This document shows positions 1-64,000 of a stretch of 64,000 nucleotides of DNA, one piece after another. Each line of letters opens with the position of its first letter. Position 1 is the first letter of the stretch. The stretch is taken from NCBI GenBank assembly GCA_944362965.1, contig CALVTR010000004.1:43601-107600 (forward strand). Direction: 5' to 3'. This DNA is from an uncultured Clostridia bacterium (GTDB lineage: Bacteria > Bacillota > Clostridia > Christensenellales > UBA1242). The position numbers were made by a program, and so were the translations under genes. The notes below the pieces were generated by a model. The model was given only the letters and a program-made list of their open reading frames with translations, was not told where the DNA came from and made no database searches.

Positions 1-123
1 AAAAATGTTAAAATACCATTAAAATATCAATAAATTTAAAGTTTAACAATAATTTTATATTTTATTATCTATTTAATTATTTTTATTATTTATTAAATTA
101 ATAAAATAATCATTTTTAATTAT

Positions 124-2958
124 TTATTTTTTAAGCATATTTTTTAAATATTTTCCTGTGTAGGATTTTGAGCATTTTGCAACTTCTTCTGGAGTGCCTT
201 GTGTGACTATTTTCCCGCCACCGCTTCCACCTTCTGGACCTAAGTCAATGATATAATCGGCTGACTTGATAACGTCTAAATTATGCTCTATAACAACAAC
301 TGTGTTGCCATTTTCCACAAGTCTGTTGAGAATGGCTATAAGTTTTTTGATGTCATACATGTGAAGTCCTGTGGTTGGCTCGTCAAGTAGATAGATAGTT
401 TTGCCTGTTGATTTCTTAGAAAGCTCGGTTGCAAGTTTGACTCGTTGAGCTTCACCGCCCGATAATGTCGTGGCAGGCTGTCCAAGTTTGATATAATCAA
501 GACCTACGTCATGAAGTGCTTGAACTTTATTCTTTATAGATGGAATATTCTCAAAGAATTTAAGTGCTTCTTCCACTGTCATTTCAAGAACTTCTGATAT
601 GCTTTTGCCTTTATAGCGAACTTCAAGCGTTTCACGGTTATATCTATGCCCCTTGCAAGCTTCGCAAGGAACAACTATATCTGGCAAGAAATACATTTCA
701 ATCTCTTTGACGCCAGCACCTTCGCAGGCTTCGCAGCGTCCGCCCTTTACATTGAAACTAAATCTGCTTGCGGTATAACCTTTTGCTTTTGCGTCGGGTG
801 TGCTTGCAAAGAGTTCTCGTATTGCTGAGAACATTCCAACATAGGTTGCTGGGTTTGAACGTGGCGTTCTGCCTATTGGTGACTGGTCTATATCAATAAC
901 TTTATCAAGCAGTTCTACATTTTCAATCTTGTCAAATTTACCAAGTTCTAAGCGGCTGTTATTTAATGTGTTTGAAAGATATGGATAGACAACTTCATTC
1001 AACAGCGAAGATTTACCACTGCCCGACACACCTGTGATACACGTGAACACGCCTAGCGGAATATCTACATCAAGATTTTTAAGGTTGTTTTCCTTTGCTC
1101 CCCTTACCTTCAAGAAATTCTTTGGTTCTCTTCGAGTGGCAGGAACTTCTATCTTTTCTTCTCCTGTCAAGAACTTAGCCGTCACGGAATTTGGTGATTT
1201 TATGATATCTTCGTAAGTGCCATTGCCTACAATCTGTCCACCATGCACGCCCGCAAGTGGTCCAACGTCCACAATCCAATCGGCAGCACGGATTGTGTCT
1301 TCATCATGCTCAACAACAATTAAAGTGTTGCCAAGATCACGAAGATTGCGCAAGGTTTGAATAAGCCTATCGTTATCTCTTTGATGAAGACCAATAGATG
1401 GCTCGTCTAAGATATACAAAACGCCAGAAAGTCCGCTTCCTATCTGCGTGGCAAGTCTAATACGCTGAGACTCCCCGCCTGATAAAGTTTCTGCCGAGCG
1501 AGAAAGGGTTAAATATTCAAGACCGACATCTGACAAGAATTTTAATCTTGCCCTTATCTCTTTTAATATGCTCTTTGCAATCTCTTCCTTTTCTTTAGTC
1601 AAATTCAAATCGTCAAAATATGGAAGAAGCTCGCCAACTGACATGTCGCAAACCTGCGCTATATTTTTACCCTTTATCTTAACAGAAAGAGCACTTTCGT
1701 TTAGTCTTTGACCTTTACATGTTGGGCAAGTTATCTCTCTGACGAATTTGCCAATTTCAAAACGCACAAAGTCACTTTTACTCTCTGCTAGACGCCTTTT
1801 CAAATTGTTTATTATACCTTCAAAGGCAAGCGCCTTCTTTCCATTGAAATGCTCAAAGGTTTTATTTCTTGCTTCGCTTTCATATAAATCAAGTTTTTCG
1901 CCATTGTTGCCGTATAATAAAAGCTCTATCTGTTTGCGTGGAAGTTTCTCGACTGGACAATCCATATCTATATCATATTTTTTGCAAAGAGCTTTGATAT
2001 ATCGCTCAGCAAGTCCGCCACTATCTACTCGCCACCCTGTTGCGTTGAATGCCCCCTGATTGATTGAGAGATTTGCGTCCTTCAATATTATATCTTCTGA
2101 AACATCAGAATAAACACCAAGACCTGAACATGTTGGGCAAGCTCCATAAGGAGCATTGAATGAAAATAGACGTGGAGTGATTTCTTCAAGCGTCCAACCG
2201 CAATAAGGGCAGGCGTAGTTGGTTGAGAAAAGTTGCTCTTTATCATCATTTTCTACAATAACAAGCCCTTCTGCAAGTTTAACTGCAGTTTCTATACTGT
2301 CGGTTAGACGCGAGTTTATTCCGTCTTTAAGCACAAGCCTATCGACCACTACCCTTATATTGTGCTTGATATTTTTGTCAAGATTTATCTCTTCGTCTAG
2401 CATATATATGCTGCCGTCAACTTGAACACGGGTGAAGCCTGACTTTTTTAAACTTTCAAATTGCTTTGCGAATGTTCCTTTTTGACCGCGAACGATTGGG
2501 GCAAGTATTGTCAATTTACTACCGCTATTGTATGCAAGAACTGCGTCCACAATCTGGTCTATTGTCTGTTGGGATATAGGCTTTTTACAATGTGGACAAT
2601 ATGGCGTTCCAACACGTGCAAAAAGAAGTCTGAGATAGTCATATATCTCAGTCACCGTGCCAACTGTTGAACGTGGGTTATGATTTGTTGTCTTTTGATC
2701 AATAGAAATTGCCGGGCTTAAGCCGTCAATAGACTCAACATCTGGTTTCTGTGCCTGACCTAAGAATTGACGTGCATAGGAAGAAAGGCTTTCAATATAG
2801 CGTCTTTGTCCTTCTGCAAAAATTGTGCCAAAGGCAAGGCTAGATTTGCCCGAACCACTGACACCTGTGAAAACCACTAGTTTATTTTTAGGAATTTCTA
2901 AATCTATATTTTTTAAATTATTTTCTTTTGCACCTTTAATTATAATCTTATCTTTCAT
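124..2958 (-). CDS. uvrA: Excinuclease ABC subunit A (UvrA)
   Basis: 944-aa ORF with two ABC ATPase modules ([10 protein letters not shown] twice, LSGGE signatures) and Zn-finger Cys pairs (CPHC, CPYC, CPTC, CEAC). Full-length UvrA layout; ATG at 2956-2958. Confidence 0.97.
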
Positions 2959-3012
2959 AATTTTATTATACCACTTTTATTATTAACTAACAAATTTTTA
3001 ATATGATTACAT

Positions 3013-3043
3013 AAAAAAATCAAACAATTTTGTTTGACTTTTT
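3013..3043 (-). terminator. Rho-independent terminator, bidirectional shape, after the 3125-3976 gene
   Basis: A-run, stem TCAAACA, loop ATTT, stem TGTTTGA, T-run. The minus-strand reading ends in T7. Confidence 0.6.
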
Positions 3044-3124
3044 ATTTCGTAAATATAAACTAATCCTTCTCTTTTCCTGCATAAATGCCTTTTATATAAT
3101 ACTATTTTTAATTAGCTCCAACCT

Positions 3125-3976
3125 TCAGGAACTTCTTGAATTTCTCTCTATAACTCCATCGCTTTGCTCTATTATTTCTGCGGTTATTCTGAAGTTTTCA
3201 TCAAAGCTATAATAGACAGTTGTTGAGTTATCATTGAGAACAAGATATAAATTGTATGAGCCTTGATAGAAATCTAAGCTTACATCATCAACTGTGGCTA
3301 TCTCTGTGAACGCACCATGAATAAAATTGTAGACAAAATTTTCAAATGGCGTTTTGTTTGAATCCAAAGGAATTGATAGAATTTCGCCCATAGCTTCTTC
3401 CATAGTTGAAGATGTCTGCGTCCCTGTGAATGTGTCTGGGGTATAATGATATCTAATTCCATCGCTATAAAAGTAAACATCATCATAAGTTTCGTATCCC
3501 TTGATATATATTTGTTCATTTGAAATATAGCTTTCAAGTGCATTTATAGCACCATCCAAATTTACACTTTGATATAGGCTTGTTGTATCGCTATAGCCTT
3601 GCAAAACCATCTCTTCAAGCCCTGCAATATCTATCACTTGAACGTCATAGCTTGTGCTAAACCCGTTATATGAAATATTTATTGTCTGCAAACCAAGAAT
3701 TGAGCTGTCAAAATTTGATGTGTCTAAAGTGAAGTCATATATTCGCTCTTCTTTGCCTTCATAGCAGTAGATAACTGCTAAATTTTCTTGATTTATTTCT
3801 GAATTTTGCAAGATATATTTTTGAGAATTTTGGGCGTCAACAACTATTTGATTTTGATAAGCTGGAGATTTTTCTTGCTCTGCATTGTCACCTAGATATA
3901 TAAACAAATATATAAGTCCACCTAGAATGCATGCCGCAAGAATAATTGAAATGATGCTAACAACTTTTTTATTCAT
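3125..3976 (-). CDS. Membrane-anchored hypothetical protein (N-terminal TM helix, beta-rich extracellular part)
   Basis: 283-aa ORF; AAAAGGAGAAATT RBS before the ATG; hydrophobic N-terminus VVSIISIILAACILGGLIYLFIYL; no family motif recognised. Confidence 0.7.
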   Translation of the reverse strand: MNKKVVSIISIILAACILGGLIYLFIYLGDNAEQEKSPAYQNQIVVDAQNSQKYILQNSEINQENLAVIYCYEGKEERIYDFTLDTSNFDSSILGLQTINISYNGFSTSYDVQVIDIAGLEEMVLQGYSDTTSLYQSVNLDGAINALESYISNEQIYIKGYETYDDVYFYSDGIRYHYTPDTFTGTQTSSTMEEAMGEILSIPLDSNKTPFENFVYNFIHGAFTEIATVDDVSLDFYQGSYNLYLVLNDNSTTVYYSFDENFRITAEIIEQSDGVIERNSRSS

Positions 3977-4062
3977 AATTTCTCCTTTTAGTCAAAAACA
4001 TTTTAACATAGAAGCTTTGCATTGTCAATGGAAAAATTTGCAATTTATTAACATATTAGATT

Positions 4063-4091
4063 AAAAAATCAAACAAAAATGTTTGATTTTT
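4063..4091 (-). terminator. Rho-independent terminator after the WG-repeat gene
   Basis: A-run, stem ATCAAACA, loop AAAA, stem TGTTTGAT, T-run. The stem is nearly identical to the one at 3013-3043. Confidence 0.6.
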
Positions 4092-4106
4092 AGTGTAAAT
4101 TAAATT

Positions 4107-4892
4107 TTATTCTCGCTCAATATCTTCTATGATTTTGCCTGTTTTATCACAATACTGTTTGCTGCCATCAGGTTTTGTTAATTCATAATCTTGCCCATAA
4201 TTTTTGATACTTTTATATTCACATGGAAGGAGCAATTCTCCTTCAGGGCTATATAGCCCATACTGACCACCCTGCTTCGCGGCTACTACCACATTAGTTG
4301 GTTGTATATCTTCAAATTCAAAAGGCAAAATTTGGTTACCTTGTAAATCAAATAATCCAAGTTTTCCATTTTCTTCCTTTTGAATAATATAGTAATCAAG
4401 CACTTTTTTCACCGCATAATATAAACAAGGAATAGTCTCCTGCCCATTTTCATCACAAAAGCCCATATTGATATGGGTTTCCTTCTCCCAATCATACAAA
4501 GGCTCTTCCTTTTGTTGACTTTCAAGTTCTTCATCAATTTGCCCAACCGTAAAGCCACCTTTTACCCTGCCGATTGAATAGTATTTTGCAGGAATAATTT
4601 GTTTGCCATCTCTATCAATATAGCCAAGTTGCAAATTTTGCACAAAAATAAACCCTGCAATTTCGTGTTTCTGATAATCATATTCTGGAATAAGACCTTC
4701 GTAAGTTGGCGGAATAATTTCTCCCCTTTCTGCATCAACATAACCGAATTTATAACCATTTTCAATTTGCACCTTAGTTATAAATCCATTAAATGAATTT
4801 TGAACTTCATCAAAAGGTCCAAATTTTTCATTTTCTGATTCCAAAAAATATACCGCTTTTTCTTCTGTAAATTCCAATTTCTCTTTTAGCAT
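4107..4892 (-). CDS. WG-repeat (KWG-like) protein
   Basis: Repeated G(Y/F)(V/I)D..G..IIP..Y units (GYVDAERGEIIPPTYE, GYIDRDGKQIIPAKYY, GFCDENGQETIPCLYY). The ORF track starts at 4913, but AAAGGTGGA lies just upstream of the internal ATG (MLKEKLEF) at 4892. Confidence 0.75.
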   Translation of the reverse strand: MLKEKLEFTEEKAVYFLESENEKFGPFDEVQNSFNGFITKVQIENGYKFGYVDAERGEIIPPTYEGLIPEYDYQKHEIAGFIFVQNLQLGYIDRDGKQIIPAKYYSIGRVKGGFTVGQIDEELESQQKEEPLYDWEKETHINMGFCDENGQETIPCLYYAVKKVLDYYIIQKEENGKLGLFDLQGNQILPFEFEDIQPTNVVVAAKQGGQYGLYSPEGELLLPCEYKSIKNYGQDYELTKPDGSKQYCDKTGKIIEDIERE

Positions 4893-5015
4893 TTTTAATC
4901 CACCTTTAATCAAATTTTAACATAGAAAAAAAGTAAAGTCAATATTAAATGTAGTAATAATTTTTTAATTGCTATTTAGATTGCTTTTTTAATATTTATG
5001 GAACTTGCAAATATT

Positions 5016-6986
5016 TTATTTTGATTTTGTTTTTGTTAGCTTTTCAAGCTGTTTGCGGAGTTTTTGAATTTGGTTGCGAAGCTCTATTGCCCTTTCAAAG
5101 TCGAGTGCACCAGATGCCACCTTCATCATTGCAGTAAGTTTTTCAATCTCAGCAGGGATTTCTTCCTTCTTAATCTTTCCGTCATCCACTTTCTTAGTTA
5201 TCTCTAAGCTGTTCTTTACTTCTTTAATAATGGTTTTAGGTGTTATTCCATGCTCTTTATTGAACTTTTCTTGAAGCTCTCGACGTTTTCTTGTTGTCTC
5301 TATCGCACGTTTCATGGAGTCTGTTTCAACATCGGCATACATTATAACCCTGCCATTTGCATTTCTAGCAGCACGCCCTATTGTTTGAATTAAGGCTCCT
5401 TCACTTCGCAGGAAGCCTTCCTTATCGGCATCAAGAATAGCGACAAGCTCAACTTCAGGCATATCAAGCCCTTCACGCAAAAGATTGATACCAACAAGCA
5501 CGTCAAACTCGCCTGAGCGAAGTCCATTGATAATCTCAACACGTTCCATTGTGTCTATCTCTGAGTGCATATATTTTGTTTTGAAATTATGCTCTTGTAA
5601 GTATGTTGTCAGGCTTTCCGCCATCTTCTTTGTCAGCGTTGTGACAAGCACACGTGCGTTATGTGAAATCACATTTTTTATTTCAAGCATTAAATCTTCA
5701 ATTTGATTTTTAATTGGTTTTACTTCAATTAACGGGTCTAAAAGTCCAGTTGGGCGAATAACTTGCTCAACAACTTGTCCTGCTCGTGAAAGTTCGTATT
5801 GTGCTGGTGTGGCTGACACATACATGACCTGCCCTATCTTGCTTTCAAACTCGTCAAAAGTAAGTGGTCTATTGTCTCTTGCAGCGGGCAGACGAAACCC
5901 ATATTCAACAAGTGATTGCTTTCTTGCTTTGTCACCATTATACATTGCTCTAATCTGTGGGAGCGTCATGTGACTTTCATCTATGATTGTTAAAAAACCT
6001 TTTGGGAAATAGTCGATAAGTGTGTAAGGTGGCTCGCCGGGTTTTCTGCCATCAAAATATCGTGAATAGTTTTCAATACCGCTGCAGTAGCCCACTTCCT
6101 TCATCATCTCTATATCATAGGCAACACGTTGCCCTATTCGCTCGGCTTCAATAAGTTTGCCCTGTTTTGTAAACTCGTCAATCGCAATCTCCCTATCTCT
6201 TTCAATTTCTTTTATTGCTTGTTCAAGCCTATTTCTGCCAACCGCATAGTGCGTTGCAGGATAAATTGAAACAACCTTAAGCTCGTTGATAAGATTGCCT
6301 GAAACAGGCTCAAAATTGTATATCTTCTCTATCTCATCACCGAAAAAACGAACTTTTATCGCAAGTTCTGATTGGTTTGCTGGAAAAATGTCCACCGTGT
6401 CCCCCTTTACACGAAAGGTTGAACGCTTGAAATCAATGTCATTTCTAGTGTATTGAATGTCAATAAGGCGGCTGATAAGCTCATCCCTATCAATCATGTC
6501 GCCTTCGCGAAGTGAGATGTGCAAGTTGTAGTATTCATCAGGGTTGCCCAAGCCGTAGATACATGAAACTGACGCGACTATAATCACGTCGTCTCGCTCG
6601 AGTATTGACGAAGTGGCAGAAGAACGGAGCTTATCTATCTCATCATTGACCGCCATATCTTTCTCAATATATGTATCTGAAGAGACTATGTAGGCTTCTG
6701 GCTGATAATAATCATAATAGGAAACAAAATATTCAACCCGATTGTGCGGGAAAAATTCTCGAAATTCATTGCAAAGCTGAGCCGCAAGGGTTTTATTATG
6801 TGCAATAACAAGCGTTGGCTTTTTCATCTTTTGAATAAGATTTGCCATTGTAAAAGTTTTTCCGCTGCCTGTAACCCCTAAAAGCACCTGTTCTTTCAGC
6901 CCTTCTTGGAAACCTTCAACAAGTTTTTCTATAGCTTGTGGTTGGTCGCCTGCCGGTTTGTATTTAGATACCAATTCAAAATCCAT
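5016..6986 (-). CDS. uvrB: Excinuclease ABC subunit B (UvrB)
   Basis: 656-aa ORF; helicase motifs GVTGSGKT and DESH; C-terminal UVR coiled-coil ([17 protein letters not shown]). Confidence 0.97.
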
Positions 6987-7095
6987 ATAAAATTCCTTTT
7001 TAAAATATTTTCATACATATTATATACTAATATCCATGTTTTTTTAAAATGATTTTTCTAAATTTTAATCTATAAAAACTTATAAGAATATTTTA

Positions 7096-7458
7096 CTAAC
7101 TTTTAAAAATAGCTTTTAATATCAAACCGAAAACAAAGCTGAGTGTCGCGAGAAATATACTACGTAAAACAAGCATCAATAATGCTTTTTTCTGCTTTTT
7201 TGCATCAGATAAATATGTTTGCCCTTTCTTTTTTAATTTTACACAATAAAAATAACCATTTTTACTATCAGATACCACAAAATCTATATAATTTTGAAGT
7301 GATAGACTTGCCATAATTTCATCAATTTCACTGACTGAAAGCACTATTTTATTGCAGATTGCCTTTGCAATCTCATGCGGAGAAATAAGGTAAGTTTTCT
7401 TACCCGCACAAGCCTTACATAAATATTTTAAAACCAATTTTTCCTTTCTATCTGGCAT
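7096..7458 (-). CDS. Small protein with a possible winged-helix N-terminal half and a C-terminal TM helix (paralog of 10031-10405)
   Basis: 120 aa; N-terminal KLVLKYLCKAC..ISPHEIA; basic linker KKQKK; then hydrophobic LLMLVLRSIFLATLSFVFGLIL. Aligns along its length with the 124-aa ORF at 10031. The SD is far (about 14 nt) from the ATG. Confidence 0.55.
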   Translation of the reverse strand: MPDRKEKLVLKYLCKACAGKKTYLISPHEIAKAICNKIVLSVSEIDEIMASLSLQNYIDFVVSDSKNGYFYCVKLKKKGQTYLSDAKKQKKALLMLVLRSIFLATLSFVFGLILKAIFKS

Positions 7459-7724
7459 TGTAAAAAATAATTCTCCTTATATTATTTTTACACAATAATA
7501 AAAAATTATTAAAATAAAGATAAAATAAAGAAAAAATAGGTGCAAATCAAAATAAATTAAATCAATAAATAAAAAATATATAATTAAAATAAAATTAAAA
7601 AAATTAGAATTATCAAAAATATAAAATAAAATTTTAACTAAATTTTTAAATAACGAAAAATAATAAAAATTAATTAAAATTAAAAATTAAATTTGAAAAA
7701 TAATATAAAATTAAATTTAAATAA

Positions 7725-7756
7725 TAAAAAATCGCAGATTAAACTGCGAAATTTTA
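7725..7756 (-). terminator. Rho-independent terminator after LRR gene 1
   Basis: Stem TCGCAG, loop ATTAAA, stem CTGCGA, flanked by A- and T-runs. The minus-strand reading ends in T6. Confidence 0.6.
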
Positions 7757-7787
7757 TTTGTAAAAATATTTTAATTTATTTGATATA

Positions 7788-9065
7788 TTAATTTCTTGTA
7801 AATACATAGTATCCATCAGTAAGTGCACCCTGTGTGAAATTACTTGCAAGATAACTGCCCATTGTGATACTTTCATTCTCCACAATCGCCTGTGGCACAT
7901 AAACTGTATCAGCATAGTAAAGTATATAGCCACAAGAAGTTTGCGAAGTCACACTTGTATAAATATACTCATTTATAGTAACTGTTTCAAGACCATAGCA
8001 ACTTTCAAAAGCACTATCTCCTATACTTGTTACACTTGATGGGATTGCTATACTTGTTAAACTACTACAACCATAGAAAGCATTGTTCCCTATACTTGTC
8101 ACACTATCAGGAATTATTATGCTTGTTAAACTACCACAACCAAAGAAAGCAGAACTACTTATACTTTCCAAACTAAATTCATAAGGAAAAGTATCTGCTA
8201 TATAGATTGCCGATGGGATTACCAAATCTCCTATTACACTTGTATTACAACCCGATACACTTGCTATGCCTGTTGAAACTGTATAACGATATGTCAAATT
8301 ATTATTTGCTGTATCAAATATTGCATAATAGGTTGTTGGTGAATTCTCGGTGAAAGTGAAGGTATAGTCGGCAAGGGTTGATACAAGTTCTCCGTCTACA
8401 TCTAACCAACATAAGAAGACGGCATCCGCATTGCCTGTAAAATCTGCTTGCAAGGTGACTCTGCTCCCAACCATTGCATAGCCTTCGCTTTCAGCTGTGC
8501 CTAGTATTTCTCCAGTATCTGTTTGTCCTAGTGCTATGGTCTCAACCATTTGTGGCACATACTCTTCTATCGTGATTGTAATTCCATCTAAAGAGATATT
8601 GCCTGTTGTTCCGCTTGCTGATTGAATAGTCAGGGTTATTGTGCCTGAGATGTCTGCGGTTGTAACGTTTTCTATCGGAGTTTCAGATGCGGCTGCTATT
8701 GTTCCGCTTGTAGTTAGCGTCACTCCACTACCACCTGTGGCAGTTGCTTGATAGGCTGTCTGTGTGGTATTAACAAAGTCAAAATATACATTGACTGACC
8801 CGCTGCTTGATTGAACTGTGCCTAAGTTAAGGTCTATCGACTGATTTATGTGGCCCGGAATAAAATCGTCTATAGTTGTGGCGGCACCCGTTGGCTCTGT
8901 CTGCACACGTATATCTCTTATATACAAGCTTGTGTCGCCAATGTTAAACTCCACACTTCCCTTAAGATTTATTGTCTGCGTAGCAGCATACACTCCTATG
9001 ATTAGCACTCCTAACATAAGCATAAATAATGAAATACATGAAATTAATTTTATTTTTAATGACAT
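7788..9065 (-). CDS. Secreted/surface leucine-rich-repeat protein (BspA-type LRR), paralog 1
   Basis: 425 aa; TTAAGGAGG RBS; hydrophobic N-terminal signal MSLKIKLISCISLFMLMLGVLIIGVYAATQ; C-terminal 23-aa repeats IPDSVTSIGNNAFYGCSSLTSI. N-terminus and central region are homologous to 53005-54963. Confidence 0.85.
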   Translation of the reverse strand: MSLKIKLISCISLFMLMLGVLIIGVYAATQTINLKGSVEFNIGDTSLYIRDIRVQTEPTGAATTIDDFIPGHINQSIDLNLGTVQSSSGSVNVYFDFVNTTQTAYQATATGGSGVTLTTSGTIAAASETPIENVTTADISGTITLTIQSASGTTGNISLDGITITIEEYVPQMVETIALGQTDTGEILGTAESEGYAMVGSRVTLQADFTGNADAVFLCWLDVDGELVSTLADYTFTFTENSPTTYYAIFDTANNNLTYRYTVSTGIASVSGCNTSVIGDLVIPSAIYIADTFPYEFSLESISSSAFFGCGSLTSIIIPDSVTSIGNNAFYGCSSLTSIAIPSSVTSIGDSAFESCYGLETVTINEYIYTSVTSQTSCGYILYYADTVYVPQAIVENESITMGSYLASNFTQGALTDGYYVFTRN

Positions 9066-9149
9066 TCTATTAACCTCCTTAATTTATATAGTTTGTCTGA
9101 AGCAATTATTTTTATGTAAAATTTGTCTATTTTTGCATTTTACAACCAC

Positions 9150-9178
9150 ACTATAGCATATTTAAAAAAGTCAGTAAC
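9150..9178 (-). promoter_or_regulatory. Proximal extended -10 promoter candidate for LRR gene 1
   Basis: Minus strand reads GTTACT, 17 nt, TGCTATAGT. The same positions are conserved upstream of LRR gene 2 (GTGACA, 17 nt, TGCTATATT). Confidence 0.5.
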
Positions 9179-9488
9179 AGGGGTGACGGCACGATGGCAT
9201 CAAACCACGACCCGAATTTTTCAAGCCTGACGCTTGGCGGTTATCCGGCAGAGTGAGAATAAGAGATAAGCTATATCTCCGCTCTTAAGCCAAATGTTCG
9301 AAGGCTGTCCGATTAAGCGTATTGAAGTTTTAAACTCCATCTCCGCTCTCTAAGCCTAACGCTTGGCGATTGTCCGCGAGCTAGATGCTCGGCGTTTGTC
9401 CGGCAGAGTGACATGAAAGAATAGTCTTTATTCCCGCTCTCTTTAACCATATGTTTGACGGCTGTCTATGTGAGCGAGCTTTGCTGCA

Positions 9489-9581
9489 GGTGTGAGAAGG
9501 CATGTGCATTTTTAAAATGCACATGAAGGCAAAAGTCTTTGCCTTCTAAAAGGCTTGTCAGCCTTTTATGCCTTCTCACAC
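9489..9581. repeat. Three-hairpin unit A (outer 14-bp stem enclosing three hairpins)
   Basis: Outer GTGTGAGAAGGCAT / ATGCCTTCTCACAC. Hairpins: TGTGCATTTT/AAAATGCACA, GAAGGCAAA/TTTGCCTTC, AAAAGGCT/AGCCTTTT. Confidence 0.8.
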
Positions 9582-9631
9582 TCGCGGCGAAGCCGCTCGC
9601 GATGGACATAGTATATCCATCTTTTGCTATT

Positions 9632-9659
9632 AGTATACCCCCCCAGCAACCCTTGTCAA
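9632..9659 (-). promoter_or_regulatory. Promoter-like box with a homopolymer in the spacer (R1)
   Basis: Minus strand reads TTGACA (9654-9659), a 16-nt spacer containing G7 (C7 at 9638-9644 on plus), then TATACT (9632-9637). Confidence 0.45.
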
Positions 9660-9852
9660 CAAATTTTAAGCATTTTTTCAAAATTTTTTAAAAAATTTTA
9701 TTTTTTCGGATTTTTGGTTCAAAAGCGGAAATATAGTTTGTCTCTTATTCTCACCCTGCCGGATAGTCGCCAAGCGTTAGGCTTGCGGACAGTGATGCAA
9801 ACTAAGTTTGCTGTCGAACATTTGGTTCGCTGACAGTCTCCAAGCGTTAGAT

Positions 9853-9945
9853 TGCAAGCGAAAGGGTGATTTTTTGCTTCAGTAAAAAATCACAATAGGC
9901 AAATGCCTATCAAAAAACTCGCAAGAGTTTTTCCATTCGCTTGCA
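9853..9945. repeat. Three-hairpin unit B
   Basis: Outer TGCAAGCGAA / TTCGCTTGCA. Hairpins: GTGATTTTTT/AAAAAATCAC, ATAGGCA/TGCCTAT, AAAAACTC/GAGTTTTT. Confidence 0.8.
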
Positions 9946-10030
9946 TGTGGCAAAGAAACTCAATTTAAATACTTAAATATCTCTATTTATTTTAAGTGAA
10001 TAATAAAACAATAAACACTCAAAATAAAGT

Positions 10031-10405
10031 ATGCTTGACATAAAGTCAAAACTTGTTCTTAAAATATTGATAAAAGAATGTCCTTATGGCTCGTATAATA
10101 TTATAGAATCTAAGGATGTTATTTCTGCACTGCCAAGTAGATACAAAGTTGACATTGAGGGACTTGAAAATATCCTTATTTTTCTTGAACGACAAGAATA
10201 CATTTCAATCAAATACGATGATGATGGAGTGTATTGCCTATGTGTGCTACCTTTTGGATATGAAGTGCTTGAAAATGAGGCAAATAAAAAACGAGAAGAT
10301 AAAAAATCTCCTCGTCTTTGGTTTTATATTGTTTTTAGTCTTCTGGCAAGTTTTCTTGGTAGCTTTCTAGGAACAGTGATTGCACATATTCTAAACCTTC
10401 ACTGA
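10031..10405 (+). CDS. Small protein with a possible winged-helix N-terminal half and a C-terminal TM helix (paralog of 7096-7458)
   Basis: 124 aa; KLVLKILIKEC..IIESKDVISAL; basic linker KKREDKK; then LWFYIVFSLLASFLGSFLGTVIAHIL. No clear SD. The 3' end overlaps the radC 3' end by 71 nt (convergent). Confidence 0.5.
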   Translation: MLDIKSKLVLKILIKECPYGSYNIIESKDVISALPSRYKVDIEGLENILIFLERQEYISIKYDDDGVYCLCVLPFGYEVLENEANKKREDKKSPRLWFYIVFSLLASFLGSFLGTVIAHILNLH

Positions 10406-11099
10406 ATATGCGTTGAATATTTTTCCTTTCCATGCTATAAATTCCATCTTTGCCTACAATAATTGAGTCAATAAGTTTGCAACCAGAGAACTTAAATGTT
10501 CCCTTCATGTTTTCATAAGAAATTTCATCTTGTGCAGAAGCGATACAACTTCCATCTGGATGGTTATGGACTAAAAATGCTGCAGGAACTTTATAAGTTG
10601 AAACAAATAGAGCTATTTCGCGCATATCTATACCAACCATATTGATTGTTCCACTTGCAAACTTTCTACCCCTAATAACTTCGCCAGCAGAGTTGACACC
10701 AAATAGGTGCAACTCTTCTTCTTTTTTATAGCGAAGTAATTGTTCAATATAGTCATAAAAGTCTCCGATAGTTTTCAGTGGCTGAGACTTTAGCTGCTCA
10801 TTTGTATAATAAGAAAAGATTTCAAGTAGTGCATGTAATTTTTGAGCAGCCATTTCGCCTATACCTTTAACTTGTTGCAAATCTTCTACAGATGCTTCGA
10901 GAACAGTTGGAATGTCATTAAAACGATCGAGCAATCTATGAGCAAGTGGATTTACGTCTCCACGCGGGAAGATATAAAAGAGAATATATTCTAAGGCTTG
11001 CACTTTGCTAAGCCCATCAAGACCAACCTTGTTAACAGTTTCAGTCAATCTTTTTCTATGTCCATCATGAATACATTTTTCTTTGGTTGTTTCTGCCAT
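10335..11099 (-). CDS. radC: RadC-like JAB/MPN domain protein
   Basis: JAMM motif HNHPDGSCIASAQD; N-terminal HhH-like part. The ORF track begins at a TTG (11117), but AAAGGAG plus ATG at 11097-11099 (MAETTKEK) is the better start, 14 nt after the giant gene's stop. Confidence 0.85.
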   Translation of the reverse strand: MAETTKEKCIHDGHRKRLTETVNKVGLDGLSKVQALEYILFYIFPRGDVNPLAHRLLDRFNDIPTVLEASVEDLQQVKGIGEMAAQKLHALLEIFSYYTNEQLKSQPLKTIGDFYDYIEQLLRYKKEEELHLFGVNSAGEVIRGRKFASGTINMVGIDMREIALFVSTYKVPAAFLVHNHPDGSCIASAQDEISYENMKGTFKFSGCKLIDSIIVGKDGIYSMERKNIQRIFSEGLEYVQSLFLESYQENLPED

Positions 11100-11113
11100 A
11101 TAAACTCCTTTTA

Positions 11114-14100
11114 TCAATCTGTCGCATTTGCTTCACTAAGAAGCTTTGCGTAATTGGAACCAGTCCAACTCTCACCATCTTCATCCTTAGGGAATTGGGT
11201 TGCATAGTCACCTGTCAATGTATAATAATTTGAAAGAGTGCTATCGTTTTCAAACTGAGTGCTAAAACCAGTATAACTTTTAGATAGACTTTCGTCAGCT
11301 GAGAATAATAATACATTTCCTATGCTTTCATCATCTTCATTTGTTCCAAATGCTCCACCCCATTTCATGCCTGTATCAAATAGAGAAACTCTAGTCATCC
11401 TGTCTCTTCTCTTTGCACCTGAAAGAGCATTAATTCCATTTAGAGATAAATTCGACCCTTCTGCAGAATCATCAGTGCCTAATATAATTTTACCAGCATC
11501 ACCAGATTGTCCTGCAGCACCCGCTTCACCTCTATCAAAATCAACAACAGCATCTGAAATATATGTTATACGCTCACTGTAAGCTGTTCCATAAGAATTG
11601 TATGTAGAACCACCTGCTCCAGCATTTCCGCCATTGCCAGGTTTTAATATAGCACTATCATAAGCAATAACGAGATCGTCATTTCTAGAAATTATAATGT
11701 CTTTTCCGGCACTACCATTTCCGCCTTGACTTCCATCTATATTAATAGAAGAGCCATTAGAACCTTTTCTTCCATCAAGTCCATTGGAAGCTGATACAAA
11801 GCCATAATACGTTACATTTGCATTTATATTATCACCGAATAACGTGATATCACTTATTCCACTAGTATCATTGCCTGCATAATTTAGATATATGTTGTTT
11901 ACATTTATCGTGGATACAACAGACGCATAAATAGTTATATTTGTATCTGAACTTTCATTAGTATTAAAAGCAGAGCCTGTATAGTTGATAATTGCTGCTG
12001 ATGAATCTGTGTAGTTATTAGTGCTTCCATAGATTGCAATATTTGCAAGTTTTGAAAGCGAATCATTGTCTTCTCCTGACAGGAATAATGCATTTCCGTA
12101 TCCATCTGCAAGGAAATTGACATCCTTTATAAATGAGTTTATACCTTCTAAACTTTGGAATATAGGTGAATTATAGTAAGAAATATAGTAACCATTTCCA
12201 ATTATGTTTATAGATGCAGGCTTATTGAACCCACCATCAACTGTTGTAAAGGATATATCATCTTGCAAGATAATTGAGAATGGATCTTTTGTTGTAACGT
12301 CACCATCTATTCTTTCTGTTATAGTAGGACTTGTATCATTGCCAGCACTATTAGTTACAGTTATCGTTGCCAAAGAGATATTCTCGCCAGAAGGATTCAA
12401 ACTATTTAAATAAATTTGATACTCTTCGCCTATAATGATATAATTTTGGTTTTCTACAAAGCTGTCTGGAGCTGTTGTTACTTCAAATTTATCTAGTTCC
12501 ACACCAAAAGAGATCGATTCTATCTGATGGCTTGGTAAGGTTATACCACTCCATGTATAGTTGATTTCATTTATTGTTGATGGACGAGAACTATCAAATG
12601 TATATCCATCTTTTATAAATATATAATCATTATCTATTCCAAGAATATCAAAATCTGAAATGTAAGGCATCCACGAATTATTTAAGAAACTAGAAACAGT
12701 AAAATTACCTATATCACTAGCTGAAGAATAGATACTCGTTCCTAAAGTAATGTTATTAATAACTTCACCTTGAATTCTTATCGTCGTTCCGTCTTCTGTT
12801 TCAGTATTTGTATACACTTGTCTATGACTACTATTATAGTATCTATAATATGTATAATCATCAGATGCGTTTTGTTTTGCCATGCTAAACACAGGATTAT
12901 TATAATTATCATAGAACAACCATTGTTCAGAACCATTGTCACCGGTATTATGCGCTACAGTCACTAAACTTGATTCATCAGAATTTAAATAGTAAGATAT
13001 TGAATCTACTGTGATTGAGTCTCTATCTTCAGAAATTGTAGCATTTACTGTAAAGTCAAAACCAGAAGCATTGGTTAGTGCTATATGCACTGTTGACGAA
13101 TCACGTGCCGCTAATTCATAAACAGGACAAACATTAACTCCGATTGTCACACTGCTTCCACGAATTTCATATCGTGACATAGTATCAAAGGATTGAGTAT
13201 AATTTCCTGTTCCTGTTATTGTCACCGAACTCAAATTTGAATAGTTGCCAGCATCAGAGTCAACATAGAACTCAAGTCCTATTGTTTCATTTTCGTTTAA
13301 ATATCTAGAATAAAGTGTTACATTGATGTCATTTAAGCTTGTGTAACAATCTTCAGTATAAGATATATCATTATAGGTTCCATAATATACTCTTATTCCA
13401 TTTAAATAATATGACTGCAATGATGATGGATTGCTGTTTAAAATATCTGAATTGAATCTAAGTTGATTTCCATCTACTACAAAATATCCACTATCATCAT
13501 TTAAACTATAATTCTTAACAGCCGTCGTGCTTGTTGTAGCAAGTCCCATTATAGCACCTGAGCTATTATATATGTTGAAAGATATGTTGTTGCGATCTAT
13601 AACTGAAGAGAATAGATCAGGTAAATTTGTAACATTATCAAAATCATTAGTAATAGCAGTGTAATTATTTAAAATTGTTTCCAACGAGCTTCTATTTAGA
13701 CTAATACTGCCAGTTCCGTTGTAGGTATATATTAGTTCTCTGCTACTTGAATTTAACTGCACTGTAAATTCATTGCCATTTATGTCTATAGTATTATACG
13801 ATGACGATTTAATCAAACCACGTGATTGTGAGTAGCCTAAAATAGGCGTGTCGTCTTCGTCTAAAATTAGAGTGTTTTCGCTGTATCTATTAAGGTTTAC
13901 TATGAACTGTGCATCTACTTGTTCAGTAGTATACGAACTTGAAAGACTAGCATAATCAGTAATGTCGCCATTTGTTATAGTTGGTGAGCCAGATGCTGAA
14001 ACCAACAGATTGTTAGTTAGGTAGTTTCTTAGAGTTGTAGCCAGAGAGCTAGCTGAAGAACTGCTGAGATCTAAATTGCTAAATCTGAATGTTAGAACGT

Positions 14101-17100
14101 CACCTGTTGCACTTAAAGTATAGCTATATGCCGATCCACTGACTGTTATTGTGCCGCTTCTAAGAGGTGACCAACCACTAGAAGAATAAGTTGCAAGGAT
14201 ATCTCCTGACCCTGACAGTGTCACATTATAAGAACTATATCCTTCCCCAGTTAAGTCAAATTCATTGGTTATATCTACTTCAATATCACTTGAATAAGTT
14301 AAGTTGGATTCAATACTACTATACCAAGAACTTAGCTCATCACCATAAGATATTGATGCATTACCATCGGCAGTGCCGCCACCTATATTACTTAAGGTTG
14401 TCTCTCCATTTCCAGATATAGAACCAAAAGAAATATCTTTTGCTGTTTCTTCTCCTTCTATCGACAGAGAATAGGTTTGATTATTAAACATGTCTATAAT
14501 TTTTGACACATTTTCTTGATAATCTTCTGCGCTTCTTCCAACTATTGAATTATTAACTAGATCTAAGTTGTTTACAGAATATCTTTCAGTTTCATCAACT
14601 ACAAGTGTTGCATTTGGAATATAAACCAACATTCCATTCTCTTCATCAACGCCGAAGAACACGAAATTTTCATTTTCTTCATCGCCGAGAACTGCTGGAG
14701 CCCCAGTAAATGCACCTTGTTTATATCCTTTTATAACTAAGTCGTAATCATTCCCAAAACCATCAAATAGACGATATCCACGAACTTCTTGATAATTGTC
14801 TAAAACATCAATCTGTATTCCAATAGCATTGTCATTTATGTAGTAGTATTTAGTATTTGACATATTGAATGTGACAGTTTGATTGTAATTAAAGTGGATA
14901 GTATAACTTATATTGCCACTAAAAGGTGTGAAGCTATAGCAAGTAAAGTTCAAACCGTCTTCAGTTACAGAGTTTACATATGTTATCAAACTATTTCCGT
15001 TACTTGTAGCAGAAACAGAGTAGTTGCTTGTATCATTTGTGTAAGGAATATTGCCTAGCGACGCTCCTTCTACTCTATAGACATACACTCCCGCATTGAA
15101 AATGGTATTTGCGTTGTTTGTGCTTACAAGATAATATTCTTGTCCATCTATTGTTGTAATTTGATCTTCACCTTCTGTTTGTTGACTGCGAGTGCTATTT
15201 TTTATTGTAGTCCCATCATAAGGGTTGCTTACTGAATTTGAAACATTGCTAATAAAGGAATAAGAATCACTATAACTATTTACATAATCCATGTAGATAG
15301 TCGTAGCATCTACAGAAACAAATTCAGAATTTGTGGCTCTATAATTATTTACAGGTCTGAAATTATCATCATTTCGCCAATTTTCATCATCATAGCCAAA
15401 CGGAGTAAAGTTACCCCACCAGCCATTATTAGCATAATCTATGTCAACAACATAATCTACCCTTACAGTAAAGCTATTTGGCAAACCAAAACTATTATAT
15501 GACTGAACATAAACTTCTGCTGAGCTGCTAGGAGCTTGAATACTGCTTGTAAAGCTTATTCTTGTTAAGAAATGACGGCTAAAAACTAAATGAAATAACC
15601 AAACACGACCATAAGTAGTATAAGTTCTTTCTCTTAAATAAGTTCCGCTTATCATATCTGACAATTCCCAACTTGCGATAGGGTCTTCAAAATCTAGCAT
15701 TGAGCCATTCATGTAGATGGATGATTCCGTTGCGTCGCGAGCTACACAATCCTTTATAGAGCCACTATTAAGATAACCTATTGCATATGCCCAAACATTA
15801 CGGTTGCTTGTTTGTTTAAGCTCAAGAGTATCTTCATTCCATCTATATTCAGTTGTTGGACTTGTGCCTAGAGCTTCGATAGAGCCTTCATTATAACATG
15901 CTGTAATCTCCGCCGTTTCTGCCATAGCAATTATACCTGCGGCATAAGAACGTCCCCTTACAACCCCACGACCATAGGTCTCGCCATTCTCTTTATTGCC
16001 TGATTTGATTGGTCCGGCATTGTATGAACCTGTTATTGAAAGGCTAGTTGCATCGCTATAACCTGCAACACCACCAACATAATAGTCACCTAAAGTTGTT
16101 GAAAGTGCTGAAGCTGATGCATAGTTTGCCATAACTGAAGTTGCGTTATAACTATAGTTGATTGCGTTATTATCGCCTACTATATGACCTACAATACCAC
16201 CGACATAATAGTTGCCTGTTGAACTTGTGCTACTAATATCATAATATACATTGATTGTGCCATAATTTGAGCTGTAGTTTATGGTTGTGTTTTCCATGCG
16301 TCCAACTAAACCACCAACTTCAATATTATCCGTATCTTTTTCTGTTTCATTGATTGTGACTGTGACAAGATTTGTTACAGTTGAGATAGTAGAATTATAT
16401 ACTTCATTGGCAAGTCCGCCAAGAACGGTATAATCTGCGTCAGTTGGATCGTCACCTTCATTGAGACCTAACACACCAAGTGCTGCAGTATTTGTTGAAC
16501 CTGAGATTGTCATATTTGAAATCTCAGCATTATAGATTGTTGTTGCAAGAACGCCTTTTTGTGAAACTGCGACATCTGTAAGTCTAAGATTTCTAACTTG
16601 AACTGTCTCGCCATCTTTTGTTCCTAAATCTTTGAAGAATGAGTTGTTGAGATTTGATAATGTGTTTTCATTGCCATCAAAATCGACAAATGCTTCGTTC
16701 ATCACTAAGCTTTCCCATTCTGCCCAATCTGTGAGTGAGATATCAATGCTATACCAGAGAACGAAATGTCCAACATTTACTTCTTCTGCTTCAGCTGTGC
16801 CATCTCCGGTTTCTCCATCTGGATTATCTGTTACAGGAGAAAGAACAGTTGTTATGCTTGACATCTTTGTAAGGATGCCTGCATGTGGAACAATATAGTA
16901 GAAGGTCTCTTCTGTTGAGCCATCAGTTCCTGCATCAGTTGAAGTGTATGTGCTTGGTCTTGTGTTATTTGGAAGTCTTGTGTAGTCATTTGATGTTACA
17001 TAATAATCATAAGTGCCTTCTTCGCCTTCACGTTGAAGCTCGCCTGCTGTTGCAAAGGATGATACTTTGGTAAATCCATATTTCAATGTTGGATAACCAT

Positions 17101-20100
17101 AGTTGAAATCATATTCGCCTTTATCAAAGAAGATTGTTGAAAGTAGTGAGCTTTCGTCAAGGACAGCATTTGAAAGCGTTGATGTGTCTTTGCGTATTAC
17201 ACTATCCGTTGCCGATTCACTTTCTATAATCAAGTCAGTTTCTAGTGCGTTATAGTCGTAATAAGAGTTTGTAAGTAAGTAGGTATCACTATCACTTCCA
17301 TCACTAAACACGCCAACTGTGCCACTTGCCGCACTTGTTCTTGTATAGTCGTCAAGCGTCATTTTAACGATAGAATATGTGTTATCTACCATTGTGTGAG
17401 AAGCACCTGAGGTCACTGCATATAGATTAGCACTGATATATGATGAAATGCTTCCTGTAGAGTAAGAATATAGAAGGAATTTTGTTGTCACGTCTGATGA
17501 GGCATTATCAAAGCCTGCAAGTCCATATACACTTCCATTTGCACCTGCTCTATAGATAATATCAAGTGACGTTGTGGCATATACAATCTTTCCTGATTGA
17601 ACATTGCCAACAAGTCCGGCAACAGTCATTGCATCAGTTCCACCTACGCTCAACTCACCTTTGACTTGAACTGCGTATACTGTTGCGTTGTCTGTCATTG
17701 TGTTTGCAAGACCTGCAAATGTTCTTTCTCCATCGTCGTTATTTGCATTGACGTCAACATTTACAACAAGACCAGAGACATAAGAGAAGCCACTTAATGT
17801 ATCTATAAGAGACTTTTGATCTGTGCTGCTATTGCTGTCAAGTGAATAATCGATTTCATAGCCATCGCCTATTATAGCCACATTCTTAAGGTTATTTCTT
17901 TGATATGTTGTTGTGCCAATGTTTGTGTTATGACCAATATTTAACTGGCTTGTAAACGCCGAGCTGTTTGTGTCAATCACATAGTATGCCATACCATTTG
18001 TTAGAGTTGGAGTTTGAGCCTCTCCTGTTGTGGTTGCACTCAAAACAATAGGGCTAAGTTTTTGACCTGCAACATGACCTGTTTCGCTTCCACTTCGCTC
18101 GTAGAGATTATAACTATTAAATAGACTTACAAGGTTTGTGTTTCCATCTGCGAATGTATTTAAACTTGTCTTTTCGCCATTATAGCCATATCCATCAGCA
18201 AGATATGGTAAATAATATCCAACGTCTGTGCCTAAGTCATCGATAGTAAGAGTGACGAGTGAACTATAATAGTTGTCTTGAATAGTTGAATCTTCAGACG
18301 GCAATGTTCCAAATAGTGCATTATTTGTGCTGTCATCTACTTCAACATACCTTACATTATGGCTTGTTACCAATGAATAGTTAAGTGTGGCTTGAATTTT
18401 ATATGGGTTTTGTCCTTCAGTGCCTGAAGAAATTTCGCCAAGAACCCCACCAAATATATAACTTCCAAGTTCACTTAGAGTATTTCTACCTGCAACATAT
18501 TCATCGTATTCAACAAATACGTCGCCATAGTTATAGTTGTTAGTTATAGTTACGTTGACTTGTTCTGCATTGTAACTGCTTGTGCTTGAGAGTAATGCAC
18601 CAACAGTTCCGCCTGCAACAACTTCTTCTGAAGTTGAACCAAATACTTTTAGTGCGCCGCCAAATACACCATTTTGAATAGTTAAACTATCGTTAACGTT
18701 AGAGAAGTATACCCCGCCGACTATTCCACCAAAGTTGATAGAATGGGCGTTAGAGAACACGGCTCCGATATAATTTATAGTATTTTGAGAAGTGTTGCCA
18801 ATTTGCGATTTAGATGCAAGTGCTGGAGAATCTGGGGCTGTTACATCTTGAGAAGATACTATGCTTCCTATCATTCCACCAACATTTGCTTCGGTGTAGT
18901 CTGTGCTGCTTCCTGTTTGAGAAACAACAATGTTTGCTTTTGAAACAATATTATTTGTGACTACTAGCGTGTCTGTTGCATTGGCATCTGTTGCACTGAC
19001 TGCCGAGAACTTACCTATCAATGAGCCAACATTGAGCTCTTTGTTTTGCGGCGTGCTTATTCTGATAAATTCGCCATTATCATTGAGTTTTGTAAATACT
19101 GATGCACTGCCGCTGAATGTAAATCTAGCATCTGTATGTCCAACAAGAACGCCGACATTAGCATTGCCATTTATTGCAACCATACGCTTTGCATATTGAG
19201 CGGTGTCATCTGAATAAGAAATAAAGCTATCTTTTGTAAATTCGTCTGAAGTAGAGCTTCCCCTTACATAAGCTTCAACTGCAAAGTTTATTGTGTCTAT
19301 ATTTCTTATATTTGTTGCATTTTGACTTAACTCACCCGCAAAGCCACCTGCATATAAGTTGTTTATAGATGCACCAGACTGAACATAAAGTCCACCATCA
19401 AGGACAGAGTTATTTAGGTTGACACTATCTATTGTCGTTGAGTTTTGACCGAATACAAGACCTGCATAGACATTTTCAGTTACTCTTACGCCCGATAAAA
19501 TTCTTAAGTCAAGTTCAAGAGAAATTGAAGCACCGCCATAGTTGCTGATATTATTTACACCTTGATTATTGCCAATTACGCCACCCATATGGAGATTGCT
19601 TATCTCAAGATTTGAAGTTACAATTATACCTTGATTTGTGTCATTTACTGATGATGATGTTCCTGATTTAGTTATATTGTTTATAGTAACTCTTGCACTC
19701 AAGGCAATATCATCTCTTGTTGTTAAACCAAAGTATCCACCTATATTAACTTCGCCTAAACTGCGTCTACTAGAAGAGCCGCCACTTAGCGTTATTAAAT
19801 CGCCATTGAACTCATATTCTATTCCTTCAATTCTTAGGATTGATATTGAGCTACGTTGATAAAGCGTTCCGGCTAAGAAGCCTATATTTACGTTAGGCAT
19901 ATTGCTGTTTGTTGCAGGAGCAGTGATATTTACAATCGAGCTTCCGCTGCCTATTCGACTTGAAGTGATTGTTATATTTGATAGGGTTGAACTTGTGATT
20001 ACTGGAGCAATAATACCAAAATTATAATCACTTGAGCTATCTAAAATTGTAGATGTTACACGAGAATTTATTTCAATTCTTAGGTTTGAAAGTGTTGCTT

Positions 20101-23100
20101 CTGAAAGTCCACCAACAGAGAATAAGCCTGCATTGTTATTGCCGTTGGCATTTATCGTTATATTAGAGCTATTGCCTGTGTAATATTCAATTTCTACATT
20201 ATTCATATAGAAACCAGCACCTGTTGAATCTATAAAACTCTCTGAAGATATAATTCTTACTCTTTCGCCTTGCCTATCGCCACTTGTTACAATATATTCT
20301 TCACTACCTATAATCGAACCTGAGAAACCAGAGATAGGCTGAATCAAACCGCTGCTAAGATAAGGTCTAAGGTCAATATCTTCATAACTATCATCACTAT
20401 CAGGAGATGTTCTTCCTCTGACAACTACGGTCAAATCATTATTTGAAGTCTGCAATCTTTCAAATACAGAGACAATACTTTCTTCATAAGCATCAAGGTA
20501 GATATAATTTGAAGAGCGTTGATATCTTATTGATGGGAAAAGTTCGTCAGTGTCATGAACCCAGTGAACAGCTTCCCATGCACCAGAACTTAAGAATGCC
20601 TGTTGAGTATATGTATGCCCAACGGTTGAATTTGTAAAGTTTGTTGGAGAGGCTATAGCATAGACAAGGGAATCTTCTTCTGTGCTGATTGAGCCATTTA
20701 CGTCACCAAACAAATTCATTGTTATTCTGAAACTATTGAATGAATAGCTGTCATAGAAGGCAACTGTTGGAATTAAACCAAGTGCTGTGCCTGTGCTATT
20801 GGTTGAAGTAAGTTGAATAATTTCAATATATGATGAGTAGTTATCTATAGTTAAATCTATATCATTATTGTTTGCAATATCACTAGCTTCGTTGAAGGCA
20901 GAGCCTAAAATAAGGTTTGTCTTGTATGTATATGAGATATTCATTGCTTGAGTTACAGGCAAATACTCTTCTGTTTGGTAATCATAGTTAGCAATCTCGT
21001 TGACAGAGTTTACAGCAAGGAGTGCAATTCTGTTGCCAGAGCCTATTGATACACCAATTATACCGCCTGCAGTCATGATACTGCTATTGCCATCTTGTCT
21101 TGCACGGACATCACCTGACGCATATACTTCATTTATAAAGTATTTTGTGTATGTGCCGTCTGTAAGTAATTCCGTTGAAACTTGATATGTAGATGTGCCA
21201 GATAAATCAATGCCACCAATCACACCACCTGCAAAGTCTGCCGATGGGCTTGTTACATTCAATTTCGAATAAGATATTTCAAGTTTGCCAGAGCCAACAT
21301 AGCCCGCAATTCCACCAATATATAACTGAGAATAGCTGCTATTTGCAAGATAGAAGATATCAAGGGCTCCCCTTTCTGCTGTGGTGTCTCCGTTATAGAA
21401 GGATTGAATACTATTTTCAATATTAGACTGGGTTGAATCATCATAAGCTGAATAAATTCTGCTTAAAGCACCAAATGATTGTCCAACAACGCCACCTGCA
21501 AAATACTTAGTTGCTATGATATGTGACTGGTTCTCAGCTGTCGTGCCTGTGATATTTATTCCTGCATCACGAACGTTTGTCTGGAAGCCTGTGAGACCAA
21601 AGATACCGCCGGCTACCTGCCCTTGAACGTATACAGTTCCGCTTACTCTGATATTATTTATTGAATAATCTTCTGCTTGATTGATATTGAAGTTTCTTGA
21701 AGTTGTTGAGAAGTTATCTGCAAAGCCAAGGACAGAACCCGCATAAGAATAATTGCTTAGTTGTGTTATAACTGAAGATGAGATTGTTGTGTTATAGTTT
21801 AAGCTGTTTCTGATATCATTGCGTATTCCATTTAATTTTTCAATGTCAAAGTATGCATTTTGAGCTGATTGAGAATATCTATCAGCAACAACATAAGGGT
21901 CAGTTACAACAATATTTTTAATAACACTATTGCCAAATGAGAAGCCTACAAGTCCACCTACAAAGTTTAGACCTGTGACTTGAGAGTTTTCGTTGAATGT
22001 TATTTCAATATTTACAATAATAGAGTCCTTAATGTATCCAGCAAGACCGCCCACCATAACAGCGTCACCAGCTACAACTTGATTTATTTCAAGATTTAAG
22101 TTGCTTATAAGTGGAACAGAGCCGTTTCTGCTCTCAACAGAAGCAAATAATCCATAAGCCACATCGCTTTCTTCTGAGGCTATTGATATATTTGAAATTG
22201 TAAATCCATTGCCGTATAGTCTTCCTGCAAAAGCTTTTGTTGTTGATGGAAGAATTATAGATTCACTTACAGTTGAAAGGTCAATATCAGCAACCATTCT
22301 ATAGCTGCCCCATACAACACTGCTATTATAGTTTTGAGATATAGGAGTTGATGACGAATTGCCCATAACTTCTACAAAATCTTGAGCACTTGTTATTAAT
22401 ATTGGGTTGTTGCTTGAGCCAAGAGCCGTGTCTATTTCACGAGAAGAATCTGTGAACTGCAAGATTGCATATCTAAAGATATATTCACCCTGCTCATTTT
22501 CTGCTGTCACTCCTTCATAGCCTGAATTTTCATCAAGATAGTAGGCATATCTATGTGAATATGACTGTAGGTTTGGCTCTATAAGAGTTACACCTTCTTC
22601 TGTTATTTGCCATACGCCATCACTTTCGCCATCTGCAACTGCAAAGCCGTAGAAGTATGAAGATACAGCTGGGTTTGGTATTAGAATTGCACCTGTGCCA
22701 TATTGTGACTCTACTGTGCCATCGTCTGACATTTCACCACTATAACGTTTATTAAAGAAGTAGCAATTTGTATATGTTCCATTAGCAAGCAAGTCACCAT
22801 TTTCGTCAACACCTGAGAAGTTCATTTGCGTTGCTCTTGAGTTTGCAATTTGTGATGCTGAATAGCATGCCTCTATCGTGCCTGTGTTTTCGTATACAAA
22901 ACCTGATGCAAAGTATACACGCACTGTATCAGTTGAGTTTGCAATTAAAATATTTGAATAGCTGTTTTGAATTGTGCCTAAGTTGTTGTTTACAAAGCCA
23001 GCAATTACGCCAAGTCTTGATTTTAGTGAAGAGCCTTCAAATGCATAGATTGAATAACTGCTATCATCTGCGAGACTGTCATCGTTTGGCACACCTTCAA

Positions 23101-26100
23101 TATAGCTTGTTATGACTTTGCCGCTATTTGTTCCAACAAAACCTGTGGTGTCATATAAAGTTGTGTTTGATTGATTTTCCATATAAATACGTTTGGCAAA
23201 AGATGCCGCTATTGTTCCTGAGTTTGAAAGAACAAAACCAGCCATATCGCCTTGACCTATTATATAGAAAGTTTCAAGTTCTTGAGTTGAAGCGTAGGTA
23301 TAACCTGTGGCAGAGCCATTCAAGGTTTGCTCATTGCCAAGAATTGTTATACTTTCGCCACCTACTCTTGAATTTGTTATAGAACCATCATTATTGATTA
23401 CAAAACCAGCAATTTGTGGCACCCATGTTGAATTTTGAGTTACATAAACATTTTCTGTTGTGTTTGCTCCCCTTATGAAATTGACATTGATACCTGATGG
23501 GTTATTGTGCGGCGTTGTTGCTGAAACATTGAGAACGTCGCCCATCGCAGCTTGGTCTGTATAATAAGAAACAACTTCGCAGTTTGTGATTGTTCCGTGA
23601 TTTGTTATTGCAAGACCTGCAATATTTATTGACACATTGTTTGAAAGTGCGGCAAGGTTTATTGTAATTTGCCCGCCATTATATACATTCACTCTGACAT
23701 TTCTTAGTGTTGTGATTGATGATACAGTATCAAAGAGTGCAAGATTTACTGAAGAGCCACTCAAAGAACTTAAATCAAAGCTCTTGATATAGATTGTGTA
23801 GCCGTTTCCGTCTAAGCTTGATATTAGTGATGTTGTGAAAGGTGTGTAGTTTTCAAGAACTATATCATTCATTAAGATATAGTCTTCAGCAGAGAGCGAA
23901 GCACTATTATCATAGTTATTTGGATTTAAATTCTTAAACTCTGTTGCATTTGAGATTGTGACAGGAAGGTCTGGGTCTGAATAGGTTTGAACATTTATTG
24001 TAAAGTATGTGTTATAGACTGTTGGCTCACTGTTGTCACCTAAAGATATATATGTTTTTAGGACTATTGTTTCGCTTCCGCCCATTCTTGTGCCAGTGAT
24101 AAGAACATTTTGTGAAGAAACGCTATATCTTCCGCCTGTTTGTCCATCTCCATTGTCTACAAATTCAAATCTAACTGAAGCTTCATAGTCACCGCTTTTG
24201 ATAGGAATTTCTTCGCCATCGACAACATACCATAATCTTTGCTGAATTTGCATCGGGTTTCCATTGCTGTCATAATTTATTGCATATGAATAATAATCTA
24301 AGCTAGCGTCAGTGTAAGAAGCATAATATTGATATCTTTGGAAGTTTTCACGTGCCGCGTTAAGCTCTTGCACCTTTGCAACGCTATCGCTGTCACTAGC
24401 GTCGTAATTATATGTTTCTGGTATTAAGTTATATGTGATATCAAAAGCCCTACTTACACCATACCATACATCAAAAGTATTGCCATTAGCATTGTCTATT
24501 TCAATGTTATTTTGGTCTATCTTAAAGTCAACAAGAACCACAGTTGCCTGTGTTGTCTTTATCTCTTGAACGCCATTTAGTGTTCTTGATACTTGTGCTT
24601 GAATATAGAAAGCGTTATTTGCAGAGCCTACGCTTGCGTTTATATTTGCGCTAAGAGTTGCTGTGTATGTCTTGATACCTGTGATTGCGTCTGTTTCAGG
24701 CTCAGAAAGTGATGAAATATAAATTCCACTGATACTTTCGCCATCAAGCACCACGCTATCTACCACTTGGTCTTCGCGAACTTGAATTTCAACTTCGGCT
24801 GTTGAGCCAAGTGCAAGGTATGCAGTTGAGCTGCCATCAACAGTAATTGTAGGTTCGCTCAAATAACTTATAGTTAAATAGTAGTTTACACTCGTCAATA
24901 CATTTCCTTCACTTTCATAGAAGGATGCTGTAAATCTAAGAGTGCTGTCTGAGTTTACAGTTGAACTTATTGCTACTCTTATATAGATTGCACCAACTTC
25001 TTTTTCTTCTGCTGTTGGAGTGAATCTTATGAGGTCGCCTTGATTGTAATAATCAGAAGAAGTTGAAGGAATAAATGTTGTATTATCACTGCTATTTGAC
25101 CTTAAAAGTTCAAAACTTACAGCATTTGATACTGTTGCACCACTATAGGACAAGGTCATATAGTCGTAGTATGCAAATGATGGATTGACGCTAATTTGCA
25201 TAATTGAGCTTCTGCCCGGTGAAACAACGCTTGTTTGTTCGCCCTTTGTATGCTGTGTTACATAGACACCTGAGCTTTGCGTCCAAATTGACCTATCTAT
25301 TGTGTAGTTTGTAACGTCTATGCTTGTGAACTGTTGTCTTGTAAGATTGAGTTCTATACTGCCTGAGCCGCCATTTTGTGTGCTGTCACTTCCACTGTTG
25401 CTTACAAATGACACACTAAACGTCATATCTTCATCGACTTGAGCCTTATAATTAGAATATACAGAGAATGATATATTAAATATATAACTATATATACCTG
25501 TTAAGTCATCATAAGAGCTGCTAGACAGACTTACTGTTGCAGTTAAAATATAATTATCTGTTCCATAGTCTTGTGGAAGAAGATAGTTGTATACATTATA
25601 AACACGAGTTTCACTTTCTTGTGAAAGTTCTTCATCACGAACAACTGCTAGTCTGTCGCCATTATAAGTTATTGAAGGAACAAGTCCATATCTGTCACTT
25701 TCTGCTGTTGTGTTAAGTTCCACCCTTACAGCTGCATTTGTTGAAGGTGTGAGTGGCAGACTTTCGCCTGTGTATTCAAATGAGATAACACCATCAACAG
25801 GCACGATTGTGAAGGTCTTTGAAAACTCTTCATTGATTGCAGTTTGATATATGCTATCATTTGTTACAACAGGGTTGAATGTCACTTGTGTTGAACCATT
25901 TTCAACGTTGTTTGCAGTGACTGTGAACACTGAATTACTTATTTTTTCAAGTGTTACACCCATGTTATCTTCAAGCATAGTAAGCTGCGCGGTAAGGTCA
26001 ACGTTATTTTGAACAAGCTCAAATCTCTGTCCGCCATTACCTAAGATAACTGAAGTGTTTTCATAAGTGAAAGTATAATCTCTTGTTCTTGTCTTTTGAA

Positions 26101-29100
26101 GGTAAGTTGTTGAGCCATTTTGAACTTGGTATGAGTTGTTTGCACTATCTACATATGAAATTAGCATTTGAGAAAGGCTTGGCAATACCTTTATCGAAAT
26201 CACTTTGTTGTTTTGAACATCGTGTTTTGATGATATTGTCAATGTGACATCACCTGTGCCTACAATATTAAGCGAGCTTCCTATAACTTTGACAATAGAT
26301 GTATTAGATGATGTGATTATTATGTTGTTTGTAACTTGTCTGCCTACAAGATCTGAAAGACTGATTGTGTTAAGAGCGTTTAGGTCATTTGCTTCTGAAG
26401 TTGTAAGGTCGTTTGCACCTAAAGCGATTTCATAGCTGAATAATATTCCATAGCTACTGCCGCTATCCCCAACCTGCAATGATTTATAATAGCCATTATC
26501 AATAAATGTTTGAACAGAATTTCCTGATACATCTGTCACCTTTTCTTCTTGATAAAGGTCTCTAAAGTGTCTATTACCACCATTTACATATGAATGGAAA
26601 TTACTTCCTGTTGAAACGAGATTTGGAGAATTATCATTAAATCCGCCGTCGTAGTAGTAAACTGAAGTGTAACTTCCCTGTGCATCGTAATATGAATAGT
26701 AGAAATCAGAATTTTCTGAAACCGTGCCAGAGAGAGCTGCATCAACATTGCCATAATAGCTTGAAACGCTATCAATAACTGCAAATGAATAGTAAATTGT
26801 TGACTCACCTACAAGCGTTCCAACAAGTGCACCTTTAAAGCCATTTCCTTGAAATACTGAGCTATAAGTAGTTGTATAAGAGTCATTATTATAGTTATAA
26901 GCATAAGAATATTCAATTACAGAGCCTTCGCTTGCTTGACCGACAAGTCCGCCTATGATATAGCCTGTAAATGTGCTGAAAGCGGTGCTGCTATTATTGT
27001 TTCTATCAGTTAAATTATAAAATTCTACTCTAGAATTTGATATTGTGCCGTTGTTCTGACCTGCTATGCCACCTACTGTTGCATTCGGTGCTTCAATCGT
27101 AAGCCCAAGCACTGAAGAACCAGTAACTAAACCATAGTTTGAACCAACAAGACCGCCTACATAGCCTGTTCCACTAGATGAAAGCAAACTTGTGTAGGTT
27201 TGATATACATCAACAGTGACATTTGTTAAAGTTCCATAGTTTTCATTTGCAATAAAGCCAAGCCCGCTAACACTTCCTGAGAAAGTGATATTTCTTATCT
27301 GAGCATCTTCGCCAATGGTGACCGCAAAGTTTGTTCCATTGAATGCTATTGTTATTGTGTCATCATAGCCTTGAAGTCCACCATTGAACTGAGCAATCGG
27401 CTGTCTGTTTGCACTTTCTGGAATTTCCAAACTATTCATAACAGTGTAGTATAGTTCTGGATTGAGATTTATAAAGCTGTTTTCATCATAAATTCTATAT
27501 GCATAATCAAAACTAGAGCCATCAGCAACTGTGATTTTGATTTTAAGAAGTATATCTCTGAAATAAACTGTTGTTGCATCACTATCAAGCGATGTATTTG
27601 AAAGGAAGAAGGCTTCTTGCACTAAATAGTCATACCAAGTTTGGCTTCCTTCTCTTATAAGACCTAATGCACGCACACTTATCTGGCTTTGCTGTGTCTG
27701 GTCGTCATCATCTAAGTAGCTATAGACAATATTTCCGTTATATATAGCATCTTCTGGCAAGATATAGATATAACCTATCATACCTTGAGTTATTCTAGTG
27801 TTTAATGAAACACCTAGCATATTGGATGAAATTTGGTTGTCTATGCCGACAAATGAACTATCGTCAATAACCCCGCCATTTTCATCTGTAATTAGGTATG
27901 AAACATTGGTATTTCTTGCATTTGTTGGTGAAGTTGAAAGAACGATATAATATGGTTCGCGGTCGCCTACTTCAAAATAAATTCCATCTTCATTGTTATT
28001 TTCCCATGTAACTTCCGTTAAACGTTGAGCATTTCTAATCGTGATATTGATAGTTGTCCACATCATGTCTAGAGTCTGCTGATTGCCTTCAGAATCCACT
28101 AAATTGAGTTGATAGTGTATTTCAAGTTCGTCGTAGAAGCTATATGAACCAAAATTAGATATAGTTGCAATATCAAAGGATATATATGAGTCAGTTATGA
28201 CTATATTGTCTATGGAATATCTTCCATTTGTCCAAGATACAGAGTTTCCACTTGTGACCTTATTTGTCATAATAGGATTTCCGCTTGCATCTCTTATAGT
28301 TGAAACGAAGTTGAAGTTTTCAAGGTCTGTGTATGTGATGCCCGCATTAGCAAAATTGATTGTTATCGTCTTTTTCGTTGAATCCTCGTCACGAGATGCA
28401 ACTGAGTCTGCTGAAAACAGACTGACATTGCGGTCACTCAAAGGAGTTACAGAAAGTCCATCTGGTGAAACATAACTTTCAATCAATATGATTTTTATGA
28501 TTGATGTGTTGCCATTGATATCTGCGTTTTCATCAGCTGCCTTTCCTGTGAATGTTACAACTGCATAGGTAAGCCCTACACCGCTTGTGATGATGTTATT
28601 ATTATCCGAAGAAAAATGTGCGACATTGCTTATCTTATTGGTGTTTGCTCTTGCAGCATTTATAATTGAAAGCACTCCTGCAGGTGTTGTTGCTAGTCTC
28701 TTGAAAACATCCGCTGTTATTGTGTCGCTTTCAACAAAATCAAAATAGGATACATCTATACTTGCAACAGCCGAATAAGCACCTGATGTGTTATACATAT
28801 AAAGCACAGGTGTTGTTGTGCTATTTTTAAGCATGATACTTGAGATGCTGTTCATGCCGCTTATAAGCTCATTGCCATTTGCGTCATAAGATATATTGTT
28901 TGTCTCAACATTTGTGACTGAGTCTGATATGTTGCCTGTGTCGTAAATTATTGCAGCGTCCTTAAGTGGAAGGAAGATATCTATATCAAACACATCACTT
29001 TCAAGTCCATTTTCATGACAAATTTGATAAGAATCTAGGCTTGTTACACCAAAACTTGACCTATTGAGTGTTAAAGTTATTGAGAATGTAACAGAATCTG

Positions 29101-30769
29101 CAGTTGAAGAGATATAAACAGGTTGTGTCATTGTGACATTCTCACTGTTTAGAACAACATAAAGTCCGTCAGTTGTTGTTTGCCCATCAAGAGTGAAGGT
29201 TTTTGTTATGCTTACGTCTGTGATTGAAGAACTTGAGTCAACTCTAAAATTCGCATTTTCAAAGATAAAGTCATCTTGAGAAACGGATTTTACAAGCTCA
29301 GCATAGAAAACATTTGTTATATCTGGATTATCCGCACTTGTGAATGTGATTTCAATGCCTTCAAAGTTTTGAACTGTTATATCAGATGCTGCCTTCATGT
29401 AGATAGTTGAAGCTGTGAGCATATTGTTATCACGAGTCATGTATCTATCTTGAGAAGCATCATATTCCATGATAACTTGCGTCCAGATATTGTTGTTATT
29501 TGCATCTCTATACCAAAATTCTACCGGGCAACCTGCTGAGAGCCCGCCTGTTGGGATGTTTGGATTTGTGATTCTCAAACTGATTGAATACTGCCTTGTT
29601 GCGTCAACAACAGTGGTTGGAGTGATTTGAACGCTGTATTCCTCGCCATGTCCGTTTAAATATTCAGAGTAAAGCACTTGAGTTGTGCCTGCAATATTGT
29701 CTATTGTATCGCTTGAGATGACAATACCATTCACCTTTTCGCGAACGCTGACATTTATAGGCAAGGTTTCAAGAGTTGAAATGCTGTAGTTATAATCTTG
29801 ATAGCCTATCGTGAAGTAAATTATAAAATCTTCATTTATATTGGCGTTATTCTTATTTGCAAAGACTTCAAAGATTAGATTTCCATCATTATCTTCGCCA
29901 GCGGCGTTGATAACAAGATCATCGCTAACTTGTCCGTCAGCGGTTACTACTGTGTAGCCGACTTCTAAGTCTTGAGTAAAGTTGAGTTTTATGTAGCCTG
30001 TATATTCCTCATCTGTTGCAAGGTTAGGAACAATATTGAAGGTGTTATTGTCCTGCGTTATAAGCTCATAGGCTTGATTGTCTCTGTTATATGACCAAGA
30101 CATTGTAAGGTCTTCTTCAAGTCTATCAATAACAGGCAAAGTTATGTTGCAAGTCACTCCCCTTTCTGTTGTTGCCACTAAGGTGATAGTATCTTGAGAG
30201 AAAGCATCTCCTAAAGTAAGGACATTTCCTTCAATGCTTGCTGGAAGAGAGCTATCAAGAAGTGACCATGTTATAGTTCTTCTGCTGTTTGCGCTTGGAG
30301 TGAATGAAATCAAATTATTTTCAACAAGCTCCACGCTGCCGCCGCGAATTGCATAATTATTTTTCTTTGTGGTCTCTTCGGTTTTTTGTTCCATGTCGCT
30401 GACTTCGCTGTATACATCAACTGTTATCACACTTGAAACGTTGCCCTGATGCGTTCTTACAAGCACTTCAGCATAACCTTCTGTGTCTTTTCCTGTTATG
30501 TATATAAGCGTTCTGCCATCTGTAGACTGCTCTGTTCGCACGTCAATGATTTCTTCATAGCCAAAAGCACTAGCAGAGATTGCTGTATCATCCGTGCCAG
30601 TCACCGTTGCCACTACTATTTGCTCCGGAGTTACGCTTTCATCTTTAATCTGCAAAGAAACAGTATTAGTTGAAAGCGTCATATCAATGCTGTTGCTGCC
30701 ACAGGCAGTCAGAATTGATGCTCCTAAGAGCAAGAACACGCTTAGAAGTCCGACAAAAAACTTTTTCAT
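11114..30769 (-). CDS. Giant surface lipoprotein (6551 aa) with Ig-like/beta-sandwich regions and multiple GLUG-like beta-helix modules
   Basis: A single 19,656-nt ORF in an AT-rich genome; AAGGAGG RBS; lipobox LTAC. Recurrent GG(L/I)(V/A)G..N.G.I..S motifs (for example the VGGLVGSNYGLVTG stretch encoded near nt 27121-27180). Module ends resemble W..(E/D).(L/Y)P.L. The C-terminus is Gly/Asn-rich. Confidence 0.85.
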   Translation of the reverse strand: MKKFFVGLLSVFLLLGASILTACGSNSIDMTLSTNTVSLQIKDESVTPEQIVVATVTGTDDTAISASAFGYEEIIDVRTEQSTDGRTLIYITGKDTEGYAEVLVRTHQGNVSSVITVDVYSEVSDMEQKTEETTKKNNYAIRGGSVELVENNLISFTPSANSRRTITWSLLDSSLPASIEGNVLTLGDAFSQDTITLVATTERGVTCNITLPVIDRLEEDLTMSWSYNRDNQAYELITQDNNTFNIVPNLATDEEYTGYIKLNFTQDLEVGYTVVTADGQVSDDLVINAAGEDNDGNLIFEVFANKNNANINEDFIIYFTIGYQDYNYSISTLETLPINVSVREKVNGIVISSDTIDNIAGTTQVLYSEYLNGHGEEYSVQITPTTVVDATRQYSISLRITNPNIPTGGLSAGCPVEFWYRDANNNNIWTQVIMEYDASQDRYMTRDNNMLTASTIYMKAASDITVQNFEGIEITFTSADNPDITNVFYAELVKSVSQDDFIFENANFRVDSSSSITDVSITKTFTLDGQTTTDGLYVVLNSENVTMTQPVYISSTADSVTFSITLTLNRSSFGVTSLDSYQICHENGLESDVFDIDIFLPLKDAAIIYDTGNISDSVTNVETNNISYDANGNELISGMNSISSIMLKNSTTTPVLYMYNTSGAYSAVASIDVSYFDFVESDTITADVFKRLATTPAGVLSIINAARANTNKISNVAHFSSDNNNIITSGVGLTYAVVTFTGKAADENADINGNTSIIKIILIESYVSPDGLSVTPLSDRNVSLFSADSVASRDEDSTKKTITINFANAGITYTDLENFNFVSTIRDASGNPIMTNKVTSGNSVSWTNGRYSIDNIVITDSYISFDIATISNFGSYSFYDELEIHYQLNLVDSEGNQQTLDMMWTTINITIRNAQRLTEVTWENNNEDGIYFEVGDREPYYIVLSTSPTNARNTNVSYLITDENGGVIDDSSFVGIDNQISSNMLGVSLNTRITQGMIGYIYILPEDAIYNGNIVYSYLDDDDQTQQSQISVRALGLIREGSQTWYDYLVQEAFFLSNTSLDSDATTVYFRDILLKIKITVADGSSFDYAYRIYDENSFINLNPELYYTVMNSLEIPESANRQPIAQFNGGLQGYDDTITIAFNGTNFAVTIGEDAQIRNITFSGSVSGLGFIANENYGTLTNVTVDVYQTYTSLLSSSGTGYVGGLVGSNYGLVTGSSVLGLTIEAPNATVGGIAGQNNGTISNSRVEFYNLTDRNNNSSTAFSTFTGYIIGGLVGQASEGSVIEYSYAYNYNNDSYTTTYSSVFQGNGFKGALVGTLVGESTIYYSFAVIDSVSSYYGNVDAALSGTVSENSDFYYSYYDAQGSYTSVYYYDGGFNDNSPNLVSTGSNFHSYVNGGNRHFRDLYQEEKVTDVSGNSVQTFIDNGYYKSLQVGDSGSSYGILFSYEIALGANDLTTSEANDLNALNTISLSDLVGRQVTNNIIITSSNTSIVKVIGSSLNIVGTGDVTLTISSKHDVQNNKVISIKVLPSLSQMLISYVDSANNSYQVQNGSTTYLQKTRTRDYTFTYENTSVILGNGGQRFELVQNNVDLTAQLTMLEDNMGVTLEKISNSVFTVTANNVENGSTQVTFNPVVTNDSIYQTAINEEFSKTFTIVPVDGVISFEYTGESLPLTPSTNAAVRVELNTTAESDRYGLVPSITYNGDRLAVVRDEELSQESETRVYNVYNYLLPQDYGTDNYILTATVSLSSSSYDDLTGIYSYIFNISFSVYSNYKAQVDEDMTFSVSFVSNSGSDSTQNGGSGSIELNLTRQQFTSIDVTNYTIDRSIWTQSSGVYVTQHTKGEQTSVVSPGRSSIMQISVNPSFAYYDYMTLSYSGATVSNAVSFELLRSNSSDNTTFIPSTSSDYYNQGDLIRFTPTAEEKEVGAIYIRVAISSTVNSDSTLRFTASFYESEGNVLTSVNYYLTISYLSEPTITVDGSSTAYLALGSTAEVEIQVREDQVVDSVVLDGESISGIYISSLSEPETDAITGIKTYTATLSANINASVGSANNAFYIQAQVSRTLNGVQEIKTTQATVVLVDFKIDQNNIEIDNANGNTFDVWYGVSRAFDITYNLIPETYNYDASDSDSVAKVQELNAARENFQRYQYYASYTDASLDYYSYAINYDSNGNPMQIQQRLWYVVDGEEIPIKSGDYEASVRFEFVDNGDGQTGGRYSVSSQNVLITGTRMGGSETIVLKTYISLGDNSEPTVYNTYFTINVQTYSDPDLPVTISNATEFKNLNPNNYDNSASLSAEDYILMNDIVLENYTPFTTSLISSLDGNGYTIYIKSFDLSSLSGSSVNLALFDTVSSITTLRNVRVNVYNGGQITINLAALSNNVSINIAGLAITNHGTITNCEVVSYYTDQAAMGDVLNVSATTPHNNPSGINVNFIRGANTTENVYVTQNSTWVPQIAGFVINNDGSITNSRVGGESITILGNEQTLNGSATGYTYASTQELETFYIIGQGDMAGFVLSNSGTIAASFAKRIYMENQSNTTLYDTTGFVGTNSGKVITSYIEGVPNDDSLADDSSYSIYAFEGSSLKSRLGVIAGFVNNNLGTIQNSYSNILIANSTDTVRVYFASGFVYENTGTIEACYSASQIANSRATQMNFSGVDENGDLLANGTYTNCYFFNKRYSGEMSDDGTVESQYGTGAILIPNPAVSSYFYGFAVADGESDGVWQITEEGVTLIEPNLQSYSHRYAYYLDENSGYEGVTAENEQGEYIFRYAILQFTDSSREIDTALGSSNNPILITSAQDFVEVMGNSSSTPISQNYNSSVVWGSYRMVADIDLSTVSESIILPSTTKAFAGRLYGNGFTISNISIASEESDVAYGLFASVESRNGSVPLISNLNLEINQVVAGDAVMVGGLAGYIKDSIIVNIEITFNENSQVTGLNFVGGLVGFSFGNSVIKNIVVTDPYVVADRYSQSAQNAYFDIEKLNGIRNDIRNSLNYNTTISSSVITQLSNYSYAGSVLGFADNFSTTSRNFNINQAEDYSINNIRVSGTVYVQGQVAGGIFGLTGFQTNVRDAGINITGTTAENQSHIIATKYFAGGVVGQSFGALSRIYSAYDDSTQSNIENSIQSFYNGDTTAERGALDIFYLANSSYSQLYIGGIAGYVGSGKLEISYSKLNVTSPSADFAGGVIGGIDLSGTSTYQVSTELLTDGTYTKYFINEVYASGDVRARQDGNSSIMTAGGIIGVSIGSGNRIALLAVNSVNEIANYDYQTEEYLPVTQAMNISYTYKTNLILGSAFNEASDIANNNDIDLTIDNYSSYIEIIQLTSTNSTGTALGLIPTVAFYDSYSFNSFRITMNLFGDVNGSISTEEDSLVYAIASPTNFTNSTVGHTYTQQAFLSSGAWEAVHWVHDTDELFPSIRYQRSSNYIYLDAYEESIVSVFERLQTSNNDLTVVVRGRTSPDSDDSYEDIDLRPYLSSGLIQPISGFSGSIIGSEEYIVTSGDRQGERVRIISSESFIDSTGAGFYMNNVEIEYYTGNSSNITINANGNNNAGLFSVGGLSEATLSNLRIEINSRVTSTILDSSSDYNFGIIAPVITSSTLSNITITSSRIGSGSSIVNITAPATNSNMPNVNIGFLAGTLYQRSSISILRIEGIEYEFNGDLITLSGGSSSRRSLGEVNIGGYFGLTTRDDIALSARVTINNITKSGTSSSVNDTNQGIIVTSNLEISNLHMGGVIGNNQGVNNISNYGGASISLELDLRILSGVRVTENVYAGLVFGQNSTTIDSVNLNNSVLDGGLYVQSGASINNLYAGGFAGELSQNATNIRNIDTINFAVEAYVRGSSTSDEFTKDSFISYSDDTAQYAKRMVAINGNANVGVLVGHTDARFTFSGSASVFTKLNDNGEFIRISTPQNKELNVGSLIGKFSAVSATDANATDTLVVTNNIVSKANIVVSQTGSSTDYTEANVGGMIGSIVSSQDVTAPDSPALASKSQIGNTSQNTINYIGAVFSNAHSINFGGIVGGVYFSNVNDSLTIQNGVFGGALKVFGSTSEEVVAGGTVGALLSSTSSYNAEQVNVTITNNYNYGDVFVEYDEYVAGRNTLSELGSYIFGGVLGEISSGTEGQNPYKIQATLNYSLVTSHNVRYVEVDDSTNNALFGTLPSEDSTIQDNYYSSLVTLTIDDLGTDVGYYLPYLADGYGYNGEKTSLNTFADGNTNLVSLFNSYNLYERSGSETGHVAGQKLSPIVLSATTTGEAQTPTLTNGMAYYVIDTNSSAFTSQLNIGHNTNIGTTTYQRNNLKNVAIIGDGYEIDYSLDSNSSTDQKSLIDTLSGFSYVSGLVVNVDVNANNDDGERTFAGLANTMTDNATVYAVQVKGELSVGGTDAMTVAGLVGNVQSGKIVYATTSLDIIYRAGANGSVYGLAGFDNASSDVTTKFLLYSYSTGSISSYISANLYAVTSGASHTMVDNTYSIVKMTLDDYTRTSAASGTVGVFSDGSDSDTYLLTNSYYDYNALETDLIIESESATDSVIRKDTSTLSNAVLDESSLLSTIFFDKGEYDFNYGYPTLKYGFTKVSSFATAGELQREGEEGTYDYYVTSNDYTRLPNNTRPSTYTSTDAGTDGSTEETFYYIVPHAGILTKMSSITTVLSPVTDNPDGETGDGTAEAEEVNVGHFVLWYSIDISLTDWAEWESLVMNEAFVDFDGNENTLSNLNNSFFKDLGTKDGETVQVRNLRLTDVAVSQKGVLATTIYNAEISNMTISGSTNTAALGVLGLNEGDDPTDADYTVLGGLANEVYNSTISTVTNLVTVTINETEKDTDNIEVGGLVGRMENTTINYSSNYGTINVYYDISSTSSTGNYYVGGIVGHIVGDNNAINYSYNATSVMANYASASALSTTLGDYYVGGVAGYSDATSLSITGSYNAGPIKSGNKENGETYGRGVVRGRSYAAGIIAMAETAEITACYNEGSIEALGTSPTTEYRWNEDTLELKQTSNRNVWAYAIGYLNSGSIKDCVARDATESSIYMNGSMLDFEDPIASWELSDMISGTYLRERTYTTYGRVWLFHLVFSRHFLTRISFTSSIQAPSSSAEVYVQSYNSFGLPNSFTVRVDYVVDIDYANNGWWGNFTPFGYDDENWRNDDNFRPVNNYRATNSEFVSVDATTIYMDYVNSYSDSYSFISNVSNSVSNPYDGTTIKNSTRSQQTEGEDQITTIDGQEYYLVSTNNANTIFNAGVYVYRVEGASLGNIPYTNDTSNYSVSATSNGNSLITYVNSVTEDGLNFTCYSFTPFSGNISYTIHFNYNQTVTFNMSNTKYYYINDNAIGIQIDVLDNYQEVRGYRLFDGFGNDYDLVIKGYKQGAFTGAPAVLGDEENENFVFFGVDEENGMLVYIPNATLVVDETERYSVNNLDLVNNSIVGRSAEDYQENVSKIIDMFNNQTYSLSIEGEETAKDISFGSISGNGETTLSNIGGGTADGNASISYGDELSSWYSSIESNLTYSSDIEVDITNEFDLTGEGYSSYNVTLSGSGDILATYSSSGWSPLRSGTITVSGSAYSYTLSATGDVLTFRFSNLDLSSSSASSLATTLRNYLTNNLLVSASGSPTITNGDITDYASLSSSYTTEQVDAQFIVNLNRYSENTLILDEDDTPILGYSQSRGLIKSSSYNTIDINGNEFTVQLNSSSRELIYTYNGTGSISLNRSSLETILNNYTAITNDFDNVTNLPDLFSSVIDRNNISFNIYNSSGAIMGLATTSTTAVKNYSLNDDSGYFVVDGNQLRFNSDILNSNPSSLQSYYLNGIRVYYGTYNDISYTEDCYTSLNDINVTLYSRYLNENETIGLEFYVDSDAGNYSNLSSVTITGTGNYTQSFDTMSRYEIRGSSVTIGVNVCPVYELAARDSSTVHIALTNASGFDFTVNATISEDRDSITVDSISYYLNSDESSLVTVAHNTGDNGSEQWLFYDNYNNPVFSMAKQNASDDYTYYRYYNSSHRQVYTNTETEDGTTIRIQGEVINNITLGTSIYSSASDIGNFTVSSFLNNSWMPYISDFDILGIDNDYIFIKDGYTFDSSRPSTINEINYTWSGITLPSHQIESISFGVELDKFEVTTAPDSFVENQNYIIIGEEYQIYLNSLNPSGENISLATITVTNSAGNDTSPTITERIDGDVTTKDPFSIILQDDISFTTVDGGFNKPASINIIGNGYYISYYNSPIFQSLEGINSFIKDVNFLADGYGNALFLSGEDNDSLSKLANIAIYGSTNNYTDSSAAIINYTGSAFNTNESSDTNITIYASVVSTINVNNIYLNYAGNDTSGISDITLFGDNINANVTYYGFVSASNGLDGRKGSNGSSINIDGSQGGNGSAGKDIIISRNDDLVIAYDSAILKPGNGGNAGAGGSTYNSYGTAYSERITYISDAVVDFDRGEAGAAGQSGDAGKIILGTDDSAEGSNLSLNGINALSGAKRRDRMTRVSLFDTGMKWGGAFGTNEDDESIGNVLLFSADESLSKSYTGFSTQFENDSTLSNYYTLTGDYATQFPKDEDGESWTGSNYAKLLSEANATD
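30701..30769 (-). other. Lipoprotein signal peptide of the giant protein
   Basis: MKKFFVGLLSVFLLLGASILTAC|GS: basic N-region, hydrophobic core, L-T-A-C lipobox with Cys23. Confidence 0.75.
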
Positions 30770-30842
30770 ATAACCTCCTTGACCGTCATCTTTTTTGCAA
30801 AGGTGACGTAAACCTTACAAACCTATAATCTTGTATAACTAG

Positions 30843-30872
30843 ATTATACATTTTTGCCGTGTTTTTTGTCAA
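30843..30872 (-). promoter_or_regulatory. Promoter candidate for the giant gene
   Basis: Minus strand reads TTGACA (30867-30872), an 18-nt spacer ending in TG, then TATAAT (30843-30848), about 70 nt upstream of the ATG. Confidence 0.5.
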
Positions 30873-31043
30873 ATAAAATAGAAATAATTAATATATTTAT
30901 TAAATATATCTTTTTTTGTAACAACTTTAGTTTTTAAAAAAATATTATTTTTATGCATAAAATATATTTTTAATATTTTTAAAAGGTTTTTATTTGATTT
31001 TTATTGCTTTTTTGATATAATTTCGATTGAAAGCGAGATTTTT

Positions 31044-31757
31044 ATGCAAAAGATTTTAAGTGTTTTAAGAAAAGCGTGCGAAGAATACAATTTGATTGAA
31101 GACGGCGACAAGATTGCTGTTGGCATTTCTGGTGGAAAAGACAGTCTGACTCTCCTTGCTGCCCTTAAGAGTTATCAAAGTTTTTGCGGAAAAAATTTTG
31201 ACCTTATTGCTATCGCAGTGGATTTAAGCGGAGGAAAGTGTAATTATAGTGAAATTGAAAAGTTTTGCAAAGGTATAGATGTTCAGCTTCACATAATTCC
31301 ATCAAACGTTTTTGAAATTGTGTTTGACATAAGAAAGGAAAAGAACCCCTGCTCGCTCTGTGCAAATATGCGAAGGGGGCTTTTGAATAGCTCGGCAAAA
31401 GAACTTGGTTGCAATAAGGTTGCCTTAGGTCATCACAAGGACGACCTAATCGAGACCTTTATTTTGTCACTATTCTTTGAAGGCAGACTTTCAACTTTTA
31501 AGCCTAAAACCTATCTTAGCCGCGTCCAGATAACAGTGATAAGACCGCTTATCTATTGCGACGAGCAAGAAATAATAAAGGCAAGTAAAGACTACCTTAT
31601 TCTTTACAATCCATGTCCTGCAAACAAGCATACTGAAAGAGAGAATGCAAAGAAGCTACTTGAAAGCTTAAACGCAATCTACCCTGAATGCAAAGAAAAA
31701 ATATTCAGTGCTATAATTCATCCTGAGAGATATAATTTATACGATAAATTGAATTAA
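31044..31757 (+). CDS. ttcA: PP-loop ATPase, TtcA-family tRNA thiolation protein
   Basis: 237 aa; PP-loop GISGGKDS; Cys motifs CSLCANMRRG and NPCPANK; HHKDD motif. Confidence 0.75.
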   Translation: MQKILSVLRKACEEYNLIEDGDKIAVGISGGKDSLTLLAALKSYQSFCGKNFDLIAIAVDLSGGKCNYSEIEKFCKGIDVQLHIIPSNVFEIVFDIRKEKNPCSLCANMRRGLLNSSAKELGCNKVALGHHKDDLIETFILSLFFEGRLSTFKPKTYLSRVQITVIRPLIYCDEQEIIKASKDYLILYNPCPANKHTERENAKKLLESLNAIYPECKEKIFSAIIHPERYNLYDKLN

Positions 31758-32042
31758 ATAACAAAAAAATCATAAAAAATGCAGAAAAAATATAAAAAAT
31801 ACTTAAAAAATACTAAAAATCATTAAAAAATCATTTTAAAAAACAAAAAAAATTTTTTAATGTTATTATTTTATAATTTTTTATATTAAAATTTATAAAA
31901 ATTCAATCTTTTTTCAAAAAAATAAAGAAAAAACAAACATTTTAATTAAAAAATTGAATTTATTTGTATTTTTAATTATCATTTTTAATCATTTGACAAA
32001 ACAAAGTTAAAAATTTAAAATAGTGATTAGTGGAGAAATAAT

Positions 32043-33545
32043 ATGGTAACTTTAATCATTTTAGATGGATTTGGAACTCGAAAAGAAAAGTTTGGCAACG
32101 CTATTGCTTCTGCTGGAACGCCTAACCTTGATAAACTTATAAAGCAGTATCCAAATGGCACTTTGAAAGCAAGTGGTAATGCAGTTGGACTTCCTGAAGG
32201 TCAAATGGGCAACAGCGAAGTTGGACACTTGACGCTTGGCGCAGGTCGAGTTATCTTACAAGACCTTATGAAAATTGATAATGAAATTAAAACAAAATCT
32301 TTCTTCAAAAATGAGCATCTTATAAAAGCAATGGAGCATGCAAAAAACAATAATTCTGCCCTTCACATCATGGGGCTTGTGTCAGACGGCGGCGTGCACT
32401 CTCATATAAGTCATCTTTATGCTATCATTGATATGGCAAAAAGTTATAATCTAAGCAAAGTTTATATTCACGCTTTCTTAGATGGTCGTGACACTCTTTA
32501 TAATAGCGGTGTTAAATATATCACTGAGCTTCAAGACTATCTTAAAGGCACAAACTTTAAAATAGCATCCCTTTCTGGCAGAATCTACGCGATGGATAGA
32601 GAACAGCGTTATGAACGCCTTGAAAAAGAATACAACGTTATGGTATATGGCGAAAACTACTGCAATATGTCACCTATTGACGCAATAAATGCAAGCTACA
32701 AAAAAGGTGTGTATGATGAATTTGTTGAGCCTGTGCTTCTTGACAAAGATGGAACAATAAAAGATAACGACAGCGTTATATTCTTTAACTACCGCTCAGA
32801 CAGAGCTAGAGAAATCACCTTTGCTTTAACCGATGCAAGTTTTAATCACTTTAAAACAAAAAAATTTAAAAATATGCTTTTCTCGCCTATGGAAGAATAC
32901 TCTGCTGAATTTTCTTCGCTAAACGTTATTTTTCCACCTGAAATTGTTGAAGATAACTTAGCTGCTATTATTTCGCAGCATGGCATGAAGCAATTTCATA
33001 TTGCTGAAACAACTAAGTATGCTCACGTTACATTCTTCTTCAATGGCGGAATTGAAAAGCCGTATAAGGGAGAAGACCGCAAGCTTATAGAAAGCATAGA
33101 CACGCAAGATTTTTCATACTACCCTAAAATGAGAGCCTATGAAATCACAGAAGAGACGCTTGATGCAGTCGCTTCTGCAAAATATGATTTTGTGCTTGTC
33201 AATTATTCAAACCCTGATATGATTGGACATACCGGTAATTTTGAAGCCACAAAAGAAGCAATAAAATGTGTTGAGAAAAATGCTTACGCTCTTGCACTTG
33301 CTACGCTTATGGCTGGCGGTGACTGCATCATAACAGCAGATCACGGCAATGCTGAATATATGATAGATGACAAAGGCAATAAGGTGACATCCCATACAAC
33401 AAATCCTGTGCCTGTTATATTAGTAAGCGAAAAATACAAGAAGGTCCGATTAAAACGCAATATGTCGATTGCAAATATTGCGCCTACTGTGCTTAAACTA
33501 CTTGGACTTGACATACCTTCCAGCATGGAAAAACCATTGTTTTAG
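32043..33545 (+). CDS. gpmI: 2,3-bisphosphoglycerate-independent phosphoglycerate mutase
   Basis: 500 aa; LIILDGFG N-terminus, MGNSEVGH, DGGVHSH, NPDMIGHTG and ADHGNAE motifs typical of iPGM. Confidence 0.93.
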   Translation: MVTLIILDGFGTRKEKFGNAIASAGTPNLDKLIKQYPNGTLKASGNAVGLPEGQMGNSEVGHLTLGAGRVILQDLMKIDNEIKTKSFFKNEHLIKAMEHAKNNNSALHIMGLVSDGGVHSHISHLYAIIDMAKSYNLSKVYIHAFLDGRDTLYNSGVKYITELQDYLKGTNFKIASLSGRIYAMDREQRYERLEKEYNVMVYGENYCNMSPIDAINASYKKGVYDEFVEPVLLDKDGTIKDNDSVIFFNYRSDRAREITFALTDASFNHFKTKKFKNMLFSPMEEYSAEFSSLNVIFPPEIVEDNLAAIISQHGMKQFHIAETTKYAHVTFFFNGGIEKPYKGEDRKLIESIDTQDFSYYPKMRAYEITEETLDAVASAKYDFVLVNYSNPDMIGHTGNFEATKEAIKCVEKNAYALALATLMAGGDCIITADHGNAEYMIDDKGNKVTSHTTNPVPVILVSEKYKKVRLKRNMSIANIAPTVLKLLGLDIPSSMEKPLF

Positions 33546-33724
33546 ATAAATTTTTTAATAAATTCGGGTTATAGCTTGTTTATGTTTAATCAATTTTTAG
33601 TAAATTCTTGACAATTTAGTAATCAAAGAAAAAAGAGCTATTTTTATATAAATTAACTCTTTTTTCTTGAAAAATTGAGATTTTTTGCGATTTTTTTCGC
33701 ATTTTTTACTAAATTTTGATTAAA

Positions 33725-34339
33725 TTATAAAAATATTTCGTAGTCTAGCTCGCCATCAAGAGCTTCTATAAACTCTCTTTCATTCTCCTTTGTTCCAACG
33801 ATTGCGTTGTAGTGATCTGGGATAGTAAGCTTAGGATTTATCAGCTTAGCAAGATGTGCAGCTTCCTTCCCATCCATTGTGAAAGTGCCACCTATTGGAA
33901 TGATTAAAACATCACATTTTATCTTTCTATTATCTTCATTTTCATCACAATCCCCTAAGATTGCATACTTAATATCTTTATATTCAATTAAATACCCAAG
34001 CCAATTATATTCCTTTTTGTGAAAGTTTTTGCCTACATTATATGACGGGAAAGCTTGCACTTTTAAGTTGCCAATTACAGCTTCTTGATATGGTTTCATC
34101 TCCACTATCTCGTTTTTGAAATGTTTTCTTAAATCTGCAGCCACATCTGAAGGCACAACAAATATTGTCTTATCTGTGACAATTTTTTTGACGTCATCAA
34201 GCGAATAGTGGTCATAATGAGCATGAGTTACAAAAATATACTTCGCCTTATAATCGCCCACAATTTTATAAGGGTCTATAAAAATATCATCAATCTTTAT
34301 TGAGCTGTGATATAGCACTTTTGCGTTATGTTTTATCAT
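33725..34339 (-). CDS. MBL-fold metallo-hydrolase
   Basis: 204 aa; THAHYDH metal-binding motif; AAAAAGGAG RBS. Confidence 0.75.
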   Translation of the reverse strand: MIKHNAKVLYHSSIKIDDIFIDPYKIVGDYKAKYIFVTHAHYDHYSLDDVKKIVTDKTIFVVPSDVAADLRKHFKNEIVEMKPYQEAVIGNLKVQAFPSYNVGKNFHKKEYNWLGYLIEYKDIKYAILGDCDENEDNRKIKCDVLIIPIGGTFTMDGKEAAHLAKLINPKLTIPDHYNAIVGTKENEREFIEALDGELDYEIFL

Positions 34340-34351
34340 TTTTTCTCCTTT

Positions 34352-34951
34352 TTAGCATGTTTTTGCAGAAATTTCTTCAATATTTTCTTCTTTTTCAAGC
34401 AAATGCTGATAAATTTTTAAAAATTTAGGTCTGACATATCTTTGTATCAAAACTGGCAAAAGATGCAAAAATCCATTTAATATAAACACAGGAATTGAGA
34501 TTGTGAAAAGATATTGAGACGGCAAAAATATAAAGACCAACCCGCCAAATAAAATAGAATAGATATGCAAGGTTTCGGCTATGCATGTTTCTGTTAAAAA
34601 TTTAAATATGTATTGTGGACTGCTTGGCTCATTTATATGATTCTTTGCAAACCCGCCTAGTTTTCCAAGTTCTGGGATTTTATCTTTCCACTTCTTTATC
34701 TTTAATTTCGCGTATAACTTATTTTCTTTTGAATTGACCCTGAATATACGTCTATAAGGACTAAATACCTTCTCTGGCAAGACTCTTGTTGTCACCATTA
34801 TTACAACCGACATTATTCCGCAAATGGCTATTGCAAGCAGCAAATATAAAAACATTTCACCTATATGATAGCTATTTATAAGTGAAAAAACTATATTCAA
34901 GGCAATTATTGATGTCAGTCCTATTATTAAAATTTTTAAATATAACTTCAT
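34352..34951 (-). CDS. Polytopic membrane protein, CrtO-like (glycosyl-4,4'-diaponeurosporenoate acyltransferase family)
   Basis: 199 aa with 4-5 hydrophobic helices. KKWKDKIP, ETCIAETLH and LIQRYVRPKF match, from memory, the S. aureus CrtO motifs (KWKHKI, ETKRAELIH, IVQRYNRPRL). No clear SD. Confidence 0.5.
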   Translation of the reverse strand: MKLYLKILIIGLTSIIALNIVFSLINSYHIGEMFLYLLLAIAICGIMSVVIMVTTRVLPEKVFSPYRRIFRVNSKENKLYAKLKIKKWKDKIPELGKLGGFAKNHINEPSSPQYIFKFLTETCIAETLHIYSILFGGLVFIFLPSQYLFTISIPVFILNGFLHLLPVLIQRYVRPKFLKIYQHLLEKEENIEEISAKTC

Positions 34952-35033
34952 GTATGTATTTTAACACAAAAACTCACAAATTAAAACAAAACTAAAAGAT
35001 TTTAAGTTTTCATTTTTGATTATAATTTAAAAA

Positions 35034-35825
35034 TCAACTGATTTTAACAGCCATATCTTTGACTAAATCCAATATCAAATCTTTTACTGAGCTATCATAC
35101 CCCTTCTTTATTTGCACAATGCGTGACCAGTTTTCTTGTTTTACCACATCAGAAAAATATAAAATTTGAGCAAATTTTAAATTTCTATATTTTGCCACAG
35201 CACACCATGCAGCGCACTCCATTTCAACCGCAACCGCACCTAAATTTATAGCCATTTCCACCTTTTGCCTTGTTTCTCTGTAAAAAGCGTCATTTGTCCA
35301 TGTTGCTGACCTTACATAATCAAGTTTATTGGTTTTTAAATAATCTTCAAACCTGTTTGTTAGCTCTAAGTCAGGTTCAACATAGACACTTGGCTTTAAG
35401 TAATGATATGAAAGCCCTTCGTCACGGATAGCCTTATCAACCAATATAAATTTATCTTTGTAATTTTCGTTTAAACATCCTGCCGAACCTACTGCAATAA
35501 ACTCTTCTATACCAAACAGAGCAAGCTCTTCCATTAAGGATGCCGCAGCAGGTGCACCTAGTGGAGATATAGCAATAAGAACATTCTTATATTCATATAC
35601 GTTAGTAAAAACACTGCCGCAATGAAATCTAAATATAACTTTCAGTTTCTTAAAAAATCTGTTTTTATGTGAATTGTCATAAAAAATCATAAAACATCTT
35701 TTTATGTTTCTTGACTTCACATATTCAATATTTTTAAACTCTGATGGAACATGCCCCGCAAATTGTTTTGCCGTTACAAGCTCTTCGTCTCCATCACAAT
35801 GCAATAAAATTGGAAATTCTTGCAT
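35034..35825 (-). CDS. Nucleoside phosphorylase family protein (PNP/UDP-1 fold)
   Basis: 263 aa; GSAGCL and VEMECAA motifs typical of the phosphorylase-1 family; ATAGGAGAAAATT RBS. Confidence 0.65.
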   Translation of the reverse strand: MQEFPILLHCDGDEELVTAKQFAGHVPSEFKNIEYVKSRNIKRCFMIFYDNSHKNRFFKKLKVIFRFHCGSVFTNVYEYKNVLIAISPLGAPAAASLMEELALFGIEEFIAVGSAGCLNENYKDKFILVDKAIRDEGLSYHYLKPSVYVEPDLELTNRFEDYLKTNKLDYVRSATWTNDAFYRETRQKVEMAINLGAVAVEMECAAWCAVAKYRNLKFAQILYFSDVVKQENWSRIVQIKKGYDSSVKDLILDLVKDMAVKIS

Positions 35826-35880
35826 AATTTTCTCCTATTTTTTATTATATAGAACATAAAAATTAAAAGCAACAAAAAAT

Positions 35881-36000
35881 GTGCTTGTTTCACACAATAG
35901 CTCAATCATTGTGACAAATGATATTGTTACTCACCTTAACCCTACAATTACTAAGGAAGATATAATCGAACTTTATGGTGATTTATACCCTAGATTTTGA
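35881..36000 (+). pseudogene. Remnant 3' end of a tyrosine-recombinase (phage integrase) gene next to tRNA-Lys
   Basis: A 39-codon frame reads VLVSHNSSIIVTNDIVTHLNPTITKEDIIELYGDLYPRF*. It resembles the integrase C-terminal box LGHSSI..T.D.Y.H, with the catalytic Tyr position occupied by Val. No upstream coding continuation. A TTTTGACCCCA x2 direct repeat follows. Confidence 0.4.
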
Positions 36001-36040
36001 CCCCATTTTTGACCCCACAAAATTTCACTTTTTTAAGTTA

Positions 36041-36073
36041 ATAAAAAATCACCACTCCATATTTAGTGGTGAT
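36041..36073 (-). terminator. Rho-independent terminator of the tRNA operon
   Basis: Minus strand reads ATCACCACT, 8-nt loop, AGTGGTGAT, then TTTTTT, about 30 nt after tRNA-Lys. Confidence 0.7.
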
Positions 36074-36105
36074 AAAAATCAAAATATACTACATATTGTG
36101 GCTCT

Positions 36106-36181
36106 TGGTGGCCTACCCGGGATTCGAACCCGGGACCCCTTGATTAAAAGTCAAGTGCTCTACCGACTGAGCTAGTAGACC
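36106..36181 (-). tRNA. tRNA-Lys (anticodon UUU)
   Basis: GGTCTACTAGCTCAGTCGGTAGAGC..CTTGA-CTTTTAA-TCAAG..GGTTCGAATCC..GTAGGCCACCA. Cloverleaf with encoded CCA. Confidence 0.92.
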
Positions 36182-36368
36182 TTAATTTTGCTTTATTAAA
36201 TCTATTTTAGAAAGATTGATTTTCTGTTTTATTGACTAAGCAAATAAAATTATTTAAAATCAAGCATTTTAAAACAAATTTAAATGATTTTTATGGCTTA
36301 TTTTATTAAAAATATAACCATTTTTTGCATTTATTTTTTTCGTTTTTAAGGTTTATCTTAAAAACTTT

Positions 36369-36443
36369 TGGCTGGGGTGGCAGGATTTGAACCTACGAAT
36401 GCAAGAATCAAAATCTTGTGCCTTACCACTTGGCGACACCCCA
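36369..36443 (-). tRNA. tRNA-Gln (anticodon UUG)
   Basis: TGGGGTGTCGCCAAGTGGTAAGGC..CAAGA-TTTTGAT-TCTTG..GGTTCAAATCC..CACCCCAGCCA. Confidence 0.9.
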
Positions 36444-36459
36444 ATGTCGTTTTCTTTTA

Positions 36460-36535
36460 TGGCTGGGGTGGTAGGACTCGAACCTACGCAATGTTGGAAT
36501 CAGAATCCAATGCCTTACCACTTGGCGACACCCCA
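36460..36535 (-). tRNA. tRNA-Gln (anticodon CUG)
   Basis: Same acceptor and D arm as the neighbouring Gln; anticodon arm TTGGA-TTCTGAT-TCCAA; encoded CCA. Confidence 0.9.
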
Positions 36536-36550
36536 ATGAAAAGTTAAATA

Positions 36551-36627
36551 TGGGGTGGTCTAAGGGGGTCGAACCCTTGACCTCCAGAGCCACAATCTGG
36601 CGTTCTGCCAACTGAACTAAGACCACC
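36551..36627 (-). tRNA. tRNA-His (anticodon GUG)
   Basis: An extra 5' G (G-1) opposite the C discriminator; anticodon arm CCAGA-TTGTGGC-TCTGG; GGTTCGACCCC T arm; encoded CCA. Confidence 0.9.
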
Positions 36628-36640
36628 ATAAAAGGATATG

Positions 36641-36717
36641 TGGTGCTCCCAGAAGGATTCGAACCTTCGACCTTTGCCTTAGAAGGGCACTGCTCTATCC
36701 AGCTGAGCTATGGAAGC
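36641..36717 (-). tRNA. tRNA-Arg (anticodon UCU)
   Basis: GCTTCCATAGCTCAGCTGGATAGAGC..loop CTTCTAA..GGTTCGAATCC..TGGGAGCACCA. Confidence 0.88.
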
Positions 36718-36720
36718 CCA

Positions 36721-36794
36721 TGGAGCAGGTGAAGGGAATCGGACCCTCGCAACCAGCTTGGAAGGCTAGTGTTCTACCACTGAACTACACCTGC
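36721..36794 (-). tRNA. tRNA-Gly (anticodon UCC)
   Basis: GCAGGTGTAGTTCAGTGGTAGAAC..loop CTTCCAA..GGTCCGATTCC..CACCTGCTCCA. Confidence 0.9.
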
Positions 36795-36810
36795 ACATGT
36801 TGACTATAAA

Positions 36811-36839
36811 AGAATATCACAATATGCCCCACTTGTCAA
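36811..36839 (-). promoter_or_regulatory. Promoter candidate for the tRNA operon
   Basis: Minus strand reads TTGACA (36834-36839), a 17-nt spacer, then TATTCT (36811-36816), about 15 nt upstream of tRNA-Gly. Confidence 0.45.
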
Positions 36840-36968
36840 GAATTTTAGCAAAATTAAGAAAAAATTTTTATAAGACTTTCTTAATATTATACTTTATTTA
36901 TTAAAATTATCTTGAACACTAAGAAATAACTTAAAGCTTATAATCTAAAAATAAAACAACCAATATTT

Positions 36969-36996
36969 TTGAAATTTTAATTTATTATGTTATAAT
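36969..36996 (+). promoter_or_regulatory. Extended -10 promoter candidate for the 37029 gene
   Basis: TTGAAA, a 16-nt spacer, then TGTTATAAT, about 30 nt upstream of the AATAGGAG RBS. Confidence 0.55.
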
Positions 36997-37028
36997 AAAT
37001 TTAAGTAATTGCAAATAGGAGAAAACAA

Positions 37029-38303
37029 ATGATAGAAAATTTTGATAAAACCTACACCCCGCCATTATGGGACTGCTTAGGTTTTAGATTTAAAGAAGAA
37101 GATGTGCTCTACAAAATAAATAATATAACAAAGGTTCAGCGACCACTTGTCAAATCATCGCCCGATGGGAAGATAAAATATCACTTAATATTCAATCCGG
37201 CAAGTATGACTGCACTTGTTATGAAAGTGACGCCTAAAAATGACCAAGCTGTTATCATTGAAGAAATTTATCCGTCAAGTTACAGTGGACGCACGCCAAC
37301 CTACAATGCCTTTTTAGAGAAAATTATTGATGAGAAATTCTATTTTTCAATTTATAGCAATGATAAAATTATATTGCAATCGCAGGTTCTTTTGCCACCC
37401 GACCAAAGGGACCTTTTATGCTATATTGCTGACAACGACGAGAGTATTGAAATAAAGGAAAAAAGTCAATATAATTTGATTCTTTATTTATTGTCGCCAA
37501 TAATAGATATATATCCTGACGCAAAAAGTTTTAAAGCTGCTTTGGAAGATAAGGATGACGTTTATTCAGACATAACAGAAAACAAAGACCTGCCAGATAA
37601 AGAATTTTTTAATATCGCAGGGAAAATTTATAATGTTAGAATAGTTTTAAACCGATATACTGGCAGAAGATTTTTAGAAATTGAATTTATATACAATAAC
37701 TCACGATTTGTAACCTATTTCTCAAGTAAATATATGATGAGATTGCCTAAGCGAAATGAATATATTGTTTGCAAGCTTTGCAAAGCACAAGGCGAAATAA
37801 CTTCCACTGATAAAATAACATCAGCGGCTCAAAAGCCTTTGCCTGCAAAAAACAATCCTATTCTTGAATTTGACATTGAATATTTATATAGTTACGACAA
37901 CACAATAAAATTTAAAAAAGATGATGTTTTTGACGGCGAAATTAAAATAGAGTTTATAAATGTTCGGCTTTATGCCAATATAATAAGATTGCAATCTGCT
38001 GCCTATCGAGATGCAAAAAGCAGGCAAGAAATCTTTTTAGCAAAAAATGGAAATTATGAAAAAGAAATTGAGAAACTTAAAACACTGAATTTTCAAGAGC
38101 ATAGAGAGTCGCCGGAAAACTTGATTGAAGGCAGATATTGGTTTATTCGCTATGGAAATCATTATATTGAAGGATTTGAAAACACGCCTAGCATCATTGA
38201 AGACATCAAAAAAATAATAGATTTTGATGAAATTGTTGATGTTATAAAACAAAAATATGACAGCGACAGTAAAAATAATAACAATGATAACGAAAATAAA
38301 TAA
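37029..38303 (+). CDS. Hypothetical protein (orphan, 424 aa)
   Basis: Good RBS and promoter, no signal peptide or TM helix, Asn/Lys-rich low-complexity C-terminus. No motif I recognise. Confidence 0.6.
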   Translation: MIENFDKTYTPPLWDCLGFRFKEEDVLYKINNITKVQRPLVKSSPDGKIKYHLIFNPASMTALVMKVTPKNDQAVIIEEIYPSSYSGRTPTYNAFLEKIIDEKFYFSIYSNDKIILQSQVLLPPDQRDLLCYIADNDESIEIKEKSQYNLILYLLSPIIDIYPDAKSFKAALEDKDDVYSDITENKDLPDKEFFNIAGKIYNVRIVLNRYTGRRFLEIEFIYNNSRFVTYFSSKYMMRLPKRNEYIVCKLCKAQGEITSTDKITSAAQKPLPAKNNPILEFDIEYLYSYDNTIKFKKDDVFDGEIKIEFINVRLYANIIRLQSAAYRDAKSRQEIFLAKNGNYEKEIEKLKTLNFQEHRESPENLIEGRYWFIRYGNHYIEGFENTPSIIEDIKKIIDFDEIVDVIKQKYDSDSKNNNNDNENK

Positions 38304-38324
38304 AAAACGTTTAAATTATTAAAA

Positions 38325-38536
38325 AACAGGCTATAAACCTGCTTAGAGTGTAGACAAATTATTCAGACTGTAGAAAAACAAGCGTAGGCTTGCGCTCGGA
38401 AAATGCCTAAAAGCAGGAGTTTAGTAAACCTAAATGACTGTTTTTAGGCGTTTTACAGTTAACGCAGCAAGAAAAATTTATTTAATTTTTCGGTCGCGAC
38501 GTTTTTATGCAGTCTGAACAGGCTTTAAACCTGTTT
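38325..38536. mobile_element. MITE-like insertion splitting a bidirectional terminator (20-bp direct repeats plus imperfect terminal inverted repeats)
   Basis: Direct repeats AACAGGCTATAAACCTGCTT (38325-38344) and AACAGGCTTTAAACCTGTTT (38517-38536). Inverted repeats TTCAGACTGTAGAAAAAC (38362-38379) and GTTTTTATGCAGTCTGAA (38501-38518). The interior carries a CAAGCGTAGGCTTGCG module shared with R1/R2. Confidence 0.5.
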
Positions 38537-38537
38537 T

Positions 38538-39482
38538 TTAATTTTCTATTATACTTTCAACTACTTCTTGCCCGCCTTTCTTTCTTAAACTATGCATTCC
38601 GCCCTCTTCATTTCTATAGATGATATCAAAATCGTCTTTTTTATAGACTATTGCCGTGCTATATTTAGTTTTTGTGAGAACGTTTATCGCAAGCTTTGCA
38701 AAAGAACGAGCATACTCTAAGTCTATAAATGTAGGATTTGTTCCACGTTGGACATAACCTACAGTGCAACTTCTATATTCTATATCTGGGTTATACTTTT
38801 GTAAGTTTCGTATTATTGTTTGTAATTTTACAATTCGCTCTTTGACTAAAATACAGCTGCCTTGACCAAGCTCCTTCTTATTTTTGATTATCTCTGCCAT
38901 CTTTTTGTAATCTAAATCTTTCTTCTTTAAAACAACATAATCGCATTGATAATTCAAACTGACACAATTTGCAATACGAGAGCAATTTCTGCCCATAACT
39001 TCAAAGATGCAACACCTGTCAAAGGCGTCCATAGTTGGCATGGTGTTTTCAATGGTGCTGACGCAAGCCTTGACCGCAGTATGATAGCCCTGACTATAAT
39101 CACTAATTAAAACATCATTATCAATAGTCGCTGGGATAAAGACTGTTCTCACGCCCTTTTCATTGAGTTCACAACAGCCTTGATACGAGCCATTACCGCC
39201 AAGCACAATGACAGCATCAAAGCATTTTGCATTATTTAAACCTTTATTGAAACCTTCAGTCGTTTGGAAATCTGGGCAACGTGAACATTTTATACAGCTG
39301 CCCGCTTCTTTTGCATACTTCATTGGCTCAAACTCAGAAATTGGCACAATGTCATTGTTTATAAGCCCTTTAAAGCCTGCACGGCAGGCGTAAAGATTCT
39401 TGCCAAACTTTTTATAAAGAGTGGCTAAAATCATATTCATGCCAGGTGCATCACCGCCACTTGTTAAAATTAAAATTTTCAT
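38538..39482 (-). CDS. pfkA: ATP-dependent 6-phosphofructokinase
   Basis: 314 aa; N-terminal ILTSGGDAPGMN; GGNGS and IPATIDND motifs; TTAAGGAGAG RBS. Confidence 0.88.
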   Translation of the reverse strand: MKILILTSGGDAPGMNMILATLYKKFGKNLYACRAGFKGLINNDIVPISEFEPMKYAKEAGSCIKCSRCPDFQTTEGFNKGLNNAKCFDAVIVLGGNGSYQGCCELNEKGVRTVFIPATIDNDVLISDYSQGYHTAVKACVSTIENTMPTMDAFDRCCIFEVMGRNCSRIANCVSLNYQCDYVVLKKKDLDYKKMAEIIKNKKELGQGSCILVKERIVKLQTIIRNLQKYNPDIEYRSCTVGYVQRGTNPTFIDLEYARSFAKLAINVLTKTKYSTAIVYKKDDFDIIYRNEEGGMHSLRKKGGQEVVESIIEN

Positions 39483-39559
39483 ATTTCTCTCCTTAATTTT
39501 TAAAAAATACTGAAAAAATAGCGATTTTTTTGATAAAAATGCTTATTTTTATGCAATTT

Positions 39560-42500
39560 TTACTTAATTATAACATTTTCTTCGCCTAGAAGCCCGACAA
39601 GTTCGTTGGTCAAATAGTTGTTTATATCAACCTTTGTATTGAATGAAAAAGCCTTGTTTGTGGACGTGCATTTTATGACAACTTGAGATTGTCCTGGATG
39701 GTTAGCGGTTATTTTTTTGACACTGTTATAAATATCAGCATTTTGAGTGTTGAATCTTAAATAAACCTTTCGTGTGTCGTCAGCCTTTCGCTCATCGGAG
39801 CGGTTTTCCCATGCTAAGATAGTGTCGGCAATAACCACAGGTGACTTGCCATCTCTTATTGAAAGGTGTCCCCTAACGGTGACAAGTTTATCTTCAACAA
39901 GAAGATCTCTATATCTATTATAGCTTTTACTGAAGATCATCACATCATAGCTGCCATAGATATCTTCTATCGTCAAAATCGACATGTTGCCAGACTTGGT
40001 GTTTTTCTTGGAAACGTGAGTGATAACTCCGCCACCTGTGACAGGTTGTTTATCATAGACCTGTGGCGTTTTTTCTTCCTGCCCAAGTCCTTCTTCATAG
40101 TCCATATTCATAGCATAGTCGCCGCCACCTTCTTCGTCATCACCCTGTTGCATATCTGATGGATCTACTTTAAGGTCGGCAATCATATCAGATGTGAAAT
40201 TGAAGCTATCATATTTATCAAGGTAATCATCCAGTGGATGTCCTGATAGATATATGCCAACAAATTCCTTTTCAAACTTCAAAAGTGAGTCTTTATTATA
40301 TTCCTTGATATTAGGAACGGCAATTTTATTGACTGACTGCGAGGCTTCTTCAAAGGTGTCAAACATTGAAAACTGACCTGACGCCTTTGACTTTCTGTCG
40401 CTTGCAATCATATCCATATAGGCAGGATAAACTGCCATAAGTTGTGAGCGATACAAGCCAAAACTTGAGAAAGCACCACTTAGGATCAAACTTTCAAGAG
40501 ACTTTTTGTTGAGCGTGTTTGTGTTGACTCTGCGAAGGAAATCTTCAAAATCTTTGAAAGGTCCATTCTTATCACGCTCTTCAACGATGATATCAATAAG
40601 ACTTGTGCCTACATTGCGAAGTGCACCAAGCCCAAAACGAATATTGCCATTTTCAACTTTAAACTCTGTGATTGACTTGTTTATATCAGGTGGAAGTATT
40701 TCAAAGCCTTCTTTCCTAGCATAGTTTGTGTATTTCTTTACAGCATCAATATTGGTTATTCTATTGTTCAAAACTGCAGTCAAATATTCAACTTCGTAGT
40801 GTGCTTTTAAGTAGCCCGTCTGATAAGACACATAAGCATAAGCCGCTGCGTGAGATTTGTTGAAAGCATAGCCTGCAAACTTCGCCATCTGGTCGAACAC
40901 ACGTTCTGCAACCGCTTTATCATGCCCAAGAGCAAGTGCACCTGGAATGTCTTTCTTAGGGTCATTAGGGTCTTTTTTGCCATAGATAAACTTCTCCTTC
41001 TCTGGAGGAAGTTTCTCTGGCTTCTTCTTTGACATGATACGTCGAACATTATCAGCACCGCCAAGACTGAAGCCCGCCATAACCTGAAAGATCTTCATAA
41101 CTTGCTCTTGATAGATGATACAGCCATAGGTTGTGCTTAAAATTGGGATTAAGCAAGGGTCTTCATATTCAATCTTATCTGGTTCGCGTTTTCCTTTGAT
41201 AAACTTAGGTATAAAGTCCATTGGTCCTGGTCGGTATAGTGAAATTCCGGCTATGATATCTTCAAGTGTGGTTGGTTGCAAGTCCATCATGAACTTTTTC
41301 ATACCACCACTTTCTAGTTGGAACACAGCTTCAGTGTTGCCTGAGGAGATAAGTTCAAAGACAGCTGGGTCATCATAGCTCATCTTTGTGAAGTCAATTT
41401 CAACTCCGTGTATTTCTTTTATGTATTTTATGGCTTTATGTATATCTGTAAGCGTTCGTAAACCCAAAAAGTCAAACTTAAGCAAGCCCAAGTGTTCAAG
41501 TTCGGTCATATCAAACTGAGTCACTTCATCTTCCCCGCTCTTCGCCATTGGAACATGGTCGTAAACTGGGTCAGGTGCAATCAAAACGCCTGCTGCATGC
41601 ATAGATACATTTCTTGGCACACCTTCAAGTTTGATTGCCATGTCAATAACACGTTTAACTTCGGTGTCTTCATCATACATTGCCCTAAGCTCTGGTATTA
41701 TGTATTGTTTATCTTCTTCCTTGCCCGTTGTTCCAAAATAGTATCTAAGAGCAGGCGGCTTTTTGACAGGCTTGTTAGGTATCTCTTTTGTGATTTTATC
41801 AACTTCGGAATATGGGTATCTAAGCACGCGAGCAACGTCTTTTATTGCGTTTTTTGCCTGCATATTACCAAATGTTACAATATTTGAAACATGGTCAGCT
41901 CCATATCGTCTTTTTGCATACTCTATAACTTCTCTTCGTCTATCCATACAGAAGTCTACGTCAAAGTCGGGCATTGACACACGCTCCGGGTTGATAAAGC
42001 GGTCAAAGAACAAATCATATTTCATAGGGTCAACCTGCGTTATGCCTGAGCAGTATGCAACCAAACTTCCCGCACCCGAGCCACGACCTGGACCTACAGG
42101 AATATCATTTTCACGCGCAAAGTTGATATAGTCCCACACAATCAAGAAATATTCAACATAGCCAAGTTTATGGATGGTGTCAAGCTCCATTTGAAGCCTG
42201 TCCTCATATTCTTTAGGAATGGTTTTATAGTTTCTGTGCAAGCCTTCCCATGCAAGACGAGATAAGAACTCAAAGGAAGTCTCCCCTGTGTCTGGCACGT
42301 ATTTCGGGATGAAGTTTTCTGTTGCACCAAGTTGGTCCTCAACTGGCACGTTTTTGTTGCCGCCTTCTGCTGCTTCCCTTAATGATTTAGTCCTTATAGA
42401 AACATGGCATTTTTCAGCAATCTCCACCGTTCTATCAAGTGCTTCTTCATAGCCCGGCATAGCTTCAAGCATCTCTTCATAGGTTTTAAGATAAAATTCT

Positions 42501-43210
42501 TGCGTTTCAAACTTCATACGGTCTGGGTCGTCATAGGTCTTACCCATTTGAACGCACAAAAGAACATCTTGAAGCTCGGCGTCTTCTTTATTTAAATAGT
42601 GAACGTCATTTGTGGCAACAAGAGGAATGCCAAGTCTTTCACTCATCTCAGTGAGTTTGATCATAACTTCCTTTTCTTCTGGAAGATTGTGATTTTGTAT
42701 TTCAAGATAAAAGTCATCACCAAAGACACGTTTAAACCACAAGGCAAGCTTGTCCGCCTCGTCATATTGACGCTTTAATATGTATTGTGGAATATGCCCT
42801 GCAAGGCAAGCTGAAAGGCAGATGATGCCTTCATGATACTGCTCGAGCAATTCATAGTCTATTCTTGGCTTATAATACATGCCTTCAAGGTAGGCAAGAG
42901 ATGAAAGCTTCAAAAGATTTTGATAGCCTGTGTTGTTTTTTGCAATCAGTATCAAGTGCCCTGTGTCTTCGCGATTTGTTTTTGACTTTCTGTCATGACA
43001 GATATAAAACTCTTCACCAATAATTGGTTTGATGCCATTCTGAACACATGCTTCAAAAAATTTGATAACACCATACATATTGCCGTGATCTGTGATTGCA
43101 ACTGATTTCCAACCACGTTCCTTGACGATGTCAACAAGTTTATTTATTCTAGCAAGTCCATCAAGCAGACTAAACTCTGTATGCAAATGTAAGTGCACAA
43201 ATTCTTTCAT
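39560..43210 (-). CDS. dnaE: DNA polymerase III alpha subunit, DnaE type
   Basis: 1216 aa; N-terminal PHP domain HLHLHTEFSLLDG; polymerase core (PDFDVDF, GLLKFDFLGLRTLT); C-terminal OB fold; no PolC-type exonuclease insert. Confidence 0.95.
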   Translation of the reverse strand: MKEFVHLHLHTEFSLLDGLARINKLVDIVKERGWKSVAITDHGNMYGVIKFFEACVQNGIKPIIGEEFYICHDRKSKTNREDTGHLILIAKNNTGYQNLLKLSSLAYLEGMYYKPRIDYELLEQYHEGIICLSACLAGHIPQYILKRQYDEADKLALWFKRVFGDDFYLEIQNHNLPEEKEVMIKLTEMSERLGIPLVATNDVHYLNKEDAELQDVLLCVQMGKTYDDPDRMKFETQEFYLKTYEEMLEAMPGYEEALDRTVEIAEKCHVSIRTKSLREAAEGGNKNVPVEDQLGATENFIPKYVPDTGETSFEFLSRLAWEGLHRNYKTIPKEYEDRLQMELDTIHKLGYVEYFLIVWDYINFARENDIPVGPGRGSGAGSLVAYCSGITQVDPMKYDLFFDRFINPERVSMPDFDVDFCMDRRREVIEYAKRRYGADHVSNIVTFGNMQAKNAIKDVARVLRYPYSEVDKITKEIPNKPVKKPPALRYYFGTTGKEEDKQYIIPELRAMYDEDTEVKRVIDMAIKLEGVPRNVSMHAAGVLIAPDPVYDHVPMAKSGEDEVTQFDMTELEHLGLLKFDFLGLRTLTDIHKAIKYIKEIHGVEIDFTKMSYDDPAVFELISSGNTEAVFQLESGGMKKFMMDLQPTTLEDIIAGISLYRPGPMDFIPKFIKGKREPDKIEYEDPCLIPILSTTYGCIIYQEQVMKIFQVMAGFSLGGADNVRRIMSKKKPEKLPPEKEKFIYGKKDPNDPKKDIPGALALGHDKAVAERVFDQMAKFAGYAFNKSHAAAYAYVSYQTGYLKAHYEVEYLTAVLNNRITNIDAVKKYTNYARKEGFEILPPDINKSITEFKVENGNIRFGLGALRNVGTSLIDIIVEERDKNGPFKDFEDFLRRVNTNTLNKKSLESLILSGAFSSFGLYRSQLMAVYPAYMDMIASDRKSKASGQFSMFDTFEEASQSVNKIAVPNIKEYNKDSLLKFEKEFVGIYLSGHPLDDYLDKYDSFNFTSDMIADLKVDPSDMQQGDDEEGGGDYAMNMDYEEGLGQEEKTPQVYDKQPVTGGGVITHVSKKNTKSGNMSILTIEDIYGSYDVMIFSKSYNRYRDLLVEDKLVTVRGHLSIRDGKSPVVIADTILAWENRSDERKADDTRKVYLRFNTQNADIYNSVKKITANHPGQSQVVIKCTSTNKAFSFNTKVDINNYLTNELVGLLGEENVIIK

Positions 43211-43295
43211 TCTTCTCCCCTTTTTATCTGTTGTTTTTATTTTTAATAAATTTAAATAAAAATATATTTTTTAATTATTTTTATTTATTTTTTTT

Positions 43296-43378
43296 AATTT
43301 TTCAATGATTTTTAATGGTTTTTATTGATTTTTTATAATTTTTCAATGATTTTTAATAGTTTTTATTGATTTTTTATA
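43296..43378. repeat. Two tandem 41-bp units made of helically phased T-tracts
   Basis: TAATTTTTCAATGATTTTTAATGGTTTTTATTGATTTTTTA is repeated with 1 mismatch. T5-6 runs recur about every 10-11 bp, between whiA and dnaE. Confidence 0.8.
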
Positions 43379-43425
43379 ATTTTTTATTAAATTATTTAAT
43401 TTTTAATTTATTTTTTCTGTATTTT

Positions 43426-44388
43426 TTAACCTTTTAAAATTTCAGCAATTTTTAAAATTCTTCTAAATCTATGATTAAGTCCGCTTTTTGTAAGCTTGAT
43501 TGTTGACAGCTTTAAAAGCTCGTCCATGCTCTCCTGCGGATTTGCAAGACGCAAAACTGCCACTTCCTGCAGGTCTTCTGGTAGGCTTTCAAGACCTATC
43601 TTTTTATTGATATAGTTTATTGCCTGAATTTGCTTCAAACTTGCTTCAACCGTTTTATTGATATTTGCATTTATGCAGTTTACCTGTCTATTGACAGTGT
43701 TTCGCAAATCCCGCTTAGCCATTTCGTCTGAAAGGTCAAGCACGCTCTGCTGTGCACCGACAAGTGCAAGTAGGTCTTTTATAGCTTCGCTATCTTTTAA
43801 GTATAGAACATAGACCTTTTTGCGCAGGGCTATCTTGCTTGTGATATCAAAATATTGCAATAGTCCTTGCAGTCCTTGCAAAAATTCAAGCTTATGTGAA
43901 GAAAATTCAACATGATAGCCTGTTGTTGGTGATGCCGAGCCAAGCTCCGATAACTTTATACTTGAAGTTGCACAGCCAACATAAGCCCCTTTGATAAAAC
44001 TTTTCTTGGTTTCATCATCTGCAACTAAATTGTTATCAATTTCAGCGACAAAAGAAAGTTCTCCATTTTGTGAAATAAGAGAACAATCCTTAAGCACCTG
44101 CAATGATATATCATAAGGAAATTTTATACGATAATAGGTTGTTTTGTTTATGATATAGTCATCAGAGATTTCAAGGGAAAGTTTCTGCCCATACAAACGA
44201 TTGACAAGCCTGTTTAAAAACTCAAAAACCTCTTTAAAGTCAGTGACAACGTCTAGCCTTATGCCTTCGGCGTTCTTAGTGATAGTTCCACAGGCATGAA
44301 GTAAGCCCGACAAAAAAGCCTGGCCGCAATCTGCGTCTTCAATGTCAGTTTCAATTATCTGCAGTTTACTATCTTTTGCAAAGCTCAT
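43426..44388 (-). CDS. whiA: DNA-binding protein WhiA
   Basis: 320 aa; LAGLIDADG-derived middle region; C-terminal HTH (KLTKSGLNHRFRRI); full-length WhiA layout. Confidence 0.9.
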   Translation of the reverse strand: MSFAKDSKLQIIETDIEDADCGQAFLSGLLHACGTITKNAEGIRLDVVTDFKEVFEFLNRLVNRLYGQKLSLEISDDYIINKTTYYRIKFPYDISLQVLKDCSLISQNGELSFVAEIDNNLVADDETKKSFIKGAYVGCATSSIKLSELGSASPTTGYHVEFSSHKLEFLQGLQGLLQYFDITSKIALRKKVYVLYLKDSEAIKDLLALVGAQQSVLDLSDEMAKRDLRNTVNRQVNCINANINKTVEASLKQIQAINYINKKIGLESLPEDLQEVAVLRLANPQESMDELLKLSTIKLTKSGLNHRFRRILKIAEILKG

Positions 44389-44476
44389 AAAACTCCTTAT
44401 AAAATTGTTTAATATTTTTCTTTGTTTGTAAAATTTTTGTATTTTTTGTGTTTTTTCTTAAATTTTCGATTATTTT

Positions 44477-45235
44477 TTAACGTTTTGATGCAAATTTAGG
44501 CAATTTATCTATATTTACAACTTGAGAAATTGGAAGCCCAAGCCTAAAAATAACGTCAAGACCATTGTTGCACTCGCCTACTCGCTCTGGTGAGTGTGCG
44601 TCAGAATTAACAATAAATTTCACGCCTTCACTTGCCATAATTTCAAGCTCTTCGTCTGTGAAGTTGATTCGCTTCCCATTAAGCTCTATAAGCGTGCCTT
44701 TTTCTTTTGCCATACGTGCAACTGCCAAAGTATCTGTTGGGCAGCCATAGTTAAGATGCGTGATTACGTCTATTGGGTATTTGTCAAGTGCTTTTAAAAA
44801 TGCCGTTGTGTTGCGGTTTTTACGTTCCTGACTTGGTGCATAAGGTGAGCCGGACATATTGGCAATAATAAGTTTGTTAAAATCCTTCATGGTTGGCGTC
44901 CTAATCATTCTATGATGTCCCATAAGCAAGATGTCGAGAAATTCAAAATCAGTCTCCACAACGTCGATTTGACCGTCTAGAGAGATTAAATTTGCTTCAA
45001 CCCCAAGCAAAATGTCAACACCTGTGACTTCTTTTGCATTCAATATATCTTCTTTGACTGATGGTATATCTTTTCTTCTAACGCCATAGAACATGTGGTT
45101 GAAGCCATGATCTGTGATAGCAATCTGCTTTAAGCCCTTATTTGCAGCAACGGATGCATTTTCAAGCACTGTGCCCTTTCCATGATTATGGCGAGAATAT
45201 TTTGTATGTGTGTGATAGTCACCAAAAAGTATCAT
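44477..45235 (-). CDS. PHP-domain phosphoesterase
   Basis: 252 aa; GDYHTHTKYS and AITDHG motifs, plus a later SDAHSP. Confidence 0.8.
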   Translation of the reverse strand: MILFGDYHTHTKYSRHNHGKGTVLENASVAANKGLKQIAITDHGFNHMFYGVRRKDIPSVKEDILNAKEVTGVDILLGVEANLISLDGQIDVVETDFEFLDILLMGHHRMIRTPTMKDFNKLIIANMSGSPYAPSQERKNRNTTAFLKALDKYPIDVITHLNYGCPTDTLAVARMAKEKGTLIELNGKRINFTDEELEIMASEGVKFIVNSDAHSPERVGECNNGLDVIFRLGLPISQVVNIDKLPKFASKR

Positions 45236-45321
45236 AAATCCTCCAAGAAGATAAAAATCTCATATTAACAATTATATATCATTTTCAAAAAAAGTCAAAT
45301 AAAGATTTTGTATATTGCAAT

Positions 45322-45365
45322 AAAAAACAGGCTTTTTAAGAATAAATCCTTTTAAGCCTGTTTTT
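45322..45365 (-). terminator. Bidirectional hairpin terminator after the 146-aa ORF
   Basis: A6, stem AACAGGCTT, 19-nt interior, stem AAGCCTGTT, T-run. The stem sequence is related to the duplicated hairpin at 38325/38517. Confidence 0.5.
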
Positions 45366-45380
45366 AAATTTCAAAGCCTT

Positions 45381-45821
45381 CTACTCATCTATTCCACCAC
45401 CAGTATTTCCTCCTGCTCCATTCTCATTATATATGATATCTATGCTTATAGCAACATCGCTATCTATGTTGTATACGCTACTTGTCATTGAAAGGGTATG
45501 AGGAAGAATACCCCCATCTTCAGTAATACCACCTCCTGAACTCTCAAATTCATATTGAGTCTCTTGGTATATTGCAGGCTCAAATGTTATGACAACATAT
45601 TCTGCATATGGATGACCATGTGGACCTCCTTCGCCTTCTACAAAAAATTGAATATTTGTGACACCATTCAATATAATATGTGAAGAAGTTACTTCTATTC
45701 TTTCTCCGCTATTTATACTATAAAATATTTTTGCTTTATATCGCTTAATATCGTCTATTGCGTCAATAACGTCTATTTTGTCAGTTCCACTTTTATTTTT
45801 CCATCCACACGCTCTCTTCAC
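45381..45821 (-). CDS. Hypothetical protein (146 aa, GTG start)
   Basis: ORF with AAAGGTGA just upstream of a GTG start. Gly-rich C-terminus. Its first roughly 25 codons are nucleotide-homologous to the non-coding W modules in R2/R3, so the true start and coding status are uncertain. Confidence 0.45.
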   Translation of the reverse strand: MKRACGWKNKSGTDKIDVIDAIDDIKRYKAKIFYSINSGERIEVTSSHIILNGVTNIQFFVEGEGGPHGHPYAEYVVITFEPAIYQETQYEFESSGGGITEDGGILPHTLSMTSSVYNIDSDVAISIDIIYNENGAGGNTGGGIDE

Positions 45822-46005
45822 TTTTCACCTTTCACTCTTCACTCCCGCTTAGCGGTTTGATTATCTGTTTTTTATCGACAAATATATCTATAACGTCGAA
45901 TTTATCAGTTCCTTGAGAGCGGAGATAAAATTTATTTTTTAAAAACACTCAATCGGACAATCGTCAAACATTTGGTTTGAAGAGCGGAGATGTAGGTTGG
46001 AGAAT
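45822..46005. repeat. Partial modular repeat block R3
   Basis: Palindrome CCGCTTAGCGG (45845-45855), a W module (45870-45912), and two inverse M units with AGAGCGG at 45916 and 45981 (65-bp spacing). Strong similarity to 55851-55960. Confidence 0.8.
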
Positions 46006-46098
46006 TAAACAAAAAAACATATCAACTTTTAAAGTCAATATGTTTTTAAATATAATAATAATGAATATATGTTATTACAAAAATACAAAAACAACAGT

Positions 46099-46761
46099 TT
46101 AATTGCGTAAGGCTTCGATAGCGACAAGTTTATCATGTGCTTTATAGACATAAGAGCCGCTGACAAGCATATCAGCACCTGCTTCAATCAGGTCCTTTGC
46201 ATTTTCAGCATTAACCCCGCCGTCAACTTCTATTTTATATTTATAGTTGTTATTGGCACGAAGCTTGCTGAGCTCCTTAACTTTTTCTATTGCTTCTGGC
46301 ATAAATTTCTGCCCGCTTGCACCTGGCTCAACTGACATAACAAGAATCACATCAAAATCATGCACATACACCTTAACTTCATTGACGCTGGTCTCTGGCT
46401 TGATTGAAAGCCCTGCAAGCACGTCTGCCTGTTTAATCTTATTGACAGCAAGAATAATATCATTTTTATCTTTGAAAGCTTCATAATGCACAGTTATGAT
46501 ATTTGCACCCGCTTTGATATAATTATCTATTGACCTTAGCGGCTCGTCACACATAAGATGCACATCAAGCATGATAAGGCTATGCTGGTTTATATTATAA
46601 ACAAGTTGGTCATCATAAGTGACATTTTCAACAAACTTGCCGTCCATGATATCACAATGCAAAAAGTCGGCATGCCCTTGCATTTCCTGAGCATAGTCTG
46701 TTATCTTCTGATATTCTTTAATTGGGTCGGTTGAGACTGAAATATAAACATTTTTTTTCAT
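46099..46761 (-). CDS. rpe: Ribulose-phosphate 3-epimerase
   Basis: 220 aa; HCDIMDG, DVHLM, MSVEPG and VDGG motifs. Confidence 0.93.
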   Translation of the reverse strand: MKKNVYISVSTDPIKEYQKITDYAQEMQGHADFLHCDIMDGKFVENVTYDDQLVYNINQHSLIMLDVHLMCDEPLRSIDNYIKAGANIITVHYEAFKDKNDIILAVNKIKQADVLAGLSIKPETSVNEVKVYVHDFDVILVMSVEPGASGQKFMPEAIEKVKELSKLRANNNYKYKIEVDGGVNAENAKDLIEAGADMLVSGSYVYKAHDKLVAIEALRN

Positions 46762-46796
46762 TTTTTCACCTTTTTTATTAAATTTTTAGTTAATTT

Positions 46797-47636
46797 TTAA
46801 TATTTTTTTGCATTTTTTAGCTCTTCTAAAATCTTTAGATAATTATAATAGCGAAGTTCTGAAATTTCTCCGCGTTCCACAGCTTTTATTACGCCGCAAT
46901 CATTTCCGCCTTCATGCAAACAGGAACGATATTTACACTCAGCTCGTGCCTGTAAAAAGTCTGGATAGTATGCTGAAAGTTCATGATAATCAAGATTGCT
47001 TACATAGGACAGGTCAAGCATTGAAAAGCCTGCGGTGTCCGCAAGATAGCCTTCACTAAGCTTATAAAGGGTTACAAGTCGTGTGGTCTGTTTGCCGCGT
47101 TCTATCTTCTTTGACAGGCTGCCTGTTGCTGCAAGCTCGTCATTATATATAGCGTTTATTATTGAAGATTTGCCAACCGCACTCTGCCCTGCCATTGCAC
47201 AAATACCTTTTATATTTTGCTCAATCTCTTTTATTTGTTGGTCTTTAGCAGAAGATTTTATGATTTTTACAATTTTTTGATAGGTATTTGTTATTATATT
47301 AAGAAATTCATTATCCGCTATATCTATTTTGTTTACAACTAAGATCGGCTCGATATCATTTAAAGTGCAGTAAATCAAAACTTTGTCTACAAGATTAAAA
47401 TCCGGCTTAGGTTTTGGTGCAATCACAATAAAGAGCCTATCAAGATTTGCAAGCGGCGGCCTTATAAGCAAATTTTTTCTTGGCAGCACCTTTGTGATAG
47501 CATCTTGAAACTCTACTTTGTCGCCAACAAAGACCCCAGACGTTTTTGTTTTACCGCTAGGGCTAACCTTGTAAATTTTGCCTTCGCTTTCTATTGTGAA
47601 AAGGTTGGCATTTTTTGTTAAAACAATTCCTTGCAT
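46797..47636 (-). CDS. rsgA: Ribosome small-subunit-dependent GTPase A
   Basis: 279 aa; circularly permuted GTPase (NKIDI then GQSAVGKSS); C-terminal Zn knuckle CKYRSCLHEGGNDCGV. Confidence 0.9.
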   Translation of the reverse strand: MQGIVLTKNANLFTIESEGKIYKVSPSGKTKTSGVFVGDKVEFQDAITKVLPRKNLLIRPPLANLDRLFIVIAPKPKPDFNLVDKVLIYCTLNDIEPILVVNKIDIADNEFLNIITNTYQKIVKIIKSSAKDQQIKEIEQNIKGICAMAGQSAVGKSSIINAIYNDELAATGSLSKKIERGKQTTRLVTLYKLSEGYLADTAGFSMLDLSYVSNLDYHELSAYYPDFLQARAECKYRSCLHEGGNDCGVIKAVERGEISELRYYNYLKILEELKNAKKY

Positions 47637-47684
47637 TAAATCTCCATTTCAATATTTTTATAGTAAAGTTTGTGGTTTTAATCA

Positions 47685-47778
47685 GGCAATCGTGAGCGTG
47701 AGCCTTTAGGCTCACAAAGAAAAGCGAAGCTTTTCTTAAAAATTTTGAAGTGACTTCAAAATTTTGCTCACGATTGCC
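47685..47778. repeat. Three-hairpin unit C (between rlmN and rsgA)
   Basis: Outer GGCAATCGTGAGC / GCTCACGATTGCC. Hairpins: GTGAGCC-TTTA-GGCTCAC, GAAAAGC-GAA-GCTTTTC, AAAATTTTGAAGT-G-ACTTCAAAATTTT. Confidence 0.8.
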
Positions 47779-47845
47779 CTACCCTTTTTCTTAACTCTTT
47801 CTACACCTTTATTATACATTATTTTCTTATTAAACAAAACTTTTA

Positions 47846-48874
47846 TTAGTCTTGTGACGATAAAATCTTGTTTCTAAGTTGTCCACACGCCCCTTCTATA
47901 TCTTCACCCATAGTGCGTCTTACGGTTGCAGAAATGCCAAGTGCCTTTAGCTCATCTGCAAACTTATAGGCAGCAAGTCTTGTGGTTGCTTTAAGGTTAC
48001 GTTCTTTTACGACATTCAATGGTATAATATTCACATGAAAATTATACCCTTTCAAAAGTTTTGCAAGTCTCTTTACGTCATCTTCGCCATCGTTCACATC
48101 TTTAATCAAGGTATATTCAAAATACACTCTTCTGCCTGTTTTATTATAATAATCTTTGCAAGCCTTTATAATTTCATCAATCTTATACCTATTTGCGATT
48201 GGCATAATCTCTCTACGTTTTTCATCCGTTGTTGCATGAAGAGAGATTGTAAGAGATATATTAAAGTCCTTTTCAAGCAATTTGTAAATCTGCGGAACAA
48301 GTCCACAAGTTGATAATGATATATTTCGCTGACTTATTCCTAGCCCACGATTTGAACTTATAAGCTCTATAAATTTTACAACATTGTCAAAATTATCAAG
48401 CGGCTCACCTGAGCCCATCAAAACAACATTTGTTATCTGTCTGTTTTTTCTGCTGCCACCAAGGTCACGATTAACCAAAAATATTTGTCCTAGCATCTCG
48501 CCCGCAGACAAATTTCTTGCAAGTCCATGAAGTGTGGAAGCACAGAATTTACATCCCATTCGGCAGCCCACTTGCGTTGAAATGCAAATGGTATAGCCAT
48601 ATTTATATTTCATAAGCACGCATTCCACAATGTTTTTATCTGCAAATTCAACTATGTATTTCTTTGTGCCGTCTTTACTTTCAAATTTCTTAAGAAGTTT
48701 ATAACTTGGATAATCATCTTTGATTATATCTTTTAAAGCTTGTGGTAAGTTAGATATTTCATCTAGCGTTTTACCGCTATAGATTGCATCAAAAATTTGC
48801 TCACCCCTAAAAGTAGGCAAGCCCATTCTTTTTACATAGTCTTTAATTTCATCAAAACTTAAATCTGCAAGCAT
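47846..48874 (-). CDS. rlmN: 23S rRNA/tRNA adenine-C2 methyltransferase RlmN (radical SAM)
   Basis: 342 aa; CRMGCKFCAS radical-SAM cluster motif; C-terminal GEDIEGACGQL. Confidence 0.93.
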   Translation of the reverse strand: MLADLSFDEIKDYVKRMGLPTFRGEQIFDAIYSGKTLDEISNLPQALKDIIKDDYPSYKLLKKFESKDGTKKYIVEFADKNIVECVLMKYKYGYTICISTQVGCRMGCKFCASTLHGLARNLSAGEMLGQIFLVNRDLGGSRKNRQITNVVLMGSGEPLDNFDNVVKFIELISSNRGLGISQRNISLSTCGLVPQIYKLLEKDFNISLTISLHATTDEKRREIMPIANRYKIDEIIKACKDYYNKTGRRVYFEYTLIKDVNDGEDDVKRLAKLLKGYNFHVNIIPLNVVKERNLKATTRLAAYKFADELKALGISATVRRTMGEDIEGACGQLRNKILSSQD

Positions 48875-48975
48875 AAAATACCTAATTTTTTCTCTTTTTT
48901 TAGTTTTTTATTGAATTTTTGTTATTTTTCCTATTTTTTTATTAAATATTAAATTGAATTTTTATTATTTTGTCT

Positions 48976-49887
48976 TTATAAAACAGTTTGTCCTAAAATA
49001 TCATTATGACCATTTATATAGTCTCTTCCTGAAACCATTTTACCAGACGGAGATTGACAAGATAAAATTTCCACCGCACCGCCATTGCAACCTATGACAA
49101 AATTTTTCTTATTTTGCATGATTCTATTTTGCTCAACACTATATTTTTCAGAAACATCACATGCTTTGTAAACCTTTATTATTTTATCTTCAAGCATTAA
49201 AAAGCAGCCAACTTCTTCAGCAAGCGCTCTCACGCGGTTTACAATTTGTTTGGCTGACTGCGAAAAATCAAGTTTGCCATCTTCCTTATTTATCTTTGAA
49301 ACAAGCACCGCTTTGCTATTATCTTGTGGTAAAAATTTCACGCTGCCATCTTCTATTGACTTAAGCACTTCTATTGTCATTTCACCACCTAAGGTGGCAA
49401 GTTTTTCTTCAAGTTCTAAATAATATTCGCCATTTAGTGCAAATTCTCTTTGCAAAATAATATCACCAGCATCGACTTCTTTCGCAACCTTCATAATTGT
49501 GACACCTGTAACCTTATCGCCATTAAGAATTGCCGATTGAATTGGCGTTGCACCCCTATATTTAGGTAGTAATGATGGATGAACATTGATTGCAAGTTTA
49601 TAATCCAAAAACTCTTGCGGCAATATCTGCCCAAAAGACGCAACAACTGCAACATCATAGTCAATTTTTTTGATTTCTTCCATATGCAGTCTAACTTTAT
49701 CAAAAGTATAGACTTCTATATTATTTGCAAGTGCAAACTGTTTTACTTCTGTTGGCGTCAACTTGTGACCGCGTCCGCTTGGCCGGTCGGGCTGAGTTAT
49801 TACCGCTGAAATATCAACTTTATTTGAAAATAATTTTTGCAAAACTATTTTTGAAAATCTTGAACTTCCTAAAAATAATATTTTCAT
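48976..49887 (-). CDS. fmt: Methionyl-tRNA formyltransferase
   Basis: 303 aa; INVHPSLLPKYRG motif; full-length Fmt layout downstream of def. Confidence 0.93.
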   Translation of the reverse strand: MKILFLGSSRFSKIVLQKLFSNKVDISAVITQPDRPSGRGHKLTPTEVKQFALANNIEVYTFDKVRLHMEEIKKIDYDVAVVASFGQILPQEFLDYKLAINVHPSLLPKYRGATPIQSAILNGDKVTGVTIMKVAKEVDAGDIILQREFALNGEYYLELEEKLATLGGEMTIEVLKSIEDGSVKFLPQDNSKAVLVSKINKEDGKLDFSQSAKQIVNRVRALAEEVGCFLMLEDKIIKVYKACDVSEKYSVEQNRIMQNKKNFVIGCNGGAVEILSCQSPSGKMVSGRDYINGHNDILGQTVL

Positions 49888-49995
49888 TTAATTCTCGCTT
49901 TTTATTTATTTTTTAATAATTTAATTATTTTTTATGATTTTTTGTTATATTTTCAATAATTTTTATTATTTTATATTTTATTTATTATTTTTTAT

Positions 49996-50469
49996 TTAAA
50001 TTTTCCCGCCCTGTTTTAGATATTTATCTTTATCAAGGCATTTATCTATAAAAAGCACTCCGTTTAAATGGTCGACTTCATGGCAGATACATCTTGCAAG
50101 CCATTTTTCACATTTTATTGTGAAAGGATAGCCATATCTATCGCATGCCTTAACAGTGATTTCATAAGGACGTTTTACTCTTCCTCTAAATGTGCCAACT
50201 GAAAGACAACCTTCTTCTTCAATATCTTCACCTTTTTGTGAAATAATCTCAGGATTTATAAGTTCGATAAAAGTATTGTTGACATCAACAATAATAACCC
50301 TTCTTAGTATTCCTACTTGCGGTGCTGCAAAACCCATGCCGTCATTGGCATACATGGTTTCCTTCATATCGTCAAGTAGTTGCCATAGTGATTCGTCAAA
50401 GTCTTTGACTGGTTTTGACTTCTTACGAAGTGTGCTTTCCCCTACATAAACTACATTTCTTATTGCCAT
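49996..50469 (-). CDS. def: Peptide deformylase
   Basis: 157 aa; GFAAPQVG, EGCLS and HEVDHLNG motifs. Confidence 0.95.
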   Translation of the reverse strand: MAIRNVVYVGESTLRKKSKPVKDFDESLWQLLDDMKETMYANDGMGFAAPQVGILRRVIIVDVNNTFIELINPEIISQKGEDIEEEGCLSVGTFRGRVKRPYEITVKACDRYGYPFTIKCEKWLARCICHEVDHLNGVLFIDKCLDKDKYLKQGGKI

Positions 50470-50502
50470 ATTTTTCTCCTTTTTTATATAACGCCTTCTA
50501 TA

Positions 50503-50596
50503 GGCACACGAGCAAAAAGTGCTTTAGCACTTTTTCAAAAAACTGCAAAGCAGTTTTTTAGATTTTGAAAACCTTTTCAAAATCTGCTCGTGTGCC
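50503..50596. repeat. Three-hairpin unit D (between priA and def)
   Basis: Outer GGCACACGAGC / GCTCGTGTGCC. Hairpins: AAAAAGTGC-TTTA-GCACTTTTT, AAAAAACTGC-AAA-GCAGTTTTTT, AGATTTTGAAAA-CC-TTTTCAAAATCT. Confidence 0.8.
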
Positions 50597-50676
50597 GTCC
50601 ATAGCATATTTTGAATTATTATTTTTTCTTAATTTATCCGCCTTGTCATTATTTTCAGACCTATCAAAAATATAAT

Positions 50677-52857
50677 TTATGATAAATTCTGTGGATTAAC
50701 TTCAAAAAACACAGATGTTTTTGAATTTTTGTCAACGATATTGAAAACATCCTCTTCAATTTCATCTGCGCTCGGAAGCTTAAAACGCATCATGATTTGA
50801 TAGCGATATTTATCTTGAATACGTTTTATTGGTGACTTCATTGCATCTAGGTATATTATATCATCACCATACTTATCTTTCAAGCCTTCTATCTCAGTAT
50901 AGCAAATTTTTAAAAGTTCTCGAACATAATTTTCATCATGATCGGCAAAAAGAACCCTTAAAATACGCGTAAAAGGCGGAAATTGTGCGGTTTGCCTTAT
51001 ATTTTCTTCCTTTCTGAAGAACCCTTTATAGTCATAGTTAGATGCAAACTTATAAACATAATGACGCGGCGAATATGTTTGCAAAACAACCTTGCCTTCA
51101 TTTTCGCTTCTTCCTGCCCTCCCTGAAACCTGTGTGATAAGCTGAAAAGTTCGCTCTGTGCTTCGATAATCTGCATGATACAAACTTTGGTCAGCATCAA
51201 CTATTCCAACAAGCACAACATTTTCAAAATCATGACCTTTTGCTATCATCTGCGTGCCAACAAGTATGCTTGGCAAGGTGTTTTTAAACTCGCTAAGTAT
51301 CTTCTGATGTGCATTTTTTGTTGATGTCGTGTCGTTATCCATGCGTAAAATTTTTACATCTGGGAAATACTCTTTTAGCTTATGCACAACTTGTTCAGTT
51401 CCCACCGCACCATTTTTTATATTTTCACTGCCACATTTTGGGCAACGCGTAAGCACCTTATATTGTTTTCCGCAGTAGTGGCATTTTAAGCGGTTATCTT
51501 CTCTATGATAAACTAAGCTGACATCGCAATCCACGCATTTTGCAATATATCCACAATCTCGGCAGCGCATAAAAGATGAGTAGCCACGTCTGTTGATAAA
51601 AATCATTGCTTGTTTTTTATTGTTTATCACATTCGCAAGGTCTGCAAGCAGTTGATTTGAAAAAATACCGCTGTTGCCTGTTCTGATTTCATTCATCATA
51701 TCAATGATTTGAATTTTAGGCAGCTCCTTGCCATTTGCCCGAACAGCAAGTTCAACAAGTTGATACTGCCCTTGTTTTGCCTTCTCGTAACTTTCTATAG
51801 ATGGTGTTGCACTTCCAAGCACAAGCGGACAATGATTGTATCTTGCCCTAAACTCTGCAACGTCATGAGTATCAAAACGCGGATTAGATTCAGAGATATA
51901 ACTTTGTTCATGCTCTTCATCTATTATAATCATACCCAAGTTTTCTATTGGTGCAAAAATTGCAGAACGTGCACCTATTGCAATTCTAGCCTGCCCGCTG
52001 AATATACGTTTCCATTCGTCAAAACGTTCGCCTGCAGAAAGACCGCTGTGCAAAAGTGCAACATTGTCTCCAAAACGTGCCTTGAAATTGGACATAATTT
52101 GCGGCGTAAGTGAAATTTCAGGCACAAGCATAATTGCATTTTTGCCGTCTGAAAGTGCCCTTTCTATTAGATGCATATACACTTCTGTCTTTCCGCTGCC
52201 CGTCACGCCATGCAAAAGATAGGTTTTATCTTCCACTATTGTTTCAAGCGCATTCTCCTGCCCTTTATTTAGCTTAACTTTCTTTGCGTCCATAGAAAGA
52301 ACAAAAGGTGTGCGTTTGACTTCTCTCTTTTCTTTCTGCAAAATTCCTTTATCGCATAAGGCTTTTATCGCACCGTAACCGAACTGTGAAATCTCACTTG
52401 AAGCTGCTCTGCCATTATGTGATTTTAAATATTCAACTATTTCTTGCTGTTTTTTTGCGTTTTTTTGCAGTTTTTCTGCATTTTCTTTGCAAAGTAGGTA
52501 GATTGTTTCAAAAAGCTCTTTAACCTTGCCTTCACGCATTTCTGCCGGAATAAAAAGCCTTAAGATAGATGCAAGTTTAAGATGATTTTTCTTAGCCATA
52601 AACTTCATAAGCTCTATCATCTCAGATTTGATAGCAGAGAAATCTTCAATCTTTGATATGATTTTTTTAAGTTTATTTTCATCATACTCACAGCTGTCAC
52701 TTAGCCCAACCACAAAGCCTTGTAAAACACGACTGCCAAAAGGCACATAAACACGCATGCCAACTTCTATCGTCATTTCCTGTGGCACAATATATTCAAA
52801 CACCTTATCAAGAGCCTTTGCATCTTGGTCTATAATAATTTTTGCAAACTTTGCCAT
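50677..52857 (-). CDS. priA: Primosomal protein N' (replication restart helicase PriA)
   Basis: Helicase motifs [11 protein letters not shown] and DEEH; Cys-rich Zn insert (CRDCGY..CVDCD..CHYCG..CPKCGS). The ORF track starts at 52968, but the typical PriA N-terminus MAKFAKIIID begins at the ATG at 52855-52857. Confidence 0.93.
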   Translation of the reverse strand: MAKFAKIIIDQDAKALDKVFEYIVPQEMTIEVGMRVYVPFGSRVLQGFVVGLSDSCEYDENKLKKIISKIEDFSAIKSEMIELMKFMAKKNHLKLASILRLFIPAEMREGKVKELFETIYLLCKENAEKLQKNAKKQQEIVEYLKSHNGRAASSEISQFGYGAIKALCDKGILQKEKREVKRTPFVLSMDAKKVKLNKGQENALETIVEDKTYLLHGVTGSGKTEVYMHLIERALSDGKNAIMLVPEISLTPQIMSNFKARFGDNVALLHSGLSAGERFDEWKRIFSGQARIAIGARSAIFAPIENLGMIIIDEEHEQSYISESNPRFDTHDVAEFRARYNHCPLVLGSATPSIESYEKAKQGQYQLVELAVRANGKELPKIQIIDMMNEIRTGNSGIFSNQLLADLANVINNKKQAMIFINRRGYSSFMRCRDCGYIAKCVDCDVSLVYHREDNRLKCHYCGKQYKVLTRCPKCGSENIKNGAVGTEQVVHKLKEYFPDVKILRMDNDTTSTKNAHQKILSEFKNTLPSILVGTQMIAKGHDFENVVLVGIVDADQSLYHADYRSTERTFQLITQVSGRAGRSENEGKVVLQTYSPRHYVYKFASNYDYKGFFRKEENIRQTAQFPPFTRILRVLFADHDENYVRELLKICYTEIEGLKDKYGDDIIYLDAMKSPIKRIQDKYRYQIMMRFKLPSADEIEEDVFNIVDKNSKTSVFFEVNPQNLS

Positions 52858-53004
52858 ATATAGCAAAATTATATCATATTTAAAAGACTTTAACAAGTTA
52901 TTTGTTAACACATAAAAAACTCTTATCGAAATGTTGTTTAAAGTTTTTAACTTTAACCCCATTCCCAATAAGAGCTTTTAACTATTTTTTATACGAACAA
53001 GTTT

Positions 53005-54963
53005 TTAATTCTTAAACCAATAATATTGACAATAAGTTGTTTTCAAATAAGTTGCTGCAGTTGTCGAATTAGATAAATCAACTGTGATTGCTGTTAAGTC
53101 TGAACCACTTATTGAAGAAGAATATCCCCACCCATCAGGATCATCAAAAGTTACATTAGTAAGATTACTGCAACCATCGAAAGTAGCACTACCTATACTT
53201 GTCACACTGCCTGGGATTGTTATATTTGTTAAGTTACTGCAATTATAGAAAGCTCGAGCGTCTATACTTGTCACACTGTCTGGGATTGTTATACTTGTTA
53301 AACTACTGCAATCTTCGAAAGTTCGAGCGCCTATACGTGTTACCCTGTCTGGGATTGTTATACTTGTTAAATTACTGCAACCCTGGAAAGCCATAGAAGC
53401 TATACTTGTCACACTATCTGGAATAGTTATACTTGTTAAACTACTGCAGCCTTCGAAAGATTGAGAGCCTATACTTGTCACACTATCTGGAATAGTTATA
53501 CTTTCTAAATTACTGCAAATAAAGAAAGCAGAATCATCTATTATTGTCACACCTTCTAGGATTGTTATACTTGTTAAACTACTGCATTGATAGAAAGCAC
53601 GATAACCTATAGCTATGCAAGTATCTTTTATTGTATAATTTGTTATTGTTGTTGGTGCATCAACAAGATAGATATATTTGGTATTATCATTCCCTAAATA
53701 ACTTACTTCTTCTTCATCTACATTATATTCTAAACTATCGCAATCTTCGAAAGCTCTACCACCTATACTTGTCACACTAGTAGGGATTGTTATACTTGTT
53801 AAATTACTGCAACCAGAGAAAGCATACCTACCTATACTTGTCACTCCTTCTGGGATTTCTATACTTGTTAAACTACTGCAACCTCGGAAAGCAGCTTCAA
53901 GTATACTTGTCACTCCTTCTGGGATTTCTATACTTGTTAAACTACTGCAATTATAGAAAGCATAAGTTCCTATACTTGTCACTCCTTCTGGGATTGTGAT
54001 ACTTTCTAAATTACTGCACCCCTCAAAAGCAGAACCACCTATACTTGTCACGCTAAATTCATAAGGTGAAGTGACTGACCTATATATTGCTGATGGGATT
54101 GTTACTTCAGTTGCACTTGTATTACAATCTGATACACTTGCTGTGCCTGATGAAGTGGTATAACTATATTTTAAATTACTATTAGCTGTTTCAAATATCG
54201 CATAATAGGTTGTTGGTGATTCTTCGGTGAAGGTGAAGGTGTAGTCTAGCGAATATGAAACCAAATCTTCTGCTTCTAAGCTTGTTTTCCAACCTAAGAA
54301 GTCGGCATCAACGCCTACGAAATCGGCTGATATCGTAACTTCGTCGCCATACTCTGCAAATGCACCTTGTGCTTGTCCTAAGGTTTCGTCAGATGATATT
54401 GCTATAATATCTGGCTGAGCTTCGTCTATTGTGACTGTTATCTCACTTAAATCTATTCTAGCAGAGTTTGGTGCCATGATTGTTAAGGTTAGTGTGCCAT
54501 CTGCTTGTGTTGTTGCAGGGTCAAATTCTTTAAAGCCGTCTTCATCTGCGTCGGTTAGGTCATTTACGCCAATTATCCCGCCATGTCTTTCTGACACACC
54601 ATCATTTGCAAGAGCTCCTAAATCTACACTTTCTATTGACCACAGAATATCCGTTGCATTGATTATATCAAAATACAAGATAAAAGAACCGTGACCATTC
54701 TCTTCTGTCTCTAAAGACGTTAAGTCCATATTAAAGTTTCCATTTATGTAACCCGGTGTGAAGCTATCAACAACAATCTCTTCACCACCCGCTTCTTGAT
54801 ACCTGACTTCTTTAACAAACAAGCTTCTATCAGGCACGACAAAGCTTAAATTGCCTTGTATGCTTATTTGCTGCTGCGTCGCTGCATATACCCCAAGTAT
54901 CAACGCCCCTAGCATAAGCATAAATAGTGAAATTGTGGATATCAATTTTACCTTTAAACTCAT
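53005..54963 (-). CDS. Secreted/surface leucine-rich-repeat protein (BspA-type LRR), paralog 2
   Basis: 652 aa; signal MSLKVKLISTISLFMLMLGALILGVYAATQ; about 11 copies of the 23-aa repeat ITIPDSVTSIG..AF.GCSSLTS; homologous to 7788-9065. Confidence 0.85.
   Translation of the reverse strand: MSLKVKLISTISLFMLMLGALILGVYAATQQQISIQGNLSFVVPDRSLFVKEVRYQEAGGEEIVVDSFTPGYINGNFNMDLTSLETEENGHGSFILYFDIINATDILWSIESVDLGALANDGVSERHGGIIGVNDLTDADEDGFKEFDPATTQADGTLTLTIMAPNSARIDLSEITVTIDEAQPDIIAISSDETLGQAQGAFAEYGDEVTISADFVGVDADFLGWKTSLEAEDLVSYSLDYTFTFTEESPTTYYAIFETANSNLKYSYTTSSGTASVSDCNTSATEVTIPSAIYRSVTSPYEFSVTSIGGSAFEGCSNLESITIPEGVTSIGTYAFYNCSSLTSIEIPEGVTSILEAAFRGCSSLTSIEIPEGVTSIGRYAFSGCSNLTSITIPTSVTSIGGRAFEDCDSLEYNVDEEEVSYLGNDNTKYIYLVDAPTTITNYTIKDTCIAIGYRAFYQCSSLTSITILEGVTIIDDSAFFICSNLESITIPDSVTSIGSQSFEGCSSLTSITIPDSVTSIASMAFQGCSNLTSITIPDRVTRIGARTFEDCSSLTSITIPDSVTSIDARAFYNCSNLTNITIPGSVTSIGSATFDGCSNLTNVTFDDPDGWGYSSSISGSDLTAITVDLSNSTTAATYLKTTYCQYYWFKN
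53150..54100 (-). repeat. Tandem 69-bp (23-codon) LRR coding repeats
   Basis: ACTTGTCACAC(T/A)..GGGATTGTTATACTTGTTAAA(C/T)TACTGCA recurs about every 69 nt. This also produces antisense repeat-artefact ORFs in the track. Confidence 0.85.
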
Positions 54964-55061
54964 ATTACCATATTCTCCTTTTAATTTTGAGTTTTTTCTT
55001 TAGTTTGTTAAAATACAATGTTTTTATGTAAATTTTGTCAATTTTTGTATTTTACAGCCTT

Positions 55062-55090
55062 AATATAGCACTTTTTAAAAGTCTTGTCAC
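55062..55090 (-). promoter_or_regulatory. Proximal extended -10 promoter candidate for LRR gene 2
   Basis: Minus strand reads GTGACA, 17 nt, TGCTATATT. Positionally homologous to 9150-9178. Confidence 0.5.
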
Positions 55091-55533
55091 AGGGGTGACG
55101 GCACGATGCCGTCAAATCACGACCCGAATTTTTCAAGCCTGCTGTTCGACGATTGTCCGATTAAGAGTGTCTAAGTTTTAAACTACATCTCCGCTCTCTA
55201 AGCCTAACGCTTGGCGGTTATACGGCAGAGTGAGAATAAGAGATAAGCTATGTCTCCGCTCTTAAGCCAAATGTTTGACGGCTGTCCGGCAAACTTAGTT
55301 TGCATCACTGTCCGATAAAGTGAATATAAGAAACAAACTTTATCTCCGCTCTCTAAGCCTAACGCTTGGCGACTATCCGGCAGAGTAAGTTGAAAAAATA
55401 AACTTTGTCGCCGCTCTCAAACCTTACGTTTGGCGATTGTCCGCGAGCCAGATGCTCGGCGACTGTCCCTGAGCTAATTGAAAGCACAAACCTTATCTAC
55501 CATGTCTTTGCTTGCGGAGCGAGCGTTGCCGCA

Positions 55534-55628
55534 GGTGCGAGAAGGCATAAAGGCTGACAAGCCTTTTGGAAGGCAAAAAGTTTTTGCCTTCTTGTGCATT
55601 TTGAAAAAATGCACATGCCTTCTCACAC
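55534..55628. repeat. Three-hairpin unit E (interior inverted relative to unit A)
   Basis: Outer GGTGCGAGAAGGCAT / ATGCCTTCTCACAC. The interior (55549-55614) matches the reverse complement of 9504-9567 with only a few substitutions and indels. Confidence 0.85.
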
Positions 55629-55678
55629 TCGCGGCGAAGCCGCTCGCGATGGACATAGTATGTCCATCTTTTGCTATT

Positions 55679-55708
55679 AGTATACTCCCCCCCCGCAACC
55701 CTTGTCAA
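55679..55708 (-). promoter_or_regulatory. Promoter-like box with a homopolymer in the spacer (R2)
   Basis: Minus strand reads TTGACA (55703-55708), an 18-nt spacer containing G8 (C8 at 55687-55694 on plus), then TATACT (55679-55684). Confidence 0.45.
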
Positions 55709-56142
55709 CAAATTTTAAGCATTTTTTAAAAAAATTTTTATTTTTTTTGAATTTTTGCGGATTTTTGGTTTGAGAGCGGAAATATAGTTTATGTTTTAGG
55801 GTTGCTCTATCGGATAGTCGTCGAACATTTGGTTCGGTGCCTTAGGCACTTTTTATCGACAAGTGTATCTTTAACGCTGAGTTTATCAGTTCCATGAGAG
55901 CGGGGATAAAGTTTATACTCGTAACTCATCCTGCCGGACAATCGCCAAGCGTTAGGCTTGGTGGCTTAGCCACATTTTGTCGTCTAGTGCGTCCATAACG
56001 TCGAGTTTTTCAGTTCCAGCTTAGCCACTTCCTTTTGATAATTTTTCCTATCTCCACTTTATATGAATAACTTTTCATAGCTATAATTTCCTTGTATAAC
56101 CCCTTTCTTTTTCACTTCAGCTTATAATTTGTTTTTCCGCCG

Positions 56143-56242
56143 CAGGCAAGCGAATGGGTGATTTTTTAACAAAAAATCACAATAGGCAAAACTAGTTTTG
56201 CCTATCAAAAAACTCTTACGAGTTTTTTCATTCGCTTGCCTG
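56143..56242. repeat. Three-hairpin unit F
   Basis: Outer CAGGCAAGCGAATG / CATTCGCTTGCCTG (extendable to about 23 bp). Hairpins: GTGATTTTTT/AAAAAATCAC, ATAGGCAAAAC/GTTTTGCCTAT, AAAAAACTC/GAGTTTTTT. Confidence 0.8.
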
Positions 56243-56317
56243 TGGCGAAGAAAATTTACATTATGTTACTCGAGCAATCTAAAATAAAACCCTAAAAATA
56301 TCCGCATATTGATATAC

Positions 56318-56355
56318 AAAAAAAGCATCTAAGGAAAACCTTAAATGCTTTTTTT
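56318..56355 (-). terminator. Bidirectional hairpin terminator after rpoZ
   Basis: A7, stem GCATCTAAGG, loop AAAA, stem CCTTAAATGC (1 mismatch), T7. Confidence 0.6.
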
Positions 56356-56385
56356 CGTTTTTTATATTCATTAAGTTTTTTATAT

Positions 56386-56601
56386 TTATTTGTTATCGTC
56401 ATCTGGCATATCACTTGGAACAACTTTTCCACTTGCAATCTCTTCACAAGCAATACTTATTGCCTTCTTATCTTTATCAGCAAGTTCAAGTCTGCTTACG
56501 CTTTCAATTTCCTTAGCACGCTTTGTGATAACTGTGCAAAGCACATACTTATTGTTTTTTGTTTTACTTAAAAGCACGTCTATTGATGGTTCAATCATCA
56601 T
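56386..56601 (-). CDS. rpoZ: DNA-directed RNA polymerase subunit omega
   Basis: About 71 aa; PSIDVLLSK..NKYVLCTVITKRAKEI matches the RpoZ N-terminal signature. GAGGTGA RBS favours the ATG at 56599-56601 over the GTG at 56610. Confidence 0.85.
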   Translation of the reverse strand: MMIEPSIDVLLSKTKNNKYVLCTVITKRAKEIESVSRLELADKDKKAISIACEEIASGKVVPSDMPDDDNK

Positions 56602-56730
56602 AATAATCACCTCTAAAAAATATTTCTACGCTAAATTATAACATAAGATTATCGTTTTGTAAAGCATTAAAAGGAATTTTTTATAAATCACAGCTTAAGT
56701 TAAAGGTTTTTAAGCAATTTTGACTATAAT

Positions 56731-57426
56731 TTATTCGTTTTCAACCTGTTCTTTGCAATATTTTTGTAGCATCTCTTCCATTACGTCAAGCAGTTTGAAT
56801 GAATCTTTTGTCATTTTAGGGTTTTGTGCACTGCTGTCAGCTCTGCCAACCATGAGAAGATATTCCATGATTTTCCTTCCATCGCCAGCAACGCTGAACT
56901 CCTTTATATAATCTTCAATAAGCCCCATCGTCAATAATTTATGATATTTATTGTTATCCTTTGAGAGTGTTATAAACATAAAAATATCATGATTTTTTAT
57001 AAGCAAACTGATAACCTGTTGCTCTTTTTCATCAAAATTTAATAGCGGTAGAACTCTTCTTGCTATCTTTTCACTCTCTAAATTATGATTGAAAAAGCTG
57101 TCCACTTCCCTGCCATAAAGTTTTGAGTAACGCCTTATATAGCACTTAGGTTTGCCAATATCATGCAAACACATTGTATAGGCAAGCTGACGGCGAGTAA
57201 CGCTATCATAGTCTTTATCAAGCTTATTTATCGCTTCAACTGAGTGCAAAATATGGTCTAGACAATTATAGATATGCCAAGCATTGTCCTGCTTTTGATT
57301 TTTGCAAGCTTCAATCTCTGGCAAGATAGATAAAAGCCAGGCCTTAAATTCACTATCATTATAATTTTTATAAAACTCATCTTTAACATTGTCGCTAAGC
57401 AATATTTTATCTAATAACTTTATCAT
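56731..57426 (-). CDS. HD-domain phosphohydrolase family protein
   Basis: 231 aa; H..H then LHDIGKP (HD motif) and a later NHD. No further assignment possible. Confidence 0.65.
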   Translation of the reverse strand: MIKLLDKILLSDNVKDEFYKNYNDSEFKAWLLSILPEIEACKNQKQDNAWHIYNCLDHILHSVEAINKLDKDYDSVTRRQLAYTMCLHDIGKPKCYIRRYSKLYGREVDSFFNHNLESEKIARRVLPLLNFDEKEQQVISLLIKNHDIFMFITLSKDNNKYHKLLTMGLIEDYIKEFSVAGDGRKIMEYLLMVGRADSSAQNPKMTKDSFKLLDVMEEMLQKYCKEQVENE

Positions 57427-57473
57427 AATTTATTCTTTAGATTATTTTAACCCTTTTTATATAAAATTTCAAT

Positions 57474-57501
57474 AAAAAAGACCACAAAATGTGGTCTTTT
57501 T
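57474..57501 (-). terminator. Bidirectional hairpin terminator after ppdK
   Basis: A-run, stem AGACCAC, loop AAAAT, stem GTGGTCT, T-run. Confidence 0.65.
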
Positions 57502-57512
57502 GAATAAAATAA

Positions 57513-60140
57513 TTATTTTCTTGGATTTTTAATGTTTGCTTGAGCTGCTGCAAGACGAGCAATAGGAACTCTATATGGAGAGCAAGAAACATAAGTAAGT
57601 CCGCTGTTGTGGCAAAATTCTATTGAAGATGGGTCACCACCATGTTCGCCGCAGATGCCAAGTTTGATGTCAGGTCTTGTTGATTTGCCTAAGTCCGCTG
57701 CCATTTTTACAAGTTTACCAACACCTTGTTGGTCAAGACGAGCAAATGGGTCAAACTCAAATATCTTCTTAGCGTAGTATACGTCAAGGAACTTGCCAGC
57801 GTCATCACGAGAGAAGCCGTAAGTCATTTGAGTTAAGTCATTTGTTCCGAATGAGAAGAACTCAGCATATTTTGCAATTTCATCAGCTGTGAGTGCAGCA
57901 CGTGGAATTTCAATCATTGTTCCAATCTTATATGTCATCTTTGCATTATTTGCTTTGATAACTTCATCAGCTTTATTTGCAACGATATCGCGAACATACT
58001 TAAATTCTTTCCAGTCGCAAGTGAGTGGGATCATAATTTCAGGAACGATATTGTAACCCTTTTCCTTATTTACTGTGATTGCAGCTTCAATAACTGCTTG
58101 TGTTTGCATTTCAGCAATTTCTGGGTATGTTACTGCAAGACGAAGTCCACGATGACCCATCATTGGGTTAAATTCATGAAGGTCAGCAACTGTTGCCTTA
58201 AGTCTATCAAAAGAGATACCCATATCTTTTGCAAGAGCTGCAATTTCGCTATCTTCATGTGGAAGGAACTCATGAAGAGGTGGGTCAAGGAAACGAATTG
58301 TTACTGGATGACCTTCCATAGCAGAGTAAATTCCGATAAAGTCTTTTCTTTGCATTGGAAGAAGTTTTGCAAGAGCTTTCTTGCGTTCTTCAACAGTAGT
58401 TGAAACAATCATTTCTCTCACTGCTGGGATTCTGTCAGCTTCAAAGAACATGTGTTCTGTTCTGCAAAGTCCAACACCTTCTGCACCGAAGTTGAATGCG
58501 TTTTTAGCATCTCTTGGGTTGTCGGCATTTGTTCTAACCTGAAGAGCACGGTGTTTATCTGCCCAATCCATGATTGTTGCAAACTCCCCTACAATCTTTG
58601 CAGGCTCTGTTCTGATTTCGCCGTCATAAATCTTTCCTGTTGAGCCATCAAAAGAAATAACATCGCCTTCTTTGTATTGCTTGCCATTGATTGTGAATGA
58701 TTTTTCATCTTCAGCAAATTTGAGTGCTGAGCAGCCAGCAACGCAAGCAGTGCCCATTCCACGAGCAACAACGGCTGCGTGAGATGTCATACCACCACGA
58801 GCAGTTAAGATACCTTGACTTGCTGCCATACCTTCAATATCTTCTGGAGATGTTTCAAGACGAACAAGAACAACCTTTTCTTTGTTTGCTCCCATTTCCT
58901 TTGCTTTTTCTGCAGTGAAACAAATCTTACCGCATGCAGCACCAGGAGATGCTGGAAGTCCTTCAGCAATAGGAGAAGCCTTCTTCAATGCGTCTGCATC
59001 AAATTGTGGGTGCAGAAGTGCGTCAAGTTGCTTTGGATCAATCATCATAAGAGCTTCTTCTTCAGTGATAAGCCCTTCTTTTACAAGGTCAACAGCAATC
59101 TTAAGTGCAGCCTTAGCTGTGCGTTTGCCGTTTCTTGTTTGAAGCATATAGAGTTTACCTTTTTCAATAGTAAATTCCATATCTTGCATATCTTTGTTAT
59201 GTTTTTCAAGAGTTTTTGCAATAGTTGCAAATTGTTTGTATACTTCTGGATTTTGTTTTTCAAGAGTAGAGATTGGAAGTGGTGTTCTAATTCCAGCAAC
59301 AACGTCTTCCCCTTGTGCATTCATAAGGTATTCACCATAGAGCTTATTTTCACCAGTTGCTGGGTTACGTGAGAAAGCAACACCAGTGCCTGAGTCTTCG
59401 CCCATGTTACCAAATACCATTGATTGAACATTGACAGCTGTTCCCCATTCATAAGGAATATCATGCATTCTTCTGTAGACATTTGCTCTGTCGTTGTCCC
59501 AAGAGCGGAATACTGCCTTTACAGCTTCGATAAGTTGAACTTGTGGGTCTTGTGGAAACTCTTCCCCTTGTGACTTCTTGTATAAGTCTTTGAATAACTT
59601 AACAATTTCTTTAAGGTCTTCAGCGGTTAAGTCCTTATCATACTGAACTCCCTTTTCTACCTTAACTTTGTCAAGGATTCTTTCATATTTAGACTTTTCT
59701 TGTTGCATAACAACGTCACTAAACATTTGGATAAATCTTCTGTATGAGTCGTAAGCAAAACGTGGGTTGTTTGTAAGAGCTGCAAGCCCTTCAACAACTT
59801 CGTCGTTAAGACCAAGATTTAGAATTGTGTCCATCATGCCAGGCATTGATACTCTTGCACCTGAACGAACAGACACGAGAAGTGGATTGTGTTTGTCACC
59901 AAACTTCTTACCTGTCATCTTCTCAAGTTCTTTAAGTTTTGCTTCAATTTGAGATAAGATTTCATCATTGATTTTTCTTCCGTCTGCATAATATTGAGTG
60001 CAGGCTTCAGTTGTAACAGTGAATCCCTGTGGAACAGGCATTCCAAGATTTGTCATTTCAGCAAGATTTGCACCTTTACCACCAAAGAGTGCTTTGTTTT
60101 TGCCGTCAGCTTCTTTAAATAAGTAAACAAATTTTTTCAT
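57513..60140 (-). CDS. ppdK: Pyruvate, phosphate dikinase
   Basis: 875 aa from MKKFVYLF (AAGGAGAG RBS; the track ORF starts 18 codons earlier). GGKGANLAEM, the phospho-His region GGMTSHAAVVARG, and the C-terminal PEP-utilising domain (GICGEHGGDP). Confidence 0.95.
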   Translation of the reverse strand: MKKFVYLFKEADGKNKALFGGKGANLAEMTNLGMPVPQGFTVTTEACTQYYADGRKINDEILSQIEAKLKELEKMTGKKFGDKHNPLLVSVRSGARVSMPGMMDTILNLGLNDEVVEGLAALTNNPRFAYDSYRRFIQMFSDVVMQQEKSKYERILDKVKVEKGVQYDKDLTAEDLKEIVKLFKDLYKKSQGEEFPQDPQVQLIEAVKAVFRSWDNDRANVYRRMHDIPYEWGTAVNVQSMVFGNMGEDSGTGVAFSRNPATGENKLYGEYLMNAQGEDVVAGIRTPLPISTLEKQNPEVYKQFATIAKTLEKHNKDMQDMEFTIEKGKLYMLQTRNGKRTAKAALKIAVDLVKEGLITEEEALMMIDPKQLDALLHPQFDADALKKASPIAEGLPASPGAACGKICFTAEKAKEMGANKEKVVLVRLETSPEDIEGMAASQGILTARGGMTSHAAVVARGMGTACVAGCSALKFAEDEKSFTINGKQYKEGDVISFDGSTGKIYDGEIRTEPAKIVGEFATIMDWADKHRALQVRTNADNPRDAKNAFNFGAEGVGLCRTEHMFFEADRIPAVREMIVSTTVEERKKALAKLLPMQRKDFIGIYSAMEGHPVTIRFLDPPLHEFLPHEDSEIAALAKDMGISFDRLKATVADLHEFNPMMGHRGLRLAVTYPEIAEMQTQAVIEAAITVNKEKGYNIVPEIMIPLTCDWKEFKYVRDIVANKADEVIKANNAKMTYKIGTMIEIPRAALTADEIAKYAEFFSFGTNDLTQMTYGFSRDDAGKFLDVYYAKKIFEFDPFARLDQQGVGKLVKMAADLGKSTRPDIKLGICGEHGGDPSSIEFCHNSGLTYVSCSPYRVPIARLAAAQANIKNPRK

Positions 60141-60391
60141 AAACTCTCCTTTTTCACAAGACTTATTATATAACAAGAAAGGCATATTTACCAAGCGATT
60201 TAAAAAGATTTTTTAAACTATAAAATAAAATATTTTTCATAAACCTGCATAGAGCAAATAGCAAAAATAAAATATTCTCTTTAAGTTAAAATAAAGTTAT
60301 AAATATATAAAAGGATATAAAATACCAAATAATTAAAAATTTATTTGCAAAAAATAAAAAAAATTTATAAAATAAAACTAATGGAGTGACT

Positions 60392-60961
60392 ATGATTGTA
60401 ATAAAAAACAAAAAAGACAGCATAAATAAGATGAAAGAACTTAGGCTTAATTATTTTCCGCTTGATGTTTTTAGTGTTGATGATATCTCCGGAATAAAAG
60501 CTTTCTTTGACAACAATCCATCCGATGAATATGTTATGCGAAGCCCAAACAAGACCAATGCAAACTTCTTTTATGTCAAAAACTTTGAAGAAGCACAAGA
60601 AAAGCTTAAATTCTTTTCACGTGATGTGACAATAGATGTTTCTTATAGACCTTATAAGGACTCTATTATTCTCGTTGGAGATATCAAAGTTCATAAGGGC
60701 TATGGGGCTGATATTATAGACCTTACCGCAAGGAGTGATAGTGAAGCCACCCAGAGAAATATATATGAAAATCCACAGTATAACTTGCATACAACGATTG
60801 AAGATAATAAATTGTGGGATATTCCGGGATTTTCAAAAATTATGAGATATATCACTGAACATGAGCTTTACGATGTTATTGTTGAATTTTCAGTTTATGA
60901 CTGCAAAATTGGCGTGAATAAGGACAATGTTGTTATATCAGAATTAAGAACCGCCTATTAA
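60392..60961 (+). CDS. Hypothetical protein (189 aa)
   Basis: ATG at 60392, 5 nt after GGAG. The track uses the GTG at 60386. No motif recognised. Confidence 0.55.
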   Translation: MIVIKNKKDSINKMKELRLNYFPLDVFSVDDISGIKAFFDNNPSDEYVMRSPNKTNANFFYVKNFEEAQEKLKFFSRDVTIDVSYRPYKDSIILVGDIKVHKGYGADIIDLTARSDSEATQRNIYENPQYNLHTTIEDNKLWDIPGFSKIMRYITEHELYDVIVEFSVYDCKIGVNKDNVVISELRTAY

Positions 60962-61007
60962 AATATTTTTAAATTAAAAATTTAAAATAGAATAATCGCA
61001 AAAATAA

Positions 61008-61038
61008 CAAAAAAATCGACTTAATTGTCGATTTTTTG
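61008..61038. terminator. Bidirectional terminator shared by convergent genes
   Basis: A7, stem ATCGAC, loop TTAATT, stem GTCGAT, T6. Confidence 0.65.
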
Positions 61039-61110
61039 TGTTTTTTCTTTATTTTTGTTATTTAAGTTAAATTTTTGTTATTATTTAAGTTAAATCAACT
61101 TGCCTTTTTA

Positions 61111-62292
61111 TTAAATCAATCTTTCCCCTGTTATACCATCTGCAAAGCCACATTTTGCTTGGCAATCAAATTTGTATTCATCAGGGAATGTGCATCTTGA
61201 ACCGCGACTAAACTGCTCAAGTTTTTGAGCTTTTGGATGAGATATTAGTTTAAGCGATGCAATATATTTCATAAGAGTTTCTTTTGTTTGCTTATTTATT
61301 TCAAGTTGAGCACAAGCGCAAAGACGCTCTTGCATCTTTAAAATAAAGTTTGCATAAGTGCCCTGCTCTTCGATATTTAAAAGCAGACCTTGTGGAAATT
61401 TGCTTCTCTGTTTTTGGCAATCTTTAAGCCACTCGCAAACTAAATGTTGGTCATCTTTTATAATTGGTGGAATAAAATAGTTATCTTCACTTGAAAATTT
61501 AAATTTATAGTCTATAGTTCTATGACGTTGTGCCTGTGCAAGCTGAGCAAAAGAGCCCATGTATGACGTTGCATAGACATCGCCAAAATATTCTTGCATT
61601 TCGTCGCTATCTCTATCTATAAGAGAAAACTCTCTGCCTTTGCCATCATTTTGAAGCTTTTCATCTATGTAGCCTGTCTCTTCAAGACATTTGCAAAATT
61701 GTGCAAAATATGGACGCATCATTTTATCAAAATCAGTAATCTTTGTGCGTTTAAGCTCTTTTTGAATAAAGCCATAGATATAGTTTAGCTGTCTATATGA
61801 TGTTGAATAAAGCATAGTTGTTGGTGTGAAAACTGATATCAGATATCTGGCATTCTCTTGAGACAATGATTTAATCTTTCTATCTGTGAACCAATCTGGT
61901 GCAACACCATCATATTTATTATGTATTTTGTTTGTGAATATATCTACCCACTTATCATAGAGTTTTTGCTCTTCGCCAGTAAGTGGCATCTCTGTATATC
62001 TTGCTGAACGCTCGCTTGTGTTGTATTCATGCTCATTATTCAAATACATTGCAAGTGCCTTTGGAACTCCTTCAAGCACCAAGTTTATCTCGCTATGACC
62101 ATACACACTGTGATGTCCGCTATTCTTTGTTCTATCTATTCTCTTTGCGGTAGTCTCTGGCTTTTCATTGAGTAGATTCTCAAATGGTTTTTCAGAATAA
62201 CATATTCCTGCACTTTTGCCGCCAAAATCATCAAGCTCCGCTTTGCTTGCCTGATAATCTAGTTTTGTTGAACCAATTACTTTTACTTCCAT
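61111..62292 (-). CDS. ThyX-like (flavin-dependent thymidylate synthase fold) protein, divergent and about twice the usual length
   Basis: The first half aligns, from memory, to the ThyX core: SGHHSVYGHSE (compare HGHETPFEH) and NTSERSARY (compare S.RY), but EHE sits where RHR is expected. An RHR (AQAQRHRTIDY) appears in the second half. Cys-rich C-terminus. Start moved to MEVKV (AAAGGAGAAAAAT ATG). Confidence 0.5.
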   Translation of the reverse strand: MEVKVIGSTKLDYQASKAELDDFGGKSAGICYSEKPFENLLNEKPETTAKRIDRTKNSGHHSVYGHSEINLVLEGVPKALAMYLNNEHEYNTSERSARYTEMPLTGEEQKLYDKWVDIFTNKIHNKYDGVAPDWFTDRKIKSLSQENARYLISVFTPTTMLYSTSYRQLNYIYGFIQKELKRTKITDFDKMMRPYFAQFCKCLEETGYIDEKLQNDGKGREFSLIDRDSDEMQEYFGDVYATSYMGSFAQLAQAQRHRTIDYKFKFSSEDNYFIPPIIKDDQHLVCEWLKDCQKQRSKFPQGLLLNIEEQGTYANFILKMQERLCACAQLEINKQTKETLMKYIASLKLISHPKAQKLEQFSRGSRCTFPDEYKFDCQAKCGFADGITGERLI

Positions 62293-62432
62293 ATTTTTCT
62301 CCTTTATAACCACTTTCATTATATAACATTTTATCTATATTTTCAAGACCGCATATGAAATTTATTTTAAGAAATAAGTCTTCTGGTAAATTAAAAACTA
62401 AGCAAATAAAGTTTAATTTTAAATTTTTGCAC

Positions 62433-62470
62433 AAAAAAAGCCTTTATCACGAGGATAAAAGCTTTTATTT
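62433..62470 (-). terminator. Rho-independent terminator after the 62471 gene
   Basis: Stem AAAGCCTTTATC, loop ACGAG, stem GATAAAAGCTTT (1 mismatch), flanked by A7 and T-rich sequence. Confidence 0.6.
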
Positions 62471-64000
62471 TTATTCTTGTTCAAGAGTGTTTTCTTCAAC
62501 AATTTCAAGAGATGTGTCTGCATTAATCTTTTGAGCAAGTTTATTAGAAAACTCTTCACGAAGCTCTGATGTGACTTCGATATCGCCTAATCTTCCAACT
62601 GGATCTATCGAATAAACTTTGTAAGTTATATTTCCATCAGCATCAGTTATGATTGCGATCGCTTGAGCAGTGATTGTTGTTTTGTCAGTTTTTTTGTCAT
62701 ATGATGCATTTATTGAATATCTTACTTCAATGTTTCCGCTTACTTCATTCTCTTGACCTGCATTCATAATTCCTGTTGCCCCTGCACCTGCAACATTTTC
62801 CATAGTAGTGTCAAAAGCTTGATTTGTGACAACTTCACTAGTTTTTATTCTATTAATAAGTTCTGAAACAGTGAGCTGTTCGCGGTTAAGACCGGATGCG
62901 ATAGTTGTTGAAAGCACGCTTGTGTATGGTCTACCGAAACCATCAATGCAGTCAAGAAGCATTGAAACTTCGCCGTTTTTTGAGTTGTATACGCATTGCT
63001 CAACTGATATAACCTTTCCTACTTTATCAGAGTTGATTAAGTATCTCATGATTTCAGGATTAGACAAATCATTCTTTGTAAATTCAATGTTGAATGTTGC
63101 TTGGGTATATTCTTCGTTTGCTGTTTCTTGATATTCAGCGTAAGTCTCCATAGCGCCTGTGTAATTTTCATGAACGCTGTTGGAATATTCATTTATCTTT
63201 GTTGCTGAATCTATCATATCTTCACCATTCTGTGATACAGCTTCATAGTTGCCTGCATTATAATTTTGTTGTAATTGATCATAATAAGCCATATATGTTT
63301 CAAATTCACTGTCTGCAAGATTTTGATAGCCTACTATAAGAGCATGTGCAACCCCTATTTCTTCTTTTATTGATTGGTCTGCGTTAGTTTCGTTTATCTT
63401 TGCAAGAAGATCAGCTGTTCCATTAAGAGCCTGTTCTATACTGTTCATATCACTGCTTACTATAGTGTTAAGATTTGGAATTGTAACGTTATAATAATTA
63501 TTTGCAAGGTCTTGTGCAGTTTTATCTGCTTCTGATCTAAGTGTTTGATAAGAAACAAATATGTTATTTGTTTTAGTGTTTACGTCTGTAGTCAAACTAG
63601 AAATTGTATTTGCATTTCCAGCGATCGCTGCACCGATTTCATTGACCTTTTCCCAATTCTTAGCTTCGTATTCTTTGTTCAAAAGTTCTATAGCATCTTG
63701 TCCTTCATAGATTGTCATTGCTTCATAGGTTGTTTGCGCATCAGAAAGACTAATTCCAGCAGAAGTTAAATCGCTTTGCATGGTTGTTATGATATCGTTG
63801 ACGCTATTTGTTGACATTGTTTTTATATCAAAAGTTGAAGCTCCTGAATCTGTGGTTACCTCATCAACATAAGATTTTGCTGTTGTATAGTTTTCTTGTG
63901 CCTTATTGATTTCGCCTTCTGCCGAAGAGACAATTTGTTGAGAATTGTTATAATACTTCTCTGCAAGCGTTACTGTGTTTGTTTCTGCCTGCTCTGCTCT
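62471..64000 (-). CDS. Hypothetical protein, 5'-truncated by the window edge
   Basis: The track lists 62471-63817, but the same frame stays open upstream of the ATG to nt 64000 (..AEKYYNNSQQIVSSAEGEINKAQENYTTAKSYVDEVTTDSGASTFDIKTMSTN..). Gln/Asn/Glu/Thr-rich in runs that look helical. Confidence 0.6.
   Translation of the reverse strand, partial: RAEQAETNTVTLAEKYYNNSQQIVSSAEGEINKAQENYTTAKSYVDEVTTDSGASTFDIKTMSTNSVNDIITTMQSDLTSAGISLSDAQTTYEAMTIYEGQDAIELLNKEYEAKNWEKVNEIGAAIAGNANTISSLTTDVNTKTNNIFVSYQTLRSEADKTAQDLANNYYNVTIPNLNTIVSSDMNSIEQALNGTADLLAKINETNADQSIKEEIGVAHALIVGYQNLADSEFETYMAYYDQLQQNYNAGNYEAVSQNGEDMIDSATKINEYSNSVHENYTGAMETYAEYQETANEEYTQATFNIEFTKNDLSNPEIMRYLINSDKVGKVISVEQCVYNSKNGEVSMLLDCIDGFGRPYTSVLSTTIASGLNREQLTVSELINRIKTSEVVTNQAFDTTMENVAGAGATGIMNAGQENEVSGNIEVRYSINASYDKKTDKTTITAQAIAIITDADGNITYKVYSIDPVGRLGDIEVTSELREEFSNKLAQKINADTSLEIVEENTLEQE

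What the first reader, a model, noticed from the sequence alone, without database searches (positions are those of the whole stretch)
9176..9957. R1: a 0.8-kb G+C-enriched, ORF-free, module-built structured block upstream of an LRR surface-protein gene
Almost all other intergenic DNA in this window is pure A/T-tract sequence. This block is visibly G+C-richer and consists almost entirely of stems and repeated modules. From low to high coordinates it contains six parts. (1) A GGGGTGA..TCACGACCC stem region. (2) Three to four direct copies of a roughly 36-nt M unit (CCGCTCT[C]TAAGCC.A...TTG.CG..TGTCCG), joined by two alternating linkers. (3) A three-hairpin core. (4) A TTGACA/TATACT promoter-like box facing the LRR gene. 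(5) M units in the opposite orientation. (6) A second three-hairpin unit. The only ORFs here overlap on both strands and lie inside palindromes. High local G+C plus dense pairing in an AT-rich genome is a classic signature of structured RNA, but the same layout would also fit a protein-binding array or a BOX/BIME-type mosaic element. I cannot match it to any element class I know.
Basis: partly seen in the sequence, partly recalled or inferred. Interest (0 to 1): 0.8.

Follow-up and report, generated by a model that had tools for sequence, protein, structure and literature searches.

The report
Surface-protein promoter region invaded by hairpin repeats
The block is not one structured RNA gene; it is the promoter and leader of a surface-protein gene, flanked and split by arrays of a previously undescribed 64-base hairpin repeat that is scattered through the genomes of this group of uncultured gut Clostridia.

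Summary

It is a composite of two things.

(1) An ancestral 5' region shared by a paralogous family of secreted BspA-LRR/DUF6273 proteins. There are three or more copies per genome; R2 lies at 55088-56253. This region holds:
- a strong sigma-70-type promoter with a G5-G9 run in its spacer;
- phased A/T tracts upstream of the promoter;
- a large palindrome just downstream, here a "cloverleaf" of three hairpins closed by a ~30-bp stem;
- a proximal conserved S/extended -10 region.

(2) Arrays of a lineage-specific 64-nt repeat, the M unit. Each unit has a 5-bp hairpin with compensatory changes, GCGATTGTCCG, an A/T-rich spacer hairpin, and TCCGCTCT. In related MAGs, M arrays usually start 0-22 nt (often 0-2) after stop codons, or right after a tRNA CCA end, co-oriented with the upstream gene.

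One strain lacks the leader M array entirely, and R3 lacks the outer inverted arm. Rfam, phage and plasmid searches found nothing.

The closest analogues are REP/BIME, BOX and NIME mosaics, plus homopolymer-tract promoters. Phase variation and the way M units spread are inferred, not shown.

The parts
9150..9158 (-). Proximal extended -10-like box (TGcTATAGT), about 85 nt upstream of the LRR1 start codon (ATG 9065-9063; RBS AAGGAGG 9080-9074)
   Evidence: Aligned with TGCTAAAAT/TGCTATATT in R2, R3 and in L026, L027 and L029 of other species (alignment A3). Coordinates. Promoter activity is inferred.
9180..9213 (.). S module: GGGGTGACGGCACGATGGCATCAAACCACGACCC, with the inner hairpin GACGGCA/TGCCGTC. 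It marks the gene-proximal end of the left M array.
   Evidence: Conserved in R2 (55091-55124) and R3. Its TGACGGC core is conserved in the leaders of distant homologs. The fold alone is not significant.
9222..9466 (+). Left M array: head-to-tail units 9222-9285 and 9286-9349, a compound unit 9350-9440 (two hairpin+TGTCCG sub-blocks plus one spacer), and a partial unit 9441-9466. The forward strand of the units is the + strand, which is antisense to the LRR mRNA.
   Evidence: nhmmer hits, repeat families D1-D3, natural-frame alignment A2. The corresponding array is absent from R2 of strain L035.
9470..9600 (.). Core cloverleaf palindrome: a ~30-bp outer stem (perfect inner arms 9478-9503 / 9568-9593) closing three hairpins (9504-9567).
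   Evidence: MFE -78 to -87 kcal/mol, z = -13 on either strand. The interior is inverted in R2 and R3 relative to R1, while the arms keep their orientation.
9601..9621 (-). Leader hairpin 1 (GATGGATATACTATGTCCATC), just downstream of the predicted transcription start.
   Evidence: Lies in a stretch of 77 nt that is 97% identical between R1 and R2. Fold z = -2.7.
9632..9659 (-). Promoter P: TTGACA (9659-9654), a 16-nt spacer ending in G7 (9644-9638), TATACT (9637-9632). It faces the LRR gene.
   Evidence: Promoter scan gives 11 of 12. The same design occurs at 14 places in at least 5 loci or species, with spacers of 15-18 nt and G5-G9.
9660..9722 (.). Phased A/T tracts upstream of the -35 box (UP-element-like, probably curved DNA).
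   Evidence: Direct repeats D5 at 11- and 17-nt spacing. Conserved in R2 and R3. Function is inferred.
9705..9851 (-). Right M array. Its forward strand is the minus strand, the same direction as the upstream radC operon and the LRR gene. It contains one full unit and three short hairpin+TGTC(C/A)G sub-blocks. Positions 9705-9785 form an 81-nt, 84% inverted repeat with 9222-9302.
   Evidence: The inverted right arm is absent in R3.
9853..9945 (.). K2, the second cloverleaf palindrome: a 10-bp outer stem plus 2 further pairs across a bulge, closing three A/T-flanked hairpins that look like terminators in both directions.
   Evidence: z = -7.2 and -8.5; one hairpin is flagged as terminator-like. 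Conserved in R2 and R3. The same shape, with unrelated sequence and a U6 tail, follows rpe in L026.
55088..56253 (.). R2, the paralogous block upstream of the second BspA-LRR gene (53005-54963, minus strand). Parts: S 55091-55124; left M array 55133-55491; core 55517-55655 (interior inverted relative to R1); promoter P 55708-55679 (spacer 18, G8+AG); right array plus N modules 55764-56030; K2 56136-56253.
45869..45998 (-). Third, partial occurrence: one full M unit (45928-45990) plus an N-type module, about 108 nt downstream of rpe (46099-46761, minus strand). In a related species this site holds a full surface-protein gene with a 1-kb upstream block.
   Evidence: synteny with L026.

Best explanation
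R1 is a composite intergenic mosaic, not a single functional unit.

Layer 1 is the ancestral 5' control region of a family of secreted surface proteins that share an N-terminal domain fused to BspA-LRR or DUF6273 domains. In gene sense it runs as follows:
- a cloverleaf or bidirectional terminator-like palindrome (K2) that closes off the upstream gene;
- phased A/T tracts;
- a near-consensus sigma-70-type promoter (P) whose 15-18-nt spacer ends in a run of 5-9 G;
- a large palindrome starting at or just after the promoter (here hairpin 1 plus the core cloverleaf);
- a conserved proximal S/extended -10 segment, then the RBS and start codon.

I infer that the G-run makes promoter spacing, and so expression of each paralog, mutable by slippage or indels (phase or rheostat variation). 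I also infer that the palindromes act as insulators or 5' stabilisers.

Layer 2 is arrays of a lineage-specific 64-nt repeat, the M unit: CAAGC-loop5-GCTTG, GCGATTGTCCG, an A/T-rich spacer hairpin, then TCCGCTCT.
- M units behave like REP/BIME/BOX-type interspersed elements. They are dispersed and variable in copy number.
- They sit head-to-tail and grow by duplication of two-unit blocks.
- They normally lie in the 3' untranslated region of the preceding gene, in sense orientation.
- Only their small hairpin is maintained by compensatory substitutions.

In the window's species one array lies between K2 and P, as the 3'-end array of the upstream operon. An inverted copy has been inserted into the leader between the core and S. 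Together these create the 81-nt inverted repeat and most of the G+C excess.

Shown: the composite nature, the dispersal, the hairpin covariation, the promoter conservation and the indel polymorphism.
Inferred: transcription, phase variation, and how M units spread. My best guess for the last is a hairpin-recognising enzyme acting in trans, plus local unequal recombination.
For: Paralogy and constant order of parts:
- R1, R2 and R3 all sit upstream of BspA-LRR paralogs that are 46% identical.

Promoter:
- 11 of 12 consensus positions in R1 and R2.
- 97% identity over 77 nt between R1 and R2, against about 73% for the whole block.
- The TTGACA-spacer with G-run-TAnAnT design occurs at 14 places, with spacers of 15, 16 and 18 nt and G5-G9. 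R2 shows 18 nt in the window and in L035, but 16 nt in L024.
- In L032 this promoter is 75 nt from the ATG.

Ancestral proximal leader: alignment A3.

Cloverleaves: z = -7 to -14 in R1, R2 and R3, and in L026 with unrelated sequence.

Dispersal of M units:
- 11 loci in 4 MAGs and 56 nhmmer hits.
- They lie next to housekeeping genes.
- Arrays start 0-2 nt after stop codons in L001, L002, L003, L004 and L008, and at the base after the CCA of tRNA-Leu in L006.
- Contigs often end inside arrays.

Structure of the M unit:
- Helix 1 is 99% paired, and 2 of its 5 pairs show compensatory changes (15 cells).
- Helix 2 is 71% paired, against 29-41% when the partners are slid.
- G.U pairs occur only on the forward strand.

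Optional parts:
- R3 has no right arm.
- Strain L035 (98.3% identical flanks) goes straight from the core to the RBS and ATG, with no M array, S or proximal box.
- uvrA and rpoZ 3' regions differ between species in whether and how many M units they carry.

Searches that found nothing: Rfam, phage, plasmid and viral collections.
Against: - There is no transcript data, so promoter use, leader length and the role of the palindromes are inferred.
- G-run length differences between strains at one locus are few. R1 shows TG7 against G8, which is a substitution. R2 shows a 2-nt AG indel, not a G slip. True slipped-strand switching is therefore unproven.
- The recurrent T/G difference at the head of the run could be a homopolymer sequencing error.
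- No transposase or recombinase was found next to any array, but only 2-10 kb around each was available.
- The leader arrays of R1-R3 are antisense to the mRNA. This does not fit a simple 3'-UTR RNA role.
- The T(G/C)TCCG motif about every 32 nt, and TATCCA-like motifs in the leader palindromes, could instead point to a DNA-binding protein.
Confidence: 0.72

Rival explanations
1. An invertible-DNA phase switch (inverton). A site-specific or homologous recombination event between the 81-nt outer inverted repeats would flip promoter P. Alternatively, an event between the 26-nt inner repeats would flip the 64-bp core interior. Either would turn the LRR gene on or off, as in the C. difficile cwpV switch or the Bacteroides promoter invertons.
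For: - Promoter P lies between inverted M arrays in R1 (9222-9302 / 9705-9785, 84%) and in R2.
- The core interior is inverted in R2 and R3 relative to R1, while the arms keep their orientation.
- The loop of K2 hairpin c is also flipped between R1 and R2.
- The genes are surface proteins, a class that is often phase-variable.
Against: - P faces its gene in all 15 available assemblies or loci.
- The orientation of the core interior is fixed per locus across strains: R1 in the window and L023; R2 in the window, L024, L035 and L036.
- R3 has no outer right arm.
- No recombinase gene lies in the 64-kb window or beside related loci.
- 64 bp is very short for enzymatic inversion.
- The three interior hairpins are palindromes, so flipping changes little.
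- Small inversions inside hairpins are a common neutral mutation.
Confidence: 0.08
2. One large structured non-coding RNA or a riboswitch-like leader. The whole 0.8-kb block would fold into a functional RNA that regulates the LRR gene in cis or acts in trans.
For: - Very stable folds for the core and K2 (z down to -13).
- Compensatory changes in the M hairpin, with G.U pairs limited to one strand.
- High local G+C in an AT-rich genome.
- C-to-U changes in the 3' arm of the core give G.U pairs in the mRNA sense in L024 and L025.
Against: - Modules differ in number, order, orientation and presence between paralogs and strains.
- M units occur at many unrelated loci.
- The leader M units are antisense to the mRNA, whereas their G.U pairs favour the other strand.
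- The core and K2 are near-perfect palindromes that fold equally well on both strands, as DNA-level palindromes do.
- There is no Rfam match even at E up to 10.
- Whole M units are not more stable than shuffled sequence.
Confidence: 0.07
3. A protein-binding array. The T(G/C)TCCG boxes, spaced about 32 nt apart (two per 64-nt unit), would be bound cooperatively on double-stranded DNA by a nucleoid-associated protein or a regulator. The TATCCA/TGTCCA half-sites in the leader palindromes would be bound by the same or a related protein. This would organise or silence the surface-protein promoters.
For: - The TGTCCG and TCCGCTCT boxes are the most invariant columns of the unit.
- The spacing is regular.
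- Palindromes overlapping the -10 box in L029 and L032 keep their symmetry through a compensatory change (TAGAAT...ATTCTA against TAAAAT...ATTTTA). This cannot be an RNA feature, because part of the left arm lies upstream of the likely start site.
- A TTATCCACA motif is conserved in three leaders.
Against: - Covariation in the hairpin stem argues for a folded single strand rather than duplex recognition.
- Most arrays lie at the 3' ends of housekeeping genes, not at promoters.
- No candidate binding protein has been identified. The neighbouring 124-aa ORF has no family match.
Confidence: 0.1
4. A decayed gene or a degenerate CRISPR-like array. A 37-nt repeat plus a 27-nt spacer gives a CRISPR-like period of 64 nt.
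For: - The period and repeat length resemble CRISPR.
- Some modules in R2 and near 45.8 kb read like short coding fragments (GTDK.DV.D).
Against: - The repeats are only 62-88% alike.
- The spacers are homologous to each other across units and genomes.
- Arrays occur in both orientations back to back.
- There are no cas genes.
- No intact ORF was found in any copy.
- The 146-aa ORF is unrelated to the full gene at the syntenic site.
Confidence: 0.02

Closest known systems
REP/BIME elements of Enterobacteria and Pseudomonas (REPINs, mobilised by RAYT Y1 transposases)
   Same: - Short extragenic hairpin repeats with a conserved single-stranded motif beside the stem.
- Many copies per genome.
- Mostly just downstream of stop codons, inside 3' untranslated regions.
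- Clustered into mosaics with a few linker types.
- The stem is maintained by compensatory changes.
- The repeats break short-read assemblies.
   Different: - No sequence similarity.
- The conserved motif is T(G/C)TCCG, not GTAG.
- The stem is only 5 bp (up to 9 with a bulge).
- Units are 64 nt and arranged head-to-tail, whereas BIMEs alternate in orientation.
- No RAYT gene was seen in the DNA available.
- The host is a low-G+C member of the Clostridia.
BOX elements of Streptococcus pneumoniae (boxA-boxB(n)-boxC) and Neisseria intergenic mosaic elements (dRS3/RS arrays)
   Same: - Modular mosaics in which a middle module is repeated a variable number of times.
- Located in intergenic DNA, often near surface-protein or virulence genes.
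- Predicted stable RNA folds.
- Able to alter expression of neighbouring genes.
   Different: - Unrelated sequence.
- No defined terminal A/C-type modules common to all arrays. Only some arrays end in a GGCGGATAATCCGCC module.
- M arrays start at a fixed unit position directly after the stop codon or the tRNA end.
Homopolymer-tract phase-variable promoters (Neisseria porA/opc poly-G/C, Mycoplasma hyorhinis vlp poly-A, Bordetella fim poly-C). BspA-like proteins are also known to be phase-variable through simple repeats in Ca. Mycoplasma girerdii (PMC5476646).
   Same: - A run of 7-9 identical bases inside the -35/-10 spacer of promoters.
- The promoters serve a multigene surface-protein family.
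- Spacer length differs between paralogs, orthologs and strains (15, 16 or 18 nt).
   Different: - Within-population length variation has not been shown.
- The observed strain differences are a substitution and a 2-nt indel, not a clean G slip.
- In Ca. M. girerdii the repeats lie inside the ORFs and are dinucleotides.
C. difficile cwpV switch and gut-bacterial invertons
   Same: Inverted repeats lie between the promoter and a surface-protein gene. A hairpin-rich leader segment has an orientation that differs between copies.
   Different: - No recombinase is present.
- No orientation polymorphism is seen within a locus.
- The flipped segment is 64 bp of palindromes.
- The outer repeats are copies of a dispersed repeat and are missing in one paralog.

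Membership tests
REP/BIME (RAYT-associated) | Imperfect palindrome preceded by a conserved GTAG tetranucleotide | tested here: not met
   A hairpin is present and covaries. The conserved flanks are GCGATTGTCCG and TCCGCTCT, with no GTAG.
REP/BIME (RAYT-associated) | A Y1 (HUH) RAYT gene flanked by the repeats in the same genome | tested here: inconclusive
   No Y1_Tnp or other transposase was found among the window ORFs or the ORFs beside arrays. Only 2-10 kb around each array was available, and whole MAGs could not be scanned.
REP/BIME (RAYT-associated) | Extragenic, multi-copy, enriched just 3' of genes | tested here: met
   11 loci in 4 MAGs. Arrays start 0-22 nt after stop codons, or right after a tRNA, and are co-oriented with the upstream gene.
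REP/BIME (RAYT-associated) | Clusters made of repeats in alternating orientation | tested here: not met
   Units are head-to-tail. Orientation flips only once, at the centre of convergent double arrays.
BOX / NIME-type mosaic | Fixed terminal modules flanking a variably repeated middle module, with sequence similarity to boxA/B/C or dRS3 | tested here: not met
   No terminal module is shared by all arrays, and no boxA/B/C or dRS3 sequence was recognised. That comparison relies on my own knowledge of those sequences; no library of them was searched.
Inverton / invertible promoter | Inverted repeats flanking a promoter or terminator | tested here: met
   R1 has 81-nt arms, 84% complementary, around P. 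26-nt arms surround the core interior. R3 lacks the outer arm.
Inverton / invertible promoter | Both orientations present within a population or between strains at one locus | tested here: not met
   All assemblies of each locus share one orientation. Read-level data were not available.
Inverton / invertible promoter | A dedicated tyrosine or serine recombinase | tested here: not met
   None in the 64-kb window or beside related loci. One encoded elsewhere in the genome cannot be excluded.
Slipped-strand phase-variable promoter | A homopolymer tract of at least 7 bases within the -35/-10 spacer | tested here: met
   G7-G9 in 13 of 14 promoters and G5 in R3. The position is conserved although the flanking spacer sequence differs.
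Slipped-strand phase-variable promoter | Tract or spacer length varies within populations and changes expression | not testable with these tools
   Only consensus assemblies were available. Spacers of 15, 16 and 18 nt occur among paralogs and strains.
Known RNA families (Rfam 15) | A covariance-model match at or above the gathering score | tested here: not met
   Only tRNAs matched in the window and in five related loci. The best hits in the block had E = 0.3-7 and scored far below the cut-offs.
CRISPR array | Near-identical repeats, unrelated spacers and cas genes nearby | tested here: not met
   Repeats are 62-88% alike. The spacers are homologous to each other. No cas domains were found.

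The most novel reading that the evidence does not exclude
The M unit could be a new kind of strand-specific, hairpin-guided element that integrates exactly at the 3' end of a transcription unit and then polymerises head-to-tail. It starts at base +1 after a stop codon or after a tRNA CCA end. An as-yet-unidentified enzyme would mobilise it, either an HUH/Y1-type enzyme or an RNA-templated one. Its arrays would be co-opted, together with a G-run promoter and self-symmetrising palindromes, into a multi-layer variation system for a BspA-type surface-protein family.
Probability: 0.15. Interest if true: 0.75.

Novelty: new variant of a known kind. Interest (0 to 1): 0.42.

Why it matters
Interspersed hairpin repeats are well studied in Proteobacteria and pneumococci but hardly at all in uncultured gut Clostridia. 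In those organisms they evidently fragment metagenome assemblies exactly at surface-protein loci.

This family has a clean unit, a fixed start point at stop codons and tRNA ends, and natural presence/absence alleles. That makes it a tractable case for asking how such repeats spread and what they do to neighbouring genes.

Separately, a conserved G-run in the promoters of a multigene BspA-LRR/DUF6273 family suggests that these commensals vary their surface proteins by promoter-spacing changes. This can be tested directly on existing metagenome reads.

Tried and rejected
- Rfam at gathering score and at E up to 10 on the block, the window and five related loci: only tRNAs.
- blastn of the block against phage and plasmid collections: no match.
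- Viral-contig scans with the M and leader patterns: none.
- A search for a recombinase or transposase in the window and beside arrays with Pfam and NCBIfam: none.
- CRISPR reading: rejected, because the spacers are homologous to each other and there are no cas genes.
- Decayed-gene reading: rejected. No copy carries an ORF, and the 146-aa ORF at the partial third copy is unrelated to the full gene at the syntenic site in L026.
- A whole M unit as a stable fold: single units are no more stable than shuffled sequence. Only the 5-bp hairpin, and more weakly the spacer hairpin, are supported.
- A search for orientation variants across samples: contigs of other samples mostly end inside the block. 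Those that cross it keep the same orientation.
- Look-ups that returned nothing: the LRR1 protein, P0001, P0013 and the 74-aa RpoZ ORF.
- One locus from the genome scan (L012, Chloroflexota) is a chance match.
Full report
**Setting.** The window is an AT-rich bacterial chromosome: 35.7% G+C overall, and 6-35% in intergenic DNA. It carries uvrA, uvrB, radC, a 6551-aa ORF, a tRNA cluster, dnaE, whiA and priA. The block at 9176-9957 lies between a BspA-type LRR gene (7788-9065, minus strand; it has a signal peptide) and a 124-aa ORF.

**Checking the observation.**
- G+C is 43.7%.
- No ORF exceeds 71 aa.
- The 25-nt M core occurs 7 times in the window, against 0 in shuffles.
- The two three-hairpin units fold as four-way "cloverleaves", with z = -13 and z = -7 to -8.5 on either strand. 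The S stem alone is not significant.
- Rfam gives nothing. Phage and plasmid collections give nothing.

**The block is one of several paralogs.**
- A second copy, R2 (about 54995-56253), precedes a second BspA-LRR gene (53005-54963). The two proteins are 46% identical.
- A fragment sits at 45869-45998.
- A metagenome scan with the most conserved 24-mer returned R1 and R2 from another sample. It also returned a third block, R3 (L025), upstream of a third LRR paralog next to an ftsW/rodA-like gene.
- In gene sense the order of parts is constant: K2 cloverleaf, A/T tracts, promoter P, hairpin 1, core cloverleaf, M array, S, about 110 nt, RBS, ATG.
- R3 has no inverted M units between K2 and P, so the 81-nt outer inverted repeat of R1 is not a constant feature.
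- The interior of the core is inverted in R2 and R3 relative to R1, while the arms keep their orientation. Within each locus the orientation is the same in every strain available.

**The promoter.**
- TTGACA-16-TATACT (9659-9632, minus strand) scores 11 of 12. It lies in the best-conserved stretch of the block: 97% over 77 nt, against about 73% overall.
- Its spacer ends in G7.
- I searched with the shared N-terminal domain of the LRR proteins and fetched the encoding contigs. The same design, TTGACA then a spacer ending in a G-run then TAnAnT, appears at 14 places in at least five loci or species. Spacers are 15, 16 or 18 nt and runs are G5-G9.
- In L032 this promoter is only 75 nt from the start codon, so it is the promoter of this gene family.
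- R2 has an 18-nt spacer in the window and in L035, but 16 nt in L024.
- A G-run held at this position in a 36% G+C genome, with spacer length differing between copies, fits the classical homopolymer-promoter type of phase or rheostat variation. The strain differences seen here are a T/G substitution and an AG indel, so slippage itself is not shown.
- BspA-like proteins are known to be phase-variable through simple repeats in Ca. Mycoplasma girerdii (PMC5476646).

**Palindromes next to the promoter.**
- In other species the promoter is followed by, or overlaps, a long palindrome. L029 and L032 have 20-bp perfect arms that include the -10 box, with a compensatory change (TAGAAT...ATTCTA against TAAAAT...ATTTTA). 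L026 and L027 have 22-bp arms around a conserved TTATCCACA.
- In the window's species this place is taken by hairpin 1 and the core cloverleaf.
- K2 has the same shape. In L026 a cloverleaf of unrelated sequence, followed by U6, terminates rpe.
- I read these palindromes as insulators, terminators or 5' stabilisers. Where the -10 box is part of the palindrome, they must be DNA-level elements. This remains unexplained.

**The proximal leader.** The S core (TGACGGC) and an extended -10-like box (TGcTAAAAT) align across R1-R3 and three distant loci (A3). They are therefore ancestral parts of the leader, not parts of the repeat arrays.

**The M units.** A scan of one genome per species found the M core in four MAGs of uncultured Clostridia/Firmicutes, at many contigs. 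A profile search found 56 units.
- The natural unit is 64 nt: CAAGC-N5-GCTTG, GCGATTGTCCG, an A/T-rich spacer of about 27 nt, then TCCGCTCT.
- Units abut head-to-tail. Arrays show A-B-A-B spacer patterns, that is, duplication of two-unit blocks.
- Arrays start 0-2 nt after the stop codon in L001, L002, L003, L004 and L008. In L006 the array starts at the base after the CCA of tRNA-Leu.
- Arrays are co-oriented with the upstream gene in nearly all cases, including both halves of the convergent array in L003.
- The flanking genes are ordinary housekeeping genes.
- Contigs often end inside arrays.
- The 5-bp stem is 99% paired, with compensatory changes at two positions: CAAGC/GCTTG, CAAAC/GTTTG, CGAAC/GTTCG and CGAGC/GCTCG.
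- The spacer helix is 71% paired, against 29-41% for slid controls. Its G.U pairs exist only on the forward strand.
- Whole units are not more stable than shuffled sequence.

**M arrays are optional.** In strain L035 (98.3% identical flanks) R2 runs from the core straight into the RBS and ATG. There is no left array, no S and no proximal box. Species also differ in whether uvrA and rpoZ are followed by units. The leader arrays of R1-R3 are antisense to the mRNA and 82-86% complementary to the arrays on the other side of P. They look like an inverted duplication inserted into the leader.

**Conclusion.** R1 is a mosaic of two layers. The first is an ancestral, probably variable, promoter and leader of a surface-protein family. 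The second is arrays of a new interspersed hairpin repeat that works like REP/BIME, BOX or NIME elements but fails the membership tests for those families. Its motif, arrangement and sequence are all different, and no RAYT gene was seen. How the units spread, and whether they act as RNA, single-stranded DNA or protein-binding sites, remains open.

Noticed in passing
window 9638-9644 and 55685-55694; L005, L023-L033: A G5-G9 run sits in the -35/-10 spacer of every promoter of this surface-protein family. Spacer length is 15, 16 or 18 nt. R2 differs between strains (18 against 16 nt).
   Followed up: yes
L035:4220-4440 (strain variant of R2): A natural allele in which the core cloverleaf is followed directly by the RBS and ATG. 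The roughly 525 nt holding the M array, S and the proximal box are absent. The LRR 5' end is only 79% identical, which suggests recombination between paralogs.
   Followed up: partly
L029:2205-2247, L032:2369-2411, L026:2573-2650, L027:2694-2773: Long perfect palindromes include the -10 hexamer itself and keep their symmetry by compensatory change. The centre of the L026 and L027 palindromes, and the L005 leader, carry TTATCCACA, which is the DnaA-box consensus.
   Followed up: partly
L006:394-760 and L011:1440-1760: An M unit starts exactly after tRNA-Leu(CAA). About 110 nt further on, the last 18 nt of the tRNA are duplicated and followed by a second unit. This looks like the footprint of an integration or duplication at the tRNA end.
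   Followed up: partly
window 55840-56030 and 45740-45912: N modules of about 40-60 nt replace the M hairpin in some units. They contain small terminator-like hairpins (GGTGCCTTAGGCACC, GTGGCTTAGCCAC). On the other strand they read like repeated peptide fragments (GTDK.DV.D). One such fragment is the N-terminus of the 146-aa ORF 45381-45821, which has no family match.
   Followed up: partly
L013:940-990: In one sample a diverged LRR1 body (84.5% identical) is joined at window position 8770 directly to 9945, across a TGTGG microhomology. This removes the gene's 5' end and all of R1. It is either a real deletion or a scaffold chimera.
   Followed up: no
window 11114-30769 (minus strand): A single 6551-aa ORF lies downstream of radC. 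It was not examined.
   Followed up: no
window 10031-10405 (+) and 10335-11117 (-): The 124-aa ORF beside R1 has a C-terminal hydrophobic helix and no family match. It overlaps the 3' end of radC by 71 nt in convergent orientation. Its protein sequence is identical in 22 contigs from other samples.
   Followed up: partly
window 43267-43424: The 9% G+C spacer upstream of whiA is built of phased T-tract repeats with a period of about 20-21 nt. Similar tracts lie at 48874-48972 and 49879-49994.
   Followed up: no
L005:250-330, L008:6700-6800: Another small repeated module (CCCTTGAAATTnTCAAATTTCAAGGG hairpin) follows M units in the CALVOK01 MAG. This lineage carries several distinct intergenic repeat families.
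   Followed up: no
window 53092-54112 and 7998-8220: 69-nt tandem repeats inside the LRR genes. They encode the 23-residue LRR units and are shared between the paralogs.
   Followed up: no

What the first reader, a model, noticed from the sequence alone, without database searches (positions are those of the whole stretch)
9489..9581. A 64-66-bp segment bounded by 14-bp inverted repeats is inverted between R1 and R2
The flanks are colinear in both copies: GCAGGTG(T/C)GAGAAGGCAT on the left and ATGCCTTCTCACACTCGCGGCGAAGCCGCTCGCGATGGACATAGTAT on the right. The interior is not. The R1 interior (9504-9567) reads GTGCATTTTTAAAATGCAC..GGCTTGTCAGCCTTTT. The R2 interior (55549-55614) reads AAAGGCTGACAAGCC..GTGCATTTTGAAAAAATGCAC, which is the reverse complement of R1 apart from a few substitutions and indels. 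The order of the three hairpins is reversed and the asymmetric loop TGTC becomes GACA. Simple hairpin palindromy cannot explain that. This is the footprint of DNA inversion between the inverted repeats GTGTGAGAAGGCAT / ATGCCTTCTCACAC, located downstream of the promoter-like box and upstream of a surface-protein gene. No recombinase gene lies in the window, so the mechanism is open: a site-specific invertase encoded elsewhere, or template switching at the palindrome.
Basis: seen in the sequence. Interest (0 to 1): 0.75.

Follow-up and report, generated by a model that had tools for sequence, protein, structure and literature searches.

The report
Fixed flip inside a palindromic leader element
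A 64-66-bp block of three small hairpins, sitting between short inverted repeats in the leader of two related surface-protein genes of a chicken-gut bacterium, really is reversed in one copy. It looks like an old, fixed and functionally neutral flip, not a working genetic switch.

Summary
R1 interior 9504-9567 is the reverse complement of R2 interior 55549-55614, and the flanks are colinear. The breakpoints lie inside the 14-bp repeat GTGTGAGAAGGCAT.

Both copies lie on the minus strand, about 30-150 nt downstream of a strong TTGACA-N16/18-TATACT promoter with a poly-G tract in its spacer. They sit in the long leader of BspA-type LRR surface-protein genes.

The repeats plus interior form a roughly 118-bp quasi-palindrome: one closing stem and three hairpins. 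It folds identically in either orientation and on either strand. It carries no promoter and no orientation-dependent terminator.

R1 has the flipped state in every independent assembly examined, and R2 and two further paralogues always have the other state. No branching contigs were seen, and all 7 spanning nanopore reads are colinear with the reference. R1's interior is 12% diverged from its paralogues although its flanks are 95% identical to one of them. A related lineage (L044) shows an independent flip. No recombinase gene is in the window.

The best reading is a one-off inverted-repeat spacer inversion, most likely by replication template switching. This is a known kind of event, and here it is fixed and near-neutral. 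An active switch is not supported.

The poly-G promoter spacer (15-19 nt between copies and orthologues) is the more plausible phase-variation device.

The parts
9478..9503 (.). R1 repeat arm on the gene side (extended 26 nt; perfect core GTGTGAGAAGGCAT at 9490-9503)
   Evidence: the repeat finder pair I4; pattern search; coordinates
9504..9567 (.). R1 interior, 64 bp, in the flipped state. Hairpins at 9504-9522 (GTGCATTTT/AAAATGCAC), 9525-9546 (GAAGGCAAA/TTTGCCTTC) and 9548-9567 (AAAAGGCT/AGCCTTTT)
   Evidence: fold
9568..9593 (.). R1 repeat arm on the promoter side (core ATGCCTTCTCACAC at 9568-9581)
9601..9621 (-). First leader hairpin (GATGGATATACTATGTCCATC on the sense strand), just downstream of the predicted transcription start
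9632..9659 (-). R1 promoter TTGACA-N16-TATACT (11 of 12 consensus positions), with G7 in the spacer (C-run 9638-9644 on the plus strand) and an A/T-rich upstream block at 9660-9700
7788..9065 (-). BspA-type LRR surface-protein gene (425 aa) served by the R1 leader; 5' UTR about 560 nt
   Evidence: Pfam LRR_5 1e-21; ORF
55523..55548 (.). R2 repeat arm on the gene side (core GTGCGAGAAGGCAT at 55535-55548, one mismatch to its partner)
   Evidence: pair I9
55549..55614 (.). R2 interior, 66 bp, in the majority state. Hairpins at 55549-55566, 55569-55591 and 55594-55614
   Evidence: fold
55615..55640 (.). R2 repeat arm on the promoter side (core ATGCCTTCTCACAC at 55615-55628)
55679..55708 (-). R2 promoter TTGACA-N18-TATACT (11 of 12 consensus positions), with G8 in the spacer (C-run 55687-55694 on the plus strand)
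53005..54963 (-). BspA-type LRR surface-protein gene (652 aa) served by the R2 leader. It shares the N-terminus MSLK.KLIS.ISLFMLMLG with the R1 gene
   Evidence: Pfam LRR_5 2.8e-92; ORF
9853..9945 (.). Second element of the same design upstream of the R1 promoter: repeat GCAAGCGAA.GG / CCATTCGCTTGC closing three hairpins. It also acts as the terminator region of the upstream gene
56132..56253 (.). The same second element upstream of the R2 promoter (25-nt arms, 88% complementary). It is colinear with R1's copy, but one 4-nt loop reads as the reverse complement
   Evidence: pair I8

Best explanation
**What the element is.** The repeats plus interior form one roughly 118-bp quasi-palindrome: a closing stem of about 25 bp around three perfect hairpins. 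It lies about +30 to +150 in the transcript made from a strong sigma-70-type promoter on the minus strand. That transcript is the 5' leader of a small family of BspA-type LRR surface-protein genes.

**What happened in R1.** In one paralogue (R1) the 64-bp spacer between the arms was inverted once, long ago. The most probable mechanism is a replication template switch between the two arms. This process is recombinase-independent, inverts the spacer of an inverted repeat and makes the arms more perfectly complementary. The flipped state then became fixed.

**Why it has no effect.** Every hairpin is itself a palindrome. The flipped element therefore folds into the same four-way junction and presents the same stems, so the flip is functionally near-neutral and is not an ON/OFF device. 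Once inverted, the R1 interior stopped being homogenised with its paralogues and drifted, but only at loop and junction positions.

**Status of each step.**
- Shown: the inversion, its breakpoints, its fixation, the identical fold in both states, and a second independent flip in a related lineage.
- Inferred: the template-switch mechanism, and the role of the element as an orientation-independent structured leader module (RNA stability or attenuation).
For: 1. **Real inversion with breakpoints inside the core.** The outer-arm asymmetry (GCAGG on the gene side, GCGAG on the promoter side) is not swapped between R1 and R2.
2. **Orientation is locus-specific and constant.**
   - R1 is flipped in the window, in L035 and in unbranched contigs of X1-X8 and X15.
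   - R2 is unflipped in the window, L025, L026, L037 and X1-X4.
   - Nanopore reads of X26 are colinear at R1 (4 of 4) and at R2 (3 of 3).
3. **Island of divergence.** The unflipped paralogues R2/L037, L038 and L039 have 98-100% identical interiors even where their flanks are only 57-80% identical. R1's interior is 87-88% identical to them after orientation correction, while both its flanks are 95% identical to L038. R1 is 100% identical to its orthologue L035.
4. **Where the differences fall.** All eight R1 differences lie in loops, junctions or loop-proximal A-T pairs.
5. **Same fold in both states and on both strands.** The leaders fold at -92 and -95.7 kcal/mol (z -12.5 and -11.0), and eight distinct modules give the same topology.
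6. **No orientation-dependent element.** There is no terminator-like site on the sense strand in either state and no promoter inside the interior.
7. **Independent flip.** L044 is flipped, but its stems and innermost C/G pair belong to its own clade.
8. **Repeat-arm perfection.** Flipped modules have arms at or near the top of the range: R1 14 bp against 10-11 in its own genome, L044 12 against 10 in L042/L043. Template switching predicts this arm homogenisation (PMC8604942; PMC8794818).
9. **No recombinase nearby.** None is found in the 64-kb window or next to the third and fourth copies.
Against: - Logan contigs drop rare variants and only 7 long reads span the loci, so a minority orientation below roughly 10-20% cannot be excluded.
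- The rest of the genome was not available, so a recombinase encoded elsewhere is not excluded.
- The repeat core AGAAGGCAY is conserved in sequence across diverged modules while hairpin stems vary. This could mean a protein recognition site.
- Published spacer inversions by template switching are mostly 2-50 bp (PMC12371153; PMC8604942). A spacer of 64-66 bp is large for the class.
- The arm-homogenisation signal rests on two flipped modules, and an unflipped one (L040) also reaches 12 bp.
- The 12% divergence could also mean that R1's interior was imported rather than flipped in place.
Confidence: 0.7

Rival explanations
1. Active phase switch. A site-specific invertase encoded elsewhere in the genome recognises the conserved AGAAGGCAY repeats and flips the hairpin block. 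This would change leader RNA structure or termination, and so surface-protein expression, as in the cwpV and flgB leader switches of Clostridioides difficile.
For: - It has the same layout as cwpV: an inverted-repeat-bounded segment between the promoter and the ORF of a surface protein (PMC2784873).
- The repeat core is conserved in sequence across diverged modules.
- Both orientations exist in two lineages.
- Rare variants cannot be seen in contig data.
Against: - No mixed orientation was seen at any locus in 11 or more independent assemblies and 7 spanning long reads.
- R1 and R2 have almost the same repeats and promoter-side flanks, yet they sit stably in opposite states. A common biased switch would not do this.
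- The R1 interior is 12% diverged from its paralogues.
- The interior has no promoter and no orientation-dependent terminator, and it folds identically both ways.
- No recombinase is in the window or beside other copies.
Confidence: 0.08
2. No in-place flip. R1 received an already reversed interior from elsewhere. Either gene conversion or cassette exchange brought it in from another (unsampled) paralogue, or a small element with terminal inverted repeats was excised and re-inserted in the opposite orientation.
For: - Upstream modules are clearly mosaic and get exchanged. The same gene (P0007) carries different modules in L042/L043 and in L044.
- L026 and L039 show module-to-gene fusions.
- R1's interior is more diverged than its flanks.
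- A second element of the same design exists in each intergenic region, and a third type (L056) has its hairpins in the reverse order.
Against: - No donor with R1's interior sequence was found in any of the runs or loci.
- R1's stems are those of its own genome's copies, not those of the other flipped module.
- The outer arms are not swapped, so a whole element with 26-bp terminal repeats did not turn round.
- Copies of this element were found only inside homologous promoter modules, not at unrelated sites, and no target-site duplication is visible.
Confidence: 0.15
3. Assembly artefact: the palindromic region was mis-assembled in the source genome.
For: Palindromes and multi-copy repeats are common places for assembly errors.
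Against: - The identical R1 arrangement is recovered independently in nine runs as contigs with 0 differences that link the locus-specific flank to the interior. Two of these contigs cross both junctions.
- A separate metagenome assembly gives the same arrangement.
- Four nanopore reads span the locus colinearly.
Confidence: 0.01

Closest known systems
Inverted-repeat spacer inversion by replication template switching, and the hairpin-associated 'small inversions' of chloroplast non-coding DNA (Ripley 1982; Kelchner & Wendel 1996; PMC8604942; PMC8794818; PMC12371153)
   Same: - The inverted segment is exactly the spacer of a short inverted repeat that can form a hairpin.
- The flanks stay colinear.
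- No recombinase is needed.
- The events recur independently in related lineages and are fixed in each.
- The arms tend to become more perfect, and stems stay perfectly paired.
   Different: - The spacer is 64-66 bp and is itself three nested perfect hairpins. Published cases are mostly 2-50 bp simple loops.
- It sits in a conserved leader module of a bacterial surface-protein gene family, not in anonymous spacer DNA.
cwpV and flgB leader switches of Clostridioides difficile (RecV-dependent invertons between promoter and ORF; PMC2784873, PMC7446863)
   Same: An inverted-repeat-bounded segment lies downstream of the promoter and upstream of a surface-protein gene in a Gram-positive gut bacterium. 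The segment contains neither the promoter nor coding sequence.
   Different: - In cwpV the segment is 195 bp with 21-bp repeats, and both orientations coexist in every culture.
- In cwpV one orientation creates an intrinsic terminator, and a recombinase is known.
- Here no mixed populations were seen, no orientation-dependent terminator is predicted, both states fold the same, and no recombinase was found.
Small palindromic repeat elements found in either orientation in transcribed intergenic DNA (ERIC, Correia, BOX, REP/BIME); comparison from my own knowledge, not tested against databases
   Same: They are imperfect palindromes of about 100-150 bp with terminal inverted repeats, fold into stable stem-loops in mRNA, and occur in both orientations relative to genes.
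   Different: - This element was found only within homologous promoter-leader modules of one gene family.
- Only the part inside the 14-bp core is reversed, not the whole element.
- No target-site duplication is seen, and nothing in Rfam matches.
Phase-variable promoters with a homopolymer in the -35/-10 spacer (for example Mycoplasma hyorhinis vlp poly-A and Neisseria porA/opc poly-G/C); from my own knowledge, relevant to the neighbouring promoter and not to the inversion
   Same: A G7-G9 run lies between TTGACA and TATACT in front of a multigene surface-protein family. Spacer length differs between paralogues and between orthologues (15-19 nt).
   Different: Within-population length heterogeneity and its effect on expression were not measured here.

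Membership tests
Site-specific invertible switch (inverton; fimS, hin, cwpV type) | The segment is bounded by inverted repeats | tested here: met
   A core of 14/14 (R1) and 13/14 (R2), with extended 26-nt arms
Site-specific invertible switch (inverton; fimS, hin, cwpV type) | Both orientations of the same locus coexist within a population | tested here: not met
   There is one unbranched contig per locus in 9 (R1) and 4 (R2) runs. All 7 spanning nanopore reads are colinear. Sensitivity is limited to variants above roughly 10-20%.
Site-specific invertible switch (inverton; fimS, hin, cwpV type) | A dedicated tyrosine or serine recombinase | tested here: not met
   None is found in the 64-kb window or next to L038/L039. 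The rest of the genome was not available.
Site-specific invertible switch (inverton; fimS, hin, cwpV type) | An orientation-dependent functional element (promoter, terminator or coding end) inside or at the edge of the segment | tested here: not met
   No promoter lies inside the segment. No sense-strand terminator-like site appears in either state. The fold and energy are the same both ways.
Inverted-repeat spacer inversion by template switching / hairpin-associated small inversion | The inverted segment is exactly the spacer of a hairpin-forming inverted repeat, with breakpoints inside the arms and colinear flanks | tested here: met
   (the outer-arm asymmetry is not swapped)
Inverted-repeat spacer inversion by template switching / hairpin-associated small inversion | The state is fixed within a lineage but recurs independently between lineages | tested here: met
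   R1 is fixed in all samples. L044 is flipped independently, with its own clade's stems and innermost pair.
Inverted-repeat spacer inversion by template switching / hairpin-associated small inversion | Arm homogenisation accompanies the inversion | tested here: inconclusive
   Perfect arm lengths are R1 14 against 10-11 in its own genome, and L044 12 against 10 in L042/L043. Unflipped L040 also has 12, and there are only two flipped modules.
Inverted-repeat spacer inversion by template switching / hairpin-associated small inversion | A short spacer (reported range about 2-50 bp) | tested here: not met
   The spacer is 64-66 bp. The ranges are from PMC12371153 and PMC8604942.
MITE / REP-like palindromic mobile repeat inserted in either orientation | Copies dispersed at unrelated sites, with target-site duplication | tested here: not met
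   Copies are found only in homologous promoter modules. The genome-collection scan returned only unrelated chance hits. No duplication is visible at the ends.
MITE / REP-like palindromic mobile repeat inserted in either orientation | The whole element, including its terminal repeats, is reversed between copies | tested here: not met
   The extended arms keep their side-specific differences in R1 and R2.
Homopolymer-spacer phase-variable promoter (neighbouring feature) | A homopolymer between -35 and -10 whose length differs between orthologous loci | tested here: met
   The R2 locus has spacer 18 (window, L026), 19 (L025) and 16 (L037). L042 has 19 against L043 with 16.
Homopolymer-spacer phase-variable promoter (neighbouring feature) | Length heterogeneity within one population, and an effect on expression | not testable with these tools
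   The element is multi-copy and only contigs or noisy nanopore reads were available.

The most novel reading that the evidence does not exclude
The closing-stem-plus-three-hairpin element with its sequence-conserved AGAAGGCAY repeats may be a new kind of cis element of phase-variable surface-protein genes. It would be recognised by a protein encoded elsewhere (a recombinase or a structure-specific factor). That protein would flip it at low frequency and also use it as the crossover point for swapping promoter modules between paralogous genes. On this reading the fixed states seen here are only the majority states of a slow switch or shuffling system.
Probability: 0.08. Interest if true: 0.65.

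Novelty: new member of a known kind. Interest (0 to 1): 0.3.

Why it matters
This case warns against inverton hunting by sequence alone. An inverted-repeat-bounded segment that differs in orientation between paralogues, sits in the classic position between promoter and surface-protein gene, and has no nearby recombinase can still be a fixed, neutral palindrome flip.

It also extends inverted-repeat spacer inversion, best documented in chloroplasts and yeast, to a 64-bp multi-hairpin spacer in a gut bacterium. Inversion also appears to isolate a segment from concerted evolution with its paralogues.

The surrounding module is a better candidate for real phase variation and for a new structured leader motif. 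It combines a poly-G promoter, two cloverleaf-like palindromes and variable arrays of about 64-nt repeats in front of a BspA-like gene family.

Tried and rejected
**Searches that led nowhere**
- The genome-contig scan for the repeat pair gave 24 hits, all unrelated chance palindromes.
- Exact-protein look-ups failed for the R1 LRR protein, RadC and P0015.
- The PacBio and single-cell RNA runs offered under the label 'organism A' are tens to hundreds of gigabases. They are probably the host animal, not the bacterium, so I did not use them.
- The 'RNA?' runs X5, X44 and X45 cover both sides of the promoter and may be DNA. The only clear metatranscriptome evidence is one 151-nt read over 9061-9211.
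- Rfam gave nothing at gathering or E-value thresholds.
- MAFFT mis-aligned hairpin 1, so its covariation was read by hand.

**Readings considered and rejected**
- cwpV-like terminator flip: no orientation-dependent terminator is predicted.
- A MITE in two orientations: the outer arms are not swapped and there are no dispersed copies.
- Inversion of the whole promoter between the flanking inverted arrays (81-nt arms, 84% complementary): the promoter points at the gene in every copy seen.
- Assembly artefact: the arrangement is recovered independently many times.

Full report
**1. Observation**

- R1 interior 9504-9567 aligned to the reverse complement of R2 interior 55549-55614 scores 48.5, against 4.0 for the direct alignment. 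After orientation correction, 59 of 67 columns are identical.
- The flanks are colinear on both sides (alignment A1).
- The core repeat GTGTGAGAAGGCAT / ATGCCTTCTCACAC is perfect in R1 and has one mismatch in R2. The arms continue as imperfect 26-nt repeats, 85% and 81% complementary.
- The pattern GAGAAGGCAT-N50-80-ATGCCTTCTC occurs twice in the window, against 0.00 in 100 shuffles.
- The three hairpins are in reverse order in the two copies, and the asymmetric loop TGTC becomes GACA.

**2. Context**

- Both copies lie upstream of minus-strand genes for BspA-type LRR proteins: 7788-9065 (425 aa) and 53005-54963 (652 aa). Pfam LRR_5 scores are 1e-21 and 2.8e-92.
- The two proteins share the N-terminus MSLK.KLIS.ISLFMLMLG.
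- On the minus strand, just upstream of the element, sits the best promoter match of each region: TTGACA-N16-TATACT at 9659-9632 and TTGACA-N18-TATACT at 55708-55679, each matching 11 of 12 consensus positions.
- Each promoter has an A/T-rich block upstream and a run of 7 or 8 G inside the spacer.
- The element therefore occupies about +30 to +150 of a 560-710-nt leader.
- One metatranscriptome read covers 9061-9211, so at least the gene-proximal leader is transcribed.
- The window holds WhiA, RadC, DnaE, PriA, UvrA/B, PPDK and similar genes, and no recombinase.
- Runs that hold the sequence are chicken-gut metagenomes.
- WhiA in the window, and MurA/FtsW next to a paralogue, suggest a walled low-GC Gram-positive bacterium. 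This is an inference.

**3. Anatomy**

- The leader from the predicted start through the element folds at -92.0 kcal/mol for R1 (z -12.5) and -95.7 kcal/mol for R2 (z -11.0). Both give the same topology: a first hairpin, then a long closing stem around a four-way junction with three hairpins.
- Eight distinct modules give this fold on both strands.
- All stems are perfect Watson-Crick.
- No sense-strand terminator-like site is found in either orientation, and no promoter lies inside the interior.
- Rfam has nothing similar.

**4. Related copies**

- One metagenome (ERZ1090861) holds four copies:
  - L035, the R1 orthologue, is 100% identical and flipped.
  - L037, the R2 orthologue, is unflipped.
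  - L038, a third locus inside the cell-division gene cluster, is unflipped.
  - L039, a truncated fourth copy, is unflipped.
- Two further R2 orthologues, L025 and L026, are unflipped.
- The family of the LRR N-terminal domain is small, with 20 proteins at E <= 1e-5.
- Upstream regions of more distant members carry the same element. L040/41 and L042/43 have the majority order and L044 has the flipped order.
- L044 precedes the very same protein as L042/43 but is a different module variant. After reversing its interior, it is colinear with the majority type. Its hairpin-1 stem (GTGCCGTTTT) and innermost C/G pair belong to its own clade, whereas R1 has the stems of its own genome.
- So there have been at least two independent flips.
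- Stems covary:
  - Hairpin 1 has CAT/ATG, TTG/CAA, AAG/CTT and CCG/CGG.
  - Hairpin 3 changes from GG/CC to AA/TT.
  - The innermost repeat pair changes between T/A and C/G.
  - Five compensatory pairs appear even in the imperfect MAFFT alignment.
- More distant members (L052, L054, L046) keep the poly-G promoter but lack the element.

**5. Is it switching?**

- Contigs with 0 differences link R1's locus-specific flank to the interior in the flipped state in X1-X4, X5 and X6, X7, X8 and X15.
- In X2 and X7 a single contig crosses both junctions.
- X9 and X13 have contigs of matching length.
- No contig joins R1's own flank to the other orientation. The contigs that look like that carry 2-5 flank differences and continue into other genes, so they are other paralogues.
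- The R2 junction contig is likewise single and unbranched in X1-X4. The interior k-mers have 2-4 times the depth, as expected for several same-orientation copies.
- In the one informative raw long-read run (X26), four reads span R1 and three span R2 colinearly. The opposite-strand joints are those expected from the other copies.

**6. Age**

- The unflipped paralogues have 98-100% identical interiors even where their flanks are 57-80% identical.
- R1's interior is only 87-88% identical to them, although both its flanks are 95% identical to L038.
- All eight differences lie in loops, junctions or loop-proximal A-T pairs.
- The simplest reading is that the flip is old. It took the interior out of the homogenisation that keeps the other copies alike, while the stems stayed constrained.

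**7. Mechanism**

- The side-specific differences of the outer arms (GCAGG against GCGAG) are not exchanged, so the exchange points lie inside the 14-bp core.
- Fourteen base pairs is short for RecA-dependent recombination (my own knowledge).
- Template switching between short, imperfect inverted repeats is documented to invert the spacer and homogenise the arms (PMC8604942). It is also documented to create and maintain perfect hairpins with apparent compensatory changes (PMC8794818).
- Hairpin-associated small inversions recur in chloroplast spacers (PMC12371153).
- The flipped modules have arms at or near the top of the range, which fits but is weak evidence: R1 14 bp against 10-11 in its own genome, and L044 12 against 10 in L042/L043.
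- A second element of the same design lies upstream of each promoter (9853-9945 and 56132-56253). It is colinear in R1 and R2, but the 4-nt loop of one hairpin reads GCAA in R1 and TTAC in R2. Against the reverse complement, that is 3 of 4 matches. The chance probability is about 0.05, so this is only suggestive.

**8. Comparison with the known switch**

- The cwpV switch shares the position between promoter and ORF. It has a 195-bp segment, 21-bp repeats, mixed orientations in every strain, an orientation-specific terminator and a recombinase (PMC2784873).
- None of the last three features was found here.

**9. Verdict**

- The inversion is real but fixed, recurrent only on an evolutionary scale, structurally neutral and best explained by template switching (confidence 0.7).
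- An active switch keeps about 0.08, and import of a pre-flipped cassette about 0.15.
- The event is of a known kind, and this is a new and unusually large multi-hairpin example.
- The poly-G promoter spacer varies between 15 and 19 nt among copies, and between 16 and 19 nt at orthologous loci. It is the likelier source of phase variation in this gene family.

Noticed in passing
window 9632-9659 and 55679-55708 (poly-G as C-runs 9638-9644 and 55687-55694); loci L025, L026, L035, L037-L044, L052, L054: Every member of this surface-protein family has a TTGACA...TA(T/A)A(C/A)T promoter with a G5-G9 run in the spacer. Spacer length ranges from 15 to 19 nt and differs between orthologous loci in different samples: R2 18, L025 19, L037 16; L042 19 against L043 16. 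This looks like classic slipped-strand phase variation of promoter strength.
   Followed up: partly
window 9853-9945 and 56132-56253; also L038 985-1085, L054 100-205, L056 55-150: A second quasi-palindrome of the same design lies upstream of the promoter: a roughly 25-nt repeat ..GCAAGCGAATG closing three hairpins with stem motifs GTGATTTT, ATAGGCAAA and AAAAACTC. It contains the terminator-like hairpin of the upstream gene. One 4-nt loop is reverse-complemented between R1 and R2. In L056 a related element has the three hairpins in the opposite order.
   Followed up: partly
window 9222-9440 and 9705-9850; 55133-55470 and 55767-56020: Arrays of units of about 64 nt (CTCCGCTCT.., then a small hairpin with a covarying stem, then ..GTCCG) fill the leader between the element and the gene. 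Copies in inverted orientation lie upstream of the promoter, with arms of up to 81 nt that are 84% complementary. The arrays are absent in some alleles: in L026 and in contigs of X8 and X16 the element is followed within about 35 nt by the RBS and ATG. In L040 and L044 units are inserted elsewhere in the leader. Their nature is unknown (REP-like repeats or protein-binding arrays?).
   Followed up: partly
window about 9137-9166 and 55062-55090 (minus strand); same block in L037, L038, L040, L044, L047, L053: A conserved block about 100 nt upstream of each start codon contains an extended -10-like motif: TGCTATAGT, TGCTATATT, TGCTAAAAT or TGCTAGAAT. It is preceded by GACGGCATCGTGCCGTCAC. This may be a second, proximal promoter of the family genes.
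   Followed up: no
L042/L043 versus L044; L026; L039 1620-1660: Promoter modules are mosaic. The identical 407-aa protein has different upstream modules in different samples. L039 is a promoter module joined through ACACACACACA to the 3' fragment of an LRR gene. This suggests frequent recombination among the 5' regions of the family.
   Followed up: partly
window 11114-30769 (minus strand): A giant ORF of 6,551 aa has almost no Pfam match (only a GLUG motif). A RadC-like gene follows it at 10335-11117.
   Followed up: partly
window 55650-55811, seen in nanopore run X26: Reads of the X26 strain carry about 520 extra bases between 55650 and 55811 relative to the window. This is a structural difference in the promoter-upstream part of R2.
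   Followed up: no
window 36106-36794 (minus strand): A cluster of six tRNA genes: Gly-TCC, Arg-TCT, His-GTG, Gln-CTG, Gln-TTG and Lys-TTT.
   Followed up: no

What the first reader, a model, noticed from the sequence alone, without database searches (positions are those of the whole stretch)
9632..9659. Homopolymeric C/G tract inside the spacer of a TTGACA/TATACT promoter-like box: 7 in R1, 8 in R2
On the minus strand R1 reads TTGACA-AGGGTTGCT-G7-TATACT, a 16-nt spacer. R2 (55679-55708) reads TTGACA-AGGGTTGC-G8-AG-TATACT, an 18-nt spacer. Both hexamers are near-consensus and both spacers are one nucleotide away from the 17-nt optimum. A mononucleotide run between -35 and -10 is the classic slipped-strand phase-variation layout seen in Neisseria and Mycoplasma surface-antigen promoters. 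A transcript from this box would run through the three-hairpin core and the direct M units toward the LRR gene, which also has its own proximal extended -10 promoter.
Basis: partly seen in the sequence, partly recalled or inferred. Interest (0 to 1): 0.65.

Follow-up and report, generated by a model that had tools for sequence, protein, structure and literature searches.

The report
Poly-G tract inside surface-protein gene promoters
An uncultured chicken-gut Clostridia bacterium drives a family of secreted leucine-rich-repeat proteins from a shared, transcriptionally active promoter with a slippage-prone run of about eight G's between its two recognition boxes; the layout matches the random expression switches of Neisseria and Mycoplasma, but switching itself is not yet shown.

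Summary
On the minus strand R1 reads TTGACA-AGGGTTGCT-G7-TATACT (spacer 16) and R2 reads TTGACA-AGGGTTGC-G8-AG-TATACT (spacer 18). These are the only G/C runs of 6 or more in the 64-kb window.

The box behaves as a real promoter. In four metatranscriptome runs, RNA contigs cover LRR gene 2, the M units, the core and the 5' hairpin. They stop 13-28 nt downstream of the predicted +1, with zero depth upstream. DNA-like runs cover the upstream region evenly.

The box recurs, otherwise almost unchanged, in front of paralogous surface-protein genes. A 49%-identical relative keeps TTGACA, a G8 run and a 16-nt spacer although its other spacer bases and its -10 differ.

All length variation sits at the tract and its junction with the -10. 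R2 orthologues carry G8 (spacer 16), G8AG (18), G9AG (19) and G6 (12, low coverage). G8 versus G9 is the only difference in 4.55 kb between two assemblies.

The R1/R2 "7 versus 8" difference is not slippage. It is a G-to-T substitution plus an AG insertion.

Within-population switching and dependence of expression on tract length could not be tested, because only contigs were available.

Verdict: a new member of the promoter-spacer homopolymer class (porA, vlp), probably a contingency promoter.

The parts
9654..9659 (-). R1 -35 hexamer TTGACA
   Evidence: Nearly invariant across the 10 aligned copies; L052 and L037 read TTGACG.
9638..9653 (-). R1 16-nt spacer AGGGTTGC-T-G7. The G7 is C7 on the + strand at 9638-9644. 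The T at 9645 interrupts what is G8 in other strains.
   Evidence: The R1 orthologue L025 has G8. Runs X1-X4 show A>C at 9645, in whole or in part.
9632..9637 (-). R1 -10 hexamer TATACT. The predicted +1 is near 9625.
   Evidence: The +1 position is inferred from the usual 7-nt distance and from the RNA result at R2.
9660..9705 (-). R1 A/T-tract block upstream of the -35 (UP-element-like), conserved between copies
   Evidence: Alignment. An UP-element function is inferred, not tested.
9601..9621 (-). R1 5'-proximal hairpin GATGGATAT-ACT-ATGTCCATC, starting about 4 nt after the predicted +1
   Evidence: Fold. Covariation count: 5 of 9 pairs change on both sides, 0 of 500 shuffles reach the observed score.
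9470..9600 (-). R1 four-way-junction leader core: an outer stem plus three hairpins. The inner segment is inverted relative to R2.
   Evidence: z = -9.6.
7788..9065 (-). LRR gene 1: signal peptide, shared N-terminal domain, BspA-type LRR_5
55703..55708 (-). R2 -35 hexamer TTGACA
55685..55702 (-). R2 18-nt spacer AGGGTTGC-G8-AG. The G8 is C8 on the + strand at 55687-55694. The AG is at 55685-55686.
   Evidence: Orthologues: G9AG in L016, G8 without AG in L054, and G8AG in L015 and in contigs of X4, X29 and X30.
55679..55684 (-). R2 -10 hexamer TATACT. The predicted +1 is near 55672.
   Evidence: RNA contigs end at 55644-55659 and none crosses the box.
55709..55755 (-). R2 A/T-tract block upstream of the -35
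   Evidence: Alignment.
55648..55668 (-). R2 5'-proximal hairpin. The 5' limit of RNA coverage lies in its loop or just downstream of it.
55517..55647 (-). R2 four-way-junction leader core, transcribed
54964..55516 (-). R2 direct M units and proximal region, transcribed as part of the long leader. Their number varies between alleles.
   Evidence: continuous RNA contigs and joints that skip units. In L015 this stretch is absent.
53005..54963 (-). LRR gene 2 (652 aa, LRR_5), expressed in gut metatranscriptomes

Best explanation
The box is the sigma-A-type promoter of a family of secreted surface-protein genes. The family shares an N-terminal domain and carries LRR_5 or PF19789 C-terminal parts.

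A portable cassette precedes each gene:
- A/T tracts.
- TTGACA.
- A short fixed half-spacer.
- A run of about eight G's that abuts the -10.
- TATACT.
- A covarying hairpin that starts about 4 nt after +1.
- A palindromic four-way-junction leader.

Shown:
- Transcription starts just downstream of the -10 and runs into the LRR gene.
- The G run is retained across diverged promoters in a 36% G+C genome.
- All length change in the promoter is concentrated at the run and its junction with the -10.
- One G8/G9 difference is the only change in 4.55 kb between two assemblies.

Inferred:
- Slipped-strand mispairing at the run (plus occasional small junction indels) changes the -35/-10 spacing.
- That raises or lowers transcription of each family member independently and heritably, giving a mixed population of surface-protein profiles.
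- G-to-T, G-to-A or G-to-C interruptions (R1 in this window, L027, L029) slow switching.
- The 5' hairpin most likely protects the mRNA end from 5'-dependent decay.
For: Promoter activity:
- four metatranscriptome runs have RNA contigs over 54600-55659 at depth 7-85. All end at 55644-55659, and depth is zero over 55662-56133 in all four runs (one 47-nt piece at depth 2 near 56143-56189 in X26, then none to 56350). The predicted +1 is about 55672.
- one RNA contig joins the core (55517-55635) to the coding sequence (54819-55161).
- DNA-like runs cover the box and the upstream region evenly, so the boundary is not a mapping artefact.
- in L015, L032 and L052 the order is box, hairpin, core, ribosome-binding site, ATG, with no other promoter in between.
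- other promoters in the window are canonical TTGACA-N16-18-TATAAT.

Conservation and variation of the tract:
- these are the only G/C runs of 6 or more in 64 kb.
- everything in the box except the tract region is nearly invariant across 10 copies.
- L045-L047 (49% identity in the protein's N-terminal domain) keep TTGACA, G8 and spacer 16, although the half-spacer (AAAAAGGC) and the -10 (TAAAAT) differ.
- L016 differs from the window by G8 to G9 only, over 4,549 nt, while 19 A/T runs of 6 or more are unchanged.
- R2 orthologues have spacers of 12, 16, 18 and 19.
- several tract-length variants occur per metagenome, and contigs break inside the tract.

Other:
- the hairpin covaries.
- the expressed allele's six leader differences all match L054, whose promoter is G8 with spacer 16.
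- Known precedent: porA has a poly-G run between -35 and -10 that sets expression level (PMC3639595).
Against: - No raw reads were available, only Logan contigs. Within-population heterogeneity at a single locus could not be separated from paralogues and co-resident strains.
- No sample gave both tract length and expression.
- G8 is strongly modal. Three samples share G8 at the L045 locus, two at L052/L053, and five observations share G8AG at R2. The consensus is therefore fairly stable.
- Only one clean one-step slippage difference was found between orthologues (L016). A single G8/G9 call could be an assembly or sequencing error.
- The 16-versus-18 classes differ by AG or GA insertions, not by G count.
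- The 12-nt spacer in L037 comes from a contig with 4x coverage.
- The RNA 5' limit is 13-28 nt short of the predicted +1. It rests on contig ends, not on 5'-end mapping.
Confidence: 0.58

Rival explanations
1. Static promoter. The box is a real promoter, but the G run is a fixed sequence feature, for example one that tunes promoter strength or DNA shape next to the -10, or a regulator site. The few length differences would then be neutral mutations or assembly noise, with no role as a switch.
For: - G8 with spacer 16 is the commonest state in diverged promoters and is identical in several samples.
- The expressed allele type carries it.
- Interrupted tracts (TG7, GGAGGGGG, GCGGGGG) persist in front of intact genes.
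Against: - The promoter's length variation is concentrated exactly at the run and at no other position.
- G8 versus G9 is the sole difference in 4.55 kb.
- R2 orthologues span spacers 12 to 19.
- No known sigma-A element is a G run at -13 to -20 (my own knowledge).
- An uninterrupted G8 in a 36% G+C genome is itself highly mutable, whatever it is selected for.
Confidence: 0.25
2. Alternative sigma factor. With the G run abutting it, the -10 reads GGGTATACTA. That fits the forespore sigma-F type -10 pattern GGnnAnAHTR as I recall it. The genes could then be sporulation-phase surface or spore proteins, and the G's would be recognition bases rather than a spacer.
For: - Sequence match by eye only, in the boxes.
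- Relatives carry a spoIIAA-spoIIAB-sigF-like operon, so the lineage sporulates.
Against: - A perfect sigma-A -35 TTGACA sits at canonical spacing, with upstream A/T tracts, and is conserved in every copy.
- No sigma-F-like -35 is present at the expected distance.
- R2, L032 and an X9 copy have AG or A between the run and the -10, which breaks the GGn register.
- Expression is appreciable in bulk gut metatranscriptomes.
Confidence: 0.07
3. Artefact or non-promoter. The tract-length differences are homopolymer sequencing or assembly errors, and the box is just part of a mobile or palindromic repeat with no transcriptional role.
For: - Assemblies often break in this region; L007 starts inside the tract.
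- L037 has 4x coverage.
- The core belongs to a dispersed repeat family, according to earlier notes.
Against: - The RNA boundary lies at the box in four runs.
- Paralogue differences include substitutions and dinucleotide insertions that errors do not explain.
- The same G8AG was recovered independently in five data sets.
- The box is always oriented toward a gene with a ribosome-binding site.
Confidence: 0.05

Closest known systems
Neisseria meningitidis porA (and opc) promoter: a poly-G (or poly-C) run between -35 and -10 (PMC3639595)
   Same: - A G homopolymer lies inside the spacer of a sigma-70-type promoter of a surface-protein gene.
- Tract length differs between strains.
- The expected effect is graded expression through -35/-10 spacing.
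   Different: - Here the run is 7-9 G's, not 9-11, and it directly abuts the -10.
- The host is a Gram-positive, spore-forming gut commensal lineage.
- The same cassette serves many paralogous genes.
- Switching and the effect on expression are not demonstrated.
Mycoplasma hyorhinis vlp lipoprotein genes: a poly-A run in the promoter spacer of each member of a gene family (my own knowledge: Yogev, Citti, Wise and colleagues, 1990s; the Vlp system is cited in PMC11868660)
   Same: A multigene family of surface proteins in which every member has its own copy of a conserved promoter carrying a homopolymer in the spacer. That allows combinatorial, independent variation of each member.
   Different: - Poly-G rather than poly-A.
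- The genes are dispersed around the chromosome rather than clustered.
- They carry long structured leaders (5' hairpin plus four-way junction).
- There is no phenotypic evidence yet.
Invertible-promoter switches of gut bacteria (Clostridioides difficile cwpV, flgB and pdcB; Bacteroides polysaccharide loci; reviewed in PMC11868660)
   Same: They give stochastic control of surface structures in gut anaerobes. A short segment flanked by inverted repeats is inverted between R1 and R2 in the leader here.
   Different: - The inverted 64-66-bp segment lies downstream of the promoter and does not contain it.
- The promoter points at the gene in all copies seen.
- The proposed mechanism here is repeat slippage, not site-specific recombination.
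Bifidobacterium breve pilus loci: intragenic poly-G slippage (PMC9187656)
   Same: A Gram-positive gut commensal that uses a G run to vary a surface structure.
   Different: That tract lies inside a coding sequence and works as a frameshift ON/OFF switch. Here the tract is in the promoter spacer.

Membership tests
Promoter-spacer homopolymer phase variation (porA / opc / vlp type) | [quoted passage not shown] | tested here: met
   G7 at R1 and G8 at R2. Uninterrupted runs of 6-9 G's, or interrupted equivalents, occur in the other copies.
Promoter-spacer homopolymer phase variation (porA / opc / vlp type) | The hexamers are the functional promoter: transcripts start just downstream of the -10 | tested here: met
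   RNA contigs of four metatranscriptomes end 13-28 nt after the predicted +1, and none covers the box or the region just upstream. DNA-like runs cover both. The resolution is that of RNA-seq contigs, not of 5'-end mapping.
Promoter-spacer homopolymer phase variation (porA / opc / vlp type) | Tract length differs between closely related strains | tested here: met
   G8 versus G9 is the only difference in 4.55 kb. R2 orthologues have spacers of 12, 16, 18 and 19. This rests on few observations.
Promoter-spacer homopolymer phase variation (porA / opc / vlp type) | High-frequency, reversible length change within a clonal population | not testable with these tools
   Only Logan contigs were served. 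Several tract variants occur per run, but they cannot be assigned to one locus or strain because the flanks are shared by paralogues.
Promoter-spacer homopolymer phase variation (porA / opc / vlp type) | Expression level depends on tract length | not tested
   No sample gave both DNA tract length and RNA. The only hint is that the expressed allele has the leader of L054, whose assembled promoter is G8 with spacer 16.
Promoter-spacer homopolymer phase variation (porA / opc / vlp type) | The controlled gene encodes a surface or host-interaction protein | tested here: met
   N-terminal signal sequence, BspA-type LRR_5 repeats, and a family of 120 or more clusters sharing the N-terminal domain. 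One copy precedes a 47-aa gene with only weak, sub-threshold Pfam hits.
Invertible-promoter switch (fimS / C. difficile / Bacteroides type) | The promoter lies inside a segment bounded by inverted repeats and is found in both orientations | tested here: not met
   The inverted segment is the inner part of the leader core, downstream of +1. The box has the same orientation toward the gene in all copies.
Known cis-regulatory RNA or riboswitch (Rfam) | A match to a curated covariance model | tested here: not met
   No hit at gathering score in the window apart from tRNAs. Only chance-level hits with E above 0.5 over 9050-10050.
Forespore sigma-F/G-type promoter | A -10 of the type GGnnAnAHTR with a matching -35 at about 15 nt | tested here: inconclusive
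   The -10 pattern is matched by eye in copies where the run abuts TATACT or TAAAAT. It is not matched where AG or A intervenes. No matching -35 was seen. The consensus is recalled from memory, not from a tool.

The most novel reading that the evidence does not exclude
A spore-forming gut commensal of the Clostridia runs a genome-wide, combinatorial contingency system. A portable expression cassette (A/T tracts, TTGACA, a G8 run, the -10, a 5' stabiliser hairpin and a palindromic leader) sits in front of a dozen or more dispersed surface-protein genes. Slippage at each G run independently tunes each gene. Point interruptions and AG/GA junction insertions act as evolutionary locks or resets. 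This would be the first promoter-spacer repeat switch family described in Clostridia, where the known phase variation works by DNA inversion.
Probability: 0.4. Interest if true: 0.7.

Novelty: new member of a known kind. Interest (0 to 1): 0.55.

Why it matters
Repeat-mediated promoter switches are textbook devices of mucosal pathogens such as Neisseria, Haemophilus and Mycoplasma. In gut Firmicutes, the phase variation described so far (Clostridioides difficile, in the review PMC11868660) works by invertible DNA.

A conserved poly-G promoter cassette in front of a whole family of BspA-type LRR surface proteins would show that abundant, uncultured commensals use the same bet-hedging logic. The likely targets are host or phage interactions.

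It would also give a simple sequence signature (TTGACA, a short half-spacer, G7-9, then the -10) for finding variable surface genes in metagenomes.

There is a practical warning too. MAG assemblies break or mis-call at these sites, so the presence or absence of these genes, and tract lengths taken from consensus assemblies, should be read with care.

Tried and rejected
I could not count the cassettes in the window's own genome or look for mutS and mutL.

**Searches that gave little or nothing**
- A genome-contig scan with the 19-mer ATTTGTTGACAAGGGTTGC returned only four chance hits in unrelated phyla.
- Exact-protein look-ups of both window LRR proteins, the 47-aa protein from L027, and two neighbouring ORFs found nothing. 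The likely cause is a different choice of start codon.

**Read-level test of heterogeneity**
- All runs are kept as Logan contigs. These break at the tract, and their 31-mer flanks are shared by paralogues. therefore show several tract variants per run but cannot show heterogeneity at one locus.

**Linking spacer length to expression**
- RNA runs laid on L032 (G9A, spacer 18) gave no coverage over the first ~560 nt of the coding region; low coverage over its 3' part came from diverged relatives. The organism's depth was also low.
- RNA runs laid on L029 (spacer 15) showed that the expressed allele is a mosaic. It matches L029 only near the start codon, not in the leader.
- No conclusion follows from either.

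**Readings rejected**
- Invertible-promoter reading: the flipped segment is downstream of the start site.
- Riboswitch or other known RNA: no Rfam match.
- A start site upstream of the tract (reiterative transcription at the G run): no RNA contig contains the box.
- Integron attC or CRISPR readings of the M units: considered by eye and dropped, because the units are direct repeats whose 'spacers' recur.

Full report
**1. What is in the sequence**

On the minus strand, R1 reads TTGACA (9659-9654), then AGGGTTGCT and G7 (the G7 is C7 on the + strand at 9638-9644), then TATACT (9637-9632). The spacer is 16 nt.

R2 reads TTGACA (55708-55703), then AGGGTTGC, G8 (55687-55694) and AG, then TATACT (55684-55679). 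The spacer is 18 nt.

Both boxes match the sigma-70 consensus at 11 of 12 positions. The two tracts are the only G/C homopolymers of 6 or more in the 64-kb window, which has 35.7% G+C.

R1 (about 9066-10030) and R2 (about 54964-56330) are direct paralogous copies of one control block. Each lies upstream of a minus-strand gene for a secreted BspA-type LRR protein (7788-9065 and 53005-54963).

Other promoters in the window are canonical TTGACA/TATAAT pairs with 16-18-nt spacers, most often 17. Sigma-A rules therefore appear to apply in this organism.

**2. Anatomy of the cassette**

Ten copies from the window and from other assemblies were aligned. They share these parts, in order:
- A/T tracts.
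- AATGCTTAAAATTTG.
- TTGACA.
- AGGGTTGC.
- The G run.
- TATACTAATAGCA.
- A 9-bp hairpin that starts about 4 nt after the predicted +1.

The hairpin keeps its pairing through changes on both sides of the stem. Five of 9 pairs show such changes, and 0 of 500 shuffles reach the observed score.

Next comes a four-way-junction core of about 130 nt, with folding z-scores of -9.6 and -9.4. Its inner three-hairpin segment is inverted between R1 and R2.

In the window, arrays of about 65-nt M units separate the core from the gene. In other alleles (L015, L052, L032) the core is followed directly by a ribosome-binding site and the ATG. In those alleles the box is the only available promoter.

No Rfam family matches the leader.

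**3. Is it a promoter?**

Four metatranscriptome runs (X25, X26, X28, X31) were laid on 54600-56350.
- RNA contigs cover LRR gene 2, the M units, the core and the hairpin.
- They end at 55659, 55644, 55657 and 55658.
- Depth is zero over 55662-56133 in all four runs. Beyond that, one 47-nt piece at depth 2 lies near 56143-56189 in X26, and nothing else reaches 56350.
- No loose ends continue upstream of the contig ends.

The +1 expected 7 nt after TATACT is about 55672. The contigs therefore stop 13-28 nt short of it. My own understanding is that standard RNA-seq libraries usually lose roughly that much at a transcript's 5' end, especially in front of a stable hairpin.

One RNA contig joins the core (55517-55635) to the coding sequence (54819-55161).

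Four runs labelled 'METAGENOMIC RNA-Seq' behave as DNA. They cover the box and the upstream region evenly. The boundary in the true RNA runs is therefore not a mapping artefact.

RNA depth does not step up at the proximal promoter-like site near 55062-55090.

LRR gene 1 and the R1-type core orientation were not detected in these RNA runs. Whether those strains carry that gene is unknown. Some assemblies (L005, L006) lack 8771-9944 altogether.

**4. Is the tract variable?**

*Between paralogues and relatives*:

| Copy | Tract region | Spacer (nt) |
|---|---|---|
| R1, window | TG7 | 16 |
| L025 (R1 orthologue) | G8 | 16 |
| L027 | GGAGGGGG | 16 |
| L029 | GCGGGGG | 15 |
| L032 | G9A | 18 |
| L052 and L053 (82% identity in the protein's N-terminal domain) | TTGACG-TGGGTTGC-G8-TATACT | 16 |
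| L045, L046, L047 (49% identity in the protein's N-terminal domain) | TTGACA-AAAAAGGC-G8-TAAAAT | 16 |

The L045-type copy is the most telling. Its half-spacer and its -10 have diverged, yet TTGACA, the G8 run abutting the -10 and the 16-nt spacing are kept. This points to selection on the run itself. A third relative, P0023, has no tract.

*At the R2 orthologous locus:*
- G8AG in the window, in L015 and in contigs of X4, X29 and X30.
- G9AG in L016.
- G8 without AG in L054 (spacer 16).
- G6 in L037 (spacer 12; this contig has only 4x coverage).

L016 and the window differ at one position in 4,549 nt, and that position is the extra G. Nineteen A/T runs of 6-8 nt in the same stretch are identical.

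*In metagenome contig sets:* each run holds several tract-length variants, and contigs often end inside the tract. Further cassette copies also appear. One has a perfect TATAAT (X9). One on a 6-kb contig in X1 has a net length that implies a 17-nt spacer.

*What was not possible:* all runs are stored as contigs, and the 31-mer flanks of the tract are shared by paralogues. Heterogeneity within one strain at one locus, which is the defining property of phase variation, could therefore not be tested.

**5.

- R1's G7 is a G8 with one G-to-T change. L025 has G8, and runs X1-X4 carry G at 9645, in whole or in part.
- R2's longer spacer comes from an AG dinucleotide that is polymorphic among R2 orthologues.
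- The R1/R2 contrast is therefore not a slippage difference.
- The modal state across the family is G8 with a 16-nt spacer, not 17.
- The allele expressed in the RNA runs carries exactly the six leader substitutions of L054, whose assembled promoter is G8 with spacer 16. This hints that 16 is an ON state. The DNA and RNA come from different samples, so it is only a hint.
- Laying the RNA runs on L032 and L029 did not resolve the relation between spacer length and expression.

**6. Mechanism proposed**

Shown:
- An active promoter.
- A conserved G run in its spacer.
- Length variation confined to that run and its junction with the -10.
- One single-G difference between otherwise identical contigs.

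Inferred:
- Replication slippage changes the -35/-10 spacing, and with it the transcription of each family member independently.
- Interruptions of the run slow the switching.
- The 5' hairpin stabilises the mRNA, as described for 5'-terminal stem-loops in Bacillus subtilis and E. coli (review PMC3997798).

Rivals:
- A static promoter element (0.25).
- An alternative-sigma -10 created by the G's (0.07).
- An artefact or non-promoter (0.05).

**7. Comparison with known systems**

The layout matches porA of Neisseria meningitidis, which has a poly-G run between -35 and -10 and shows graded expression with 11, 10 or 9 G's (PMC3639595). At the level of a gene family it matches the vlp genes of Mycoplasma hyorhinis (my own knowledge).

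It is not an invertible-promoter switch of the kind known in Clostridioides difficile (PMC11868660). It is also not an intragenic frameshift tract like that of Bifidobacterium breve (PMC9187656).

Of the defining features of the porA/vlp class, four are met here: position of the tract, promoter function, variation between strains, and a surface-protein product. Clonal reversible switching and dependence of expression on tract length remain untested.

I know of no published promoter-spacer repeat switch in Clostridia, and one literature search returned none. I therefore file this as a new member of a known kind.

Earlier AI notes of this scan on other pieces of the same genome reached the same reading. 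I treat them as leads, not as support.

**8. Limits**

- The genome-contig scan gave only chance hits.
- The number of orthologous comparisons is small.

Noticed in passing
window 9489-9581 versus 55537-55613: The inner three-hairpin segment of the leader core, bounded by inverted repeats of about 14 nt (GTGTGAGAAGGCAT / ATGCCTTCTCACAC), is inverted between R1 and R2. The loop of one hairpin reads GACA in one copy and TGTC in the other. It lies downstream of the start site and does not carry the promoter.
   Followed up: partly
L005 and L006 versus window 8771-9944: Two assemblies join window position 9945 directly to about 8770. They lack all of R1 and the 5' end of LRR gene 1. This is either a deletion allele or a repeat-mediated misassembly.
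   Followed up: partly
L027:700-990 (minus strand): The same promoter cassette (GGAGGGGG, spacer 16) precedes a 47-aa protein. It has only weak, sub-threshold Pfam hits (DUF6290, RepB-RCR_reg) and is not an LRR protein. An M unit is inserted inside the outer stem of its leader core.
   Followed up: partly
window 53005-54963 and 7788-9065; proteins P0001-P0120: The first 200 residues of the LRR proteins form a domain shared by at least 120 protein clusters. Their C-terminal parts are either LRR_5 repeats or PF19789, so this is a modular surface-protein family.
   Followed up: no
window 8700-9040: LRR gene 1 has no RNA coverage in the four metatranscriptomes that express the LRR gene 2 allele. 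The gene is either silent or absent in those strains.
   Followed up: partly
window 45912-45998: A third locus carries two M units in inverse orientation, between the genes at 45381-45821 and 46099-46761, without the promoter box.
   Followed up: no
L045:1084-1150: In the diverged cassette (TTGACA-AAAAAGGC-G8-TAAAAT), the -10 is followed at once by the hairpin GGGGTATCAAAAA...TTTTTGATACCCC and then ATTTT. This could be a 5' stabiliser or an attenuator-like terminator.
   Followed up: no
window 9639, 9662, 9725 and 56164-56176: Contigs of many independent assemblies end at these points; L007 starts inside the C tract at 9639. R1 and R2 are systematic assembly breakpoints for this organism.
   Followed up: partly
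window 11114-30769: A single 6551-aa open reading frame lies on the minus strand next to radC. It is present at 6551-6560 aa in other assemblies (L009, L012, L014).
   Followed up: no
L032:3262 (RNA run X28): One low-depth RNA contig (3.9x) runs through a box variant (…TTGCTTGACGTGGTTTGC…). This indicates occasional read-through from upstream at some paralogue, or trace DNA in the library.
   Followed up: no
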